Shown here one piece after another: positions 1-38,756 of a stretch of DNA of 38,756 nucleotides (positions within the stretch are counted from its first letter, which is position 1; the number at the start of each line of letters is the position of its first letter). The stretch lies in contig JAUVHP010000001.1 in NCBI GenBank assembly GCA_030593225.1, positions 1 to 38,756 of the forward strand. The letters are read 5' to 3'. The notes under the pieces are model-generated. The model was not told the origin of the DNA. It searched no databases and was given only the letters and a program-made list of their open reading frames with translations. Made by a program: the position numbers and the translations under genes. This DNA is from an archaeon. GTDB lineage: Archaea; Nanobdellota; Nanobdellia; Pacearchaeales; GW2011-AR1.

Positions 1-1
1 A

Positions 2-1546
2 TTACTTTGTATTAAAGAGAAAACCGGGGCTGTGCTTCTTGGTTCAGTTTCAATTGATGATGTTTCCTTATCTGAAAAACAGCCTGTTTTGTTTATTCAT
101 GGGTTTACACAAGGGGATGAAATAGGTGGTGGCGAAGATACGTGGAATTTGTTTCCAAAGCTTTTGGAGGAAAATGGGGAATATATTTCATTTGAATTTA
201 AGTGGAGAACTAATGCGAGATTTCAAGACGTGGCTGAAGATTTGGTTTCTGCACTTCAAATGATACAAGAAAAAACAGATAAAAAAGTTCACATCATTGC
301 ACATTCATTTGGAGGAATTCTTGCCCGTATTGTGCTTCAGAAGTTGTATGAAATAACAGACGGAACAAGTTATATTGCGTCGGCAATAACATTCGGAACC
401 CCTCATTCTGGAATTTTTGATTCAGAGAAAGAAATGCATGGGGTGAATTTTCCGCAAGGACAGGATGGTATGTTAAGTGAATTTTTTAGTAATTTTTGCC
501 GTCAGATTTCTTGTTATCAAATGGGAGAGGATGTTATATTTGGATCAATTAAGTCTTTGTTGGGAGTTAATTCTGATTACGGGAAAGTCATTGCGGATTT
601 ATCAGATTTGGATAGTTATCCTTTAATTAATAATTTTCTTGCAAAAATTGTTATAGGGCTAATTGTTGATGAAGATGGGAATGTTAGGAATGGAGATGGA
701 TTAATTTCTTATGCGGGTCAACGGGCTCATCCAAGTTTTACAACTTCAGAAACAACTCCTCTTTTATTAGATAAAAATAGTGATTATGGGGCGATAATAA
801 CAGAGGTGGTTTTGGATACGAGCGGACGAGGGTATAAGCATTCTAGATGGAATTTGCCTTTGAAAACTCCTACAGAAGTTGAGGTGTATTCAGTTAATCA
901 TGATAGTTTTCAGTTGGCGAAAGATTGGTTAGATGAAATAAATTCTAATAACTCTCCTATTGCTAATGCGGGTTTTGATCAAAATGTTACAATAGGTTCA
1001 ACTGTAACTTTAGATGGTAGTGGGAGTAATGGCGCTAATTTAACTTATAGTTGGTCAATCATCTCAAAACCAAGTGGGAGTTTAGCCATTTTTTTAAATT
1101 CAACTTCTGTTAATCCTAATTTTACAGCAGATGTTGGAGGGATTTATGTTATTCAGCTTGTTGTAAATGATGGGGAACTGGATAGCGAAGTAGATACTGT
1201 TAGTATAACTGCAAATCTCTCTACAGACACAACTTATGATCCTTCTACTGGATTAATGTGGCAGGATAATGGTTATGTAGTTGAACATGATTGGTATGAT
1301 GCAGTTAGTTATTGCGAGATTCTTAATCTATCAGATTATATTGATTGGAGATTACCAAACATAAATGAATTATCTGATCTTTATGGTAAAAGGAATCAAT
1401 TAAATTCTTATGTTTCAGAGCCATATTGGTCATCTACTTCACACATTCTTACAAGTTATGCATATAGGGTGGATTTTGAAAATGGTGTAGCAGGTCCAAT
1501 TGGGTGGGGCAAGGAGATGTATTTTTATGTCCGCTGTGTTAGATAG
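2..1546 (+). CDS. Secreted-type multidomain protein: alpha/beta-hydrolase (lipase/esterase-like) + PKD/Ig-like repeat + DUF1566 (Lcl C-terminal-like) domain; 5' end probably outside the window
   Basis: The frame is open from nt 2 up to the GTG at 32. Nucleophile-elbow motif IIAHSFGG. PKD-like stretch ANAGFDQNVTIGSTVTLDGSGS..YSWSIISKP. C-terminal TGLMWQD..DWRLPNINEL..YWSST pattern typical of DUF1566. Confidence 0.8.
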   Translation, partial: LLCIKEKTGAVLLGSVSIDDVSLSEKQPVLFIHGFTQGDEIGGGEDTWNLFPKLLEENGEYISFEFKWRTNARFQDVAEDLVSALQMIQEKTDKKVHIIAHSFGGILARIVLQKLYEITDGTSYIASAITFGTPHSGIFDSEKEMHGVNFPQGQDGMLSEFFSNFCRQISCYQMGEDVIFGSIKSLLGVNSDYGKVIADLSDLDSYPLINNFLAKIVIGLIVDEDGNVRNGDGLISYAGQRAHPSFTTSETTPLLLDKNSDYGAIITEVVLDTSGRGYKHSRWNLPLKTPTEVEVYSVNHDSFQLAKDWLDEINSNNSPIANAGFDQNVTIGSTVTLDGSGSNGANLTYSWSIISKPSGSLAIFLNSTSVNPNFTADVGGIYVIQLVVNDGELDSEVDTVSITANLSTDTTYDPSTGLMWQDNGYVVEHDWYDAVSYCEILNLSDYIDWRLPNINELSDLYGKRNQLNSYVSEPYWSSTSHILTSYAYRVDFENGVAGPIGWGKEMYFYVRCVR

Positions 1547-1728
1547 GAACAATAAATTTCTCTAATTTGTTTTTAATATTTTAATTAATCTTTCTTGAAA
1601 AATAGTCGCATAATTGTTTGTTAAATTGTGTGGCTGTTTTTTCTTCTTTCAATTTCCTTTTCCAACTATATTTTTTTTGCAAAATTTCGATTATAAAAAT
1701 ATTTAAACTAATTTTTATTAATTAAATT

Positions 1729-2196
1729 ATGAAAAACTTATTTGAAATTTTGAATATTGCAGAGGAAGATAAAAAATATTTTTATTGGTTTTTTTTAGCG
1801 TTGTCTACTTTTATAATAATTAATATAATTTTTGATCCTTTTAGAATTTTGAATAAATTTGGAATGGGAATTCTTCCTTTAATATTAACGTTTTTAACAT
1901 CTATTTATTTTGGGATGTATACTTATATGAAAATTTTAAGTATTATATTTTTTTTACCTTTATTTTATGTTTTTTATAGAATAAGTAGGAGAAAAATACA
2001 TAAAATATATTTTTTATTATTTTTTAGTTTTATTTTTATTGCTTTATCTCCTTTATTAATTACTATTTATTTTATTTATCTTTGCAGAAATGGTGGGGAT
2101 ATGGGATGCTTCTTGATTTTTGCCACAATCCCAATAATAATTATCTCAAGTTTAATAGCATACTTTTTTTATTACAAATCAGAAGGTCTTAAATAA
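1729..2196 (+). CDS. Hypothetical polytopic membrane protein
   Basis: 155-aa ORF made almost entirely of hydrophobic segments. No recognisable motif. Confidence 0.55.
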   Translation: MKNLFEILNIAEEDKKYFYWFFLALSTFIIINIIFDPFRILNKFGMGILPLILTFLTSIYFGMYTYMKILSIIFFLPLFYVFYRISRRKIHKIYFLLFFSFIFIALSPLLITIYFIYLCRNGGDMGCFLIFATIPIIIISSLIAYFFYYKSEGLK

Positions 2197-2267
2197 TTTT
2201 TATTTTTTTTGTAAAAATGTAGTGTATAAACGTAACATTTAAATAATATGTAGTGTATAATTATATT

Positions 2268-3182
2268 ATGGTATCACTTAGAAAAATTAAAGTTGCAGGA
2301 AAAGGATATTGGATTTTGATTCATTCTTTTAGAGAAGGAGAGAATGTAAAACAAAAGCAAAAATACATTGGGAAATTTCTTCCTAAAAAGGCAGAGCTTG
2401 ATAAGATGAAAAAGAAATTTTTAGAGGAGATTAAGCATAAGGGAACTAAGTATTTTTCACAAGAAGATTTGGAAAAAATTGAAAAGAAAAAGTTAGAATA
2501 TACAAGAGAATTAAGAAGATTAAGTAAGATTGAGAAAGATAAAAAACTGAATGAATTTATGATAAGATATACTTATGATAGTTCTAAGCTTTCAGGGATA
2601 GATGTTACGCTTCGCCAGACATTTTTAATTTTACAGGAAGGAATAATTCCTAAAGAGTTTAAGAGTTTGCGTATAGCCAAGGAATTAGAAAATCATGAAA
2701 AGGGTTTTATTATGATTACAAAATATAATGGGATTTTTAATTTGAATTTTATAAAAAAGTTGCATAGAATTTTAATGAATGGGGTAAATGATGAAATTGT
2801 AGGAAAATTAAGAAATGAATTAAAAAGAAATGTAAAAATTGCAGGAACAACTTATATTCCTTCAAAATGGGAGAATCTTGAAAAGGAAATAAAAAACTTT
2901 TTTATTTGGTATAAAGAAAATTCTAGAAAATTGCATCCTTTGGAACTTGCTGCTTTAGTTCATTTAAAATTAATTTCAATACAGATTTTTGTAGATGGAA
3001 ATTCGCGACTTTCTCGACTTTTAATGAATTGGATTTTATGGAAAAAAGGTTATCCTATGATTGATATTCCGATAAGGGATTTAGAAAATTATTATAATGT
3101 TTTAGATTATTATCAAATAGAGAAAGATGAAAAACCTTTTGTAAAATATATTAAGAAGAGGTATTTATTGGAAAAAGATTAA
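2268..3182 (+). CDS. Fic/DOC-family protein with degenerate active-site motif
   Basis: Fic-core-like segment LVHLKLISIQIFVDGNSRLSRLLMNWILWKKGYP aligns to HPFx(D/E)GNGRxxR, but His is Gln and the second Gly is Ser. The ATG at 2268 is preferred over the GTG at 2253. Confidence 0.8.
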   Translation: MVSLRKIKVAGKGYWILIHSFREGENVKQKQKYIGKFLPKKAELDKMKKKFLEEIKHKGTKYFSQEDLEKIEKKKLEYTRELRRLSKIEKDKKLNEFMIRYTYDSSKLSGIDVTLRQTFLILQEGIIPKEFKSLRIAKELENHEKGFIMITKYNGIFNLNFIKKLHRILMNGVNDEIVGKLRNELKRNVKIAGTTYIPSKWENLEKEIKNFFIWYKENSRKLHPLELAALVHLKLISIQIFVDGNSRLSRLLMNWILWKKGYPMIDIPIRDLENYYNVLDYYQIEKDEKPFVKYIKKRYLLEKD

Positions 3183-3284
3183 TTATTTTTTTTGCAAAAT
3201 TTTTACTTTGACATTTATTTTTTTTGCAAAATTTCTATACTTTATTCTATAAATTAATTTAAACTTCTTTAATATTTTTCTTTT

Positions 3285-4490
3285 ATGGATAATATAAAAT
3301 TTGAAGTAATTAATAAAATCAGTAAAATAAATTTTAAGTATAATAATTTGAAAAAGATTTCTAAGATTGATAGTATTTCTCCACCGAGTGTTTTTATTGG
3401 TTCAAAGTTGAAGTATCCTTTGGTAAATGTTGGGATTTTGTCGCCTTTGGATAATATTGATAATGCGTGGATTTATGACGATGCGAAATATTGGGCAAAG
3501 AATGATTTTGGTATTTCTGATGTTATTAAGTTAAGAGATAATCTTCTTAATTCTCGTTTTCAATCTAAGGTTAGTGATTCTCGGTTTAGTAAAAGATTTG
3601 TTGGTATTGCTCAGGAAATTGCGATTGCTTCTAAGCCAGTGGATGTTGAAATTGAGTTGAAAAGAAAATTGAATTTTGATAAAAGAAAAGATAAAGTTTT
3701 AATGCATCAGGGAATGAGTGCGCCCTTGAAAGGGGCAAGGATTACTAGTAATGTTAAGGTTCATAAAAAAGTTGATAGAGTTATGAATGATGAAATTAAA
3801 TCAAAAGAGGGAATTGAATATTTGTATAAAAATAATTTTGATGAGTATGCTTTGAGTAAAATTTTGAGTGTTGGTGTTTTGGGTTTGAAAAAGGACAAGC
3901 GGTTTGTGCCGACGAGATGGAGTATTACTGCGACTGATGATATTCTTTGTAAGAAAATTTTAGAAAGAGTTAAAGAATATAAATGGATTGAGAATTATGA
4001 ATTATTTTTTGGTGAGTTTATGGGAAATTGTTATTTGATTATGCTGTTTCCAAATGTTTTTAATTTTGAATTATTTGAGTTATATCTTCCTGGAAGTTCT
4101 TGGAATCCTTCTCAACAAATCAAGGCATCAACTGATTATGAAAATTTTTTTGGAAGAAAAACTTATGCAAGTAATTGTGCTGGAGGATATTATGCTTCGC
4201 GGTTGCCTATTGTTGAATATTTGAATTCAATAAAAAAACAAGCAAGTGTTTTAGTTATTAGAATTGAGACACCGTCGTATTGGGCTTCATTAGGTGTTTG
4301 GGTATGTCGAGAAGCTTGCAGAAAAACTATTAATGGTAGAAAACTAAAATTCGGTTCAAAAGAAGAGTTATTAAATTCTGCTGAAATTATTGCAAAAAAG
4401 AAATTTAATTTTGATATTGAGAGCATCCTCACAAAAAGTAAGTTATTAGATAAGATAAATACCCAAAAAAATCTTAATGAATTCTTTTGA
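3285..4490 (+). CDS. Nre-family (DUF650/DUF651) archaeal DNA-repair-associated protein; its last ~63 codons appear to be supplied by an inserted cassette
   Basis: 401-aa ORF with the PTRWSITATDD motif that I recall as typical of archaeal NreA-like proteins. The C-terminal 63 codons have a diverged second copy downstream at 5500-5688. Confidence 0.65.
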   Translation: MDNIKFEVINKISKINFKYNNLKKISKIDSISPPSVFIGSKLKYPLVNVGILSPLDNIDNAWIYDDAKYWAKNDFGISDVIKLRDNLLNSRFQSKVSDSRFSKRFVGIAQEIAIASKPVDVEIELKRKLNFDKRKDKVLMHQGMSAPLKGARITSNVKVHKKVDRVMNDEIKSKEGIEYLYKNNFDEYALSKILSVGVLGLKKDKRFVPTRWSITATDDILCKKILERVKEYKWIENYELFFGEFMGNCYLIMLFPNVFNFELFELYLPGSSWNPSQQIKASTDYENFFGRKTYASNCAGGYYASRLPIVEYLNSIKKQASVLVIRIETPSYWASLGVWVCREACRKTINGRKLKFGSKEELLNSAEIIAKKKFNFDIESILTKSKLLDKINTQKNLNEFF

Positions 4491-5499
4491 TGAACCTTTC
4501 TGTTTTTTGAGCTAGAGTACAAGTGGGAAATTTTTCAGATATTTTTAACATATCTTTATAAAATTTATTATAACTTTTTGAAGAGATACTAAATCTATAA
4601 ACATCAAATTTTCCATAGGCATACTTTTCTCTAAGAGGGTGGCAAATATATTTGCATTTTATGCCTATTTCTCTAATATCATTCATTAATCTTTTATTTT
4701 TTCCATAGATTGTAATAACTTCTCCAACATGTCCTTCGTCAACAATGAAGGAAATAAGTCCCGCAAATAAAAATTGTTTATTTAATTTTTTAATATTTTC
4801 TGGAATGTATGCTTCAAAAGTATTTGTGTTTGGAAGTTTAAAGTAATATTTATAAAATTCTGTGATAATTTTTGGGATATTTAATCTTCCATTTTTATAT
4901 TCTCTCATGGGGTAATTAAAATCCCCAAAGATGTTATTTAATTTTTTTAGAAAATTGTTTAAACCCATATTATTCATTTGCCTATATGATGATACAACTG
5001 TTTTTCTTCCAATATGTCCATCTCCCACAAAATGAAAAATAACTGAGATCATTTCTGGAGTAAGGCTTAAAGGTAATTTTGGATTAGTTATATTATGGGA
5101 TTTTCCAGTTCCAGTATAATATTCTATATTTTGTTCTATGTCTCTTAAAACTTCTTTATAGTTATCTTTTGAAATAATCTTTGATGCTTCAATTAATATC
5201 CACAGAGGAATATTTATATTTTTTATTTTTCCTCTATCTTTTTTTTCTCCAATCTTCCAATATGAAAGATGCCCTGAATTATATTTTCTTTTTATTCCGT
5301 ATTTTTTTGATGATTTATTTAATGAATGTAATAATCCTTTTCGAGAACCTTTTATTTCTTTAAGATTTTTGAAGAATTTTATTCTAAATTCTTTTTTTAA
5401 TCCAATAAATGTTAGTGTTGGATGAAATTCCCAAATATGTATTTCTTTATATTTTTTCATAATTTATCTAAGATTTTTGTGTTTATATCGTTTATGTAA
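4299..5499. mobile_element. Free-standing homing-endonuclease cassette: replacement nre 3' end (4299-4490) plus an oppositely oriented LAGLIDADG gene
   Basis: The cassette lies between the point where the two nre C-terminal copies begin to align (Trp codons at 4299 and 5500). It contains only the HEG and the new gene end. Confidence 0.65.
4474..5460 (-). CDS. Two-motif LAGLIDADG homing endonuclease
   Basis: Two dodecapeptide-like motifs, VIFHFVGDGHIG and FAGLISFIVDEGHVG, about 100 aa apart. Basic N-terminal region. The 3' end overlaps the nre stop convergently by 17 nt. Confidence 0.8.
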   Translation of the reverse strand: MKKYKEIHIWEFHPTLTFIGLKKEFRIKFFKNLKEIKGSRKGLLHSLNKSSKKYGIKRKYNSGHLSYWKIGEKKDRGKIKNINIPLWILIEASKIISKDNYKEVLRDIEQNIEYYTGTGKSHNITNPKLPLSLTPEMISVIFHFVGDGHIGRKTVVSSYRQMNNMGLNNFLKKLNNIFGDFNYPMREYKNGRLNIPKIITEFYKYYFKLPNTNTFEAYIPENIKKLNKQFLFAGLISFIVDEGHVGEVITIYGKNKRLMNDIREIGIKCKYICHPLREKYAYGKFDVYRFSISSKSYNKFYKDMLKISEKFPTCTLAQKTERFIKRIH

Positions 5500-5688
5500 T
5501 GGGTTGTTAGAGAATCAGTAAGAAAATCTTTGAAAAATAAAATAATTTTTGATTCTAGAGAAGAATTAATTGAGAGTGTTAAACAAATTTCAAAAATTAA
5601 ATATAATTTTGATTGTGAAAATATTTTACAACAAAGTAAATTGTTAAAACAAATTAAGACGCAGAAAAATTTGGTAGAGTGGTTTTAG
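5500..5688 (+). pseudogene. Displaced original 3' end of nre (62 codons + stop, no start, preceded by an in-frame TAA)
   Basis: Translation WVVRESVRKSLKNKIIFDSREELIESVKQISKIKYNFDCENILQQSKLLKQIKTQKNLVEWF* aligns with the end of the intact gene, WVCREACRKTINGRKLKFGSKEELLNSAEIIAKKKFNFDIESILTKSKLLDKINTQKNLNEFF*. Roughly half the residues are identical by eye. Confidence 0.75.
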
Positions 5689-5738
5689 GGATAGATTTAT
5701 TAATCACTTTACTTTTTTATAATTAATTAAATAAAAAA

Positions 5739-5984
5739 ATGGGTGATAAGATGGATTGTGAATATAAACATTGTAATGCTATTCTTGCAATAGTTATTTT
5801 GGTTTTTTCATTTTGGCAAGTAACTTTGAATTGGTTTACTTCAAAATGGATAATTGTTGCTGTCGCTGTTTTGATTTTATTCAATAGTATTGGTTCTGGT
5901 AAAAGTAATAATAGAATATGCAGTGTGAAGAAAGTTTCAACAAAGAAAAAGGCAAAAAAAGCTGTTAAGAGAAAGAAGAAATAA
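5739..5984 (+). CDS. Small membrane protein with Lys-rich C-terminal tail
   Basis: 81-aa ORF with two hydrophobic segments followed by KKVSTKKKAKKAVKRKKK. Preferred over the overlapping antisense ORF 5723..6028. Confidence 0.5.
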   Translation: MGDKMDCEYKHCNAILAIVILVFSFWQVTLNWFTSKWIIVAVAVLILFNSIGSGKSNNRICSVKKVSTKKKAKKAVKRKKK

Positions 5985-6222
5985 ATAGTTTCACTATTTA
6001 TATCATTAATTCGTTCAGGCGTGGCCAAATTGAAGAAAAAGTAATTTTTTATTTTTTTATTTTCTTCTTGTTTTGTTTATTTAGATAATTTTTTGTAGAT
6101 TTTTATTTTCAAAGTTTGGGGGAGATTAAGGATATTTTACACGTAGTATTTCATTATTGTAACTCAATTTGGTTTTGTAAAATATTCAAAAAAAGGACTA
6201 TATAAATTTTTTTTATGAAAAA

Positions 6223-6609
6223 TCAATTTAACTTATCGTTGTGGAATAATGACTGGATAGAACAGTATTTTTCCAGAATAAAGTTTATTAAACATGATAA
6301 AACATAGTAATAAATTAATTTTATTATAATGCGGGTTATCAAAATGATTCTCCTAGCTATGTGATAAGGTAATGGAATGTATGAGGAAATATCAATATTC
6401 CCAAGAACCATGCTTAAAGGGTCAAGTGCCCACCTAAATATTACTATAATCCAAACCAAAAAAAAGCCTGGATCAAAAGAAAATGATGGGGGAAATGGAA
6501 CATCTATCAGACCAAATGTTAAAAAAATGGACAAAAAATAACCACCAATCAAAAAAACTGTAATCCAGAATTTTTTCCATGTGAATCTAAAAAAATCTTT
6601 CCAACCCAT
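6223..6609 (-). CDS. Hypothetical membrane protein
   Basis: 128-aa ORF with several hydrophobic helices. Confidence 0.55.
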   Translation of the reverse strand: MGWKDFFRFTWKKFWITVFLIGGYFLSIFLTFGLIDVPFPPSFSFDPGFFLVWIIVIFRWALDPLSMVLGNIDISSYIPLPYHIARRIILITRIIIKLIYYYVLSCLINFILEKYCSIQSLFHNDKLN

Positions 6610-6830
6610 AATTTATTATAAAATAAAAACTATTTAAATTTAATTAAAGAATCAATCTAAGTTGATATTAGTTGTATAATAAAAGATATCTGAGCAGTTT
6701 CTTTTGGCTCTCAAGTTCACTTGCCTATGACACTTCACAAATTAATATTAGTAAAGTCATTCTGTTCCCTACCTTGTCCCCGAGAAGTCGTTTTTTTCTA
6801 CACTTTAATAAAAATTACGCGAATGCGAGA

Positions 6831-9323
6831 TTATTCATTCTCCATCTCCTTCCTCTGTCTGTATTCTTCAATTCTTTTTTTGTTTGTTGGACATTCAGAG
6901 TTAAAACAAAAAAACCATGGGCGTTTGCCAAAACGTAAACTCATTAACATTGGGAAACCACATTCTTCACAAAGTTTTTCTGTTTTTTTGATTGTGCCTG
7001 GAGGAAGTGAGAAAGTTGTTTTGCAATTTGGATATGCGTCACACGCAATAAAATGTTTTCGTGTTTTTTTAGAGTAAGTTATTGCTAAATTTCCTTTTTT
7101 ACATTTTGGACACAGCACTAATTTATTTTCAATTTTTTGTTGTTCTCTTTGTTTAATATTTGCATTAAGTAATTCTTTTCCTATTTCTTTTTCATGTTTT
7201 TCAAAATCTTTTGCTATTTTTGTAATTGTTTTTTTTGCAGTGTCAATTACATTTTGTTTCTTTTTTTCTAAATCTTTTTTTGACTTGAGAATTCCTTGCA
7301 TTTTTTCTTCAAGATTTTTTGTTAATTTTTCATCTATTATAATTGGAGAGTGTTTTTCTAATGTATTTATTAGTGATATTCCAAGCGGAGTTGCTGTGAC
7401 TGATTTATCTTTTACATATCCTCTGTCGTACAATGTTTCAATAATTGACGAGCGTGTTGCTTTTGTTCCTAAATTTCTTTTTTCTAACTGCGAGATTATA
7501 GAGGCAGGGGAATATCTTTTTGGAGGTTGTGTTTCTTTTTTTTCTATTTTTTTTTCTATTATATTTACTTCCCCCTCTATATCTGGAATTTCATTTTCTT
7601 TTTGTTTTGTAGGATAAATTTCCATCCATGCTTTTTTTCTTATTGACATTCCTCTAGCATTAAAAATTAACTTTTCTTGAGTTATCACTTTCTCCCCTGT
7701 TTCTGATAATGAATTTTTTTGCCCCTCTCCCAGTCCTTTTTGCTGTGATAACTCTTTGTTTTTAATTTCAACTTCTACTGAAATTGTTTTATTATCAATA
7801 ATGGCATCATCACAAAATAAAGCTAGAAATCTTTTTACAATTAAGTTGTATATTTTTTCTTCGTTACCTGCAAAAATTCCTTCATTGCCTGTTGGATAAA
7901 TTGAAGGGTGTGCAGGGTCTGTTTTTTTACCTTCTATTGGTTTGTCTTTTGTGATTAGTTTTTGAACTTTGTATTTTTTTGCAAGTTTTTGTAAAATTGT
8001 TTTGTAATCTATTGATGAAGGTAATTTTTGTGAAGAGGTTCTGGGGTAAGAGATTGCTCCAGTTAAATAAAGTGATTGTGCTGCTTTGAGGGTATTTGAA
8101 GGAGTTATTCCGTAGAATTTGTAGGCCTCTGTTTGCAGTGTTGTTAAATTAAATGGGGGATTTGGTGGAAGAATTGTTTCTGATTTTTTTGTTTTTGCGG
8201 TTGCAGTTTTTCCAACAAGATTTTCAAATTTTTTTAATTCTTTTTCATTGAAAATATCTTTATTATGTTTAAGTTGAAGTTTATTTTTTTTATCTTCCAC
8301 AGTTATAAAAATTTGCCAATATGGAACTGATTTAAAATCTTGTATTTCTTTTTCTTTTTTTACAATTAAATTTAATGCTGGTCCTTGAACTCGTCCGATT
8401 GACATTATTCTGAATGTGCCTGTTGTTTTAATTGCGTTCATTAATGCTCGTGAAAGATTGATTCCATAAAACCAGTCAATATAATGACGAGCTTCTCCTG
8501 CTGAGGCCTGGCCCCATTCAAGATGTTTTAGTTTTTTTTCATAGGCCTTATTTAATTCATCTGGTGTAAGTGTTGAGAATTTCATTCTGCTTGCATCTTT
8601 TTGTCCGCAAATATATTTTACAATATTTGTTCCAATTACCTCGCCTTCTATATCAAAATCAGTTGCAACAGTTATACTTCCTGCGTTTTTTGCGAGTTTG
8701 ACTAATGTGTCATAATATCTTTTAGTGAAATCGTTTTTTCTTGCTAAATAATTTGGAACCCAACTAATGTCAAAAATTGGAATATGTGAGCCAGGAATGT
8801 TTTGTTTTAATGTGAACAAATGTCCTACTGCACATGCAACATATATTTTTTTGCCATTTTTATCTATTTCATAATATGGAACTTTTTGATGATTTTTTTG
8901 TGTAGGTTTTCCAAGTGCTTGTGCAATTTTCGAAGCTGCTTGAGGTTTTTCTGTAATTATTAGTTCATAGCCCTTATCTTTTAATTTTATTTTTGGAGGA
9001 ATATATTTTTTTTCTTTTGTTGTTGTTCTTTTTGAAATTCTTTTTTTTATAGTTCTTTTTTTTCTTGTTTTTCTTTTTGGATTTTCTATTTTTTCTAATT
9101 GTTTTTTAGTTGGTTTAGAATAAGTTTTTTCTACTGATTTTTTTAATATTTCTTCAATGGGTTGGGATTCTTTTATTGGAATCTCTCTTGATTTTTTTAA
9201 AATTTCTTCTTGTTGAGGTTTTCCTTTTTCTAATTTTTCTGTTGTTTTTCTTAAATTGCTTTCATCTACTGGAAAATAATTTTCAGAAGATTTTTCTTCT
9301 TTTGTTTTTTTTAGTTTTTTCAT
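6831..9323 (-). CDS. topA: DNA topoisomerase I (type IA) with Lys-rich N-terminal extension and C-terminal zinc ribbons
   Basis: Toprim region ELIITEKPQAASKIAQALG and DFDIEGEVIG. Active-site Tyr context GAISYPRTSS. C-terminal CPKC..C..C and CEEC..C..C zinc-finger motifs. Confidence 0.92.
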   Translation of the reverse strand: MKKLKKTKEEKSSENYFPVDESNLRKTTEKLEKGKPQQEEILKKSREIPIKESQPIEEILKKSVEKTYSKPTKKQLEKIENPKRKTRKKRTIKKRISKRTTTKEKKYIPPKIKLKDKGYELIITEKPQAASKIAQALGKPTQKNHQKVPYYEIDKNGKKIYVACAVGHLFTLKQNIPGSHIPIFDISWVPNYLARKNDFTKRYYDTLVKLAKNAGSITVATDFDIEGEVIGTNIVKYICGQKDASRMKFSTLTPDELNKAYEKKLKHLEWGQASAGEARHYIDWFYGINLSRALMNAIKTTGTFRIMSIGRVQGPALNLIVKKEKEIQDFKSVPYWQIFITVEDKKNKLQLKHNKDIFNEKELKKFENLVGKTATAKTKKSETILPPNPPFNLTTLQTEAYKFYGITPSNTLKAAQSLYLTGAISYPRTSSQKLPSSIDYKTILQKLAKKYKVQKLITKDKPIEGKKTDPAHPSIYPTGNEGIFAGNEEKIYNLIVKRFLALFCDDAIIDNKTISVEVEIKNKELSQQKGLGEGQKNSLSETGEKVITQEKLIFNARGMSIRKKAWMEIYPTKQKENEIPDIEGEVNIIEKKIEKKETQPPKRYSPASIISQLEKRNLGTKATRSSIIETLYDRGYVKDKSVTATPLGISLINTLEKHSPIIIDEKLTKNLEEKMQGILKSKKDLEKKKQNVIDTAKKTITKIAKDFEKHEKEIGKELLNANIKQREQQKIENKLVLCPKCKKGNLAITYSKKTRKHFIACDAYPNCKTTFSLPPGTIKKTEKLCEECGFPMLMSLRFGKRPWFFCFNSECPTNKKRIEEYRQRKEMENE

Positions 9324-9372
9324 TGCTTTTAAGAAGAACTTGGGTTTTTATTATTTTTCGTTAAATGAAAAA

Positions 9373-9987
9373 TTAAATCTCAAATATTGCAGGGTTTCTT
9401 CCAACATGAATTACTTTTGTTTTTCCAATTTGTTCTTGGACTCCTCCTGCTTCGTGAATGTGTGCGGAAATTAAAACATCTGGATGAAATTTATCAATTG
9501 CTTTTTTGACTGCTTTTGAGCCAGGAAATCCTGAGAATTCTGCCTTGCTTCCGTGGTGATGTGCATGAGTTACCATGATTTTCTTTTTTGAATCTTTTAT
9601 TGCTTTGTGTCCTTTTTTAAGTGTTTCAAATATTGTTTCGTCTTTTACCCAGAAGGGTCCTGTTACTGGTTCATAACCTGCTCCGAAAATTCCTATGTCA
9701 CCTTTTTTTATTGAGTAACCATGAATGTTTGTTGTTCCTGGATAAAGTTGTGCTAGAAAATCTGTTGTTGCGATTGTTTCGTGGTTTCCAGGAATTAGTA
9801 AAACTTCTTTTTTTGCTTTGATAAAAGGACCAATTAAATTTTTTGTTGATTTTTCAAAAAAAGTTATATCTCCTGCAAGAATTACCAAATCTATTTCTTC
9901 GTCTTTTGCTTTTTTTGCTAATTTTTTTACCAGGCCTGTGTCGCCGTGAATATCCCCTATTGCAAGAATTTTTATTTTCTTTTTCAT
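9373..9987 (-). CDS. Calcineurin-like metallophosphoesterase
   Basis: Motifs GDIHGD, GDITF, GNHE, THAHHHG and SAHIHE appear in the canonical order. Confidence 0.88.
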   Translation of the reverse strand: MKKKIKILAIGDIHGDTGLVKKLAKKAKDEEIDLVILAGDITFFEKSTKNLIGPFIKAKKEVLLIPGNHETIATTDFLAQLYPGTTNIHGYSIKKGDIGIFGAGYEPVTGPFWVKDETIFETLKKGHKAIKDSKKKIMVTHAHHHGSKAEFSGFPGSKAVKKAIDKFHPDVLISAHIHEAGGVQEQIGKTKVIHVGRNPAIFEI

Positions 9988-10212
9988 AATAGATTAAAAT
10001 AATAGTATGTTAAAAAGTTTTGCAAATTTTATTACTATAAACCAGTAAAAGTATTTTTCTATTAGCTAGTATTGTAAAATATACTTTGCAAAACATTTAT
10101 AAGTTAATTCTTTTCTGAATATATAGATTGAAATATATATCTAAACAAATAAAATGAAGGCAAAAATAAAATTTTTCAATGCATTCAAATTCCTACAAGG
10201 AAGTAAATTTAA

Positions 10213-10479
10213 ATGAAAGACAACTTTGATATCTTTTTTAGAAGAAAGCCAGCGCTGATGTTGGTTTCTTTGAAGAAGAGTACGCGGATGAGGTATGGTA
10301 GTCTTTTGGCTAAAGAAGTGGATTGCACTTATAGCCATGCTGTGAAAATTTTGCAGACTTTGGAAGAACTGAAGTTAGTTGTGTTTGAAAAAAAGGGGCG
10401 AATAAAGGTGATAAAACTAACTAAGAAAGGTCGAGAAGTTGCTGATGCAATTGAGAATATCCAGAGTTTAGTTAAGTAA
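10213..10479 (+). CDS. Small winged-helix transcriptional regulator (ArsR/MarR-like)
   Basis: 88 aa. RYGSLLAKEVDCTYSHAVKILQTLEELKLVVFEKKGRIKVIKLTKKG shows an HTH followed by a beta-wing pattern. Confidence 0.7.
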   Translation: MKDNFDIFFRRKPALMLVSLKKSTRMRYGSLLAKEVDCTYSHAVKILQTLEELKLVVFEKKGRIKVIKLTKKGREVADAIENIQSLVK

Positions 10480-10571
10480 GAAAACCATTGCCCCTGAAAA
10501 TGATTGAATTGACTTAGTGGTAAGTGTGCTTTTTGTTTCTTTTTGGTTTATACTTCGTTATTTCCTTCCTT

Positions 10572-10587
10572 GTGTACTTGAGTACAC
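10572..10587. promoter_or_regulatory. Inverted repeat GTGTAC-ttga-GTACAC, preceded by ccttgtgta as at 21273 and 24172
   Basis: Read directly from the sequence. The half-site cYTTGTGTA recurs upstream of both cdc48 operons. Confidence 0.35.
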
Positions 10588-10621
10588 GGCGGAAGCAAAG
10601 TGCCTCGTCTAAACTTCCACC

Positions 10622-10672
10622 CAAGGGTGTACCCCGAAAAATTTTTTTCAAAGATTTTTACTAAGGGCAAAA
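10622..10672 (+). repeat. Copy A of a conserved 51-nt element (copy B at 24223-24273)
   Basis: The ungapped alignment has 44 of 51 identical bases: caagggtgtacYccgaaa..tttttt.caaa....tttactaagggcaaaa. Confidence 0.6.
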
Positions 10673-10770
10673 AATAAATCAAAAAATGGGGATTGGAAAT
10701 TAGAGAAGTGGGAAATATTAAATTTTTTTGAAATCAATGGTTTTTTAAATTATTTTTAGATAGAATTGTT

Positions 10771-10786
10771 AATGGCTTCGTAGCTC
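10771..10786 (+). repeat. Exact 16-nt duplicate of the tRNA-Lys 5' end plus 3 upstream nt (aatggcttcgtagctc)
   Basis: Identical to 10873-10888. It is followed by an unusually GC-rich 86-nt spacer. Confidence 0.7.
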
Positions 10787-10875
10787 TGCTCGGAACCACG
10801 CTCGGGATTGGCAAGAAGGTTTGTCCTTCGCGTAATTCCTCGGCCTGGTCTGACCAGTCTTCGTAGTCAACAAAT

Positions 10876-10950
10876 GGCTTCGTAGCTCAGCCTGGTCAGA
10901 GCATCAGACTCTTAATCTGGGTGTCGCGGGTTCAAATCCCGTCGAGGCCA
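10876..10950 (+). tRNA. tRNA-Lys(CUU): tRNA-Lys (anticodon CUU)
   Basis: Manual cloverleaf: acceptor ggcttcg/cgaggcc, D arm gctc-agcctggtc-agagc, anticodon stem tcaga/tctgg with loop ctCTTaa, T arm gcggg-ttcaaat-cccgt, discriminator a. No encoded CCA. Confidence 0.9.
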
Positions 10951-10962
10951 TTCATTTTTAAT

Positions 10963-11286
10963 ATGGTAATCAGATTTTGTCCTACGTGCAAAGGGATTTT
11001 AATTTTGGGAAAAGAAAAAGCAGTTTGTCATAGTTGTGGTTTTGTTCAATATTCTAAAGTGGTTTTATCTTCAAATGAAAAATTACCTGAAAAAGAAGAA
11101 ATTGGCGAGGGTGCTGTTAAAGGGGAAAATGTTTTTGCGACTTATGAACATAAATGTAAAAATTGTGGGTATGATAAGGCACAAGTTATTGATTGCGGTA
11201 TTTTTTATTCTGATGAAGATAATTTGATTTTTTTAAAATGCGGTAAATGTGGAACTTCAGAACGAGTTGGTGATAAGGCTTTGTGA
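10963..11286 (+). CDS. TFS/RPB9-like double zinc-ribbon paralogue with altered catalytic loop
   Basis: N-terminal ribbon CPTC..CHSC. C-terminal ribbon CKNC..CGKC with IFYSDEDN in place of the canonical QTRSADEP. The ATG at 10963 was chosen because the tracked ORF start at 10921 lies inside the tRNA. Confidence 0.75.
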   Translation: MVIRFCPTCKGILILGKEKAVCHSCGFVQYSKVVLSSNEKLPEKEEIGEGAVKGENVFATYEHKCKNCGYDKAQVIDCGIFYSDEDNLIFLKCGKCGTSERVGDKAL

Positions 11287-11303
11287 AATTTTAATAAATT
11301 TTT

Positions 11304-11609
11304 TTAACTATAATCTCTCCAAGTTTCTTCGCATTTTATACACTTAAAGAATTTTGTTGGTGCCTCGTCTGAAGAACGTGTTTGTTGCATCCAAAAATAT
11401 GCTTTTTTATGTGAACATTTTGGACATTCTTCATCTACTATTGGGTGAATGTCTATTTTTTTTGAAATTATTGGGATTTCTTTTCTTTCGTTTATTTTTT
11501 CTATTATTTTAATATCTGCTTTTTCTTTGGAAGTATAATTGCATCTTGGACAACCTGCGTTTTTTGTTTTTTGTACTAGAATCGCTCCGCACTTTGGACA
11601 GAATAACAT
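11304..11609 (-). CDS. tfs: Transcription factor S (transcript cleavage factor)
   Basis: MLFCPKCGAIL..CPRC N-terminal ribbon. CPKC..QQTRSSDEAPTKFFKCIKC C-terminal ribbon with the acidic loop. A TATA-like tttttaaa lies about 21 nt upstream of the ATG at 11609. The longer tracked ORF to 11684 is a spurious extension. Confidence 0.9.
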   Translation of the reverse strand: MLFCPKCGAILVQKTKNAGCPRCNYTSKEKADIKIIEKINERKEIPIISKKIDIHPIVDEECPKCSHKKAYFWMQQTRSSDEAPTKFFKCIKCEETWRDYS

Positions 11610-11611
11610 AT
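11593..11611. repeat. Left attachment-site core (19 nt, tttggacagaataacatat), spanning the tfs start codon
   Basis: Identical to 20274-20292. The extended 64-nt homology 11581-11644 versus 20262-20325 has 50 of 64 identical bases, ungapped. Confidence 0.75.
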
Positions 11612-11653
11612 TGAACCTTAATAATGCGGATTTAAAAAACTTACGAAAAAAAG

Positions 11654-11812
11654 ATGGAAACAAAAAAACAAACCCAAAACCCAAAATTCAAATTTTACAG
11701 CAAAGGCGATAGAATCTATTATAAGAATTTCAATTTTAACGATGATTTTAACGAAGGTTTGCCCTATGCTGAGGAATTAATTAAAGAGGTGTTGGAAAGT
11801 GGCAAGAGATAG
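11654..11812 (+). CDS. Small hypothetical protein (52 aa) of the element
   Basis: Hand-translated ATG ORF METKKQTQNPKFKFYSKGDRIYYKNF.. that is below the ORF-track cutoff. No motif. Confidence 0.3.
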   Translation: METKKQTQNPKFKFYSKGDRIYYKNFNFNDDFNEGLPYAEELIKEVLESGKR

Positions 11813-11828
11813 CGTTAATGCCGTTAAA

Positions 11829-12020
11829 ATGGCTCATAAAAAAACAATCCTTGGGACTATTTCTAAACTTAGAAAGAAAAAACTAAGTTATTCTCAAATC
11901 GGTAGTAAATTAAGTTTAGACAAAGCCGCGGTTTACATGATTCATAAAAGAAAATGGTATCCAAAAATGCCCGATGTTGAGGGAAGAATTCTTGCAAGAA
12001 TTCAGGAGTTGAGAAAATGA
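11829..12020 (+). CDS. Small HTH DNA-binding protein
   Basis: LSYSQIGSKLSLDKAAVYMIHKRK is helix-turn-helix-like. The ATG at 11829 lies inside tracked ORF 11799..12020. Confidence 0.55.
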   Translation: MAHKKTILGTISKLRKKKLSYSQIGSKLSLDKAAVYMIHKRKWYPKMPDVEGRILARIQELRK

Positions 12021-12199
12021 GTCTTGAAGAAAAACTTATCGTATGGAAAGGGTATTATTCTGAAAAATATCATAAAAAATATTGTGCTAAAATTCCTGAA
12101 TCTAAATTTTTAGAGCTTTGGAAGAAATTTAAAAATTTTAAGGGAAGTCAAAAATATTTTTATTTTAAATATATGAATCCACAAAAAATTTTAGAATGA
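12017..12199 (+). CDS. Hypothetical protein (60 aa)
   Basis: ATGA overlap with the preceding gene. Confidence 0.45.
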   Translation: MSLEEKLIVWKGYYSEKYHKKYCAKIPESKFLELWKKFKNFKGSQKYFYFKYMNPQKILE

Positions 12200-12509
12200 A
12201 AATGAAAAAACTCTATTGTGAACTTAGTCCTTTTCAAAGATTTCTAAAATTAATAATTAACACAGAAACTAAAAAAATCGACTTAGTAACTGGAGTTAGT
12301 ATTTTGCTGAGAAGATAAAATATATTAATCGAAATTAGCGGTTAGATATTCAAATAGACTACAAATAACAAACTTACAATAGCGACGCTAATAATAAGTT
12401 TTATTAAAAATTTGATTAAAAATAATATCTTCTTAAATAAATAAATTAAGTTCGTAAGTTTAGGCTTAATTTTTCAATAGTACTAAGTCGAGTTACTAAC
12501 TCAAAAAAA

Positions 12510-12821
12510 ATGGGAAAACCAAAAAAAGATTACACAAAAACAATTAATTTCGGCAGGGTTGGAAGTCCTGCAAGAATACTTGTAGAAATGTATATTAAAG
12601 AAAATGGAAACAATAAACTTTCTAAATTAATGCAAGAATTAATTATAATTTATCTCTCAGATGACCCAAAATTTAAAGGTTGGAAAAAAGAAAAAATGAT
12701 TTTTGAAAAAAAGAAATTGGGCGAAGAAATTGTTGAGAAAGTAAAACAGCGAGAGGATTTAGATAAAAGATTTATAAAAAAATTTGGGAAAGCAGAATTC
12801 GCAAAAGCGTTTTATTCATAA
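12510..12821 (+). CDS. Hypothetical protein (103 aa)
   Basis: ORF with a charged, helical-looking sequence. It follows the AT-rich repeat-flanked region. Confidence 0.55.
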   Translation: MGKPKKDYTKTINFGRVGSPARILVEMYIKENGNNKLSKLMQELIIIYLSDDPKFKGWKKEKMIFEKKKLGEEIVEKVKQREDLDKRFIKKFGKAEFAKAFYS

Positions 12822-12845
12822 TAATTAAATTTAATGGAGGTAAAA

Positions 12846-12950
12846 ATGACAGAAGATATAACAAAAAGGTTTGAAGAACTTGAAGCAAGAGTTAAAGCTC
12901 TTGAAGAAAAGAAAGTCGAAGAACCATCAACCGCACCTGCAGTTGAGTAG
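12846..12950 (+). CDS. Small coiled-coil-like protein (34 aa)
   Basis: GGAGG lies 6 nt upstream of the ATG. Sequence MTEDITKRFEELEARVKALEEKKVEEPSTAPAVE. Confidence 0.35.
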   Translation: MTEDITKRFEELEARVKALEEKKVEEPSTAPAVE

Positions 12951-13027
12951 GGTTTTTCGCAATTTATTTTTATTATTTTATTATTTTATAGAAGACAACT
13001 TAATTAAATCAAACAGGAGGAAAAACA

Positions 13028-13276
13028 ATGGAAAGAAAACAAACACCCTTTAGATATGATGAATCCCTAGAGAAAGATATTGATGAATGTAAAAAGTGTC
13101 AAAGATGGGGAAGTAAGAAAAATCAGGCAATTATTCATGCCGTTCAAATTGCGGCACAAATCATTCGAGCATCAAAACCTAAAAAAGAAAGTAATGGATA
13201 TAGTGATTATTATAATGTTAAAGAAGCAATTGAAAAGAAGTTTAAGGTTAAAGTTGAATTGGATAGTGGATATTAA
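13028..13276 (+). CDS. Hypothetical protein (82 aa)
   Basis: AGGAGG lies upstream of the ATG. No motif. Confidence 0.5.
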   Translation: MERKQTPFRYDESLEKDIDECKKCQRWGSKKNQAIIHAVQIAAQIIRASKPKKESNGYSDYYNVKEAIEKKFKVKVELDSGY

Positions 13277-13287
13277 ATTTATTGCAA

Positions 13288-13520
13288 GATGATATCACGT
13301 TGCATGATCTAAAAAGTGATATCATTGTTCCTGGACCTGCAATAATGATATCAAAACACGATCGTGAAAAGATATCAAATTTATCTGCAGACAAAAAAGA
13401 TATCACTTCTGATCTAAAGTGATATCAAAGTGGCCGTAAAAAAAGATATCATCTGTTCCAGGAACAATGATATCAAAAGAAGATCATGAAATGATATCAG
13501 CTCCAGGTCACGATATCACA
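13288..13520. repeat. Array of ten GATATCA (mostly TGATATCA) iterons
   Basis: GATATC starts at 13291, 13318, 13347, 13371, 13399, 13421, 13445, 13469, 13493 and 13512, giving spacings of 19-29 nt. The array lies in the gap between convergent gene modules. Confidence 0.85.
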
Positions 13521-13527
13521 TTAGATT

Positions 13528-13782
13528 CTAAATTATAAAATTATATAATTTTTTTTGATAAGGAGAAATAACTTTTTTATCAGGTTGAATTTTATAATAT
13601 TTTGTAAGCTCCAAAAAAAAGTATGCTCCTGCTCCAATAAATGAAGAATAAAAAACAGCTCCTAAATTTTGAATTCCACTAAGCTGTAACGCGGTTAATG
13701 TTGAAAAAAAAGTAAATCCCCATGTGCAAAAAGCTTTAATCCCAATTGTTCTCCAAAATATTTTTTCTTCTTTACTTAACAT
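13528..13782 (-). CDS. Small membrane protein (84 aa)
   Basis: Two hydrophobic segments. The internal ATG at 13782 is preferred because it overlaps the end of the upstream small ORF. Confidence 0.55.
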   Translation of the reverse strand: MLSKEEKIFWRTIGIKAFCTWGFTFFSTLTALQLSGIQNLGAVFYSSFIGAGAYFFLELTKYYKIQPDKKVISPYQKKLYNFII

Positions 13783-13912
13783 TTTTCTTTCCCATCTCCG
13801 CTTTAATTTCAGCCTCACTAACATTCAACCTTTTCTTTAAAACCTCTAAGGTTGCTTCTATACGCTTGTTTTTCCCTCGCTGTTCTTTTGAAATCAGATT
13901 TTTTATTCTCAT
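13772..13912 (-). CDS. Small basic protein (46 aa)
   Basis: Hand-translated MRIKNLISKEQRGKNKRIEATLEVLKKRLNVSEAEIKAEMGKKNVK. ATGA overlap with the upstream fibre-like gene. Confidence 0.4.
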   Translation of the reverse strand: MRIKNLISKEQRGKNKRIEATLEVLKKRLNVSEAEIKAEMGKKNVK

Positions 13913-21839: not shown

Positions 21840-24133
21840 AAAAAAAACAAATTCAATTGAAAGTTACTGAGGCATTGCAGGACGATGTTTACAAAGGTAT
21901 TGTGAGAATTGATAATTCTATTATGAGGGAGATTGGAATTAATCGAGGAGATATTGTTTTGATTAGAGGTAATCGTGAAACTGTTGCAATGGCTGACAGG
22001 GCTTATCCTTCTGATATTGGTCAAGGAATTATTCGGATTGATGGAATTTTAAGAAGAAATGCTCGGACAGGTATTGGGGATGTTGTGGCAATTTCAAAAG
22101 CTTGTGTTAGTGAAGCAAAAAAAATTACAATTGCTCCTGCACAAAAAGGAATTATGGTTCAAGGAGAGCCAGAACATTTGAGACGAGGATTGTTGGGCCG
22201 AACTGTTGTTAAGGGAGATTTAGTTGTTTTAGGAGGTGTTCAGCGAAGGAAAGATTTATTGTCAGATGATTTTGGGGATTTGAATGATGTGCTTGGAAAT
22301 ATGTTTAATGGAATGGGGCTTGGAAATTTGGGAGGTGGAATTTCACAGATTAAGTTTAGTGTTGTTAATGTTAGTCCTACTGGTCCGATTATAATTACTG
22401 AAAAGACTGAAGTTGTTTTAAATTCAAAAGCAGTTGATATTATAGAAGATAGTATTTCTGAAATTAATTATGAAGATATTGGAGGGTTAGGTGAGGAGAT
22501 TAAAAAGATTCGTGAGATGGTTGAGATTCCTTTAAAGCATCCAGAGATTTTTGATAGACTTGGTGTTGAGCCACCAAAAGGTGTTTTGCTTCATGGTCCT
22601 CCTGGAACAGGTAAAACTTTATTAGCGAAGGCTGTTGCAAATGAATCAGAATCTAATTTTATTTTACTTAATGGTCCTGAAATTATGAGCAAGTATTATG
22701 GTGAGAGTGAGAAAAAGATAAGAGATATTTTTGCAAATGCTGAAAAAAATGCTCCGTCAATTGTTTTTATTGATGAAATTGATGCGATTGCTCCCAAGAG
22801 AGAAGAGGTGCATGGTGAGGTTGAAAGGCGTGTGGTTTCTCAAATTTTGACAATGATGGATGGGTTACAATCTCGTGGGAAAGTTGTTGTAATTGGTGCA
22901 ACAAATAGAGTTAATTCACTTGACCCTGCATTAAGAAGACCTGGAAGATTTGATAGGGAAATTGAAGTTGGAGTTCCTGATAAAAATGGGCGTCTTGCGA
23001 TTTTACAAATTCATACTCGTGGAATGCCATTGAACAAGGATGTTAATCTTAAAAATTTAGCTGGTTTGACGCACGGATTTGTTGGTGCTGATTTAGAATC
23101 TTTGTGCAAAGAGGCGGCAATGAATGTTTTGAGAAAAGTTTTGCCTCAAATAAAGCTTGACAGCGAGGAACAAATTTCTCCTGAGGTTTTGGAAAAGTTA
23201 GTTGTAAAATATAGTGATTTTATGGATTCTTTAAAAGTTGTCAGACCTTCGGCAATGAGGGAAGTTTTAGTTGAAACACCTAATATTAATTGGGATGATG
23301 TTGGAGGTATTGATGAAGTTAAAGAAGAATTAAAGGAAGCAGTTGAGTGGCCGATAAAATATCGAGATAGTTTTAAGAGAATTGGAATTAGACCTTCTAA
23401 GGGGATTTTGCTTTATGGTCCGCCTGGAACAGGTAAGACACTTTTGGCAAAGGCAGTTGCTAAAGAGAGTGAAGCGAATTTTATTCAGATTAAAGGTCCG
23501 TCGCTGTTATCTAAATGGGTGAATGATTCTCATAAAGGAATGCAGAAAGTTTTTGAAAGGGCTAGGCAGGTTGCACCTTGCATTATATTTTTTGATGAAA
23601 TTGAATCTCTTGCGTCAAAGAGAACTGTGGGTGACAATGGGTCAAGTCAAGAGGCGACAAAAGTTTTAAACCAAATGCTTGCTGAGATGGATGGGCTTGA
23701 GGATTTGAATGATGTTTTGGTTGTCGCAGCGACGAATAGACCTGATATGCTTGATACAGCTCTTTTGCGTCCAGGAAGATTTGATAGAGTGTTGCTTGTA
23801 AATGCTCCTGCTGAAGAAGGTAGAAAAATAATTTTAGATATTCATACAAAGAAAATGCCTTTGGCAAAAGATGTAAAAATTAATGAAATTGCAAGGAAAA
23901 CCGAAGGGTATACTGGTGCTGATTTGGAATCATTAACTCGTGAGGCAGGTATGCTTGCACTTAGAGAATCTATTGATTCAAAAGAGGTTTGTAAAAAACA
24001 TTTTGATGAAGCATTAATTAAAATTAAACCTAGTGTAACTAAAGCAGCGATTAGTGTTTACCAGAAGATTGAGGATAACTTTTTGCAGTCGGCAAAGGCG
24101 GCTATTATTCCTAGTGCAGGGTATTTAGGATAA
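21833..24133 (+). CDS. cdc48: Cdc48/VCP/VAT-type AAA+ ATPase (paralogue 1)
   Basis: N-domain motif, two AAA modules each with [15 protein letters not shown], Walker [10 protein letters not shown] / IIFFDEIES, and SRH RPGRFDR twice. Confidence 0.95.
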
Positions 24134-24222
24134 AATGAAAAACAAAAAACTTATAAATAAAAATATATACGCTTTGTGTATACAGAAATAAAATGGAAAA
24201 AAATGAATTAAATTTGGACACT

Positions 24223-24273
24223 CAAGGGTGTACTCCGAAACTTTTTTTACAAAAAAGTTTACTAAGGGCAAAA
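24223..24273 (+). repeat. Copy B of the conserved 51-nt element, ending at the hsp20-like start codon
   Basis: 44 of 51 bases identical to 10622-10672, ungapped. Confidence 0.6.
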
Positions 24274-24704
24274 TGAGTTTTTTTGATGACGATAATGAAA
24301 TTGGAATAGAAGATATATTTAGTCGTTTAACTGGTGGAGGTGGATTTAGAAGTAATTCTCGAAATGAGAGTTTTGTAGAAATTTCTGATTCTTCTGGTAG
24401 AAAGCAATTTGCAGAAGTGTTTAAAGAACTTCCTTGGAAAAATTTTCTTTTGGACAGAGTAGTTACAAAAAAAGCAATTCATTTTATTTTTGATTTTTCT
24501 TCTAAAAAAAATATTTTTGTGAAAGTTAAAGATGAGTTGATTATAAATAATTATAATAAAAAAATTTCTACTGGAAAAAAAGTTTTACTGATAGAAGAAA
24601 AAGGGGAGCTAATAACAAATCCTTTCTTGCTTGAAAATATTAAAACTTCTAAATTTGATTTTACTTTTAATAATGGTATCTTGGAGGTATCTTTTAAAAA
24701 ATGA
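24273..24704 (+). CDS. Divergent Hsp20/alpha-crystallin-like small heat-shock protein
   Basis: The C-terminal pattern [38 protein letters not shown] resembles the beta7-beta9 region of sHSPs. ATGA overlap with the following cdc48. The ATG at 24273 is preferred to the GTG at 24228. Confidence 0.55.
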   Translation: MSFFDDDNEIGIEDIFSRLTGGGGFRSNSRNESFVEISDSSGRKQFAEVFKELPWKNFLLDRVVTKKAIHFIFDFSSKKNIFVKVKDELIINNYNKKISTGKKVLLIEEKGELITNPFLLENIKTSKFDFTFNNGILEVSFKK

Positions 24705-27031
24705 AAGAAAGCAAATTATCTTTAGATATTGTTGAGGCAAAGCAGAATTTTAGAGATAAAAATATAGTATCCATTTCTACAGAAGATATGGAAGATCTTA
24801 AAATTTCTTCAGGCGATTTTGTTTTAGTGGGAAATAGTAACAAAATTGTTTTTAGAGTTATAAGAGGAGAGGATTTGCAAAAAGGAAAAATTGGAATAGG
24901 AGGAATTATTAGGAGTTCTTTGGATGTATCTTTAGAAGAAAAAATTGAAGTTTCGCCAATTAAAAAATTAAATAAAATTAATTCTTTTGAAATTGCAGTA
25001 TTGGAAAATTCGGAAGTATCTAATGATGATATAGAAAAAAACTTAATCCCTGCTTTAAAAAAAGAGGAAAATAAATCTTTTTTAAAGCAACAATTTGGAG
25101 GGAATGTGGTTTCTTTGAAACAAAGAATTAAAGTAATTTTTCCTGGAGGAATTTCTGTTATTTGCGGAGTTACTAGAATCATTCCAAAGAAATTTGCTTT
25201 TGGATGTTTCAATAATGACGTAAAAATTTTGATTTCTAGTTCAGTCGAGAAGGGATCTGGTGTTAATGTTTATTATGAAGATATTGGTGGCTTGAAAGAA
25301 GAGATAGAAAAAATTAGAGAGATGGTTGAATTTCCAATGAAGCATCCAGATATTTTTCAGAGGTTAGGTATTAGTGCTCCTAAAGGTGTGCTTTTAACTG
25401 GTCCGCCTGGAACTGGTAAGACTTTATTGGCGAAGGCAGTTGCAACTGAGACAGATGCTAAATTTATTTCTATTGCTGGTCCTGAAATTATGAGTAAATA
25501 TCATGGAGGGTCTGAGGAAAATCTAAGGGCTAAATTTGAAGATGCTGAAAAAAATGCTCCCGCTATTATTTTTATTGATGAGATTGATGCTATTGCTCCG
25601 AAGAGGGGGGAGAGTCACGATCAAACTGAGAAAAGAGTTGTAGCACAATTATTAACTTTGATGGATGGTTTGAAATCTCGAGGGCAATTAGTTGTTATGG
25701 CTGCGACAAATCGACCGGATGATTTAGATGAAGCATTGAGAAGACCTGGGCGGTTTGATAGAGAGCTTAAAATTAATCCTCCAACAGATGAAGGAAGAAA
25801 AGAGATTTTGAAAATTCATACAAGAAATATGCCGTTAGATAATAGGGAGAAAATTTTAGATGAGTTTTCTAAGAAGACTTTGGGATATACTGGTGCTGAT
25901 TTGGAAGTTTTATGTAAGGAGGCTGCATTAAGAGCGGTTAAACCTTTTTACAAGGAGTTGGTTAATTTTGGCGAGGAGTTAGAGTCTTCTGATGAGGAGT
26001 CTTCGATTAATTTGGAATCAAAAAAGCAAAAATTATTATCTTCGATTGTGGTGAATAGTGAACATTTTAATTATGCTTTGAGAAATGTTGAACCGTCGGC
26101 AATGCGTGAGGTTTTGATTAATAAGCCGAATGTTACTTGGGGTGATATTGGTGGTTTGGAAAAGGCAAAGGAAAAATTAAGGGAATTAGTTGAGTTGCCG
26201 TTGCTTCGTCCTGAGTTATTTAAGATGGCTGGTATTAAACCTTCAAAAGGTGTTTTGCTTCATGGTCCTCCTGGAACTGGAAAAACTCTTTTGGCAAAAG
26301 CAGTTGCAAATGAAGCGAATGCGAATTTTATTTCTGTTAAAGGTCCTGAATTAGTTAGCAAGTGGGTTGGAGAATCAGAGAAACATATTCGTGAGATTTT
26401 TAAGAAAGCACGGCAGGTTGCTCCGGCAATTATTTTCTTTGATGAGTTTGATTCAATTTCTAAAATGAGGGGCTCTGGTCTTTCAGATTCAACTGAGAAA
26501 ATTGTTAATCAATTATTAACTGAATTAGATGGTGTTGAGGAGTTGGAGAAAGTTGTTATTATTGCTGCGACAAATAGGAAAGATTTAATTGATGAATCAT
26601 TGTTGAGAGCAGGAAGAATTGATGCACATGTTGAGTTGCCGATTCCTGATAAAGTGACGAGGGAAGCGATTTTTAATGTTCATTTGAAGAAAATGCCTCT
26701 TGGTCCTGGCGTGGATATTAAGAAAATGATTGACAGAACAGAGGGTTGGACTGGGGCAGATATTGAAGTAACTGCTAGGGAAGCGGGAATGAGAGCAATT
26801 AAGAGAGTTTATGGGAAGAAAGATGTTAAGAAATTTGAGATTACAAAAGATGATTTTGATTTTGCTTTGAAGAGTATTGGAGAGCAGATTGGGAAAGGAG
26901 AGAAGGAAGAGGAGAAAAAAGAAATGGGAGAAGAGGAAATGCAAAAGATTATGAAGGAGATGGAGAAATCTAAGAGGAAGGTTGAAGAGAAAGAAGTTAA
27001 GAAAAAAGTTGTGAAGAAGAATTCTAAATAG
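24701..27031 (+). CDS. cdc48: Cdc48/VCP/VAT-type AAA+ ATPase (paralogue 2) with divergent N-domain and long Lys/Glu-rich C-terminal tail
   Basis: Two AAA modules ([15 protein letters not shown] twice, [25 protein letters not shown]). The tail reads [46 protein letters not shown]. Confidence 0.95.
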
Positions 27032-27065
27032 TAAGTTTTTTATAGAGATTTTGTTGGGATTTTTT

Positions 27066-27641
27066 ATGAGAATAGAAAACATAACCTTTGCAATAGAATC
27101 TTCATTAATTAAAAAAGTTTTATTGGAAGAGTTGGAAAAAAAATATTGTTTTAAGGAAAAAAATTTAATTAATGGTGATTTTGGGGGGGCTTTTAATAAG
27201 GTTTGTTCTATAAGTGATAATAAAAATTCTCTTGTTGGAAAATTTATGCGTATAAATTCTTACCATTCCAAAATTAGCAAAAAATCTGAAGATGCTTCTA
27301 TATTAAATTATGAATATGAAATTCATAATGAATTATATGAAAATGATGTTAGAGTGGCTAAACCTGAAAATGTTTTTTTAGTAAATAAAGAGCGGTTTCT
27401 TAATCCTTTTGGTAAAATTTATTTTCCTGGATTAGTAATGCAGGATTTGGGCAGATTGACTTTAGATAAATTAGGAGGAAATGTTAAAAAAAAGGCACAG
27501 GAAATGATAGATATAGAATTAAAGAAGGCAATTGAATTAGGATTTATCCCTTTTCACGATTCTAGAAATGAGGGTAATTCTATTTGGTTTGAAGAACAGG
27601 TTTATTTGATTGATTTTACTTTTTGGAAGAGAAAGAAATAA
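27066..27641 (+). CDS. Small atypical protein-kinase-like protein (Bud32/RIO/Kdo-kinase size class)
   Basis: Gly-loop-like NGDFGGAFNKV, Lys in LVGKFMR, hinge GLVMQDLG, catalytic-loop-like FHDSRNEGN, and DFG-like YLIDFTF. These assignments were made by eye. Confidence 0.5.
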   Translation: MRIENITFAIESSLIKKVLLEELEKKYCFKEKNLINGDFGGAFNKVCSISDNKNSLVGKFMRINSYHSKISKKSEDASILNYEYEIHNELYENDVRVAKPENVFLVNKERFLNPFGKIYFPGLVMQDLGRLTLDKLGGNVKKKAQEMIDIELKKAIELGFIPFHDSRNEGNSIWFEEQVYLIDFTFWKRKK

Positions 27642-27712
27642 TTAGTTTGTCGTCACAATAACTTCATCTTTTACTAAAGTAATTTTTTAAACTATAGAAT
27701 TTTCTATAGAAT

Positions 27713-27862
27713 ATGATTTCAAGTATTCAATTTAGTGAGGGTGTGAAAGATAAACTTTTGATGATTAAACAGGATAAAGAAAGTTTTGAGCATATTATTA
27801 TTGGATTGATTAAGTTGTATGATAAACAGAAGAAAGAGAAAAGGGAATTGTTGATTGAATAA
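27713..27862 (+). CDS. Small antitoxin-like protein (49 aa), orphan
   Basis: SIQFSEGVKDKLLMIKQDKESFEHIIIGLIKLY resembles short archaeal antitoxin-type proteins. An 8-bp-arm palindrome lies just upstream at 27692-27709. Confidence 0.4.
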   Translation: MISSIQFSEGVKDKLLMIKQDKESFEHIIIGLIKLYDKQKKEKRELLIE

Positions 27863-27931
27863 TGTAAAGAAATGTATGAAGATGACCTTAGAATATGTAA
27901 TGAGTTGGAAGTTGTTGATGCTGATTTAGAT

Positions 27932-28834
27932 TTATTTTCTTCTTCTAAACATTACAACCCCAAATGCTCCAAGTGTAAGTGTTAAAAATAATGAAACTAT
28001 AATGCCTCCAGTTGTTCTCAAACCTCCAATAACTGCACCAGTTATTCTTGAGATTATGTTTTTATCTTGAATATTTTCTTGCAAGTTTATTGTATCTTCA
28101 CTACATTCTAAAATTTCTATAGGCTTATTTTCTATTGCAAAACATTCTGGATAAACTTTTGTACAAGTTCTTGTCATCGTCCCATTTAGATTACATTCAC
28201 TCCATTCTGTACATTCCCAATTAGTTATACATCCTCCATCTGTTCTTGAACTTTTATCATTAGAGGAGGAATCTTCTGAACTAATTATAATCTGAGTAAT
28301 TGTAATTTCTTTAGGTTTTGAAGTAAATTCTTTATCCCCAATTTTTGCTTTTAAGAAAGCTTGATGTGTTCCTGTGTTGAAATGTGCTGTATTAATAGTT
28401 ATTTCATAAACTAATTCAGTTGCTCCAATTCCATAACCATAGCCGTATCCATACCCATAACCAAAATCATATCCATAAGAATTATCTTGCCCATAACCAT
28501 ATCCGTAACTTCCACTATATATTCCAGATAGTTTTTTTACCATAACCCCGTTGCAGTTATCTCCAATAATTTTTCCATCAAGATTAAATGTGCAAACTTT
28601 ATCTCCAATGTTTAACATTAAGGATTTAATTGGTAAATATTTATCCATTGATTCAATGTTTAGCGTAGCTGTGAATGTTATTGTTTCTCCTGTGTTTACT
28701 TGATTAGCTCTTTTAATATCTAAATCTAAAATAAACGCTTGTGCTGGTCCTGTAAAAAGAATAATTGTTAAAACAAAAATACTTAACATGCTTGCAATTA
28801 TTTTATGGGAGTGTTGTTTTATTTTATTTCTCAT
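27932..28834 (-). CDS. Cell-surface protein: signal peptide, Ig-like region, Gly-Tyr repeat, Cys/Trp-rich module, C-terminal TM anchor
   Basis: N-terminal hydrophobic signal ending AQA, GSYGYGYGQDNSYGYDFGYGYGYGYGYG, CITNWECTEWSECNLNGTMTRTCTKVYPEC, and anchor IIVSLFLTLTLGAFGVVMFRRRK. Confidence 0.8.
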   Translation of the reverse strand: MRNKIKQHSHKIIASMLSIFVLTIILFTGPAQAFILDLDIKRANQVNTGETITFTATLNIESMDKYLPIKSLMLNIGDKVCTFNLDGKIIGDNCNGVMVKKLSGIYSGSYGYGYGQDNSYGYDFGYGYGYGYGYGIGATELVYEITINTAHFNTGTHQAFLKAKIGDKEFTSKPKEITITQIIISSEDSSSNDKSSRTDGGCITNWECTEWSECNLNGTMTRTCTKVYPECFAIENKPIEILECSEDTINLQENIQDKNIISRITGAVIGGLRTTGGIIVSLFLTLTLGAFGVVMFRRRK

Positions 28835-28886
28835 GCTTTTTTAAATGAAAATTTTATTTATAAACTTTATGGAAATGATTATTCTA

Positions 28887-28930
28887 GAGTAACAAAAAAG
28901 TTTATATAATCTTTTTTTGACTTTTTTGGA
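28887..28930 (+). promoter_or_regulatory. Duplicate copy of the GT2-operon promoter, followed only by an 8-codon ORF
   Basis: 38 of 44 bases identical to 29125-29167, including gtttatataat. Confidence 0.5.
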
Positions 28931-29124
28931 GGGAATATAATGAAATTAAAGATTTATTTGAAATAAGGCAAAATAAAGAAATAGCTTATTTTACTAAAAT
29001 TAAGTATGCTTCAAGATTTTATATTGGCAAGTTTAAAATTTGTAAAAGAATAAATAGGGAAGATATTAAATTTAATTTGAAAAATATAAATCCTTTAAAG
29101 AATTCTTGAAATTTCATTGGTTTT

Positions 29125-29167
29125 GAGTAATAACAAAGTTTATATAATGATTTTATGATTTTTTTGG
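29125..29167 (+). promoter_or_regulatory. Promoter of the glycosylation operon (TATA gtttatataat about 20 nt before the ATG at 29168)
   Basis: The position and the TATA-like box were read directly. Confidence 0.55.
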
Positions 29168-30100
29168 ATGGAGTATTCAATTATAGTTCCTGTTTATAAT
29201 GAGAAAGGGAATATCACTAAGTTAGACGAAGAAATTAAGAAAGTAATGAGTCGGTCTTCTAAAGAATTTGAAATTATTTATGTGAATGATTGTTCAACTG
29301 ATGATTCTTTGGATGAGTTGAAATCTTTGAATAATGTCACAATAATTGATATGAATCGGAATTATGGGCAAACAACTGCATTAGATGTTGGATTTAAATA
29401 TGCGACAGGAAAATACATAATATCTCTTGATGGAGATGGACAAAATGATCCTAAAGACATACCTAAATTATTTAAAAAAATGAGGGAAGATAATTTAGAT
29501 GTTGTTTGTGGTTGGAGAAAGTATAGGGCAGATAAATCTGGAATTAAAATTTTAACTAAAGTAGGCAGATTTGTAAGAAGAATTTTTATTAAAGATAATG
29601 TCCATGATACAGGTTGCACCTTGAGAGTTTATAAGAAAAAGGCAGTTAAATCTCTTGATTTGCAGGGAGAAATGCATCGTTATATTATGGCTCTTTTGAG
29701 ATGGAAGGGATTTAGAATTGGAGAGGTTATTGTTAATGATAGAAAGAGGGAGAATGGAGTTTCTAAATATGGGTATTCTAAAGCAATTAGAGGATTAATT
29801 GACTTGGGTTATATTTGGTTTATCCAAAAATATTCACAAAGACCTTTACATCTGTTTGGATATTTAAGTATGTTTTTTATTTTTATTGGAGGGTTATCTT
29901 TGGGGGAATCTATTTTTGCGAGAATTTTTTGGGAAACATCTTTGAACAGAAATGGTTTTTTCTTTTTGGGATTTTTCTTTATTATGATGGCTGTCATGTT
30001 TATGTGCTTTGGAATAATTATTGATTTGTTAATTAAAATACAATTACAAACATCATCTCATGAAAAAAGATATTATGTTCGTAAGATTATTAAAAAATGA
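29168..30100 (+). CDS. GT2 polyprenyl-phosphate glycosyltransferase (GtrB/ArnC/DPM1-like) with two C-terminal TM helices
   Basis: SIIVPVYNE, NDCSTDDS and DGDGQNDP motifs, plus a C-terminal hydrophobic pair. Confidence 0.9.
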   Translation: MEYSIIVPVYNEKGNITKLDEEIKKVMSRSSKEFEIIYVNDCSTDDSLDELKSLNNVTIIDMNRNYGQTTALDVGFKYATGKYIISLDGDGQNDPKDIPKLFKKMREDNLDVVCGWRKYRADKSGIKILTKVGRFVRRIFIKDNVHDTGCTLRVYKKKAVKSLDLQGEMHRYIMALLRWKGFRIGEVIVNDRKRENGVSKYGYSKAIRGLIDLGYIWFIQKYSQRPLHLFGYLSMFFIFIGGLSLGESIFARIFWETSLNRNGFFFLGFFFIMMAVMFMCFGIIIDLLIKIQLQTSSHEKRYYVRKIIKK

Positions 30101-31044
30101 AAACTATTTTAGTTACGGGGGTTGCGGGTTTTATTGGTTCTAGTGTTGGTAAGAAGCTTCTTGAGAGAGGGGATAGAGTTATTGGTGTTGATAATATGAA
30201 TGATTATTATGATGTTTCTTTGAAGGAAGATAGGTTGAAGATTTTAAAAGAATTTGAAAATTTTACTTTTCATAAATTAGATATTTCTGAAGGATTTGGG
30301 GAATTAAAGAAAGAGAAGATTGATGTTATTTGTCATTTAGCGGCACAGGCAGGAGTAAGGTATTCAATTGAAAATCCTCTTGCTTATCAAAAGGCAAATT
30401 CTCTTGGAACTTTGCAAGTTTTTGAATTTGCAAGACATAATAAAATTCCAAAAGTTGTTTATGCTTCTTCGTCTTCTGTTTATGGAAATAATAAAAATGT
30501 TTTATTTAAAGAATCAGAGAAGTTAGATGAACAGATTTCTCTTTATGCTGCGACAAAAAAATCTAATGAGTTGTATGCTCATGTGTATAATCATTTGTAT
30601 GGAATAGAAATGATTGGTTTAAGATTTTTTACTGTTTATGGTCCGTGGGGAAGACCTGATATGGCTTTGTTTAAATTTGTAAAAAATATTTTAGAAGGAA
30701 AACAAATTGATGTTTATAATTCTGGAAAAATGCAGAGGGATTTTACTTATATTGACGATATTGTTGATGGGGTGGTTTTGGCTTTAGATAAGAAATGTTC
30801 ATTTGAAATATTTAATATTGCACGAGGGGAGACAACTGAACTTATGGATTTTATTAAAGCTATTGAGAAGGCTTTGGGAAAAGTTGCTGATAAGAATATG
30901 ATGCCTATGCAGGATGGAGATGTTTTATTGACGAGTGGAGATATTTCGCATACAAAAGATGTTTTAGGTTATGCTCCGAAGGTTTCGGTCGATGAGGGTG
31001 TTAATAATTTTGTTAATTGGTATAAAGGGTATTATGGGAAATGA
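30097..31044 (+). CDS. NAD-dependent nucleotide-sugar epimerase (UDP-glucuronate 4-epimerase-like)
   Basis: Rossmann motif GVAGFIGS, SSSSVYG, catalytic YAATK. Confidence 0.9.
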   Translation: MKTILVTGVAGFIGSSVGKKLLERGDRVIGVDNMNDYYDVSLKEDRLKILKEFENFTFHKLDISEGFGELKKEKIDVICHLAAQAGVRYSIENPLAYQKANSLGTLQVFEFARHNKIPKVVYASSSSVYGNNKNVLFKESEKLDEQISLYAATKKSNELYAHVYNHLYGIEMIGLRFFTVYGPWGRPDMALFKFVKNILEGKQIDVYNSGKMQRDFTYIDDIVDGVVLALDKKCSFEIFNIARGETTELMDFIKAIEKALGKVADKNMMPMQDGDVLLTSGDISHTKDVLGYAPKVSVDEGVNNFVNWYKGYYGK

Positions 31045-31352
31045 GAAATTCTAAAAAAATATTTATTGGAGTGATATTTTTTATCATTCTTATTATATCT
31101 AGTATTTTCTTTTATTCTTCTAAAATTGAAAACTATCAAAATTTAAAATCATGTCTAATTTATGGGGAAGCAATCCATATAGAAAGTAGCACTAATATAT
31201 ACATGTCCAATAATAAAATAAATTATAATTGTGATGTCAATCCAACTAAAAATGTTTTTGTGGAGATTGTATCTCTTTTTGGAATAATTTTAGGAATATG
31301 TGTAAACATGATTTTAATTTATTCTTTTACAATTAAACAAGATATAAAATGA
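31041..31352 (+). CDS. Small membrane protein
   Basis: 103 aa with TM segments at the N- and C-termini. ATGA overlaps on both sides. Confidence 0.55.
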   Translation: MRNSKKIFIGVIFFIILIISSIFFYSSKIENYQNLKSCLIYGEAIHIESSTNIYMSNNKINYNCDVNPTKNVFVEIVSLFGIILGICVNMILIYSFTIKQDIK

Positions 31353-31492
31353 AAAAACAAAAGATTTTAATTTTGAATTATGAGTTTCCGCCTTTGGGAG
31401 GAGGTGCTTCTCCTGTGAGTTCTGAATTGGGAAAAGGTTACGCAGAGAGAGGCAATGAGGTTTCTGTTGTGACGATGGTGGGAAGGAGATGA
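31349..31492 (+). pseudogene. Truncated GT4 glycosyltransferase N-terminus (47 codons)
   Basis: MKKQKILILNYEFPPLGGGASPVSSELGKGYAERGNEVSVVTM matches the conserved start of GT4 enzymes, but the frame stops at 31490-31492, overlapping the start of the 751-aa gene. Confidence 0.7.
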
Positions 31493-33744
31493 AAATAAAA
31501 TCTATAAAATCTATAAAAGATTTTCATATTTACAAAAACTTCGAGTGGGATTCTCTACCAGAATTTAAAAAATATAATTTATTTTTTGGGCATAATGGAT
31601 CTGGAAAAACAACTCTATCTAAAATATTTTTATCTATTGAAAAAAAAGAAAAGCCAGAAAAAGGAATTTTTATTATAGAAGATTTTGAAAACAATAAAAT
31701 AAATTCAAATGACTTAGAAACTTTTGAAGATTCAAGCATTTTTAAAACTTTTAATTCAGCTTTTGTTTCTCAAAATATTTCTTTTGATGATTTAAATCCA
31801 AAATGTAATCCTATTTTGTGTATGGGAGAAAAAAATATTGAGACAAAAAAAGAAATTAAGACTAAAGAAGAAAATTTGAAAAATCTAAATGAAGGATTAG
31901 AACTTTCAAAAAAAGAAAGATTGAGTCTAGAAAATAATTTAGATGAAAAAAATAAAGAACTTGCAAGAGAAATAAAAAATATAATTAATTGTAATAAACT
32001 TGGAGATTTCTATTATTCTTATGATAAAAGCAATATTTTAAGAAAAATTGAAGAAGGACTGGATAGCTTAGAAGAAATTTCTAAAGAAAGATATGATGAT
32101 TTAAGAAAAATCATTTCTTCAAAAAAAATTAGTAGAATTGAAATTAAGCAAAAAAATCAAGATATGAAATTTAATTTTGAAGATTTTATTGAAAACTCTA
32201 AAGTACTTTTATCAAAAACTATTATTTCTAATTCAATAGAAAAACTTAAATGTGATTCGGAACTTAATGATTGGACAAGAGTTGGGCTTGATTTGCATAC
32301 CAAAAGAGAAGAGTCTGAATGTCTTTTTTGTGGAAAAAAATTGAATGAAGATTTAATAGAAAAATTAAATGGTCATTTTAATGATGAATCAAAAAGAATG
32401 ATTGCCGAAATAGATTCCTTAAAGAATTCGATAAATACAAATTTTGTTCTAGAACAACCCGTTTTAATAAATTTTCACTTAAAATTTGAAAATAAAATTG
32501 AAGAGATATTAGGAGAATTTAAAATAATAAATTCTAAATTTCATTTATTTAAAGAGCAAATTGATAATCTATTTTCCCAAAAGAAAAAAAACTTTTTTGA
32601 AACATATGATATTCCTGATTATAAATTTTACAATGAATATCAAAATTTAATCAATAAAATTAACAAGATAATAACTGAAAATAATAATCTTGTAGAAAAT
32701 TATGAAGAAGAGATTAATATCGCAAGAAAAGGAATAGAAAATTACCATTTAAAGATATCATTAAATGATGAATATTTTAATAAAAAAATTAAAATAAATA
32801 AACTACAAAAAGAAATCGAAGATTCAACTCAAAAGTGTAAAAAAGTATCAACAGAAATAATATCATTAAAAGATAGTATTTCAAACTTTTTTCTAGGAAA
32901 AGATAATATAAATAAATATTTAGATCAATGTTTTGGACATAAATATATTAATTTAGACTTTGATGACGAGACTAAATCGTACAAAGTTTTAAGAGAAGGT
33001 CGTATAGCAGAAAATCTAAGTGAAGGCGAAAAAACAGCAATAGCTTTTGCTTACTTTTTAGCAAAGCTGAGAGAAGATGGTTTTAATCTAAGCGAATCTA
33101 TTGTCTTTATTGATGACCCTATTTCAAGTTTTGATTCAAATAGAATTTATCTTTGTGCATCTTTGATAAAAAGAACTTTTAATGAAGTGGGTCAATTTTT
33201 TATATCAACTCATAATTTTGAATTTTTTAATCTAATGAAAGATTGGATGAAAAATAAGAATAAAAATAAAGACAACCCAAAATCTGAATTTTATTTTATA
33301 AAAAGAACAAAATGCAAGGGGGAAAGTAAATCTTTAATAGAAGAAATGAATAGAACACTTAAAAATTACAAATCAGAATACCATTATTTATTTTATTTAT
33401 TGGATTGCTTTTTACAAGATAATGAAAATATGGCATATTCAGAATTCTATTTAATTGGTAATGTTGCTAGGAAATTTACAGAAACTTTTCTGAGTTTTAA
33501 AGTTCCAAATTCGAGAGATGTTTCCAGTAAACTAGATGTTTTAATAAAAGAAATAGAATTTAGTGAAATTCAAAAAGAGAGATTGCAAAAAATGCTTAAT
33601 GATGGGTCACATGCTGGAGATATATATAATGCAATTCACCACAAAGATAAAGAAGAATTTGTAGAAATGATAAAAGATTTAATGAGTTTTGTAAAAAAAA
33701 TTGATAAAATTCATTATGATTTTTTAATGAAGGAGATTCAATAA
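31489..33744 (+). CDS. RloC/PrrC-like AAA_13 ABC-type ATPase with coiled-coil CxxC insertion; putative anticodon nuclease / abortive-infection protein
   Basis: Walker A GHNGSGKTT. A ~450-aa Lys/Glu/Asn-rich coiled-coil-like insertion containing CLFC (32320-32331). Signature-like LSEGEKTAIAFAYFLA, Walker B IVFIDDPISSFD, STHN. The C-terminal domain has NVARKFTETF (R-x3-E) and NDGSHAGD. Confidence 0.75.
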   Translation: MKIKSIKSIKDFHIYKNFEWDSLPEFKKYNLFFGHNGSGKTTLSKIFLSIEKKEKPEKGIFIIEDFENNKINSNDLETFEDSSIFKTFNSAFVSQNISFDDLNPKCNPILCMGEKNIETKKEIKTKEENLKNLNEGLELSKKERLSLENNLDEKNKELAREIKNIINCNKLGDFYYSYDKSNILRKIEEGLDSLEEISKERYDDLRKIISSKKISRIEIKQKNQDMKFNFEDFIENSKVLLSKTIISNSIEKLKCDSELNDWTRVGLDLHTKREESECLFCGKKLNEDLIEKLNGHFNDESKRMIAEIDSLKNSINTNFVLEQPVLINFHLKFENKIEEILGEFKIINSKFHLFKEQIDNLFSQKKKNFFETYDIPDYKFYNEYQNLINKINKIITENNNLVENYEEEINIARKGIENYHLKISLNDEYFNKKIKINKLQKEIEDSTQKCKKVSTEIISLKDSISNFFLGKDNINKYLDQCFGHKYINLDFDDETKSYKVLREGRIAENLSEGEKTAIAFAYFLAKLREDGFNLSESIVFIDDPISSFDSNRIYLCASLIKRTFNEVGQFFISTHNFEFFNLMKDWMKNKNKNKDNPKSEFYFIKRTKCKGESKSLIEEMNRTLKNYKSEYHYLFYLLDCFLQDNENMAYSEFYLIGNVARKFTETFLSFKVPNSRDVSSKLDVLIKEIEFSEIQKERLQKMLNDGSHAGDIYNAIHHKDKEEFVEMIKDLMSFVKKIDKIHYDFLMKEIQ

Positions 33745-33745
33745 G

Positions 33746-34867
33746 ATGAAAGGAGATATTAAAAGAAAATCAAAAAAGAAAATGCTATTTATAGCGCCAT
33801 CGCCATTATATTTAGAAAAAGGGTCATCTCTAAGGATGCATTCAATTCTAGAGAAACTATCAAAGCACTATGAAATAGATTTAGTAACTTATTCTTTGGG
33901 GAAGGAGTTTAAATTAAAAAATGTAAAAATTAATCGCACCCCAAAATGGTTTATGCCAGAACTTCCTGTTGGAAAACCTACGAAATCAAAAATATTATTA
34001 GATTTTTTTATGTTGTTAAAAGCAGTAAAATTATCTTGTATAAATAAATATGATGTAATTCATTGTGAAGATTTTGAAGGAATTGGAATTGGTTATTTTA
34101 TTGGGTGGTTAAATTGGAAATCAAGATATGTTTATGATTTGCATAATAGAATATTAGACAATATTCATCTTAATTCAAAACCAAATAAAATTAAAGATAA
34201 TCTTTTAAAATTTTTAGAAAAAAAATTTGCAAATAAATCAGATAAAATAATTTTAAATTGGGGCAAATATTTACAAGATGATTTTTTTAAAGACAGAGAT
34301 AAATTTCTTTATTATGACCCGTTAGAATTATCTGTAGAAAAGATAGATTTACCTGCAAAAAAATATTTGATTTATTCTGGAAACTTTGAAGAGTATCAAG
34401 GATTGAGTGATTTTATTCCAATATTTCTAAAATTTAAAACTGATATTAAACTTATTTTGGTTGGAAATCCTAGTGAGAAAATAAAAGAATTAATAAAAAA
34501 TAATAAGGCTGAAAATAGAATAATTTTAATGGGAAGACTTTCTATAAAAAAGACAAATTATCTTATAAAAAATTCTTTGGCGGGGATTTTGCCGAGGAGG
34601 TCTGGTTCTTGTATGAAGGCGATTCATTATTTCTTGTGGGAAAAATCAGTAATAGCAAAAAATACTTTTTCGAATAGAGAACTTATAAAAAATAATTATA
34701 ATGGATTTTTATATAAAACAGATAGAGAATTAGAAAATATCTTAAAAGAAATATTGAATGGAAAGAAAAAAATTTTTGAAAAATTAAATAAAGGAATATT
34801 GGAAACACGTAAGAAAATTTTTAATATTTGGGACAATGAGGGGTTTATTAGAGAATATGAAAGATAA
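33746..34867 (+). CDS. GT4-family glycosyltransferase
   Basis: N-terminus MLFIAPSPLYLEKGSS and an overall GT-B layout. The C-terminal donor-binding region is divergent. Confidence 0.75.
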   Translation: MKGDIKRKSKKKMLFIAPSPLYLEKGSSLRMHSILEKLSKHYEIDLVTYSLGKEFKLKNVKINRTPKWFMPELPVGKPTKSKILLDFFMLLKAVKLSCINKYDVIHCEDFEGIGIGYFIGWLNWKSRYVYDLHNRILDNIHLNSKPNKIKDNLLKFLEKKFANKSDKIILNWGKYLQDDFFKDRDKFLYYDPLELSVEKIDLPAKKYLIYSGNFEEYQGLSDFIPIFLKFKTDIKLILVGNPSEKIKELIKNNKAENRIILMGRLSIKKTNYLIKNSLAGILPRRSGSCMKAIHYFLWEKSVIAKNTFSNRELIKNNYNGFLYKTDRELENILKEILNGKKKIFEKLNKGILETRKKIFNIWDNEGFIREYER

Positions 34868-35639
34868 AAAGATGAAAGTTTCTATAATTATTCCTGTATA
34901 TAATGGGGCAAAAACCTTAGAAAAAGCAATAAAAAGTGTAATTGTCCAAAAAAATTCAAACATAAATTTAGTGATTATAGATGGGGGTTCGACAGATGGA
35001 ACATTAGATATTATTAATAAATATAAATCAGAAATAGATTATTATATTAGCGAGCCAGACAAAGGCATTTACGATGCTATGAATAAAGGGATTAAAAAAT
35101 CAAAAGGAGATGTCCTTTATTTTTTAGGAAGTGATGATTACTTATGTAGTAAAAATGTGATTAAAGATATAATTAAAAAATTTGAAAAGACTGGTGCAGA
35201 TATTATTTATGGAAATGTTAATAAATATTCTAAAAAATATAATTATTCATATATTATTAACAAACGAATTTCATTGGGGGGGCTTAAAAGAGGTAATAAG
35301 ATAGTTCACCAGGCATTATTTGTAAAAAAAGATTTGATGATTTCATGTAATCTTTTTAATTTGAATTATAAAATTGCTTCTGATTTTGATTTCGAATGTA
35401 AATGTTTTTTAAAAACAAAAAAGATTTATTATCTTAATGAGAACATTTCTTTTTATTGTGCTGATGGCACTAGTTCAAATTTAAATAAAAGTTATAATGA
35501 GACATCAATAATTATTAGGAAGTATTTTGGTTATTATTTTTATATCAGATATAAAATGACTCGTGTTTTTCGTTTGATGATTTTTAATTTTTTAATTAAA
35601 ACAAAATTGATAAAGAATTATTATAATTTACAAAAATGA
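34857..35639 (+). CDS. GT2 glycosyltransferase
   Basis: KVSIIIPVYNG, IDGGSTDGT and YFLGSDD motifs. Alternative start at 34872. Confidence 0.85.
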   Translation: MKDKKMKVSIIIPVYNGAKTLEKAIKSVIVQKNSNINLVIIDGGSTDGTLDIINKYKSEIDYYISEPDKGIYDAMNKGIKKSKGDVLYFLGSDDYLCSKNVIKDIIKKFEKTGADIIYGNVNKYSKKYNYSYIINKRISLGGLKRGNKIVHQALFVKKDLMISCNLFNLNYKIASDFDFECKCFLKTKKIYYLNENISFYCADGTSSNLNKSYNETSIIIRKYFGYYFYIRYKMTRVFRLMIFNFLIKTKLIKNYYNLQK

Positions 35640-36607
35640 AAAATGAAAAATATCCTCTAGTAAGTATTGTGTTATTAAATTGGAATGGTTTAAAATATTT
35701 AAAAAAAACAGTCCCTGCAATTCTTAAATTAAATTATCCTAATTATGAATTTATTGTAGTTGATAATGGGTCTATCGATGGAAGTATTGGTTTTATTAAA
35801 AAAAATAAAAAAATAAAATTGATAAAAAATAAAAAAAATTTGGGATATTCAAAAGGGAAAAATATTGGTGCAAAGAAAGCTAAGGGGAAATATATTTTAC
35901 TTTTGGATAACGATATATTAGTAAAAGATAAAAAAATTTTAGAAAAATTAGTAAAAATATACAAAAAAGAAATGGGATTTATACAAATTCCATTGGTAGA
36001 CTCAGATAAAAAAGAAACTATTTATTATGGATTATATTTTAACAGATTAAGATTCAGAAAAAAAATAAAATCAATATCAATTAATAAAATAATTAACTAT
36101 TCCTCAAAACTTATTCCTATTGGGGGGGCTACTGGAGCATGCATGTTTATTTTAAATAAAAATTGGGGGGAAATTGGAAAATTTGATGAATCTCAAAAAT
36201 TCAATATAGATGATATAGATATTGGTCCAAGAGCAATAATATTGGGATTCAAAAATTACCTCTACACATCTTCTTATTTTATACATTTAGGAATAAAATC
36301 TTCGAAAAATAATAAAATGAATAAACTTAGATACTCTCTTACATTTTTTGGAACAACTAGAAGCATTATTAAAAATTGTAAATTTATAAATTTGCCTGTA
36401 ATCCTATCAATGTATCTATTAAAATATTTTTTTCTTCTCATATTTTATTTTTTTGCAAATAAGAATATTTTTTATTGCATTCTTAATTCTTTTAAAATAT
36501 CTTTTTTTTTATTTCCAGACACCTTAAAGCAAAGAAAGAAAATTCAATCAAAAAGAATAATAAAAGAGGATACCTTCTTAAAAATAAAGCCCCCAAAATT
36601 TGATTAA
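35636..36607 (+). CDS. GT2 glycosyltransferase
   Basis: VSIVLLNWNG, VDNGSIDGS and LLLDNDI motifs. Confidence 0.85.
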   Translation: MKNEKYPLVSIVLLNWNGLKYLKKTVPAILKLNYPNYEFIVVDNGSIDGSIGFIKKNKKIKLIKNKKNLGYSKGKNIGAKKAKGKYILLLDNDILVKDKKILEKLVKIYKKEMGFIQIPLVDSDKKETIYYGLYFNRLRFRKKIKSISINKIINYSSKLIPIGGATGACMFILNKNWGEIGKFDESQKFNIDDIDIGPRAIILGFKNYLYTSSYFIHLGIKSSKNNKMNKLRYSLTFFGTTRSIIKNCKFINLPVILSMYLLKYFFLLIFYFFANKNIFYCILNSFKISFFLFPDTLKQRKKIQSKRIIKEDTFLKIKPPKFD

Positions 36608-36608
36608 A

Positions 36609-37865
36609 ATGTTAAAAAATAAATACAATCAGCACAAAGAAACAATTGATAATTTTTTCTGGAGAGCCTTGCAAATGGGAGGAAAACAAGGAATTACTTT
36701 TATTATTTTTATTTTGGCTGCAAAACTTTTAATTCCTTACGATTTTGGAATCTATAATTATACCTTGGCAATAATATTTCTTTTAATCATGTTTGCTGAC
36801 TTTGGTATTTCAACAGCAACATCAAAATATGTAGCAGAATATAATGCCACGGATAAGGAAAAATTGAAATCTGTTTTATTTAATTCAGGAATTATTATAT
36901 TTGGATTGACTTTAATGATTGGATTAATTGCCATTTTCTTTGGAAAATTTTATCTCAAAGAGAATTATATTTATGTTCTTTATCTTTTACCTTTAATCTT
37001 TCTTATTCCAATGACTTCTCTTTATGATGGAATTTATAGAGGACTAAAAAAATTTAAATATTTGTCAATAATTTCTATTCTTGTTGGATTATTTTCTTTA
37101 AGTTTCGTTTATATTCTAATAAAACAATATGGATTAATTGGTGCATTGATTGCTCAGAATTTGTTCTATTTTATTTTATTTTTAGCCCTAGCTTTAGGAT
37201 ATAAAGAATTTCATTTTAAATTAAATAAGAGTGTAATAAAAGAAATTGGGAAATATTCTTTTATTATTGGAATATCTGGTTTAGGTTTTTTTCTTTATAC
37301 AAGAATAGGAGTTTTAATATTAGGACACTTTGGATATATTATTGAGATAGGATATTATGAAATTATTACTAAAATATTTTTAATTCTGGCAATTCCTTTT
37401 ACAATATTGGGACAAGTAATCGCCCCAAACATTACAGAATTGACCTCCAAAAAAAAGCATAATTTGGTTAGAGTTCAGTTTACAAAATATTTGTTTGTTT
37501 CAATATCTATTGGAATAATCTTGGCTTTAATCATTTTCTTTGCTCTGCCGATTATAATAAAATTATTTTTGCCAGAATATTTTAATCAAGATTTTTTAGT
37601 AATGCTTACACTTTTACTTATTATTTTCCCATTGACTGCGACCTCTGGATTGTTGGCTAATGGGTTTACTGTAGCCACCGGAAAAGCAAAATATAGCTTA
37701 TTAACCATCCCTTTTGGAATTGTTAATATATTTTTATCATTAATTTTTATCATTAATTTCGGGTTTATAGGAGTTATCTATGCAATGGTAATTTCTTCAA
37801 CTTTAAATAGAATTCTTACTTATTATTTATTATATAAAAACTTAAAGAGTTCAGAAAAAAAATGA
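36609..37865 (+). CDS. Wzx-like polysaccharide/oligosaccharide flippase (MOP superfamily)
   Basis: About 12 predicted TM helices, a typical N-terminus with FFWRALQMGGKQGITFIIFILAAKLL, and its position in a glycosylation cluster. Confidence 0.82.
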   Translation: MLKNKYNQHKETIDNFFWRALQMGGKQGITFIIFILAAKLLIPYDFGIYNYTLAIIFLLIMFADFGISTATSKYVAEYNATDKEKLKSVLFNSGIIIFGLTLMIGLIAIFFGKFYLKENYIYVLYLLPLIFLIPMTSLYDGIYRGLKKFKYLSIISILVGLFSLSFVYILIKQYGLIGALIAQNLFYFILFLALALGYKEFHFKLNKSVIKEIGKYSFIIGISGLGFFLYTRIGVLILGHFGYIIEIGYYEIITKIFLILAIPFTILGQVIAPNITELTSKKKHNLVRVQFTKYLFVSISIGIILALIIFFALPIIIKLFLPEYFNQDFLVMLTLLLIIFPLTATSGLLANGFTVATGKAKYSLLTIPFGIVNIFLSLIFIINFGFIGVIYAMVISSTLNRILTYYLLYKNLKSSEKK

Positions 37866-38482
37866 AAAAACAAGTAAATAAAAAGCACTATAATTTTTTG
37901 AAATATGTAGATAAAAAAAGATTTATGTCTTATTATTATCAAATAAGAGAAATTTATTCATCTAAGCCAAAAAAAATACTTGAGATTGGAGTGGGGAATA
38001 ATTTTGTTAAAAAGATATGCCAAAATGATTTTAACTATACTACTTTAGATTTGGACAAAGAACTAAATCCAGATATAGTTGGAAGTGTATTGAAAATTCC
38101 CAAAGAAAAGGATAGTTTTGATTTTGTTTTATGTTGTCAAGTTCTTGAGCATTTACCACCAAATAATTTTGAAAAAGCATTAAAAGAATTAGCAAGGGTT
38201 TCAAAGAAAGATGTTCTTCTTAGTTTGCCTTATTCTGGGAATGATGTCGGATTTCAGATAAAAATTCCTTTTGTTGGAACAGTATCCTTTTCTAAAAGAA
38301 TCTCCAAATTTTATAGAAAACATAAATTTGATGGGCAACATTATTGGGAAGTTGGAACAAAAGGTTATTCATTAATAAAGATAAAAAAAATCATATCAAA
38401 ATATTTTAAAATAAAAAAAATAATTCATCCTTATGAAAATAAATATCATATTTTTTTTAAAATTGAGAAAAAAATAATATGA
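37862..38482 (+). CDS. Class I SAM-dependent methyltransferase
   Basis: Motif I ILEIGVGNN and post-II FDFVLCCQVLEHL. Confidence 0.85.
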   Translation: MKKQVNKKHYNFLKYVDKKRFMSYYYQIREIYSSKPKKILEIGVGNNFVKKICQNDFNYTTLDLDKELNPDIVGSVLKIPKEKDSFDFVLCCQVLEHLPPNNFEKALKELARVSKKDVLLSLPYSGNDVGFQIKIPFVGTVSFSKRISKFYRKHKFDGQHYWEVGTKGYSLIKIKKIISKYFKIKKIIHPYENKYHIFFKIEKKII

Positions 38483-38756
38483 AAAAAGAAAATAAACCTC
38501 AAATTTCAGTGGTAATGTCTACATACAAGGAGCCTCTCGAATGGATAACTGAAAGTATTGAATCCATATTAAATCAAACTTTTGGAGATTTTGAATTTAT
38601 AATTATTAATGATAACCCAAAAAGAAAAGAATTAAGAAATTTCTTAAAGAATTATGTTCCAAATTTTTATGATAATAAAATTTCGATAGATTCTCGTCAT
38701 ATCGATGCGCAGGAATTTGATATACTTGATAACAAATCTGCACGAAAATTTATGAA
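38479..38756 (+). CDS. GT2 glycosyltransferase, 3' end outside the window
   Basis: ISVVMSTYKEPLEWITESIESILNQTFGDFEFIIINDNP. ATGA overlap with the preceding gene. The frame is open to the window end. Confidence 0.8.
   Translation, partial: MKKENKPQISVVMSTYKEPLEWITESIESILNQTFGDFEFIIINDNPKRKELRNFLKNYVPNFYDNKISIDSRHIDAQEFDILDNKSARKFM

Follow-up and report, generated by a model that had tools for sequence, protein, structure and literature searches.

A putative homing cassette with a LAGLIDADG endonuclease gene and a replacement gene end in the nre gene of a DPANN-type archaeon

Results

The nre locus carries two copies of the gene's 3' end

The window, as we call the whole 38,756-nucleotide stretch of DNA analysed here, comes from a tiny-genome (DPANN-type) archaeon. 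It contains an nre gene, a convergent gene on the opposite strand, and a second, start-less copy of the nre 3' end (Table 1). Codons 1-338 of nre match the Pfam families Nre_N and Nre_C with E-values of 3e-73 and 4e-27, respectively. According to a preliminary description made from the sequence alone, the last 63 codons of the gene (4299-4490) recur at 5500-5688 with about half of the residues identical, the same C-terminal ending and an in-frame TAA ahead of the second copy, and only an endonuclease gene lies between the two. All of these points were borne out. The translations of 4299-4487 and 5500-5685 share 34 of 63 residues (54%; 75% positives, one gap; BLASTP E-value 6e-21), and the two copies, which lie in direct orientation 1.2 kb apart, are about 64% identical at the DNA level. 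Taken alone, the downstream copy matches positions 53-110 of Nre_C with 30.1 bits, above the cut-off of 27. The shared ending reflects the fact that both copies terminate in a canonical PCNA-binding (PIP) box, a motif that is required for the function of NreA in Haloferax (PMC4929162). The TAA immediately precedes the TGG at 5500, no substantial ORF lies between the copies apart from the one on the minus strand, and the end of this ORF overlaps the nre stop by the 17 nt previously described. In the tail attached to nre, the residues that directly follow the junction are WVC REA C in place of WVV RES V, with nre kept intact.

Table 1. Coordinates of features at the nre locus of the window
Feature	Position	Strand	Basis or remark
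nre	3285-4490	+	401-aa protein; full Pfam matches to Nre_N and Nre_C
Native part of nre, codons 1-338 (Nre_N and start of Nre_C)	3285-4298	+	Pfam; alignment with empty allele L034
Left junction TGGGT (Trp339 codon and 2 nt)	4299-4303	+	Three-way alignments, junction table
Replacement 3' end of nre, putatively cassette-borne	4304-4490	+	With 4299-4303, 63 codons and stop
PIP box QKNLNEFF, functional nre copy	4464-4487	+	Translation
Tail-to-tail overlap of nre and endonuclease frames, 17 nt, stop codons included	4474-4490	.	ORF coordinates
Free-standing LAGLIDADG endonuclease gene, 328 aa	4474-5460	-	AlphaFold2, Foldseek, motif conservation
LAGLIDADG motif 2, KQFLFAGLISFIVDEGHVG, D241/E242	4723-4779	-	Conservation; helix 228-242 of model
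LAGLIDADG motif 1, PEMISVIFHFVGDGHI, catalytic Asp147	5011-5058	-	Conservation; helix 135-145 of model
Spacer, right cassette end, 39 nt upstream of endonuclease start	5461-5499	-	Ends with TAA (5497-5499)
Displaced native nre 3' end (remnant)	5500-5688	+	62 codons and stop; no start codon at head
PIP box QKNLVEWF of remnant	5662-5685	+	Translation
Native downstream flank, with 81-aa ORF at 5739-5984	5689-5984	+	Collinear with flank of empty allele

The opposite-strand gene encodes a divergent LAGLIDADG protein

The 328-aa protein yielded no Pfam match even at an E-value of 10 and no match in a phmmer search of PDB sequences, so that its identification required structure prediction and motif conservation. 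The AlphaFold2 model (pLDDT 95.2, pTM 0.92) comprises an additional N-terminal domain (residues 1 to ~125) followed by a two-motif core with the pseudo-dimeric alpha-beta-beta-alpha-beta-beta-alpha arrangement of LAGLIDADG enzymes. Its top Foldseek matches in the PDB are the TliVMA intein endonuclease (E-value 8e-7), PI-SceI, I-DmoI (target-normalised TM ~0.6) and I-Tsp061I, each with a probability of 1.00; at a probability of at least 0.97, the matches consist exclusively of LAGLIDADG enzymes and WhiA, which has a LAGLIDADG fold. In the model, the motifs FHFVGD147G and FIVD241E242G sit at the ends of the two helices formed by residues 135-145 and 228-242. Across 85 homologs, conservation is complete at G148 and D241 and reaches at least 90% at G146, D147, E242 and G243. 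PF14528 is present in the most distant homologs only (P0095-P0097). Judged from the model, the protein is a divergent LAGLIDADG subfamily member and not a different fold, in agreement with the two-motif LAGLIDADG nature proposed earlier, to which the sequence families lent no support.

Empty alleles identify the downstream copy as the native gene end

The closest nre relative, L034 (P0099), shares the gene order RadA, nre, 82-aa ORF and topoisomerase I with the window and lacks the insert. Its positions 4001-5014 are 84.8% identical in DNA to codons 1-338 of the window gene, and window positions 5500-5979 match L034 positions 5015-5490 at 78% (blastn), with position 5500 aligned to the Trp codon of L034. 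The downstream copy in the window is 87.3% identical to the L034 tail in DNA and 89-90% in amino acids, whereas the attached tail reaches only 65.1% and 56%, respectively. The expectation that cassette-free alleles would resemble the downstream copy is thereby confirmed.

The same relation was found in all four independent pairs of a cassette-bearing locus and its closest empty allele. Expressed as DNA identity to the empty allele for the rest of nre, the attached tail and the remnant, the values are 86.5/65.1/87.3% for the window and L034, 89.2/60.9/76.6% for L001 and L055, 75.5/59.3/69.8% for L048 and L052, where the margin is smallest, and 97.9/63.5/93.7% for the near-isogenic loci L103 and L037, which stem from the JGI samples Ga0268279 and Ga0268285. 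A log-odds test likewise assigned a cassette-type signature to the attached window tail and a native-type signature to the remnant in all of its thirds. Moreover, Cys at tail position 3 occurs in 18 of 23 tails at loci that have the endonuclease gene versus 7 of 42 tails at loci that lack it (p 2e-6). At the level of sequence comparison, these data establish which tail is native and which is foreign. A donor of the attached window tail was not found, the best matches being only 58-62% identical to it. An old tandem duplication shared by all relatives, which would have contradicted the proposal, was not observed, as a full second tail is present in none of the 45 endonuclease-free informative loci.

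Between the window remnant and the L034 tail, dN is 0.07 and dS 0.58, which resembles the functional part of nre; judged from these rates, the displacement in the window is recent. Among the cassette-bearing loci, remnants range from intact to 5'-eroded or stop-carrying. The frame is uninterrupted in the window, L001, L048, L103, L114 and L021, and carries stops or has lost its first half in L004/L009, L019, L025, L007, L008, L011 and L012; eroded remnants retain the last ~33 codons including the PIP box, and in about half of the cassette-bearing loci no remnant is detectable. In the window, the first possible start codon of the remnant is an internal TTG; in L001, a gene caller annotated the remnant as a 65-aa gene. 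For L103 and L001, comparison with the paired empty allele shows greater divergence in the remnant than across the remainder of nre.

Both ends of the insert map to a common junction

The junction maps to the Trp codon, near which the target site had been predicted to lie: TGGGT is present at both insert ends, and the crossover is ambiguous within these 5 nt. At the left junction, L103 matches the empty allele L037 without any difference through ..GGGGTTTGGGT, and at the right junction it does so from TGGGTTGTTAGAG on. The same junction was found in all full-length remnants of the ~330-aa subfamily. The spacer contains a conserved, TATA-like TTTATAT at 5482-5488, which reads ATATAAA on the minus strand and occupies -22 to -28. 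The motif CTTTATAT..TTTGTGTAT is conserved in the spacers of the window, L001, L048, L103 and L114; the spacer probably holds the endonuclease promoter.

An intron- or intein-borne endonuclease was rejected, since the nre frame is continuous with its own stop, the endonuclease lies on the other strand, and no intron family was detected by Rfam at E-values up to 1. An inverted repeat (4445-4476/5469-5500, 75% complementary) was treated as chance because it does not surpass about 30 further pairs of this kind in the AT-rich sequence. G+C content is uniformly 22-31% across the region, and composition is therefore uninformative.

The endonuclease family is associated with nre in diverse archaea

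Homologs of the endonuclease numbered 97, and 294 representatives of 50%-identity clusters were obtained at E-values up to 0.001; the genome scan for homologs was based on an alignment of 18 sequences, and all data are metagenome assemblies. In an nre-seeded metagenome sample, the cassette is present in 4 of 49 informative nre loci (~8%), the other 45 having no endonuclease gene. The nre-adjacent homologs occur in MAGs labelled Nanoarchaeota/Woesearchaeota, Diapherotrites/Iainarchaeota, Micrarchaeota and Hadarchaeota. All those examined, corresponding to ~22 distinct loci after removal of repeated assemblies, are convergent with nre, and the 3' ends of the two genes overlap by 8-41 nt wherever both frames are readable, with the exception of L008, in which nre is broken. 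Their endonuclease ORFs are nearly all intact. Flanking by two nre 3' ends recurs in L001, L048, L103, L114, L021 and L025. Distant relatives of ~400 aa add a C-terminal winged helix (HTH), which the window protein lacks.

Endonuclease conservation across cassette-bearing loci is ~72%, compared with ~68% for Nre, and the divergence of the endonucleases broadly parallels that of the host (r 0.69). For the attached tails, the correlation is stronger with the host gene (r 0.76) than with the endonuclease (r 0.59), and for this reason we rejected, in its simple form, the view that tail and endonuclease travel across loci as one clonal unit. The earlier proposal of a foreign, cassette-borne tail is refined by this result: across loci, the attached tails are mosaics that resemble the host gene more than they track the endonuclease, and consistent cassette specificity is confined to the tail start and the last codons. 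Together, the conservation, the co-divergence and the host-following tails imply that prolonged vertical residence and recombination with the tails of host genes take place as well.

No relative of the endonuclease, and hence no viral vector, was found among IMG/VR viral contigs, and no degenerate endonuclease remains were detectable downstream of the endonuclease-free chimeric alleles L036, L059, L067 and L093. A member of a sister family, P0093, overlaps a radical-SAM gene tail to tail by 18 nt; replacement of that gene's end was considered and rejected, as no remnant of the radical-SAM gene was found. P0095 and P0097 lie in unrelated gene contexts.

Discussion

A probable homing cassette that supplies a spare gene end

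We consider it very likely that window positions 4304-5499 (~1.2 kb) constitute a mobile, free-standing LAGLIDADG homing cassette at the Trp339 codon of nre, of the "mORF" type known from fungal mitochondria. The cassette would consist of a replacement for the last 62 nre codons, the opposite-strand endonuclease gene, whose last codons overlap those of the replacement tail, and the short spacer. In the proposed mechanism, the enzyme would cut an uninterrupted nre at a conserved sequence spanning the junction, roughly GGTGTT TGGGT^TGTTAGAGAAAGTG; the predicted target of the L034 type is ..TTGGTGTTTGGGTAGTTCGTGAAAGTG.. The break would then be repaired from a cassette-bearing allele, with nre upstream of Trp339 as the left arm and the displaced native tail and its downstream flank as the right arm, so that the cassette is copied into the cut allele. 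Such events would entail the passage of DNA between cells. The invaded nre would remain functional, as a complete tail including a PIP box comes with the cassette. The allele would also be immune to the enzyme: at the left junction, the nucleotides that follow TGGGT are recoded, and the right junction lacks the left half-site. The displaced tail would decay afterwards. The four allele pairs agree with the preliminary description on its central point, the invasion of nre by an endonuclease gene with a replacement end that left the native end downstream.

Three other explanations were weighed against this mechanism. The LAGLIDADG protein might have been domesticated and be passed on vertically as a partner or regulator of nre, either as a DNA-binding factor resembling WhiA or as an NreA-associated nuclease, in which case the remnant would stem from one ancient rearrangement and the element would be immobile. 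In MAGs that bear the labels of several phyla, the nre-adjacent homologs are without exception positioned on nre, and the protein is more conserved than Nre and nearly always intact; the winged-helix domain of distant members and the appearance of WhiA among the structural matches also fit such a role. A resident partner is, however, hard to reconcile with a gene that occurs in only ~8% of closely related nre loci, with a cassette-bearing and an empty allele that differ by ~2% in the rest of nre, or with fresh native-type remnants in several separate lineages. The catalytic Asp/Glu residues are also kept, unlike in WhiA, and it is not obvious what use a host partner protein would have for a recoded junction. 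We therefore regard domestication as quite improbable.

That the second copy is not a decaying remnant but a small gene retained for a free PCNA-binding peptide is very improbable in our view, even though its frame is uninterrupted in six loci, its dN/dS relative to the functional L034 tail is low, a gene was called on it in L001, and eroded copies still keep the PIP box. Low dN/dS is expected anyway if displacement is recent; the window copy is headed by TAA and offers no start before the internal TTG, and the loss of its first half or acquisition of stops elsewhere, the lack of a detectable copy in about half of the cassette-bearing loci and its greater divergence in the pairs of L103 and L001 all speak against retention. 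As a third explanation, the nre 3' end might simply have been duplicated locally before an unrelated gene was inserted, or the locus might be misassembled; in neither case would there be site-specific mobility. The direct orientation and 1.2-kb spacing of the copies and the metagenomic origin of all data would be compatible with it, but duplicated copies should be equally host-like, and the observed identities to the empty allele are 87% and 65%. Junction, orientation and stop overlap recur in ~22 distinct loci that were independently assembled from different samples, and no endonuclease-free locus has a full second tail; this explanation is almost certainly wrong.

Relation to known endonuclease systems

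The homing cassette most closely resembles gene-end-replacing endonucleases of fungal mitochondria. The precedent named in the preliminary description, Allomyces atp6, is real: this "mORF" hybrid gene was described together with ORF360 in Allomyces macrogynus (Paquin, Laforest & Lang 1994, as cited in PMC3630166), and further "mORF" hybrid genes are atp6, atp9, cox2 and nad3 of Glomus sp. (PMC3630166), Rhizopus atp9 and Mortierella cox2. In both settings, a free-standing endonuclease gene, which in Glomus is mostly of the LAGLIDADG type, moves together with a foreign C-terminal part of the target gene, and the native part is displaced downstream, leaving the host gene intact. The native copy matches insert-free close relatives, and the inserted copy is divergent (~64-81% in Glomus versus 64-65% here). 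The fungal ORF, however, lies downstream on the same strand and is often fused in frame, whereas the nre endonuclease lies on the opposite strand with overlapping stops; the arrangement differs, but the logic does not. Also unlike the fungal cases, the nre cassette resides in an archaeal (DPANN-type) chromosome with a nuclear-type DNA-repair gene as its target, a whole endonuclease family is dedicated to one site in several phyla by MAG label, and the attached tails are mosaic with host sequence.

Enzymes of archaeal rRNA and tRNA introns (I-DmoI, I-Tsp061I) and of inteins (TliVMA, PI-SceI type) share the fold and the two Asp/Glu-bearing LAGLIDADG helices. They differ in that the nre frame is continuous and has no Rfam intron match, unlike that of intron hosts, and in that the nre endonuclease, unlike intein enzymes, is encoded on the opposite strand with its own start and stop. 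The nre endonuclease is also too divergent for Pfam and has an extra N-terminal domain of ~125 aa.

In T4-type phages, the free-standing endonuclease genes seg and mob sit between genes, cut a neighbouring gene and spread by double-strand-break repair together with flanking DNA; they belong to the GIY-YIG and HNH families. The mosaic right flank of L103/L037 resembles this phage co-conversion, but the phage genes carry no replacement gene end, leave no displaced remnant and are not LAGLIDADG enzymes. WhiA is a bacterial transcription factor in which a LAGLIDADG fold is joined to a C-terminal HTH and the catalytic acidic residues are lost. It shares the scaffold with the nre endonuclease, and the HTH with its ~400-aa relatives; the nre endonuclease family has nevertheless kept the acidic residues, and the window protein has no HTH.

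Implications

We found no report in the literature of a gene-end-replacing endonuclease cassette in archaeal chromosomes. Homing with a spare gene end, which is known only from the mitochondria of fungi, would with the present case be extended to the chromosomes of archaea and to a gene for DNA repair; the case indicates that protein-coding genes are open to invasion by LAGLIDADG genes even where neither an intron nor an intein is involved. A LAGLIDADG subfamily that escapes Pfam and has a predictable target site may be useful for meganuclease discovery. Since a homing element lasts only where alleles encounter each other and recombine, the coexistence of alleles with and without the cassette may serve as a marker of gene flow in uncultured DPANN archaea. 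For annotation, short Nre_C genes called beside nre-endonuclease loci would be displaced gene ends and not genes.

A more far-reaching reading, which we consider unlikely, is that an ancient LAGLIDADG lineage, with or without the winged helix, became specialised on the nre 3' end across several phyla by MAG label and persists by continual homing, the interlocked stops having evolved to bind the immunity-conferring tail to the endonuclease; as a further step, the enzyme or the displaced PIP-box tails might have been co-opted into NreA/PCNA biology. Were continual homing of this kind true, it would mean that intercellular DNA exchange and homologous recombination take place regularly in natural DPANN populations.

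Anatomy of the nre locus

The AT-rich window (G+C 29%) resembles DPANN archaea, as its relatives carry the labels Nanoarchaeota, Pacearchaeota or Woesearchaeota. Its nre gene ends in 63 codons (the attached tail) that reappear downstream as a displaced second end (the remnant), with 34/63 identities (BLASTP E 6e-21) and ~64% DNA identity; the remnant by itself exceeds the Pfam Nre_C gathering score. The preliminary description, which reported a half-identical duplicate headed by an in-frame TAA and separated from nre only by an opposite-strand gene overlapping the nre stop by 17 nt, is reproduced in each of these points, and the common ending it noted proved on translation to be a PIP box in both copies. 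In Haloferax, NreA function requires its C-terminal PCNA-binding PIP motif (PMC4929162).

Features of the window and of related loci (L numbers; from genomes or metagenomes)
Locus	Feature	Position	Strand	Remarks
Window	Fic/DOC-domain gene	2253-3182		directly upstream of nre
Window	23-nt direct repeat	3183-3205, 3215-3237		TTATTTTTTTTGCAAAATTT(T/C)TA; copies 32 nt apart, intergenic, just 5' of nre
Window	nre	3285-4490	+	401-aa protein; Nre_N and Nre_C both complete (Pfam)
Window	attached tail	4299-4487		PIP box QKNLNEFF
Window	endonuclease gene	4474-5460	-	328 aa; sole real ORF between the nre copies
Window	in-frame TAA	5497-5499		heads remnant
Window	remnant	5500-5685		PIP box QKNLVEWF
Window	intergenic stretch	5985-6830		~850 nt, between 81-aa ORF and topoisomerase I gene
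Window	hydrophobic ORF	6223-6609	-	128 aa, inside this stretch
L001	'Nre_C' gene call	3770-3967		65 aa; GTG start two codons upstream of Trp codon
L004 (L009 same)	Nre_C remnant with a stop codon; RecQ-family helicase gene	1516-1683, 1722-3770		remnant 2.3 kb from endonuclease gene, helicase gene between
L008	nre	5980-7195		apparently frameshifted
L013	chimeric tail	5830-6018		endonuclease gene 5'-shortened
L036	chimeric tail	1356-1547		no endonuclease gene
L093	chimeric tail	4515-4706		no endonuclease gene
L090	duplicated nre end	4638-4703, 5219-5284		no endonuclease gene
L103	divergent tract	1829-2780		right of cassette
L115	P0093 and radical-SAM genes	3501-4796, 4779-5714		convergent

The 23-nt repeat could have a regulatory or promoter role. 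The stretch before the topoisomerase I gene has no counterpart in L034, the window's closest relative with an empty allele (nre without the endonuclease gene), where the corresponding 82-aa ORF and this gene lie only ~30 nt apart. Another local gene-order difference is the window's Fic/DOC gene, since a RadA-like recombinase gene directly precedes nre in L034 and lies further upstream, beyond a small gene, in L001 and L004.

A LAGLIDADG family adjoining nre

The 328-aa protein has no match in Pfam or among PDB sequences; we found 97 homologs in a large protein collection and, in a 50%-cluster library with an E cutoff of 0.001, 294 representatives. Its AlphaFold2 model, computed from an 85-sequence alignment (pLDDT 95.2, pTM 0.92), matches the LAGLIDADG enzymes TliVMA intein endonuclease, PI-SceI, I-DmoI and I-Tsp061I in the PDB (Foldseek probability 1.00), with WhiA likewise among the matches. 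At the ends of the two motif helices stand G-D147-G and D241-E242-G, residues invariant or at least 90% conserved across the alignment. Fold and motifs point to a two-motif LAGLIDADG endonuclease, as first assigned from sequence; the alternative outcome, a predicted structure without this fold, did not materialise. Residues 1 to ~125 form an additional N-terminal domain, and more distant relatives (~400 aa) carry an extra C-terminal ArsR-type winged helix. One distant relative with both LAGLIDADG and winged-helix parts, P0093 (MAG labelled Aenigmatarchaeota), overlaps a radical-SAM gene by 18 nt in the same tail-to-tail layout; no displaced remnant of the radical-SAM gene was found at this locus.

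All nre-adjacent homologs from genomes and metagenomes are convergent with nre, amounting to ~22 distinct loci after removal of repeated assemblies (endonuclease identity 35-84%, Nre identity 31-79%), in MAGs labelled Nanoarchaeota, Woesearchaeota, Iainarchaeota, Micrarchaeota and Hadarchaeota. In every locus with both frames readable, the 3' ends share 8-41 nt, and the endonuclease ORF is intact in nearly all loci. The adjoining nre of L008 is split into two tblastn segments. Of the loci in an nre-seeded metagenome sample, four carried the endonuclease gene; among the informative ones 45 lacked it, and none of these 45 had a full second tail copy, contrary to a pattern in which all relatives bear both copies without the endonuclease.

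The displaced end is the native one

The closest Nre, P0099, encoded at L034, is 87% identical over codons 1-338, and its tail shares 89-90% identity with the window remnant versus 56% with the attached tail. L034 has the order RadA, nre, 82-aa ORF, topoisomerase I without an insert, and the same genes follow the window remnant. As anticipated, cassette-free alleles resemble the remnant rather than the attached tail, and the ordering recurs in three further pairs, each a cassette-bearing locus and its own closest empty relative.

DNA identity (%) between cassette-bearing loci and empty relatives
Pair	Rest of nre	Attached tail	Remnant
Window-L034	84.8	65.1	87.3
L001-L055	89.2	60.9	76.6
L048-L052	75.5	59.3	69.8
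L103-L037	97.9	63.5	93.7

Changes between the remnant and the L034 tail are mainly synonymous (dN 0.07, dS 0.58). Since these values resemble those for the rest of nre (dN 0.076, dS 0.75), the displacement is recent relative to the window/L034 split.

In a three-way alignment, the window nre tracks L034 to TGGGT and diverges thereafter, while the remnant tracks L034 from TGGGT on, which places the break, expected near the Trp codon, at this sequence. In the near-isogenic L103 and L037, from the same JGI project series, the left junction matches the empty allele exactly through ...GGGGTTTGGGT and the right junction exactly from TGGGTTGTTAGAG onward; the L103 cassette lies between these junctions, which are clean base for base, and is bounded by the 5-nt TGGGT. 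Full-length remnants begin at the identical codon throughout the ~330-aa subfamily, and the 39-nt spacer from endonuclease start to remnant, conserved in five loci, holds a TATA-like element between -22 and -28, a putative promoter of the endonuclease gene. To the right of the L103 cassette, a ~900-nt tract is 80-90% identical to L037, with 96-100% in the flanks on both sides and 99% over the initial 100 nt of the remnant. Import of flanking DNA could account for such a patchy mosaic.

Remnant decay and mosaic tails

The remnant is intact in the window, L001, L048, L103, L114 and L021, lacks its first half in L007/L073, L008, L011, L012 and L033, bears stop codons in L004/L009, L019 and L025, and is undetectable in about half of cassette-bearing loci. 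The helicase gene between remnant and endonuclease gene in L004/L009 reflects later insertion or rearrangement in the element's right flank. The L001 gene call, made on the displaced tail, is likely an annotation artefact, of a kind that may be widespread.

Attached tails of cassette-bearing loci begin WVCRE(A/S) and mostly end EFF*; remnants, and tails of loci without the endonuclease gene, begin WVVRESV and mostly end EWF*. Cys at tail position 3 is linked to cassette-bearing loci (Fisher p 2e-6), and all five intact remnants tested score native in every third (leave-one-out log-odds test). Across cassette-bearing loci, identity is ~72% for endonucleases, ~68% for Nre and ~51% for attached tails, the latter correlating more with the host (r 0.76) than with the endonuclease (r 0.59), so the attached tails are mosaics, reliably cassette-type only in the first third and last codons.

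The tails of L036 and L093 start cassette-like (WVCREACRKT..) and continue native-like, the outcome expected of loss by recombination between two tail copies or of partial co-conversion, either of which would give resistant but empty alleles. L013 is the reverse chimera, with a native-like start and cassette-like end. All three may be footprints of endonuclease-gene loss or recombination between tail copies. In L090, the last ~22 nre codons are duplicated ~500 nt downstream (3 mismatches in ~66 nt) around a G+C-richer, same-strand ~130-aa ORF unrelated to the endonuclease, apparently the result of a separate insertion into the nre 3' end in which the end of the gene was likewise duplicated.

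A model of homing into nre

The anatomy of the locus is consistent with homing; cleavage, the extent of the target and the means of transfer from cell to cell are inferences. The enzyme would recognise a conserved empty-site sequence around GGTGTT TGGGT^TGTTAGAGA, and repair would be templated by the cassette-bearing allele, with nre codons 1-338 serving as left arm and the displaced tail, together with the flank downstream of it, as right arm. Once invaded, an allele would no longer contain the target, because its left junction is recoded right after TGGGT (GTT GTT AGA GAA AGT to GTA TGT CGA GAA GCT) and no left half-site is present at its right junction. Overlap of the stop codons physically couples the immunity-conferring gene end to the endonuclease gene, and may explain the EFF* ending, whose codons are shared with the endonuclease K-R-I-H* end.

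Domestication of the endonuclease-like protein as an Nre partner would account for its universal linkage to nre and its conservation, but we consider it improbable, given that it leaves unexplained why the incidence is 8%, why a cassette-bearing and an empty allele can be near-isogenic, why native remnants are still fresh and why the catalytic residues are retained. That the remnant is a functional gene for a PIP peptide is a still weaker proposition, contradicted on several counts: the window copy is headed by TAA, remnants elsewhere are eroded or stop-bearing, and in two pairs the remnant diverges faster than the rest of nre. A plain duplication or assembly artefact, the least credible reading, is excluded, since the two copies are asymmetric and the same arrangement recurs in independent assemblies.

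Homing of a cassette that carries its own gene end follows the same logic as the fungal mitochondrial mORF hybrid genes of Glomus (atp6, atp9, cox2, nad3), Rhizopus (atp9) and Mortierella (cox2) (PMC3630166), and the precedent named initially, Allomyces atp6, is cited there as another. Unlike these, the nre cassette resides in an archaeal chromosome and targets nre, its endonuclease gene runs antiparallel to the target gene, the stop codons of the two being interlocked, and it has a dedicated endonuclease family, invisible to Pfam, in MAGs labelled as several phyla. Full-text literature searches, in which absence is not proof, returned no such element in archaea. The mosaic tails, chimeric alleles and L103/L037 tract fit the homing-gene cycle of invasion, fixation, decay and loss, and at the same time they reveal prolonged residence in certain lineages.

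Follow-up and report, generated by a model that had tools for sequence, protein, structure and literature searches.

A double jelly-roll provirus at the 5' end of an archaeal transcription factor S gene, with a probable element-supplied replacement promoter

Results

Host genes and the integration target

The window analysed here--a 38,756-nucleotide stretch of contig JAUVHP010000001.1 from an archaeal genome assembly--contains an element of 8.68 kb that lies between two host genes, both of which are on the minus strand. The first of these is tfs (11304-11609), which encodes the 101-residue transcription factor S (TFS), whose start codon is the reverse complement of 11607-11609, and which is the target of integration. 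The gene is intact and its product retains both zinc ribbons and the acidic SDE loop: it matches Pfam Zn_ribbon_TFIIS (2.5e-17) and TIGR01384 TFS_arch (84.8 bits versus a cutoff of 64.75), four cysteine pairs and a QTRSSDE loop are visible in the alignment, and tfs is 90% identical to its orthologue in the closest relative (locus L005). The first 23 nt, which encode the N-terminal zinc-ribbon segment MEFCPKCG, are 91% conserved across species, as against 74-79% deeper in the gene; because of this conservation, the start of tfs offers a stable and widespread target, much as a tRNA gene does.

The second host gene (20335-20955) encodes a 206-residue signal peptidase I of the archaeal/Sec11 type (TIGR02228, 80.5 bits versus a cutoff of 51.85; SEC11A/C chains at 1e-9), for which an exact-protein look-up returned no record and whose synteny was followed in 46 loci. 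An Rfam scan of the window at the gathering threshold detected a single tRNA gene, tRNA-Lys (10875-10951), and nothing else; this gene lies 0.6 kb away and is not at the junction. The integration target is a protein gene, not a tRNA gene.

Genes of the provirus

The element carries an intact tyrosine integrase gene at its right-hand end (19236-20012, minus strand; 258 residues), whose product was identified both by Pfam Phage_integrase (PF00589; 3.5e-13, 50.1 bits versus a cutoff of 27.1) and as a phrog_216 integrase, and whose catalytic R-K-H-R-H-Y residues (R59, K86, H170, R173, H196 and Y207) are conserved across its clade. The reading frame is not split: the att core described below lies 262 nt past the integrase start codon, with a 53-residue ORF of no recognizable family (20081-20242, plus strand) in between. 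ORFs of 55 and 52 residues occupy the position of this ORF in related proviruses (L002, L052 and L061), and a role in excision or regulation is a guess.

A gene on the plus strand (18486-19031) encodes a 181-residue P-loop ATPase, putatively of the FtsK/HerA (A32-like) packaging type, which matches phrog_2666, 'terminase large subunit' (6.8e-15), matches AAA_14 and DUF87/HerA weakly (below the Pfam cutoffs), and is 72-74% identical to its counterparts in related proviruses. A 253-residue putative regulator (17641-18402, minus strand) has an N-terminal winged-helix/HTH region, with weak Pfam matches to HTH_24, HTH_AsnC and HTH_11 and a PHROG match to a transcriptional regulator (5e-7), and is likewise conserved in related proviruses.

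The major capsid protein is encoded at 16286-17122 (minus strand; 278 residues). Its AlphaFold2 model (pLDDT 89.8, pTM 0.85) retrieves, in a Foldseek search of the PDB, PRD1 P3 (E 9e-13), the STIV major capsid protein (TM 0.71), PM2 P2 and PBCV-1 Vp54, all with a probability of 1.00; based on this model, it may confidently be taken as a double jelly-roll capsid protein, and the element is accordingly a provirus. Of the 19 homologues of the capsid protein that were found, none is annotated. Downstream of the capsid gene is a structural module on the minus strand (13909-16219), consisting of p124 (15845-16219), p155, p186 and p318 (13909-14865), the gene order of which is kept in related proviruses; in tblastn comparisons with three of these (L002, L052 and L054), p124 is 64-69% identical and p318 is 39% identical. 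p124, which matches no family, is by its position a candidate for the single jelly-roll penton protein.

The left-hand block of the element (11654-13276, plus strand) comprises, according to the ORF list, small ORFs of 52, 73, 60, 40, 103 and 82 residues. Pfam and PHROG scans of the 52-, 73-, 103- and 82-residue ORFs gave no matches, an exact-protein look-up of the 52-residue ORF at the left end returned no record, and, among the provirus proteins scanned, only the integrase, the ATPase and the HTH protein matched Pfam or PHROG families. The conserved module genes are all full-length, intact ORFs.

The att repeat and its arms

A repeat search of the window yielded a single two-copy family (11577-11644 and 20258-20325), the members of which are 68 nt long and 78% identical. 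Gap-free comparison gives 53 of 68 identical positions over this longer span and 50 of 64 over the shorter one; the latter is precisely the homology on which the original prediction was based, and an exact recount agrees with it, as it does with the shared core. This core, TTTGGACAGAATAACATAT, occurs at 11593-11611 and again at 20274-20292, is exact over 19 nt and covers positions -2 to +17 of tfs; even when up to 3 mismatches are allowed, these two sites are the only ones in the window. None of 100 dinucleotide-preserving shuffles gave two matches to the core. Of 200 first-order Markov simulations of the window, however, 5 contained an exact direct repeat of 19 nt whose complexity was comparable, and exact 19-mers of any kind, mostly of low complexity, appeared in about 10% of the simulated sequences. 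Hence, for the 19-nt core alone, a chance origin is only moderately improbable; what settles the reading of the repeat as a pair of att sites is the flanking homology, together with the comparative data presented below.

The left copy, attL (11577-11644; 53/68 versus the right copy), consists of tfs codons, the core and a promoter arm derived from the element. The core at 11593-11611 is the inferred site of strand exchange, and a Logan contig (L001) terminates at 11611. The promoter arm, which now precedes tfs (11612-11644, minus strand), consists of a BRE/TATA block (11631-11644) and a diverged spacer; on the tfs strand the block reads GTAAGTTTTTTAAA, within which TTTAAA begins at -27. Two perfect copies of the 14-nt block, TTTAAAAAACTTAC, are all that the window contains (11631-11644; 20312-20325); the block is not dispersed.

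The right copy, attR (20258-20325), consists of an element arm resembling tfs codons 7-11, the core (20274-20292, exact over 19 nt) and the native tfs promoter (20293-20325, minus strand; BRE/TATA at 20312-20325). This promoter is now cut off from tfs, is 9 nt away from the stop codon of the signal peptidase gene and is followed by a tfs stub (20246-20290, minus strand)--a 14-codon ORF, MLFCPKCGAILIFF and then a stop, the first 11 residues of which equal those of TFS. A run of seven T residues (20248-20254) overlaps the end of the stub and could be an archaeal terminator. The element itself therefore corresponds to 11612-20273 plus one copy of the core, that is, to the 8,681 nt between the start of attL and the start of attR.

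Empty sites and the origin of the promoter

The signal peptidase I gene is followed directly by an uninterrupted tfs gene in about 38 of the 46 related DPANN loci, and these empty sites are base-precise at the junction. The closest relative, L005, is one of them and allows each arm of the repeat to be assigned. The L005 tfs promoter matches the right-end arm (20293-20325) at 30 of 33 positions and the arm now preceding tfs (11612-11644) at 21 of 33, of which 14 are the BRE/TATA block; outside of the TATA block the difference is greater still, the native arm matching L005 at 16 of 19 positions and the viral arm at 7 of 19. Downstream of the core the relationship is reversed: the L005 tfs body matches attL at 42 of 43 positions and attR at 19 of 43. 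Because the L005 promoter matches the right arm and not the left, the promoter that now precedes tfs is element DNA.

This comparison bears directly on the original prediction, which had proposed, from this one sequence, a provirus inserted into the 5' end of tfs. The insert does have the genes of a provirus, with an undisrupted tyrosine integrase, an ATPase of the packaging type and a capsid protein with the double jelly-roll fold, and relatives with adjoining signal-peptidase and tfs genes confirm where it was inserted. The proposal that the promoter before tfs is element DNA was to be abandoned if uninterrupted relatives carried that version as their native one, and L005 favoured the proposal. 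An uninterrupted layout of stop codon, about 10 nt, promoter and intact tfs had been anticipated; L005 has the signal-peptidase stop codon, 7-9 nt, the BRE/TATA block, a 21-nt spacer and the ATG. Dispersal of the repeat, which would have told against the proposal, is contradicted by there being just two exact copies and by a spacer unique in the window. A native promoter with a 10-codon stub had been placed at the right end; this location was correct, but the stub is a 14-codon ORF sharing 11 residues with TFS.

Promoter geometry

TATA positions were measured directly; sigma-70 promoter scanners do not apply to archaea. Among tfs orthologues and the ORFs of the window, the frequency of TATA-like hexamers is highest at -29 to -27 before the ATG, as compared with a random rate of 6.6% for the whole -36 to -24 interval; thus mRNAs of this lineage appear to be leaderless, with a TATA box about 27-29 nt before the ATG. 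The viral BRE/TATA block is identical to the native one at 14 of 14 positions, and in both the TATA box is at -27, in keeping with the mode of the lineage. Because the mRNAs appear to be leaderless, a correctly spaced BRE/TATA of about 14 nt should suffice for tfs expression. The identity of the block and of its spacing argues for a faithful replacement, rather than for a new form of control, while the largely different viral spacer could cause the level or regulation of tfs expression to differ from the native state. An operator common to the viral arm and to other provirus promoters was also considered and was rejected, the viral spacer being unique in the window.

Apparent mixed occupancy within one sample

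Logan contigs from sequencing run SRR18936876 match the window with zero mismatches. One of these (L001) ends at 11611, as noted above; another (L065) spans the junction between the element and the core and ends at 20303, that is, at 20273 + 30. The Logan assembly presumably used k = 31, in which case both contig ends are branch points of the kind that the presence of attB alongside attL and attR should produce. From these contig termini, rather than from reads, sites with and without the provirus, sharing an identical tfs coding sequence, appear to coexist in this one sample. In the same run attP was apparently not detectable, given that L065 runs past 20292, and searches for a free genome, a circular form or an attP junction of the window element recovered none.

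Recurrence in related proviruses

The same arrangement recurs elsewhere. A related provirus (L002; integrase 63%, capsid protein 68% and ATPase 72% identical), on an independent 298-kb contig from another genome, shows the same architecture: it lies between the signal peptidase gene and tfs and carries a 90-nt repeat of its own, within which an exact core of 30 nt starts at the ATG. The closest relatives of L002 share at most 78% nucleotide identity with it and their intergenic DNA is not comparable, and assignment of its arms follows from recombination logic alone. A third element (L003) combines an unrelated backbone with an integrase of the clade found in the window (61% identical). It contains what resembles an attP: a TATA box together with an ATG and 7 codons of tfs, bordered left and right by element genes. 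The start of tfs in four other genomes matches the 23-nt core of L003 exactly, and the tfs-like promoter and stub of L003 run straight into an operon of element ORFs. The integrase clade has only 6 members among 5.8 billion proteins, and for this reason the habit of integrating at tfs rests on three elements.

Sister proviruses use other targets. Two of them (L052 and L062) are located at the ATG of oapC, with a 23-nt core that begins at the ATG and with upstream arms that are non-homologous and that nevertheless each place a TATA box at -27 or -29; two others (L054 and L064) are located on the 5' side of tRNA genes. In the arms of L002 and L003 the TATA box is likewise held at the same position within different surrounding sequence. 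No tfs-like stub is visible in L004 (integrase 57% identical) within the 480 nt up to the contig end, and terminal overlaps, looked for in L003, L056, L058 and L059, were absent. Scans of IMG/VR with the 19-nt core, the capsid alignment, the integrase-clade alignment and a degenerate tfs-start pattern returned nothing.

Discussion

The reading preferred here, with a probability of roughly 0.85, is that a temperate double jelly-roll provirus has integrated at the 5' end of tfs and that an element-supplied promoter has thereby replaced the native one. On this reading the element is a temperate, tailless double jelly-roll virus and its host a Pacearchaeota/Woesearchaeota-like DPANN archaeon. Its own tyrosine integrase presumably recombined a viral attP with a host attB spanning the 5' end of tfs, where the attP would be a diverged copy, about 68 nt long, of the host tfs 5' region--that is, of BRE/TATA and a 21-nt spacer, followed by the ATG and some 11 codons--and where strand exchange probably occurred within the 19 identical base pairs between -2 and +17 relative to the tfs ATG. 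By this exchange the native promoter was severed from tfs and left at attR beside the signal peptidase gene, where it would drive only the 14-codon stub, transcription probably ending thereafter; at the same time, a virus-borne BRE/TATA, presumably active as a promoter, was put before an unchanged tfs coding sequence.

A more far-reaching version of this scheme is conceivable and, as matters stand, unlikely: namely, that a whole family of small DPANN double jelly-roll viruses habitually enters host genes at their first codons (tfs, oapC) or on their 5' side (tRNA genes), with a reciprocal swap of promoters. If so, the host gene would gain a virus-borne BRE/TATA and the host promoter would face the provirus (the integrase side here; an element operon in L003), so that the supply of an RNA-polymerase cleavage factor would be coupled to the lysogenic state, provirus expression would be tied to a housekeeping promoter, and virus and host would be linked transcriptionally in both directions.

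Distinctly unlikely is a regulatory capture of tfs, through which the gene would come under lysogeny-dependent control--for example, by a viral repressor or activator acting within the new spacer, or by a swap in which the host promoter drives provirus genes. In that case TFS levels would follow the state of the provirus, and with them the proofreading and restart of RNA polymerase. Consistent with this are the lack of relationship between the viral and native spacers, the HTH protein encoded by the provirus, the orientation of the native tfs promoter, which now faces into the provirus and towards the integrase gene, and the L003 operon into which a tfs-like promoter and stub lead. There are also precedents: integrative and conjugative elements (ICEs) of Streptococcus and SpyCI elements at gene 5' ends have been discussed as expression switches (PMC4701971), and interplay between viruses and TFS is documented for TFS4 (PMC5715097). 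The latter precedent, invoked by the original prediction, holds for virus-TFS interplay in general; no link to inhibition of the TFS4 type was found, and the target here is a canonical TFS with an acidic SDE loop rather than a TFS4-like inhibitor. Moreover, identity of the BRE/TATA block at 14 of 14 positions with unchanged spacing is what a faithful replacement predicts, the viral spacer contains no motif common to any other intergenic region of the provirus, and the T run at the end of the stub would limit read-through into the provirus. Simple promoter replacement is thus the better reading, and the 'virus-borne control' originally envisaged holds in the literal sense only that the promoter DNA is element-derived. 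The intact coding sequence and consensus BRE/TATA would also argue against a gene-inactivating switch of the comK or mutL-SpyCI type.

Tyrosine-recombinase att sites often reach past the crossover core, and it might be supposed that the 14-nt block and the extended homology have been kept not as a promoter but as part of the recombination site, for instance as an accessory or arm-type site bound by the integrase or by a host architectural protein. Archaeal att sites can indeed be long (29-69 bp in crenarchaeal elements; PMC6563490), and the block is exactly conserved where the spacer is not. This explanation is nonetheless improbable, although the block may serve both purposes: the upstream arms of the two oapC proviruses lack homology and yet have their TATA boxes at -27 or -29; the arms of L002 and L003 differ around a TATA box that is kept in place; and the block fits both the genome-wide position of the TATA box and the BRE/TATA consensus that precedes tfs in many genomes where the site is uninterrupted.

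That the element is a fixed, defective remnant, with the att repeat as the fossil of an old event, is quite improbable. It would accord with the failure to recover an attP or a free form and with att arms that are only 78% identical, but the module genes are intact and full-length, the two cores are still perfectly identical, and the contig ends in SRR18936876 fit the coexistence of occupied and empty sites. Furthermore, the divergence of the arms reflects the difference between attP and attB at the time of integration rather than decay, inasmuch as the host-side arms match L005 at 30/33 and 42/43 positions. Finally, a repeat arising as an artefact, by chance or through dispersal--from an assembly chimera joined at a short repeat, from a promoter motif of common occurrence or from homologous recombination in which the integrase had no part--is extremely improbable even in an AT-rich genome full of low-complexity repeats, where simulation yields exact 19-mers at the rate given above, and is effectively refuted by the presence of two copies only, by an independent contig (L065) spanning the attR junction, by the same architecture on the 298-kb contig from another genome, by an integrase gene adjoining attR and by empty sites that are precise to the base.

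Several implications follow from the preferred reading, that is, from promoter replacement by a provirus. It provides a well-supported case of an archaeal virus that uses the start of a protein gene and carries a replacement promoter within its attP--a rare mode of integration that recurs in independent elements. It also reveals an unannotated group of double jelly-roll proviruses of about 8 kb in Pacearchaeota/Woesearchaeota-like DPANN archaea, which is absent from IMG/VR; to our knowledge, few viruses of such hosts have been described. Lysogens and non-lysogens with an identical tfs coding sequence and different promoters, apparently within one sample, constitute a natural experiment through which the neutrality of the replacement can be tested. 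More generally, a short duplicated gene start with a TATA box beside an integrase gene could be searched for as a sign of proviruses that escape att finders based on tRNA genes.

Comparison with known systems

Integrating elements of archaea have been described (PMC8371274, PMC6563490) in intergenic regions, at tRNA genes and at the 3' ends of protein genes. Protein genes harbor, for instance, thaumarchaeal integrated mobile genetic elements (iMGEs), BJ1 and Msmi-Pro1, and the element NitEve-E2 supplies a new stop codon (PMC6563490, PMC8371274). As in the window, a protein gene serves as attB and its displaced end is replaced by element sequence; however, all 14 of the 14 thaumarchaeal protein-gene integrations are in 3'-distal regions (PMC6563490), and neither a case at the 5' end of a protein gene nor one with a replacement promoter is described in two archaeal surveys (PMC6563490, PMC8371274).

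With respect to the target, there are parallels in bacteria. ICEs of Streptococcus occupy the 5' ends of ftsK, rbgA and ebfC, and SpyCI the 5' end of mutL (PMC4701971); for such 5'-end ICEs, which are rare (7/73), 15-64 bp of upstream sequence are preserved in some and the promoter is replaced in others (PMC4701971). Like the window element, these have site-specific tyrosine integrases that act at the conserved 5' end of a protein gene with an essential or housekeeping role, with repeats that overlap the upstream intergenic region. They differ in being bacterial conjugative elements or satellites that deal with sigma-70 promoters, as opposed to an archaeal virus dealing with BRE/TATA at leaderless spacing; and the SpyCI switch blocks expression, whereas the window element restores a promoter.

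Classical integration into tRNA genes resembles the present case in that the attP bears a copy of a conserved part of the host gene, from which the gene is rebuilt, and in that the target is conserved across hosts; the 3' end of a tRNA gene, however, requires no promoter from the element, whereas here the whole promoter comes from it. Archaeal counterparts are the elements of the pTN3/TKV4/MVV type from Thermococcales and Methanococcales, where the rebuilt tRNA gene is 'expressed from the integrase promoter' (PMC8371274) and of which TKV4 and MVV are small proviruses with double jelly-roll capsids (PMC5894146). Here, too, the 5' part of a gene is used, an uninterrupted copy is rebuilt and element DNA comes to lie upstream; moreover, sister proviruses of the window element are located on the 5' side of tRNA genes. 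The differences are that (i) those elements use the 5' half of a tRNA gene, whereas the window element uses the protein gene tfs, with the start codon inside the core; (ii) in the 'suicidal' integrases of SSV and pTN3 the att site is inside int, which integration splits in two, whereas here int is intact and about 260 nt from the att site; and (iii) the promoter supplied here is a copy of the host BRE/TATA rather than the int promoter, and the host is a DPANN archaeon.

Integration at the start of tfs

The arrangement at tfs, the transcription factor S gene (11304-11609, minus strand), is best explained, with a probability that we put at roughly 0.85, by a provirus that integrated at the gene's 5' end and brought its own promoter. 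A repeat search of the window yielded a single two-copy family (68 nt, 78% identity) linking 11577-11644 at tfs (attL) with 20258-20325 at the signal peptidase gene (attR); the gap-free 64-nt homology of the original prediction was recounted at exactly 50/64. The 19-nt core, TTTGGACAGAATAACATAT, has its sole copies at 11593-11611 and 20274-20292 in a pattern search allowing up to 3 mismatches (two matches arose in 0/100 shuffles), and an exact search for the 14-nt block TTTAAAAAACTTAC found two perfect copies and no others. Both regions read as had been described and the core does lie at the start of tfs, spanning -2 to +17; the coordinate of the ATG is corrected to the reverse complement of 11607-11609, and the predicted stub at the right-hand copy is present but comprises 14 codons (MLFCPKCGAILIFF, then a stop), not 10.

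The tfs product is a genuine TFS (Pfam Zn_ribbon_TFIIS, 2.5e-17; TIGR01384, 84.8 bits, cutoff 64.75), and the right-hand neighbour encodes signal peptidase I of the archaeal type (TIGR02228, 80.5 bits, cutoff 51.85; SEC11 chains, 1e-9). Tail-to-tail with tfs lies a second TFS/RPB9-like zinc-ribbon gene (10963-11286, plus strand), whose 107-aa product is 30% identical to TFS, scores 33 bits with TIGR01384, below the cutoff of 64.75, and carries an SDED stretch at the position of the TFS acidic loop. Its orthologues adjoin tfs in several relatives (L008, L014, L026, L029 and L037; about 50% identity), the ortholog in L005 being 76% identical.

The empty site

Scanning a signal peptidase alignment against one genome per GTDB species gave 46 loci, all from Pacearchaeota, Woesearchaeota or Nanoarchaeota MAGs, in which tblastn revealed the order cdc48, signal peptidase, tfs, (second tfs-like gene), metallophosphoesterase. 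At about 38 of these loci, tfs lies behind signal peptidase on the same strand, with a gap of 40-130 nt. In the closest empty-site relative, L005 (signal peptidase 88% and TFS 90% identical), the order is signal peptidase stop, 7 nt, GTAAGTTTTTTAAA, a 21-nt spacer and ATG. Compared base by base with L005, the promoter arm (-35 to -3) agrees at 30/33 positions on the attR side and at 21/33 on the attL side, 14 of the latter being the BRE/TATA block, while the tfs body (+18 to +60) agrees at 19/43 and 42/43, respectively. A crossover within the 19-nt core would be expected to leave just such a pattern. The original prediction had proposed to ask which arm is native, and the comparison bears it out: 20293-20325, beside signal peptidase, is the native tfs promoter, and the promoter now ahead of tfs (11612-11644) is element DNA.

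Two contigs from a single Logan run (SRR18936876) match the window without mismatch: L001 covers 10646-11611, ending at the last core base, and L065 covers 18696-20303, ending 11 nt past the core, that is, at 20273 + 30. As indirect evidence, in a de Bruijn graph with k=31, the value used by Logan, these ends are the two branch points expected if an empty site--which would consist of tfs body, core and native promoter--coexists with attL and attR; had attP been present at similar coverage, L065 would have stopped at 20292 instead, and a base-exact coincidence of two contig ends by chance is unlikely. Two GTDB representative contigs, L022 (end 5524-5558) and L049 (end 8462-8513), stop 35 and 51 nt into tfs, which is only suggestive of assembly breaks at polymorphic insertions into the same site in other populations.

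Other features of this neighbourhood were seen. A stretch of about 100 nt (10771-10872) upstream of tRNA-Lys (10875-10951) begins with the same 15-16 nt as the tRNA's 5' end (AATGGCTTCGTAGCTC at 10771 and 10873), is kept with few substitutions in L005 (7520-7416, minus strand), and has neither an Rfam family match nor an ARAGORN call; candidate explanations are a structured RNA that is co-transcribed, an element of tRNA origin and the remnant of an old att site. A 55-nt direct repeat with 85% identity (CACCCAAGGGTGTACCCCGAAA...TTTACTAAGGGCAAAA) occupies two intergenic regions 13.6 kb apart (10618-10672 and 24219-24273), and L001 ends inside its first copy. Tandem Cdc48/VCP-type AAA+ ATPase paralogues (21833-24133 and ~24.6-27 kb; ~47% identical), an arrangement conserved in relatives, account for the 300-nt four-copy repeat family D1.

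The insert as a provirus

The 8.68 kb between the repeats encode a tyrosine integrase of 258 aa, intact and with all catalytic residues conserved (19236-20012, minus strand; PF00589, 3.5e-13), a P-loop ATPase (18486-19031, plus strand) matching a PHROG of packaging ATPases (6.8e-15), an HTH protein (17641-18402) and a 278-aa protein without a family match (16286-17122). A model of the last (19 homologues gathered; pLDDT 89.8, pTM 0.85) matched, in a Foldseek search of the PDB, capsid proteins with the double jelly-roll fold from PRD1 (E 9e-13), STIV (TM 0.71), PM2 and PBCV-1, all with probability 1.00; hence the insert is a provirus of the PRD1/STIV capsid lineage and this protein its major capsid protein (MCP). 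Inside the provirus, an exact 26-nt repeat, CTTTATATAAAAATGTGGCGTTAAAA, occurs at 17461-17486 and 18419-18444 as part of a 56-nt repeat (79%). Its copies lie a short way upstream of two genes on the minus strand, which start at 17442 and 18402, so that it probably represents a viral promoter or operator present twice.

Recurrence at gene starts

The integrase clade includes only five other proteins (57-63% identical) in a collection of 5.8 billion. On L002, a 298-kb contig (GCA_963986765.1), a related provirus (ATPase 72%, MCP 68% and structural-module protein p124 64% identical) lies between signal peptidase and tfs with a 90-nt repeat of its own, in which an exact 30-nt core comprises the tfs ATG and a further 27 nt of the gene. 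L003, a 9.7-kb contig of otherwise unrelated gene content (integrase 61% identical), has about 400 nt from its integrase a tfs-like site (8300-8380) consisting of TATA box, spacer and ATG GAA TTT TGT CCA AAG TGT GGC TAA, and its 23-nt core recurs unchanged at the start of tfs in four other genomes; because element-type ORFs occur on both sides, the site appears attP-like. The stub there is directed away from the integrase and leads into an operon made up of small ORFs, the reverse of the arrangement in the window and L002. This recurrence marks tfs targeting as a property of the integrase clade rather than a chance event in a single genome.

Where the structural module is shared but the integrase is a different one (24-30% identical), the proviruses are located elsewhere. 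In two Pacearchaeota genomes (L052, 6992-7014 / 15447-15469; L062, 6971-6993 / 15398-15420) double jelly-roll proviruses sit at the start of oapC (origin-associated protein C, PF09845), with an exact 23-nt repeat that starts at the ATG and with non-homologous upstream arms, each having a TATA box at -27 or -29. Two others end immediately at the 5' side of tRNA-Ser (L054, 7868-7949) and tRNA-Asp (L064, 5850-5923), where loss of the other att copy at the contig end leaves the exact core undefined. The oapC, tRNA and tfs sites thus indicate that this provirus group as a whole integrates at gene 5' ends and must supply promoters.

Function of the viral arm

Measured from the ATG, TATA-like hexamers show a sharp peak at -29 to -27 (18/42 for tfs orthologues; 16 hits for the 32 window ORFs with 120 aa or more); 6.6% of random positions have one anywhere in the full -36 to -24 interval. 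By what is established about archaeal promoters, this spacing is that of leaderless mRNAs. L005 and both arms, native and viral, have TTTAAA starting at -27 with the same GTAAG before it, and many relatives have (A/G)AAGTTTTTAAA at that place; the remainder of the viral arm is largely unlike the native spacer. That the TATA region is conserved selectively, and that the oapC arms bear TATA boxes despite their lack of homology, favours a promoter over an integrase-binding function, though the arm may conceivably serve as both. Short intergenic repeats with TATA-like motifs elsewhere in the window (28878-28938 and 29116-29176; 1669-1691, 3184-3206 and 3216-3238; AAAGTTTATATAA; TATTTTTTTTGCAAAATTTC) are probably repeated promoters.

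Under the favoured reading of integration with promoter replacement, the integrase would recombine attP with the host site attB within the 19 identical bp; the virus-borne BRE/TATA would then drive synthesis of a leaderless tfs mRNA, and the native promoter would yield only a short stub transcript. The stub sequence runs into a T7 tract (20248-20254), plausibly an archaeal terminator. A virus-borne promoter might also let the provirus capture TFS regulation, but this is improbable: the identical BRE/TATA argues for faithful replacement, and nothing points to altered TFS regulation. A 'suicidal' element of the SSV/pTN3 type is ruled out because the integrase is not split.

As to the target, tfs +1 to +23 (MEFCPKCG, the N-terminal zinc ribbon) shows 91% nucleotide conservation across 40 species-level genomes, as against 74-79% further into the gene and ~50% upstream; such conservation is the rationale usually given for tRNA targets (PMC8371274).

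Relation to known systems

Among archaeal elements, those of the pTN3/TKV4/MVV type come closest: they recombine with a tRNA gene in its 5' half and leave the tRNA to be expressed from element DNA (PMC8371274). Their integrases become split on integration, and they target tRNAs. Where archaeal elements use protein genes, the sites reported to date are 3'-distal (14/14 in Thaumarchaeota, PMC6563490; see also the list in PMC8371274). Among the ICEs of the bacterium Streptococcus, a minority (7/73) occupy the 5' ends of ftsK, rbgA and ebfC, with repeats that extend upstream and, in some cases, replacement of the promoter; SpyCI, at the 5' end of mutL, acts as a switch (PMC4701971). What is new here is the host domain for protein-gene 5' targeting, the target, tfs, and an unannotated virus group.

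Follow-up and report, generated by a model that had tools for sequence, protein, structure and literature searches.

Introduction

Several plasmid centromeres are bound by RHH proteins, among them those of the type Ib ParG-parH system (TP228), the omega heptad arrays (pSM19035) and the type II ParR-parC systems (R1/pSK41). Other arrays lie downstream of the gene for the protein that binds them, as in F sopC, where 12 repeats of 43 bp come after sopB, and in the iterons of P1 incA and F incC, which come after repA and repE. Maintenance arrays can also operate independently of an NTPase, examples being StbA-stbDR (R388) and EBNA1 with the family of repeats (FR) of EBV oriP, whose units are ~30 bp long and each contain a palindromic dimer site. 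In archaea, SegB is an RHH protein that acts on palindromic sites (bioRxiv 10.1101/2025.02.07.637068), and the RHH regulators of archaeal viruses F55 (SSV1), SvtR (SIRV1) and AvtR (AFV6) recognise repeats and, starting from high-affinity sites, oligomerise along the DNA; E73, grouped with them, has an RH3 fold, which includes a third helix (PMC5569661).

The locus described here, in an archaeal provirus, pairs a ten-site WGATATCA array with the adjacent gene for an 82-aa protein, RHH82, its presumed binder. It resembles the RHH plasmid centromeres in setting a small dimer-type protein beside 4-12 short repeats, in being an apparently exchangeable cassette and in the higher-order nucleoprotein complex to be expected of it; unlike them, it has no partner NTPase, its array lies downstream of the gene and not at the promoter, its sites recur every 25 bp and alternate with a second palindrome, and RHH82 has no sequence relationship to the centromere proteins, its RHH fold being only putative. 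With sopC, incA and incC the locus shares an array directly 3' of the binder gene and many regular sites with a short dyad core, and we count as a further likeness that those arrays serve segregation or copy control, not initiation. Those arrays, however, are read by ParB-type HTH or winged-helix Rep proteins that act together with a ParA ATPase or with an origin of the same replicon, neither of which is seen here. The StbA-stbDR and EBNA1 systems are alike in that one DNA-binding protein and a tandem array of sites suffice there to position or tether an episome, although their proteins and hosts are unrelated and tethering, or a host partner, is only putative in our case. The cassette is of a protein-plus-repeat-array type already known; its grammar of alternating palindromes is unusual.

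Results

A double-jelly-roll provirus of a DPANN archaeon carries the array

The window, by which we mean the whole stretch of 38,756 nucleotides that was analysed (GC ~29%), contains an 8.7 kb provirus of a Pacearchaeota archaeon, bounded by a 68-nt direct repeat (11577-11644 and 20258-20325, 78% identity) that overlaps the 5' end of a TFIIS-type zinc-ribbon gene. In this integrated state the element does not need a centromere. It encodes a tyrosine integrase (19236..20012), a small packaging-type ATPase (18486..19031; PHROG terminase/ATPase family match, 7e-15) and a 278-aa capsid protein (16286..17122) whose AlphaFold model (pLDDT 90) matched PRD1 P3 (E=1e-12), the STIV MCP (TM 0.71) and PM2 P2 in Foldseek. 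These matches identify the element as a double-jelly-roll (DJR) provirus, and it possesses the combination that defines DJR viruses, a DJR major capsid protein together with an FtsK/A32-like packaging ATPase. Capsid homologs with a named source come from Candidatus Pacearchaeota or Nanoarchaeota genomes, which makes a DPANN archaeon the host. In ten provirus ORFs scanned with Pfam and PHROG we found no Rep, primase or polymerase, in agreement with the initial annotation, which had recognised no Rep protein; the same two databases gave no ParA/ParM/TubZ-type NTPase in the provirus, the packaging-type ATPase being the only one. One relative (L136) is a circular episome of 9.36 kb, with a 91-bp terminal overlap, and episomal maintenance is therefore a relevant problem for this virus family.

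The array (13288..13520, plus strand, with GATATCA in 13291-13518) follows the last early gene of the plus strand and is bordered on its other side by the 3' end of the structural operon, which runs on the minus strand, so that its earlier placement between convergent gene sets is correct. All ten GATATCA copies previously reported at 19-29-nt spacing were recovered on the plus strand, starting at 13291, 13318, 13347, 13371, 13399, 13421, 13445, 13469, 13493 and 13512, that is, at successive intervals of 27, 29, 24, 28, 22, 24, 24, 24 and 19 bp. The palindrome TGATATCA is complete in six of the ten, and an A-tract precedes each WGATATCA site on the plus strand. Counting both strands of the whole 38.7-kb window, GATATCA occurs 21 times, compared with 5.8 ± 2.7 in dinucleotide-preserving shuffles, not one of which attained 21; the enrichment contributed by the array is far above chance. 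The non-coding gap that holds it (13277-13527, 251 bp) is the largest of the provirus, but it is not the only sizeable one, as had been claimed, since two others span 191 bp (12319-12509) and 206 bp (12822-13027).

Higher-order duplication, which the initial annotation had also proposed, is real, with an extent that is only moderate: 13331-13377 and 13453-13499 form a 47-nt direct repeat of 81% identity, and two sub-blocks of the array agree at 77% in a gapped alignment in which block B has one unit more. A perfect 19-nt inverted repeat joins 13317-13335 to 13457-13475. Conservation is confined to the 8-bp core, for which reason Tandem Repeats Finder did not detect the array, and Rfam matched nothing in the provirus, the array included.

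Secondary palindromes are centred between the GATATC sites

Each of the nine spacers (13306..13507, no strand assigned) contains one secondary palindrome, identified by its core: GATC (13306-13309), CCTGG (13330-13334), CGATCG (13359-13364), CTGCAG (13385-13390), GATC (13411-13414), GGCC (13432-13435), CCAGG (13458-13462), GATC (13482-13485) and CCAGG (13503-13507). Most of them lie at the exact midpoint between the neighbouring GATATC centres. The spacer palindromes listed earlier, cacgatcgtg, tgttccaggaaca, ctgcag and tcatga, were all found in the array.

We then analysed this grammar in 32 units from five arrays (the four others are described below), all oriented with the gene upstream. The ~25-bp unit consists of an A-tract, (T/A)GATATCA and then the second palindrome, and the 3' A of (T/A)GATATCA is kept in 30 of the 32 units. 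Second palindromes have GATC, CCWGG, GGCC or CTGCAG as their core and are often 8-14 bp long, for example TTTAGATCTAAA, TGTTCCAGGAACA, TTAATGGCCATTAA and CACGATCGTG. One of these four cores is present in 24 of the 27 internal spacers of the five arrays, against 1.6 ± 1.2 expected from shuffled spacers or random genomic segments, and 18 of these 24 have their core at exactly the same distance from both flanking GATATC centres (null mean 1.3), at centre distances ranging from 9.5/9.5 up to 14/14. The centring persists despite the variation of spacing from 19 to 29 bp, and its exactness means that the symmetry is about the secondary palindrome. The same variation makes strict helical phasing of neighbouring dimers unlikely. 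Core types follow one another in a collinear order among the arrays (GATC, CCWGG, GATC, (CTGCAG), GGCC), from which we infer that the arrays are homologous and have retained their palindromes while the A/T filler diverged; their polarity relative to the upstream gene is identical in all five.

These palindromes are kept where the surrounding DNA avoids one of them. GATC is avoided in the host DNA of the window (13 observed, 64.7 expected) and in the provirus (5 observed, 19.2 expected), and the 245-bp array nevertheless retains four copies; the avoidance is genome-wide in the window and in L124 (observed/expected ~0.2), and the arrays of both keep GATC. This retention indicates selection at the DNA level. 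Because the unit spacings are not multiples of 3 and the palindromes occur in coding and non-coding contexts alike, the constraint acts on DNA. L129, L140 and L143 show no GATC avoidance, yet their arrays follow the same grammar, so host restriction status is not the explanation. The idea of a restriction decoy, in which the array palindromes would be those that the host avoids, held only for GATC, in the window and L124, and was set aside. The exactly centred secondary palindromes are a sequence rule without a ready explanation, and one that a one-protein model also leaves unexplained.

The array is linked to the gene for RHH82

RHH82 (MERKQTPFRY...) is encoded by the last gene of the early cluster (13028..13276, plus strand), immediately upstream of the array. 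Searches with the capsid protein found 19 homologs of 41-70% identity, with gene order conserved on their contigs. Among the ~12 relatives so defined, a GATATC array is present only in L124 (6499-6662; seven sites, 24-28-bp spacing) and L129 (7034-7147; five sites, 25-28 bp spacing), at the same place as in the provirus. The syntenic contigs L121, L122, L130, L132, L133, L135, L137 and L139 have neither a GATATC array nor a comparable array of another motif at this place; no array was seen in L126/L127 and L136, whose contigs are truncated beyond the structural operon. The search of related viral contigs suggested by the initial annotation thus found the array conserved in position in two relatives and missing from eight. 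A block shared by L129 (6700-6745) and L130 (5860-5905), considered as a GATATC-less array, was discarded, because a small minus-strand ORF (...LVDKKSGHF) has its 3' end there.

The gene has the same distribution as the array. By tblastn and by profile search of six-frame ORFs, RHH82 homologs among the capsid-defined relatives were found only in L124 and L129, where they abut the array, and were missing from the array-less relatives. A word-indexed homolog search with RHH82 alone returned only RHH82 itself; an exhaustive representative search gave 25 matches to the family at E<=0.001, ~22 of them small proteins of 61-124 aa. The GenBank phage collection and the PLSDB plasmids contained no homologs. 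We examined the contigs of four further family members, L140, L141, L142 and L143. Arrays with a spacing of 22-28 bp are present in L140 (2256-2386; six sites) and L143 (6091-6171; four sites), two elements that show no gene-order synteny with the provirus and lack its packaging ATPase, RHH103 and HTH73, the three proteins queried; judged by these sequence comparisons, RHH82 is the sole protein found to be common to the provirus and L140/L143. L141 and L142 belong to a subfamily that is more distant and conserves its protein tail; neither has an array near the family gene.

Five independent gene-plus-array cassettes (window, L124, L129, L140 and L143) therefore stand beside ~10 relatives that have neither gene nor array. 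All five arrays begin at, or inside, the 3' end of the RHH82-family gene. In the window and L124 the ORF ends before the first units; in L129, L140 and L143 it runs through the first 2-3 units, with tails ...KKPGKKDIKNLDLKK and ...SKNDIAEKIIKMISVVPGESDI, and in L140 and L143 the array begins inside the 3' end of the gene. No neighbour gene is common to all five cassettes, and in four of the five elements the array marks the junction of the early unit with convergent genes. Immediately ahead of its RHH gene, L143 encodes a DNA methyltransferase, within whose gene lie two more GATATC sites 26 bp apart, and a DnaA-like AAA+ gene is found ~1 kb upstream; the other four cassette-bearing elements encode no methyltransferase. 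This strict co-occurrence with one adjacent protein family supports the earlier general suggestion of a protein-binding array; the presumed binder is not one of the three HTH genes that had been named for that role.

The pattern of three GATATCA in DNA was unspecific as an array finder. Of the 120 IMG/VR loci with at least three GATATCA, which served as a control, those with at least 4 sites were mostly ordinary exact tandem repeats; the loci lacked the grammar and RHH82, and had 0-3 spacers with any of the four cores. IMG/VR yielded no relatives by capsid protein alone, capsid alignment or RHH82 alignment.

RHH82 has a layout compatible with an RHH protein

The alignment of the RHH82 family shows a signature of K-Q-x-P-F-R-Y, a helix, a turn (W/Y-G-x-K-K-N; also G-S-K-K-N) and a second helix. 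In the AF2 monomer model of RHH82 (pLDDT 80), residues 1-11 are extended and helices span 12-24, 31-49 and 57-72; the model is of a single chain, in which a paired ribbon could not appear. This predicted strand-helix-helix layout with a third helix, of the kind known from E73 (PMC5569661), is compatible with RHH, and we refer to the protein as RHH-like. By none of four methods did RHH82 show similarity to known RHH families: Pfam gave no RHH family at E<=1 for 22 members, a PDB profile search gave no RHH chain at E<=10, Foldseek against PDB and BFVD returned nothing below E=1, and hhalign of the family against Arc and CopG gave probabilities of ~1% or less. In the hhalign comparison the family strand KQIPFRYPEEL falls in register with Arc MPQFNLRWPREV (PQFNLRWP strand), an alignment that is not significant.

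Discussion

The analysis shows the array and its grammar, the homology of the arrays between elements and the strictness with which they accompany one gene family. On this basis we propose that the array is the cognate site cluster of RHH82 and that the two form a cassette with a plasmid-style maintenance role, a reading to which we assign a probability of a little under 0.4. Its first part is the firmer one: RHH82 probably binds WGATATCA as a dimer, and the array would then assemble a multi-dimer complex. That the cassette serves plasmid-style cis-acting maintenance is a more tentative suggestion, made by analogy with the systems described above. In this model RHH82 dimers would be seated on each 8-bp WGATATCA palindrome, and the 4-10 sites at 25 ± 2 bp, with their centred secondary palindromes, would build up an extended nucleoprotein complex where the early transcription unit ends. 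Such a complex may give the circular episomal form of the virus a site for centromere-like function, tethering or copy control. The analogy is with RHH centromere-binding proteins and their repeat arrays, here with no element-encoded NTPase. Gene and array together would constitute a self-contained accessory cassette that moved between unrelated small DPANN mobile elements.

Four properties favour such an autonomous cis element over an operator wired into one genome, namely portability, accessory distribution, the many evenly spread sites and the absence of a promoter-proximal site. The locus has multiple short repeats beside the gene of the putative binder, with 4-10 WGATATCA sites in five elements, as partition systems do, but no partner NTPase (ParA/ParF, ParM or TubZ) in the operon. 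Because no such partner is encoded, the cassette is not a canonical partition system. The integrated state of the element in the window, the lack of arrays in L141 and L142, the variable spacing and the secondary palindromes also weigh against our proposal.

The foremost alternative is transcriptional control. Here the array would be a high-affinity nucleation site or roadblock for an RHH-like viral regulator at the boundary between convergent early and late genes, where it would stop read-through or antisense transcription and, through a second cluster of sites, repress the late genes, for example in the upkeep of lysogeny. The characterised archaeal-virus RHH proteins (SvtR, AvtR and F55) are all transcription regulators (PMC5569661), and the position of the array at the early/convergent boundary in four of the five elements would suit such a role. 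RHH82 is, like F55, SvtR, AvtR and E73, a small viral protein with a strand-helix-helix(-helix) layout in its model, and we count their binding to repeated or dyad motifs and their cooperative oligomerisation, both putative for RHH82, as further likenesses.

The second cluster is a two-unit mini-array (18186..18228, minus strand) with the same grammar as the main array, comprising TGATATCA (18186-18193), GATC (18200-18203), GATATC (18211-18216) and CCTGG (18224-18228) at centre-to-centre distances of 12, 12 and 12.5 bp, and 72-77% complementary to main-array units over 39 nt. It lies ~175-215 bp downstream of the start codon of HTH253, within the region coding for the Lys-rich linker of this 253-aa HTH protein (17641..18402), whose conserved gene heads the structural operon, and it thereby adds to the case for a regulator. 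The mini-array is not kept, however, in the homologous HTH253 genes of L124 and L129.

Several further points weigh against regulation. No TGATATCA-like site (<=1 mismatch) occurs at any promoter of the provirus, that of RHH82 included, with archaeal promoters judged by eye; sites at this threshold are confined to the array, the mini-array (18186-18217) and coding regions far from promoter regions. Ten sites at the 3' end of a gene are unlike an operator layout, and whereas the known viral regulators have 1-2 sites at or near promoters, the present arrays place 4-10 at the 3' end of the gene and leave promoters without any. If the sites of a regulator are confined to the 3' end of its own gene, moving it usefully to unrelated genomes would also be hard. 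We regard transcriptional control as a serious but on the whole unlikely account.

A variant of the maintenance reading takes the secondary palindromes into account. RHH-like dimers would occupy GATATC, and the interleaved sites would be read by a second factor or by their DNA-methylation state, making the array an NTPase-independent archaeal episome-anchoring element of a kind previously undescribed. We hold this composite code to be quite improbable; if it were true, maintenance or silencing of DPANN elements would be coupled to the host replication or methylation cycle.

The array could instead be a replication origin, its GATATCA copies being iterons for an initiator or for host Orc1/Cdc6. 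Its repeated, evenly spaced motifs in non-coding DNA, in the largest gap of the provirus, recall theta-plasmid iteron origins and archaeal ORB/DUE origins; no other Rep-origin pair is recognisable in the provirus, the DnaA-like gene of L143 would fit, and the CCWGG units (TTCCAGGAA) bear what we take to be a faint resemblance to archaeal mini-ORB dyads. Unlike such origins, the array has no adjacent Rep gene in the Pfam and PHROG scans of the provirus and no AT-rich unwinding element: its GC content of 33.9% compares with 32% for the provirus, no low-GC stretch adjoins it, and the lowest-GC windows lie at 12.05-12.4 kb and ~20.0 kb. Its conserved core is 8 bp, not the 17-22 bp of iterons. The array is missing from most syntenic relatives, eight of which lack it at the corresponding place, and by the initial annotation's own reckoning such absence speaks against both the origin and the packaging options it had offered.

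To judge from its sequence, an origin or main operator is better sought at 12280-12502, where inverted repeats of 22 nt (12280-12301 and 12481-12502, 86% complementary) flank 179 nt of 21% GC and a distance of 8 nt separates the second arm from the start codon (ATG) of another RHH-like gene, 12510..12821. The same layout, with arms of differing sequence that are 21-40 nt long and 121-179 nt apart with AT-rich DNA between them, recurs in L122, L133, L135, L124 and L132 (six relatives by another count of ours), and this region is family-wide, unlike the GATATC array. The search for the origin or main operator of the provirus is accordingly redirected there, and we think it very unlikely that the array is the origin.

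We judge with equal scepticism that the array is a methylation or restriction hub, in which the methylation of Type II sites would gate binding, as in a SeqA-at-oriC-like sequestration or an epigenetic switch, or in which the sites would act as a decoy. GATATC, GATC, CCWGG, GGCC and CTGCAG are all typical restriction-modification sites, the array keeps its four GATC despite strong avoidance in host and provirus, and the methyltransferase gene of L143 adjoins the RHH gene. The same grammar recurs without GATC avoidance in three elements, however, and four of the five cassette-bearing elements have no methyltransferase; moreover, restriction-modification specificities vary from strain to strain, but elements of different sample origin conserve the palindrome types. 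A methylation-linked reading of the secondary palindromes is possible but weak.

Evolutionary debris is less probable still. On this view the RHH gene would have extended further 3' as coding sequence, and the array would be what decay or slippage has left of that extension, now functionless, as the ORFs that run through the first 2-3 units in L129, L140 and L143 might suggest, together with an open 46-aa ORF that spans units 1-5 in the window. Spacings that are not multiples of 3 argue against it, as do palindromes that are conserved whether the DNA is coding or not and across reading frames, and the exact centring and the retention of an otherwise avoided GATC argue for selection on DNA. Least probable of all is a packaging (pac) signal for genome encapsidation: a cis-site array beside a small DNA-binding-type protein is reminiscent of some small-terminase/pac pairs, and P1 pac is built of short repeated hexamers containing GATC, but the array is accessory in a virus family with a common capsid protein and packaging ATPase and is also found in elements without that ATPase.

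To our knowledge, almost nothing is known about the replication, persistence or regulation of DPANN viruses and plasmids. The cassette offers a concrete pair of protein (82 aa) and site (a palindrome of 8 bp) that can be tested, with a defined array grammar, and this pair has apparently been exchanged between unrelated small elements. If RHH82 binds as predicted, the pair would be the first candidate for a cis-acting maintenance or control module of DPANN elements, and a candidate building block for vector stabilisation.

Capsid-defined virus family and integration site

A 278-aa double-jelly-roll capsid protein with matches to PRD1 P3, STIV and PM2, encoded on the minus strand of the window at 16286-17122, defines a family of ~8-9-kb viruses and proviruses with conserved gene order (contigs L121-L139), present in metagenome bins of Pacearchaeota/Nanoarchaeota. 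One member, L136, is a circular genome of 9.36 kb, as its termini overlap by 91 bp. Homologs of the capsid protein were found neither in IMG/VR nor in the GenBank phage collection. The ends of the integrated element in the window are marked by a 68-nt direct repeat of 78% identity (11577-11644 and 20258-20325). At its 5' end, a TFIIS-type zinc-ribbon gene on the minus strand (11304..11684) overlaps the left copy of the repeat; therefore, the element is integrated into a protein-coding gene. The tRNA-Lys at 10875-10951 is not the integration site.

Candidate regulatory regions

Within the provirus, 22-nt inverted repeats (12280-12301 and 12481-12502) enclose 179 nt at 21% GC. Five related contigs (L122, L124, L132, L133 and L135) show this layout too, with arms that differ in sequence. 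The region, which recurs family-wide, is a candidate origin or main operator. The ATG of a second small gene (12510-12821), whose product has an RHH-like N-terminus, lies 8 nt past the end of the second arm. Counterparts of this gene occur in L124 (7203-7490) and L129 (7365-7814), the three N-termini reading TINFGRVGS.., STISFKIEKED.. and LTISLDSEVV.., and in 3/3 related proviruses it lies upstream of the gene for RHH82, the 82-aa RHH-like protein encoded beside the GATATC array; direct abutment of the two genes is seen in L129 only. In the window and L124, the second gene comes after one of the two inverted-repeat arms, so its product may bind the inverted-repeat region. A 56-nt repeat of 79% identity containing TTTATATAAAAATGTGGCGTTAAAA (17454-17509 and 18412-18467) resembles a shared promoter module with a TATA box: one copy is upstream of 17122..17442, and the other occupies the divergent region between the ATPase gene and the gene for HTH253, the 253-aa HTH protein heading the structural operon.

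Overlap of coding sequence and array

In several members of the RHH82 family (L129 7093-7368; L140 2070-2327; L143 5908-6153; proteins P0031, P0036 and P0039), the coding region extends into the array, whose units then encode C-terminal tails (KKPGKKDIKNLDLKK, SKNDIAEKIIKMISVVPGESDI). The mini-array within the HTH253 gene encodes the linker KKPGKKDIKKGSKSDIKK in the window. Coding sequence and cis element overlap. Directly upstream of the RHH82 homolog, L143 carries a DNA methyltransferase gene (5320-5841; phrog_954, E=3e-68), whose 5' part contains two GATATC sites 26 bp apart (5404 and 5430) with an adjoining CTGCAG; L143 also has a DnaA-like AAA+ gene (3920-4891).

Avoidance of GATC

GATC is under-represented ~five-fold, with 13 observed against 64.7 expected in host DNA (1-11577 and 20325-38756) and 5 against 19.2 in the provirus. 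The same avoidance is found in L124, L132, L135 and L139; it is absent in L129, L136, L137, L140 and L143. Several other GC-containing 4-mer palindromes are also under-represented (GCGC, GTAC, CCGG, GGCC and ACGT, at 0.4-0.6 over the whole window). Together with the scarcity of GATC, this suggests restriction pressure in this lineage.

Follow-up and report, generated by a model that had tools for sequence, protein, structure and literature searches.

The 751-aa open reading frame (ORF) described here probably encodes an RloC-family protein whose gene, rloC, belongs to the cargo of a DPANN archaeal recombination hotspot. It lies within a surface-glycan operon in the window, the whole stretch of 38,756 nucleotides analyzed. 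By profile, motif and predicted fold, the ORF is a full-length RloC-family protein, and comparison of its sequence context with that of related contigs indicates that the gene is hotspot cargo, not a one-off disruption. The hotspot itself, in which cassettes are bounded by stubs of a glycosyltransferase gene, appears to be undescribed. The gene and the parts of its product are as follows.

31489..33744, + strand: rloC-like gene, 751 aa, with an ABC-ATPase head, a coiled-coil/zinc-hook insert and a C-terminal putative HEPN-type anticodon-nuclease domain.
31588..31614, + strand: Walker A (P-loop) GHNGSGKTT, aa 34-42, with no variation at G34, N36, G39 or K40 across 30 homologues.
32320..32331, + strand: CLFC, aa 278-281, a putative zinc hook at the insert's apex; both of its cysteines, C278 and C281, are invariant across the 30 homologues.
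33016..33216, + strand: C-terminal half of the ATPase head, with LSEGEK (510-515), the Walker B/D-loop IVFIDDPISSFD (538-549) and the switch histidine in STHN (H575).
33352..33744, + strand: C-terminal all-helical domain of ~130 aa with a putative anticodon-nuclease triad, R661-x3-E665-x42-S707-H708 (R661-KFT-E665 within ARKFTE; GSH).

Profile searches with the 751-aa ORF returned Pfam AAA_13 at E=1.9e-118 (397.6 bits, cutoff 36) over profile positions 2-711 of 713, a match that places the features of the ORF far beyond chance expectation. Several PADLOC PDC-S06 models also matched over the full length, the best at E=7.9e-152, and the PADLOC PrrC model covered aa 420-733, including the C-terminal domain (E=3.2e-9). 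Homologues carry the JGI name 'wobble nucleotide-excising tRNase', and the size of 751 aa, matched in full by the profile, falls inside the RloC range of 658-897 aa. A Shine-Dalgarno-like sequence, GGAAGGAG, precedes the rloC ATG.

The initial annotation had described the ORF as an RloC/PrrC-like ABC-ATPase with a CxxC-bearing coiled-coil insert and a C-terminal Arg/Glu/His domain. This description agrees with the AAA_13, PDC-S06 and PrrC matches and with the AlphaFold model, and every motif it listed was located within 31489..33744 (+). In the model (mean pLDDT 85.2), an SMC/Rad50-like head is split by a long helical insert and followed by a helical C-domain (helices within residues 622-750), so that the structure prediction bore out both the coiled coil and the C-terminal domain. 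The insert was, however, shorter than the ~450 aa first estimated; the model gives ~370 aa (residues ~114-482). CLFC sits near its middle, in a loop that joins helix 257-273 to helix 287-296, as a putative zinc hook would. Conservation, scored over 30 homologues, was strict at S511, G513, E514, D542, D543, P544 and H575 of the head (IVFIDDP, aa 538-544; STHN, aa 573-576) and at R661, S707 and H708 of the C-domain, with E665 at least 90% conserved. The published RloC nuclease motif is Arg-X3-Glu-X36-52-His, often with Ser before the His (PMC2610378); since the R-x3-E-x42-SH spacing lies inside this range, the conserved R661, E665 and H708 fit the RloC triad, in agreement with the initial annotation.

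Comparison with Geobacillus kaustophilus RloC (GkaRloC; Davidov & Kaufmann 2008, PMC2610378; Klaiman et al. 2012, PMC3458546) disclosed the same architecture, 804 aa there and 751 aa here. Both proteins share the Walker A, signature, Walker B and switch His motifs, the coiled-coil insert with a central CxxC that splits the head, and the C-terminal R-x3-E-x(36-52)-(S)H triad, and both genes stand alone without a restriction-modification (R-M) locus. The invariant positions parallel the mutated GkaRloC residues K44, C291, D572, R692, E696 and H737, a correspondence that rests on published residue numbers and HMM matches, as does the one to E. coli PrrC. Specifically, K40 corresponds to GkaRloC K44, which is needed for nuclease activation (PMC3458546), and CLFC to C291. 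In contrast to GkaRloC, the window protein comes from a DPANN archaeal host, shows at most 36% identity to anything found and is known here from sequence and model, and its gene sits inside a glycan operon to which it is coupled in translation.

PrrC of E. coli, a tRNA-Lys anticodon nuclease, likewise joins an ABC-ATPase N-domain to a C-terminal nuclease with an Arg/Glu/His triad. It has ~396 aa and no coiled coil or zinc hook, whereas the window protein carries the ~370-aa insert; moreover, PrrC is always found in an hsd locus that silences it (EcoprrI, a type Ic R-M system, in E. coli). Neither the compact ~400-aa form nor the type I R-M (hsdMSR) embedding of PrrC was seen here, and no hsd-like ORF was present among the larger window ORFs scanned. 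The missing R-M partner had been noted before as an oddity; the observation stands, but such absence is the rule for RloC, linked to R-M in only 8/73 cases (PMC2610378). Similarly, the view that the family is mainly bacterial is in line with the best 80 genomic matches, all bacterial, and nearest homologues at 34-36% identity at most, while the archaeal novelty was overstated: archaeal RloC was already counted in 1/45 genomes in 2008, and a Methanoregula homologue (P0012) was found. Given that RloC usually lacks an R-M partner and had been recorded in archaea before, the window rloC is a new DPANN member of a known family. The PADLOC candidate PDC-S06 is, like rloC, a single-gene system, and its content overlaps the RloC/AAA_13 family; it is a computational defence candidate for which no experimental test was found in the literature.

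Searches of the PDB by sequence, profile and fold for a PrrC or RloC structure found none and matched only the heads of Rad50, SMC, LmuB and AriA, and Foldseek grouped the head of the protein with those of Rad50, SMC and LmuB. These best matches, together with weak SMC_N and RecF hits, are what a non-nuclease DNA-repair ATPase of the SMC/RecF/RecN/Rad50 type would give. Yet the SMC_N and RecF hits cover the head only, at E 1e-5 or worse, against a full-length AAA_13 alignment (E=1e-118) that includes the C-domain. The PrrC model extends over the C-terminal part, the R/E/SH triad is invariant among homologues, and no Mre11/SbcD-like partner adjoins the ORF. A repair ATPase is thus extremely improbable, and the profile searches gave no placement among non-nuclease SMC/RecF proteins.

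By homology to GkaRloC, the window protein may act as a latent, self-regulated abortive-infection nuclease. Its Rad50-like ABC-ATPase head and coiled-coil/zinc hook would keep the C-terminal HEPN-type nuclease silent until an infection- or DNA-end-associated trigger, together with ATP hydrolysis, released it. The freed nuclease would then cut tRNA anticodon loops and stop translation in the infected cell; as an RloC, it would excise the wobble nucleotide and need no R-M partner. Wobble-nucleotide excision, Zn responsiveness and DNA-dependent ATPase activation are known only for GkaRloC (PMC2610378, PMC3458546). R-M and CRISPR are mostly missing from DPANN archaea, whose defence is believed to depend on compact systems of one gene (bioRxiv 2025.04.20.649705), so that a DPANN member of this family is modestly useful.

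Around rloC, the following genes define the locus.

29168..30100, + strand: GT2 (AglD/Dol-P-glycosyltransferase-like), which forms a conserved anchor on the left of the hotspot, with orthologues upstream of stub arrays.
30097..31352, + strand: NAD-dependent epimerase (315 aa; Pfam Epimerase, E=3e-54) and a 103-aa predicted membrane ORF (from the ORF list).
31349..31492, + strand: GT4 5' stub of 47 codons, of which 43 are homologous to a conserved DPANN GT4 N-terminus, followed by 4 unrelated codons and a stop.
33746..34867, + strand: complete GT4 of a different subtype, 373 aa, the next glycan-operon gene (Pfam Glyco_transf_4 and Glycos_transf_1).

The stub reads MKKQKILILNYEFPPLGGGASPV..VVTMVGRR, and its homology stops at HMM position 40. 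Its TGA overlaps the rloC ATG (ATGA at 31489-31492), and the complete GT4 at 33746..34867 starts one base past the rloC stop; the initial annotation had reported both the overlap and the following GT4. Given the overlap, the stub would supply the translation start context of rloC, which is placed directly ahead of the remaining glycan operon. The epimerase and 103-aa ORF, joined by overlapping start and stop codons in an operon context, lie between the anchor GT2 and the stub and had no counterpart in the related stub arrays compared. Including these, the neighbours of rloC are GT2, epimerase, GT4, GT2, GT2, a flippase and a glycan-type methyltransferase. The GC content of the stub is 0.417, against 0.21-0.24 in neighbouring genes. 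Low GC was considered as an rloC-specific mark and rejected, the entire downstream glycan cluster being equally GC-poor.

To place the stub in a wider context, we compared the locus with related DPANN metagenome contigs, which are short and in some cases redundant. At least about 120 metagenome loci yielded at least 56 non-identical stubs, and single contigs carried up to 8; the DNA pattern scan requires at least 14 intact codons, and so this sampling is biased. The stub module consists of the first 11-60 codons of the conserved GT4, and many copies include upstream sequence that reaches into the Shine-Dalgarno (SD) sequence and an A/T-rich box. Within arrays, all copies lie on one strand, at a spacing of 0.66-2.4 kb, and the cassettes between them mostly hold one or two genes. 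In 30 non-redundant cassettes, the cargo was mainly AAA_14/DUF4143 (PDC-S01), NYN, MNT (PDC-M05A) and AbiEi, with PIN, Phd/YefM, HEPN, SocA and DUF3800 also leading; among the matches listed, RloC was present at no other stub locus. In L081, L082 and L088-91, the stub arrays are immediately preceded by orthologues of the anchor GT2 (57-63% identity). This GT2 has 1196 homologues at E<=1e-40, and the named ones are Woesearchaeota/Nanoarchaeota.

An index-free HMMER search and the metagenome DNA scan both showed that full-length GT4s sharing the stub N-terminus exist; an impression from a word-indexed protein search that this N-terminus occurs only in short ORFs was dropped once many of them were found. 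Among the matches listed, the ground state of GT2 followed by a full GT4 within 14-139 nt was seen in 15/32 loci, and the full GT4 copy was distal to all stubs in 5/5 loci with both forms. These data suggest a hotspot whose marker is the 5' part of a conserved GT4 gene, one that ordinarily stands next after the conserved GT2. Copies of this 5' module would all point the same way, each leading into a different small cassette of defence or toxin-antitoxin (TA) genes, with the intact GT4, where present, forming the distal end of the array.

In the window, the stub lies 1275 nt past the anchor GT2, on the operon strand, with rloC starting at its stop, as expected for the near side of such a hotspot. 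A nhmmer repeat profile matched it at 31351-31416 (E=1.8e-17) and gave no second copy over the whole window. The distal side is closed neither by a second stub nor by a full GT4 of the same type, the distal GT4 being of the other subtype. Since the window offers just one stub, with no full-length GT4 of that type further downstream, we infer its own history from other contigs.

Contig L144, which is syntenic to the window, bears directly on the truncation. There, the stub is coupled by an ATGA overlap straight to the orthologue of the downstream GT4 (L144 2191-3282, 46% identity), without rloC, which argues that the truncation of the stub is not a consequence of rloC insertion. The initial annotation had proposed that rloC displaced most of a glycosyltransferase, and a unique insertion that destroyed a resident GT4 gene would explain why the stub is truly homologous to a full-length GT4 N-terminus and why rloC begins exactly at its end. 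Apart from L144, this account conflicts with the recurrence of stubs 5-8 times per contig beside unrelated cargo, with a tblastn search of the window that found no remnant of the GT4 body, and with a search for repeats flanking rloC that yielded only A/T-rich chance matches and neither target-site duplication nor terminal repeats. In cassette-free relatives with a window-like operon, moreover, the GT2 is directly followed by a GT4 of the downstream type, not of the stub type; the window's downstream GT4 shows 25% identity to the GT4 after GT2 in L094/L096. A unique insertion is thus very unlikely, and the displacement proposal finds no support in its original form. The 'truncated GT4' was correctly recognized as homologous to a GT4 N-terminus, but it is a recurrent module instead of a one-off truncation.

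Rearrangement between stub copies is illustrated by contigs L141 and L195, which are 98.8-99.8% identical; what separates them is a ~1.08-kb segment with a 66-nt stub repeat at its flanks. Their variant bases are distributed as expected for a single reciprocal crossover, which we place around the start codon. This is the only clean presence/absence pair found, and it is compatible with insertion or deletion; L129/L138, considered as a second stub-mediated pair, proved to be an ordinary IS insertion and an unrelated indel. Cassettes may thus be gained and lost via recombination between stub copies, as shown for this one pair. Most likely, the process is homology-anchored recombination at the highly conserved GT2/GT4-5' junction, not the work of a dedicated site-specific recombinase.

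Alternatively, the stub could be the attachment site of a trans-acting site-specific recombination system (integron or IMEX/pdif-like) with a fixed crossover in the ...TTYCCNCCNYTGGG core. Several short stubs do end a few bases apart at the P-P-L-G codons (L082 6113, 8848 and 10943; L084 11278; L141 410), and direct reading of the sequence shows that the CCNCC..GGNGG codons make a short inverted repeat. The uni-directional arrays and their spacing also resemble integron cassettes, and archaeal integrons are known (PMC9668308). However, breakpoints are spread from homology position 11 to 225 without a single site (47/56 of the stubs listed end within the first 55 codons), and the L141/L195 crossover lies near the start codon, not in the PPLG core. 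No Phage_integrase appeared in the gene lists of L081-L091, and no recombinase or integrase adjoins any array; the gene divergent upstream of the arrays encodes a signal-peptide/GY-repeat surface protein. In the window, the conserved ~300-aa divergent gene upstream of GT2 (27932-28834), examined as an integron-like integrase, is likewise a secreted, membrane-anchored GY-repeat surface protein, and the sole integrase (19236-20012) belongs to a separate 8.7-kb element. An inverted-repeat search of the L088 array detected only A/T-rich chance palindromes, none at cassette boundaries, attC-like structures were absent, and viral contigs scanned for the stub pattern, as an attP on a mobile element, gave 0 matches. 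An attachment site is unlikely.

The stub might instead be a functional small gene or leader (a micro-protein, or a translated leader with a promoter), the arrays then being a duplicated regulatory module. The stop/start overlap with the downstream gene in both the window and L144, the extension of the repeat into the SD and A/T-rich box, and the synonymous or conservative nature of inter-copy substitutions are all consistent with this idea, and the repeat may carry a promoter, as read from A/T-rich boxes in DNA that is already A/T-rich. Against it, the homologous length varies from 11 to 225 codons, tails are unrelated between copies, some copies are frameshifted (L081 3327, L084 11990), and the substitution pattern is equally explained by divergence inside functional full-length GT4 genes. 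We regard a functional leader as quite improbable. The suggestion that the 47-codon ORF is a conserved independent gene holds in part: the ORF recurs and is conserved, yet what persists is a remnant cut off at varying points, with tails that are not conserved and the occasional frameshift, and not an independent protein-coding gene.

Homology-anchored recombination between stubs invites comparison with known cassette systems. Like integron arrays and CALINs, including archaeal ones (Ghaly et al. 2022, PMC9668308), the stub arrays are uni-directional, spaced at 0.7-2.4 kb, rich in toxin-antitoxin genes and built on a repeated boundary element, and cassette presence differs between near-identical genomes. 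Unlike integron cassettes, they are bounded by the 5' part of a protein-coding gene (with some upstream sequence), variable in length, and not by an attC hairpin; attC sites and an adjacent divergent IntI are both absent, and the array sits inside a surface-glycan operon. In rhs/cdiA orphan toxin/immunity arrays, a fragment of the main gene also precedes each cassette, and homologous recombination between fragments swaps cassettes. There, the fragment borders a variable C-terminal toxin on its upstream side, and new in-frame fusions arise on recombination, whereas the stub here is an N-terminus that runs into a stop, and its cargo genes stand on their own. In capsule, O-antigen and archaeal glycosylation replacement islands, a conserved edge gene of a hypervariable glycan cluster similarly serves as a homology arm, and past the stub both the window and L144 continue with a different glycan gene set. 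Replacement islands, however, swap whole glycan clusters and are not known to amass tandem stub-bounded defence/TA cassettes.

A more tentative proposal, possible though not favored, is that the GT4 5' module is the recombination site of an integrase-independent, integron-like platform for capturing defence/TA genes, and that rloC was captured there, possibly from bacteria (CPR?). If so, receptor variation and intracellular immunity would be linked at one surface-glycan operon locus. Recent surveys find defence islands to be scarce in archaeal MAGs (7 in 1453; PMC12259885) and place archaeal defence candidates in 'non-canonical contexts'. In this respect the locus outweighs the gene: the GT2/GT4 junction is a recognisable, motif-searchable context where stub-bounded defence/TA cassettes accumulate. 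If confirmed, the NYEFPPLGGGASPV-coding motif with a stop codon soon after it would be a cheap bait for new archaeal defence genes among unannotated cargo, and the locus would provide a case of cassette capture without an integron integrase and a physical link between variation of surface glycans, which serve as virus receptors, and intracellular defence. The rest of the gene content agrees with an archaeal source for the window: a topoisomerase I of archaeal type that scores above its curated cutoff, two CDC48 genes and NreA.

The 751-aa RloC/PrrC-like protein is encoded in a run of closely packed genes on the forward strand, downstream of a GT2 glycosyltransferase gene (the GT2 anchor, 29168–30100, + strand) that marks the left edge of the hotspot described here:

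31349–31492, + strand: open reading frame of 47 codons (the stub), whose TGA overlaps the ATG of rloC
31489–33744, + strand: rloC, 751 codons, from the ORF list
33746–34867, + strand: GT4 glycosyltransferase of 373 codons (GT4_373), starting one base past the rloC stop

The window also encodes an archaeal-type topoisomerase I, scoring above the curated NCBIfam cutoff, together with NreA and two CDC48 ATPases, and the GT2 anchor has 1196 homologues at E ≤ 1e-40, of which the named ones are labeled Candidatus Woesearchaeota, Nanoarchaeota, or 'AglD, uncultured archaeon'. These marker genes and orthologue names therefore indicate a DPANN archaeal source.

Every motif that the initial annotation quoted for the 751-aa ORF is present in the sequence, and the RloC/PrrC-like identity proposed there was borne out by profile matches, invariant residues, and the predicted fold. 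Pfam AAA_13 matched over profile positions 2–711 of 713 (E = 1.9e-118; 397.6 bits, cutoff 36), full-length matches were obtained to eight PADLOC PDC-S06 models (best E = 7.9e-152), and the PADLOC PrrC model matched residues 420–733 (E = 3.2e-9). Relatives in a collection of 5.8 billion proteins are all AAA_13 proteins of 730–880 aa with at most 34% identity, several of which carry the JGI name 'wobble nucleotide-excising tRNase'. An alignment of 30 of these relatives revealed the conservation listed below.

Conservation of residues of the 751-aa protein among 30 homologues
Walker A: G34, N36, G39, K40; invariant
CxxC: C278, C281; invariant
ABC signature: S511, G513, E514; invariant
Walker B: D542, D543, P544; invariant
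Switch histidine: H575; invariant
Nuclease-domain residues: R661, S707, H708 invariant; E665 conserved in at least 90%

The C-terminal motif reads R661-x3-E665-x42-S707-H708, in agreement with the R-X3-E-X36-52-(S)H pattern published for RloC (PMC2610378), and the length of 751 aa lies within the 658–897 aa of the family. According to published residue numbers and HMM matches, K40, C278, D542, R661, E665, and H708 parallel residues mutated in the RloC of Geobacillus kaustophilus (GkaRloC), namely K44, C291, D572, R692, E696, and H737, respectively. AlphaFold2, given this alignment, predicted a structure with good confidence (mean pLDDT 85.2). A beta-rich head is followed by helices spanning 114–482, about midway along which a loop carries the CxxC, then by the other half of the head and a C-terminal domain (622–750) made up entirely of helices. 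We assign the protein to the RloC family with high confidence; by analogy with GkaRloC, its activity would be the ATP- and DNA-dependent release of a wobble-nucleotide-excising anticodon nuclease. The C-domain of PrrC/RloC has been classed as a divergent HEPN RNase (PMC3710099). Foldseek matched the model to the heads of SMC, Rad50, and Lamassu LmuB, PDB sequence and profile searches with the family recovered the heads of AriA, Rad50, and SMC only, and none of these searches found a PrrC/RloC structure for comparison of the C-domain. Among PDB sequences, the family profile matched AriA, the PARIS ABC-ATPase, best (E = 2.2e-5; head residues 2–155, window 31489–31950). In PARIS, this ATPase is paired with a tRNA-cleaving effector, so that effectors directed at tRNA seem to have been combined more than once with ATPase sensors of a similar kind.

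In contrast to PrrC, the window protein has no hsd locus, is twice the size, and contains an insert; it adds a member to the RloC family and is not a PrrC. The missing restriction-modification partner had been flagged as unusual. No hsd-like ORF appeared among the larger window ORFs scanned, but RloC is 'rarely' linked to such loci (8 of 73) and has its own internal switch (PMC2610378, PMC3458546), so that a stand-alone RloC is the norm. The view that the family is mainly bacterial agrees with the best 80 of 363 genomic relatives, all of which are bacterial (24–36% identity) and include the CPR groups Nomurabacteria, Gracilibacteria, Saccharibacteria, and Absconditabacterales; archaeal copies were nonetheless already known, with one counted in 45 archaeal genomes by 2008 (PMC2610378), and we found a Methanoregula homologue (P0012). 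Horizontal acquisition of rloC is plausible. The low GC of rloC (0.226) is not diagnostic, since the whole downstream glycan cluster is equally low (0.22–0.25). A Fic/DOC-domain protein of 309 aa (2253–3182, + strand; Pfam Fic E = 1.7e-18) is encoded 28 kb from rloC; SoFic-type single-gene systems have been reported to be enriched in DPANN (bioRxiv 2025.04.20.649705), and Fic/Doc toxins adjoin some RloC-like genes (PMC3710099).

A word-indexed protein search with the 47-aa stub returned short ORFs alone (33–74 aa, 55–93% identical), three of them on one contig. The possibility that this N-terminus exists only in short ORFs was rejected as partly an artefact of the word index: index-free HMMER, and a scan of metagenome contigs with a degenerate DNA pattern, showed that full-length GT4s of about 365–380 aa with the same N-terminus (consensus RILLLNYEFPPLGGGASPVSYEIAKG..V.VVTMGYKGL...) are common. 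The scan, which needs 14 intact codons and turned up very short stubs incidentally, gave at least 128 matches; among those listed, 69 run for 289–387 codons, 35 stop early, and 24 end at a contig edge. The contigs compared are metagenomic, many are short, and two groups are redundant (L082/83/84/100 and L088-91/166). Among the matches listed, the full GT4 follows the GT2 after a gap of 14–139 nt in 15 of the 32 loci having both, and the two are separated by 0.4–7 kb in the remainder. For GT4s of this type, the ground state is a full gene directly after the conserved GT2, the orthologue of the window's GT2 anchor.

Related contigs carry 5–8 copies of the GT4 5' end each, all on the operon strand and spaced 0.66–2.4 kb apart: five in L081 (GCA_053534655.1), upstream of a full GT4, seven to eight in L082/L084, and seven in L088-L091. 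In many copies the repeat reaches upstream to about 75 nt before the L-N-Y-E-F-P-P codons, spanning the ATG, an SD-like sequence, and an A/T-rich box, while its downstream reach differs between copies. The full GT4 is distal to every stub in 5 of 5 loci holding both, among the matches listed. When 56 non-identical stubs from those matches were compared with an HMM of full-length GT4 proteins, homology ended at positions 11–16 (10 stubs), 24–34 (24), or 37–55 (13), then singly up to 225; 84% of these stubs thus end inside the first 55 of about 370 codons, with no single breakpoint. The stub is a recurrent module. The initial reading of the 47-codon ORF as a truncated GT4 is partly upheld by its homology to the full GT4 N-terminus, but the ORF is not a one-off scar. 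The full GT4 closing the L081 array (10188–11315) has a precomputed match to Pfam PF20706 'GT4-conflict', which represents GT4s of a subfamily known from systems of biological conflict; window GT4_373 has no match to it at E ≤ 1.

A DNA profile of the repeat found exactly one copy in the window (31351–31416, E = 1.8e-17); in controls it recovered every array copy and matched nothing in cassette-free relatives. Synteny with the window is seen in contig L144 (Ga0182027_10012214), which contains the GT2 anchor (41%), a stub, the GT4_373 orthologue (46%), a GT2 (36%), and a flippase (57%). L144 lacks rloC, and its stub TGA overlaps the GT4 ATG just as the window stub overlaps that of rloC. In L094, L095, and L096, a GT4 of the GT4_373 subtype comes straight after the GT2 anchor, and there is no stub. 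Because the L144 stub leads directly to a GT4 without rloC, and because L094-L096 have GT2 then GT4 without a stub, the truncation was not caused by insertion of rloC. The claim that rloC displaced most of a GT4 is therefore not sustained by L144 or by the recurrence of stubs elsewhere, and tblastn with full-length GT4s detected no remnant of a parent GT4 body in the window. The GC of the stub (0.417, against 0.21–0.24 for its neighbors) is in line with a conserved module foreign to the local composition. Read from gene order, rloC fills the 'stub to next gene' slot that houses defence or toxin-antitoxin cargo elsewhere; the window itself holds one stub and one cargo gene, and its hotspot membership is based on L144 and the shared module.

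To describe this cargo, we took the first gene after each stub among the matches listed (30 non-redundant proteins). Most belong to defence or toxin-antitoxin families, several matching PADLOC models (PDC and HEC names):

AAA_14/DUF4143: 4–5 proteins (PDC-S01)
NYN nucleases: 5 proteins (PDC-S09, HEC-09)
MNT-type nucleotidyltransferases: 5 proteins (PDC-M05A)
AAA_21/AAA_15 ATPase (HEC-02)
AbiEi
PIN, Phd/YefM, HEPN, SocA/Panacea, and DUF3800
PEP-utilizer-domain protein, 370 aa (L082 11013–12125)

Homologous cargo occurs at differing positions in unrelated arrays (DUF3800 56%, NYN 58%, and MNT 34% identity). By its PDC-S06 match, RloC fits this spectrum; it was found at no other stub locus among those sampled. 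Hotspot ORFs of 352 aa (L082 8883–9941) and 314 aa (L144 1106–2050) have no family match. Like the PEP-utilizer-domain protein, they carry no defence annotation, and all three may have defence or toxin functions that are new.

Cassette turnover was captured in two contigs from separate samples, L141 (Ga0116174_10031821) and L195 (Ga0116183_1030656), which are 98.8–99.8% identical, L141 being longer by about 1.08 kb. L195 has one copy of a 66-nt stub repeat that runs from 14 nt before the ATG to ...CCGCCGTTG (F-P-P-L codons), and L141 has two, which bracket the extra segment. The left L141 copy joins the L195 upstream flank to five variant bases, and the right copy has one cassette-side variant and is otherwise the same as the L195 copy. 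This pattern is what one reciprocal crossover within CATTATGCTTAATAAAAAACT would produce, and it fits a deletion between repeats as well as the Campbell-type insertion of a circle. Within the added sequence are a Phd/YefM antitoxin, a further degenerate stub, a small ORF, and an apparently frameshifted YoeB-like ORF (translation read by eye, no profile match). The near-identical contigs L129 and L138 were rejected as a second stub-mediated pair. They differ by an ordinary IS insertion unlinked to stubs, a 1.25-kb IS-like segment (L129 2989–4241 versus L138 9398–9405) with 15-nt terminal inverted repeats (TGCGTTGTTGCATAA/TTATGCAACAACGCA), a target duplication of about 7–8 nt, and a 286-aa ORF that is transposase-like by eye; it adjoins the gene for the surface protein, which is upstream of the GT2 anchor. 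Their second difference is an indel of about 0.67 kb with a 214-aa ORF.

Stub copies share one orientation, their breakpoints are scattered but 5'-biased, and one crossover-type polymorphism was seen. The likeliest mechanism is that the conserved GT2/GT4-5' junction acts as a homology arm for the capture and shuffling of cassettes, by recombination that could be either homologous or illegitimate and homology-facilitated. At the P-P-L-G codons, the ends of several short stubs differ by no more than a few bases, as might be expected of a site-specific enzyme acting in trans on the stubs; the gene lists of related contigs show no recombinase gene beside the arrays, no attC-like repeats appeared in the array searched, and we regard such an enzyme as improbable. 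If recombination at the shared junction is responsible, circular intermediates might arise between adjacent stubs, and the retained stub could provide a translation-initiation context for the cargo, perhaps also a promoter, an assignment that is weak in such A/T-rich surroundings. A pattern scan found no stub copies on viral contigs.

In the size and polarity of their cassettes and in a cargo rich in TA genes, the arrays resemble those of integrons and CALINs, but they lack the attC and IntI that define integrons. As in rhs/cdi orphan-cassette arrays, fragments of the main gene would act as recombination handles, although here the fragment is N-terminal and not fused. The use of conserved flanking genes is shared with glycan 'replacement islands'. 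No earlier description of stub-bounded arrays was found in the literature searched, which is not proof of novelty.

The window also holds an integrated element of about 8.7 kb (11577–20325) between 68-nt direct repeats (11577–11644 and 20258–20325) that are 78% identical and share the identical core TTGGACAGAATAACATAT. Besides many ORFs without a family match, it encodes the following:

17641–18402: D5-like regulator
18486–19031: terminase-large-subunit-like fragment
19236–20012: tyrosine integrase

This element supports the provirus suggested earlier. It is located about 630 nt downstream of tRNA-Lys(CTT), not inside the tRNA gene. About 100 nt upstream of the gene, 19 nt repeat its 5' end almost exactly (95%; 10771–10789 and 10873–10891), perhaps as a tRNA fragment or as what is left of an earlier integration.

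Divergent from the glycan operon is a conserved gene (27932–28834, − strand) for a secreted protein of about 300 aa, with a signal peptide, GYGYGY repeats, a Cys-rich module, and a C-terminal TM anchor. Counterparts occupy the same position in L081, L088, and L089 (28–31% identical), and the product is probably the surface protein that the operon serves to glycosylate. Between this gene and the GT2 anchor, the divergent intergenic region contains a 61-nt direct repeat (28878–28938 and 29116–29176, 80% identical) with AAAGTTTATATAAT...TTTTTTGGAGG, which looks like a duplicated TATA-box/SD promoter region. Lastly, two tandem CDC48-family AAA ATPase paralogues (21833–24133 and 24701–27031, + strand), with a 158-aa ORF between them, both score on the NCBIfam anti-phage IteA model (E of about 1e-71 to 1e-75) without reaching its cutoff; generic AAA+ similarity is the most likely reason.
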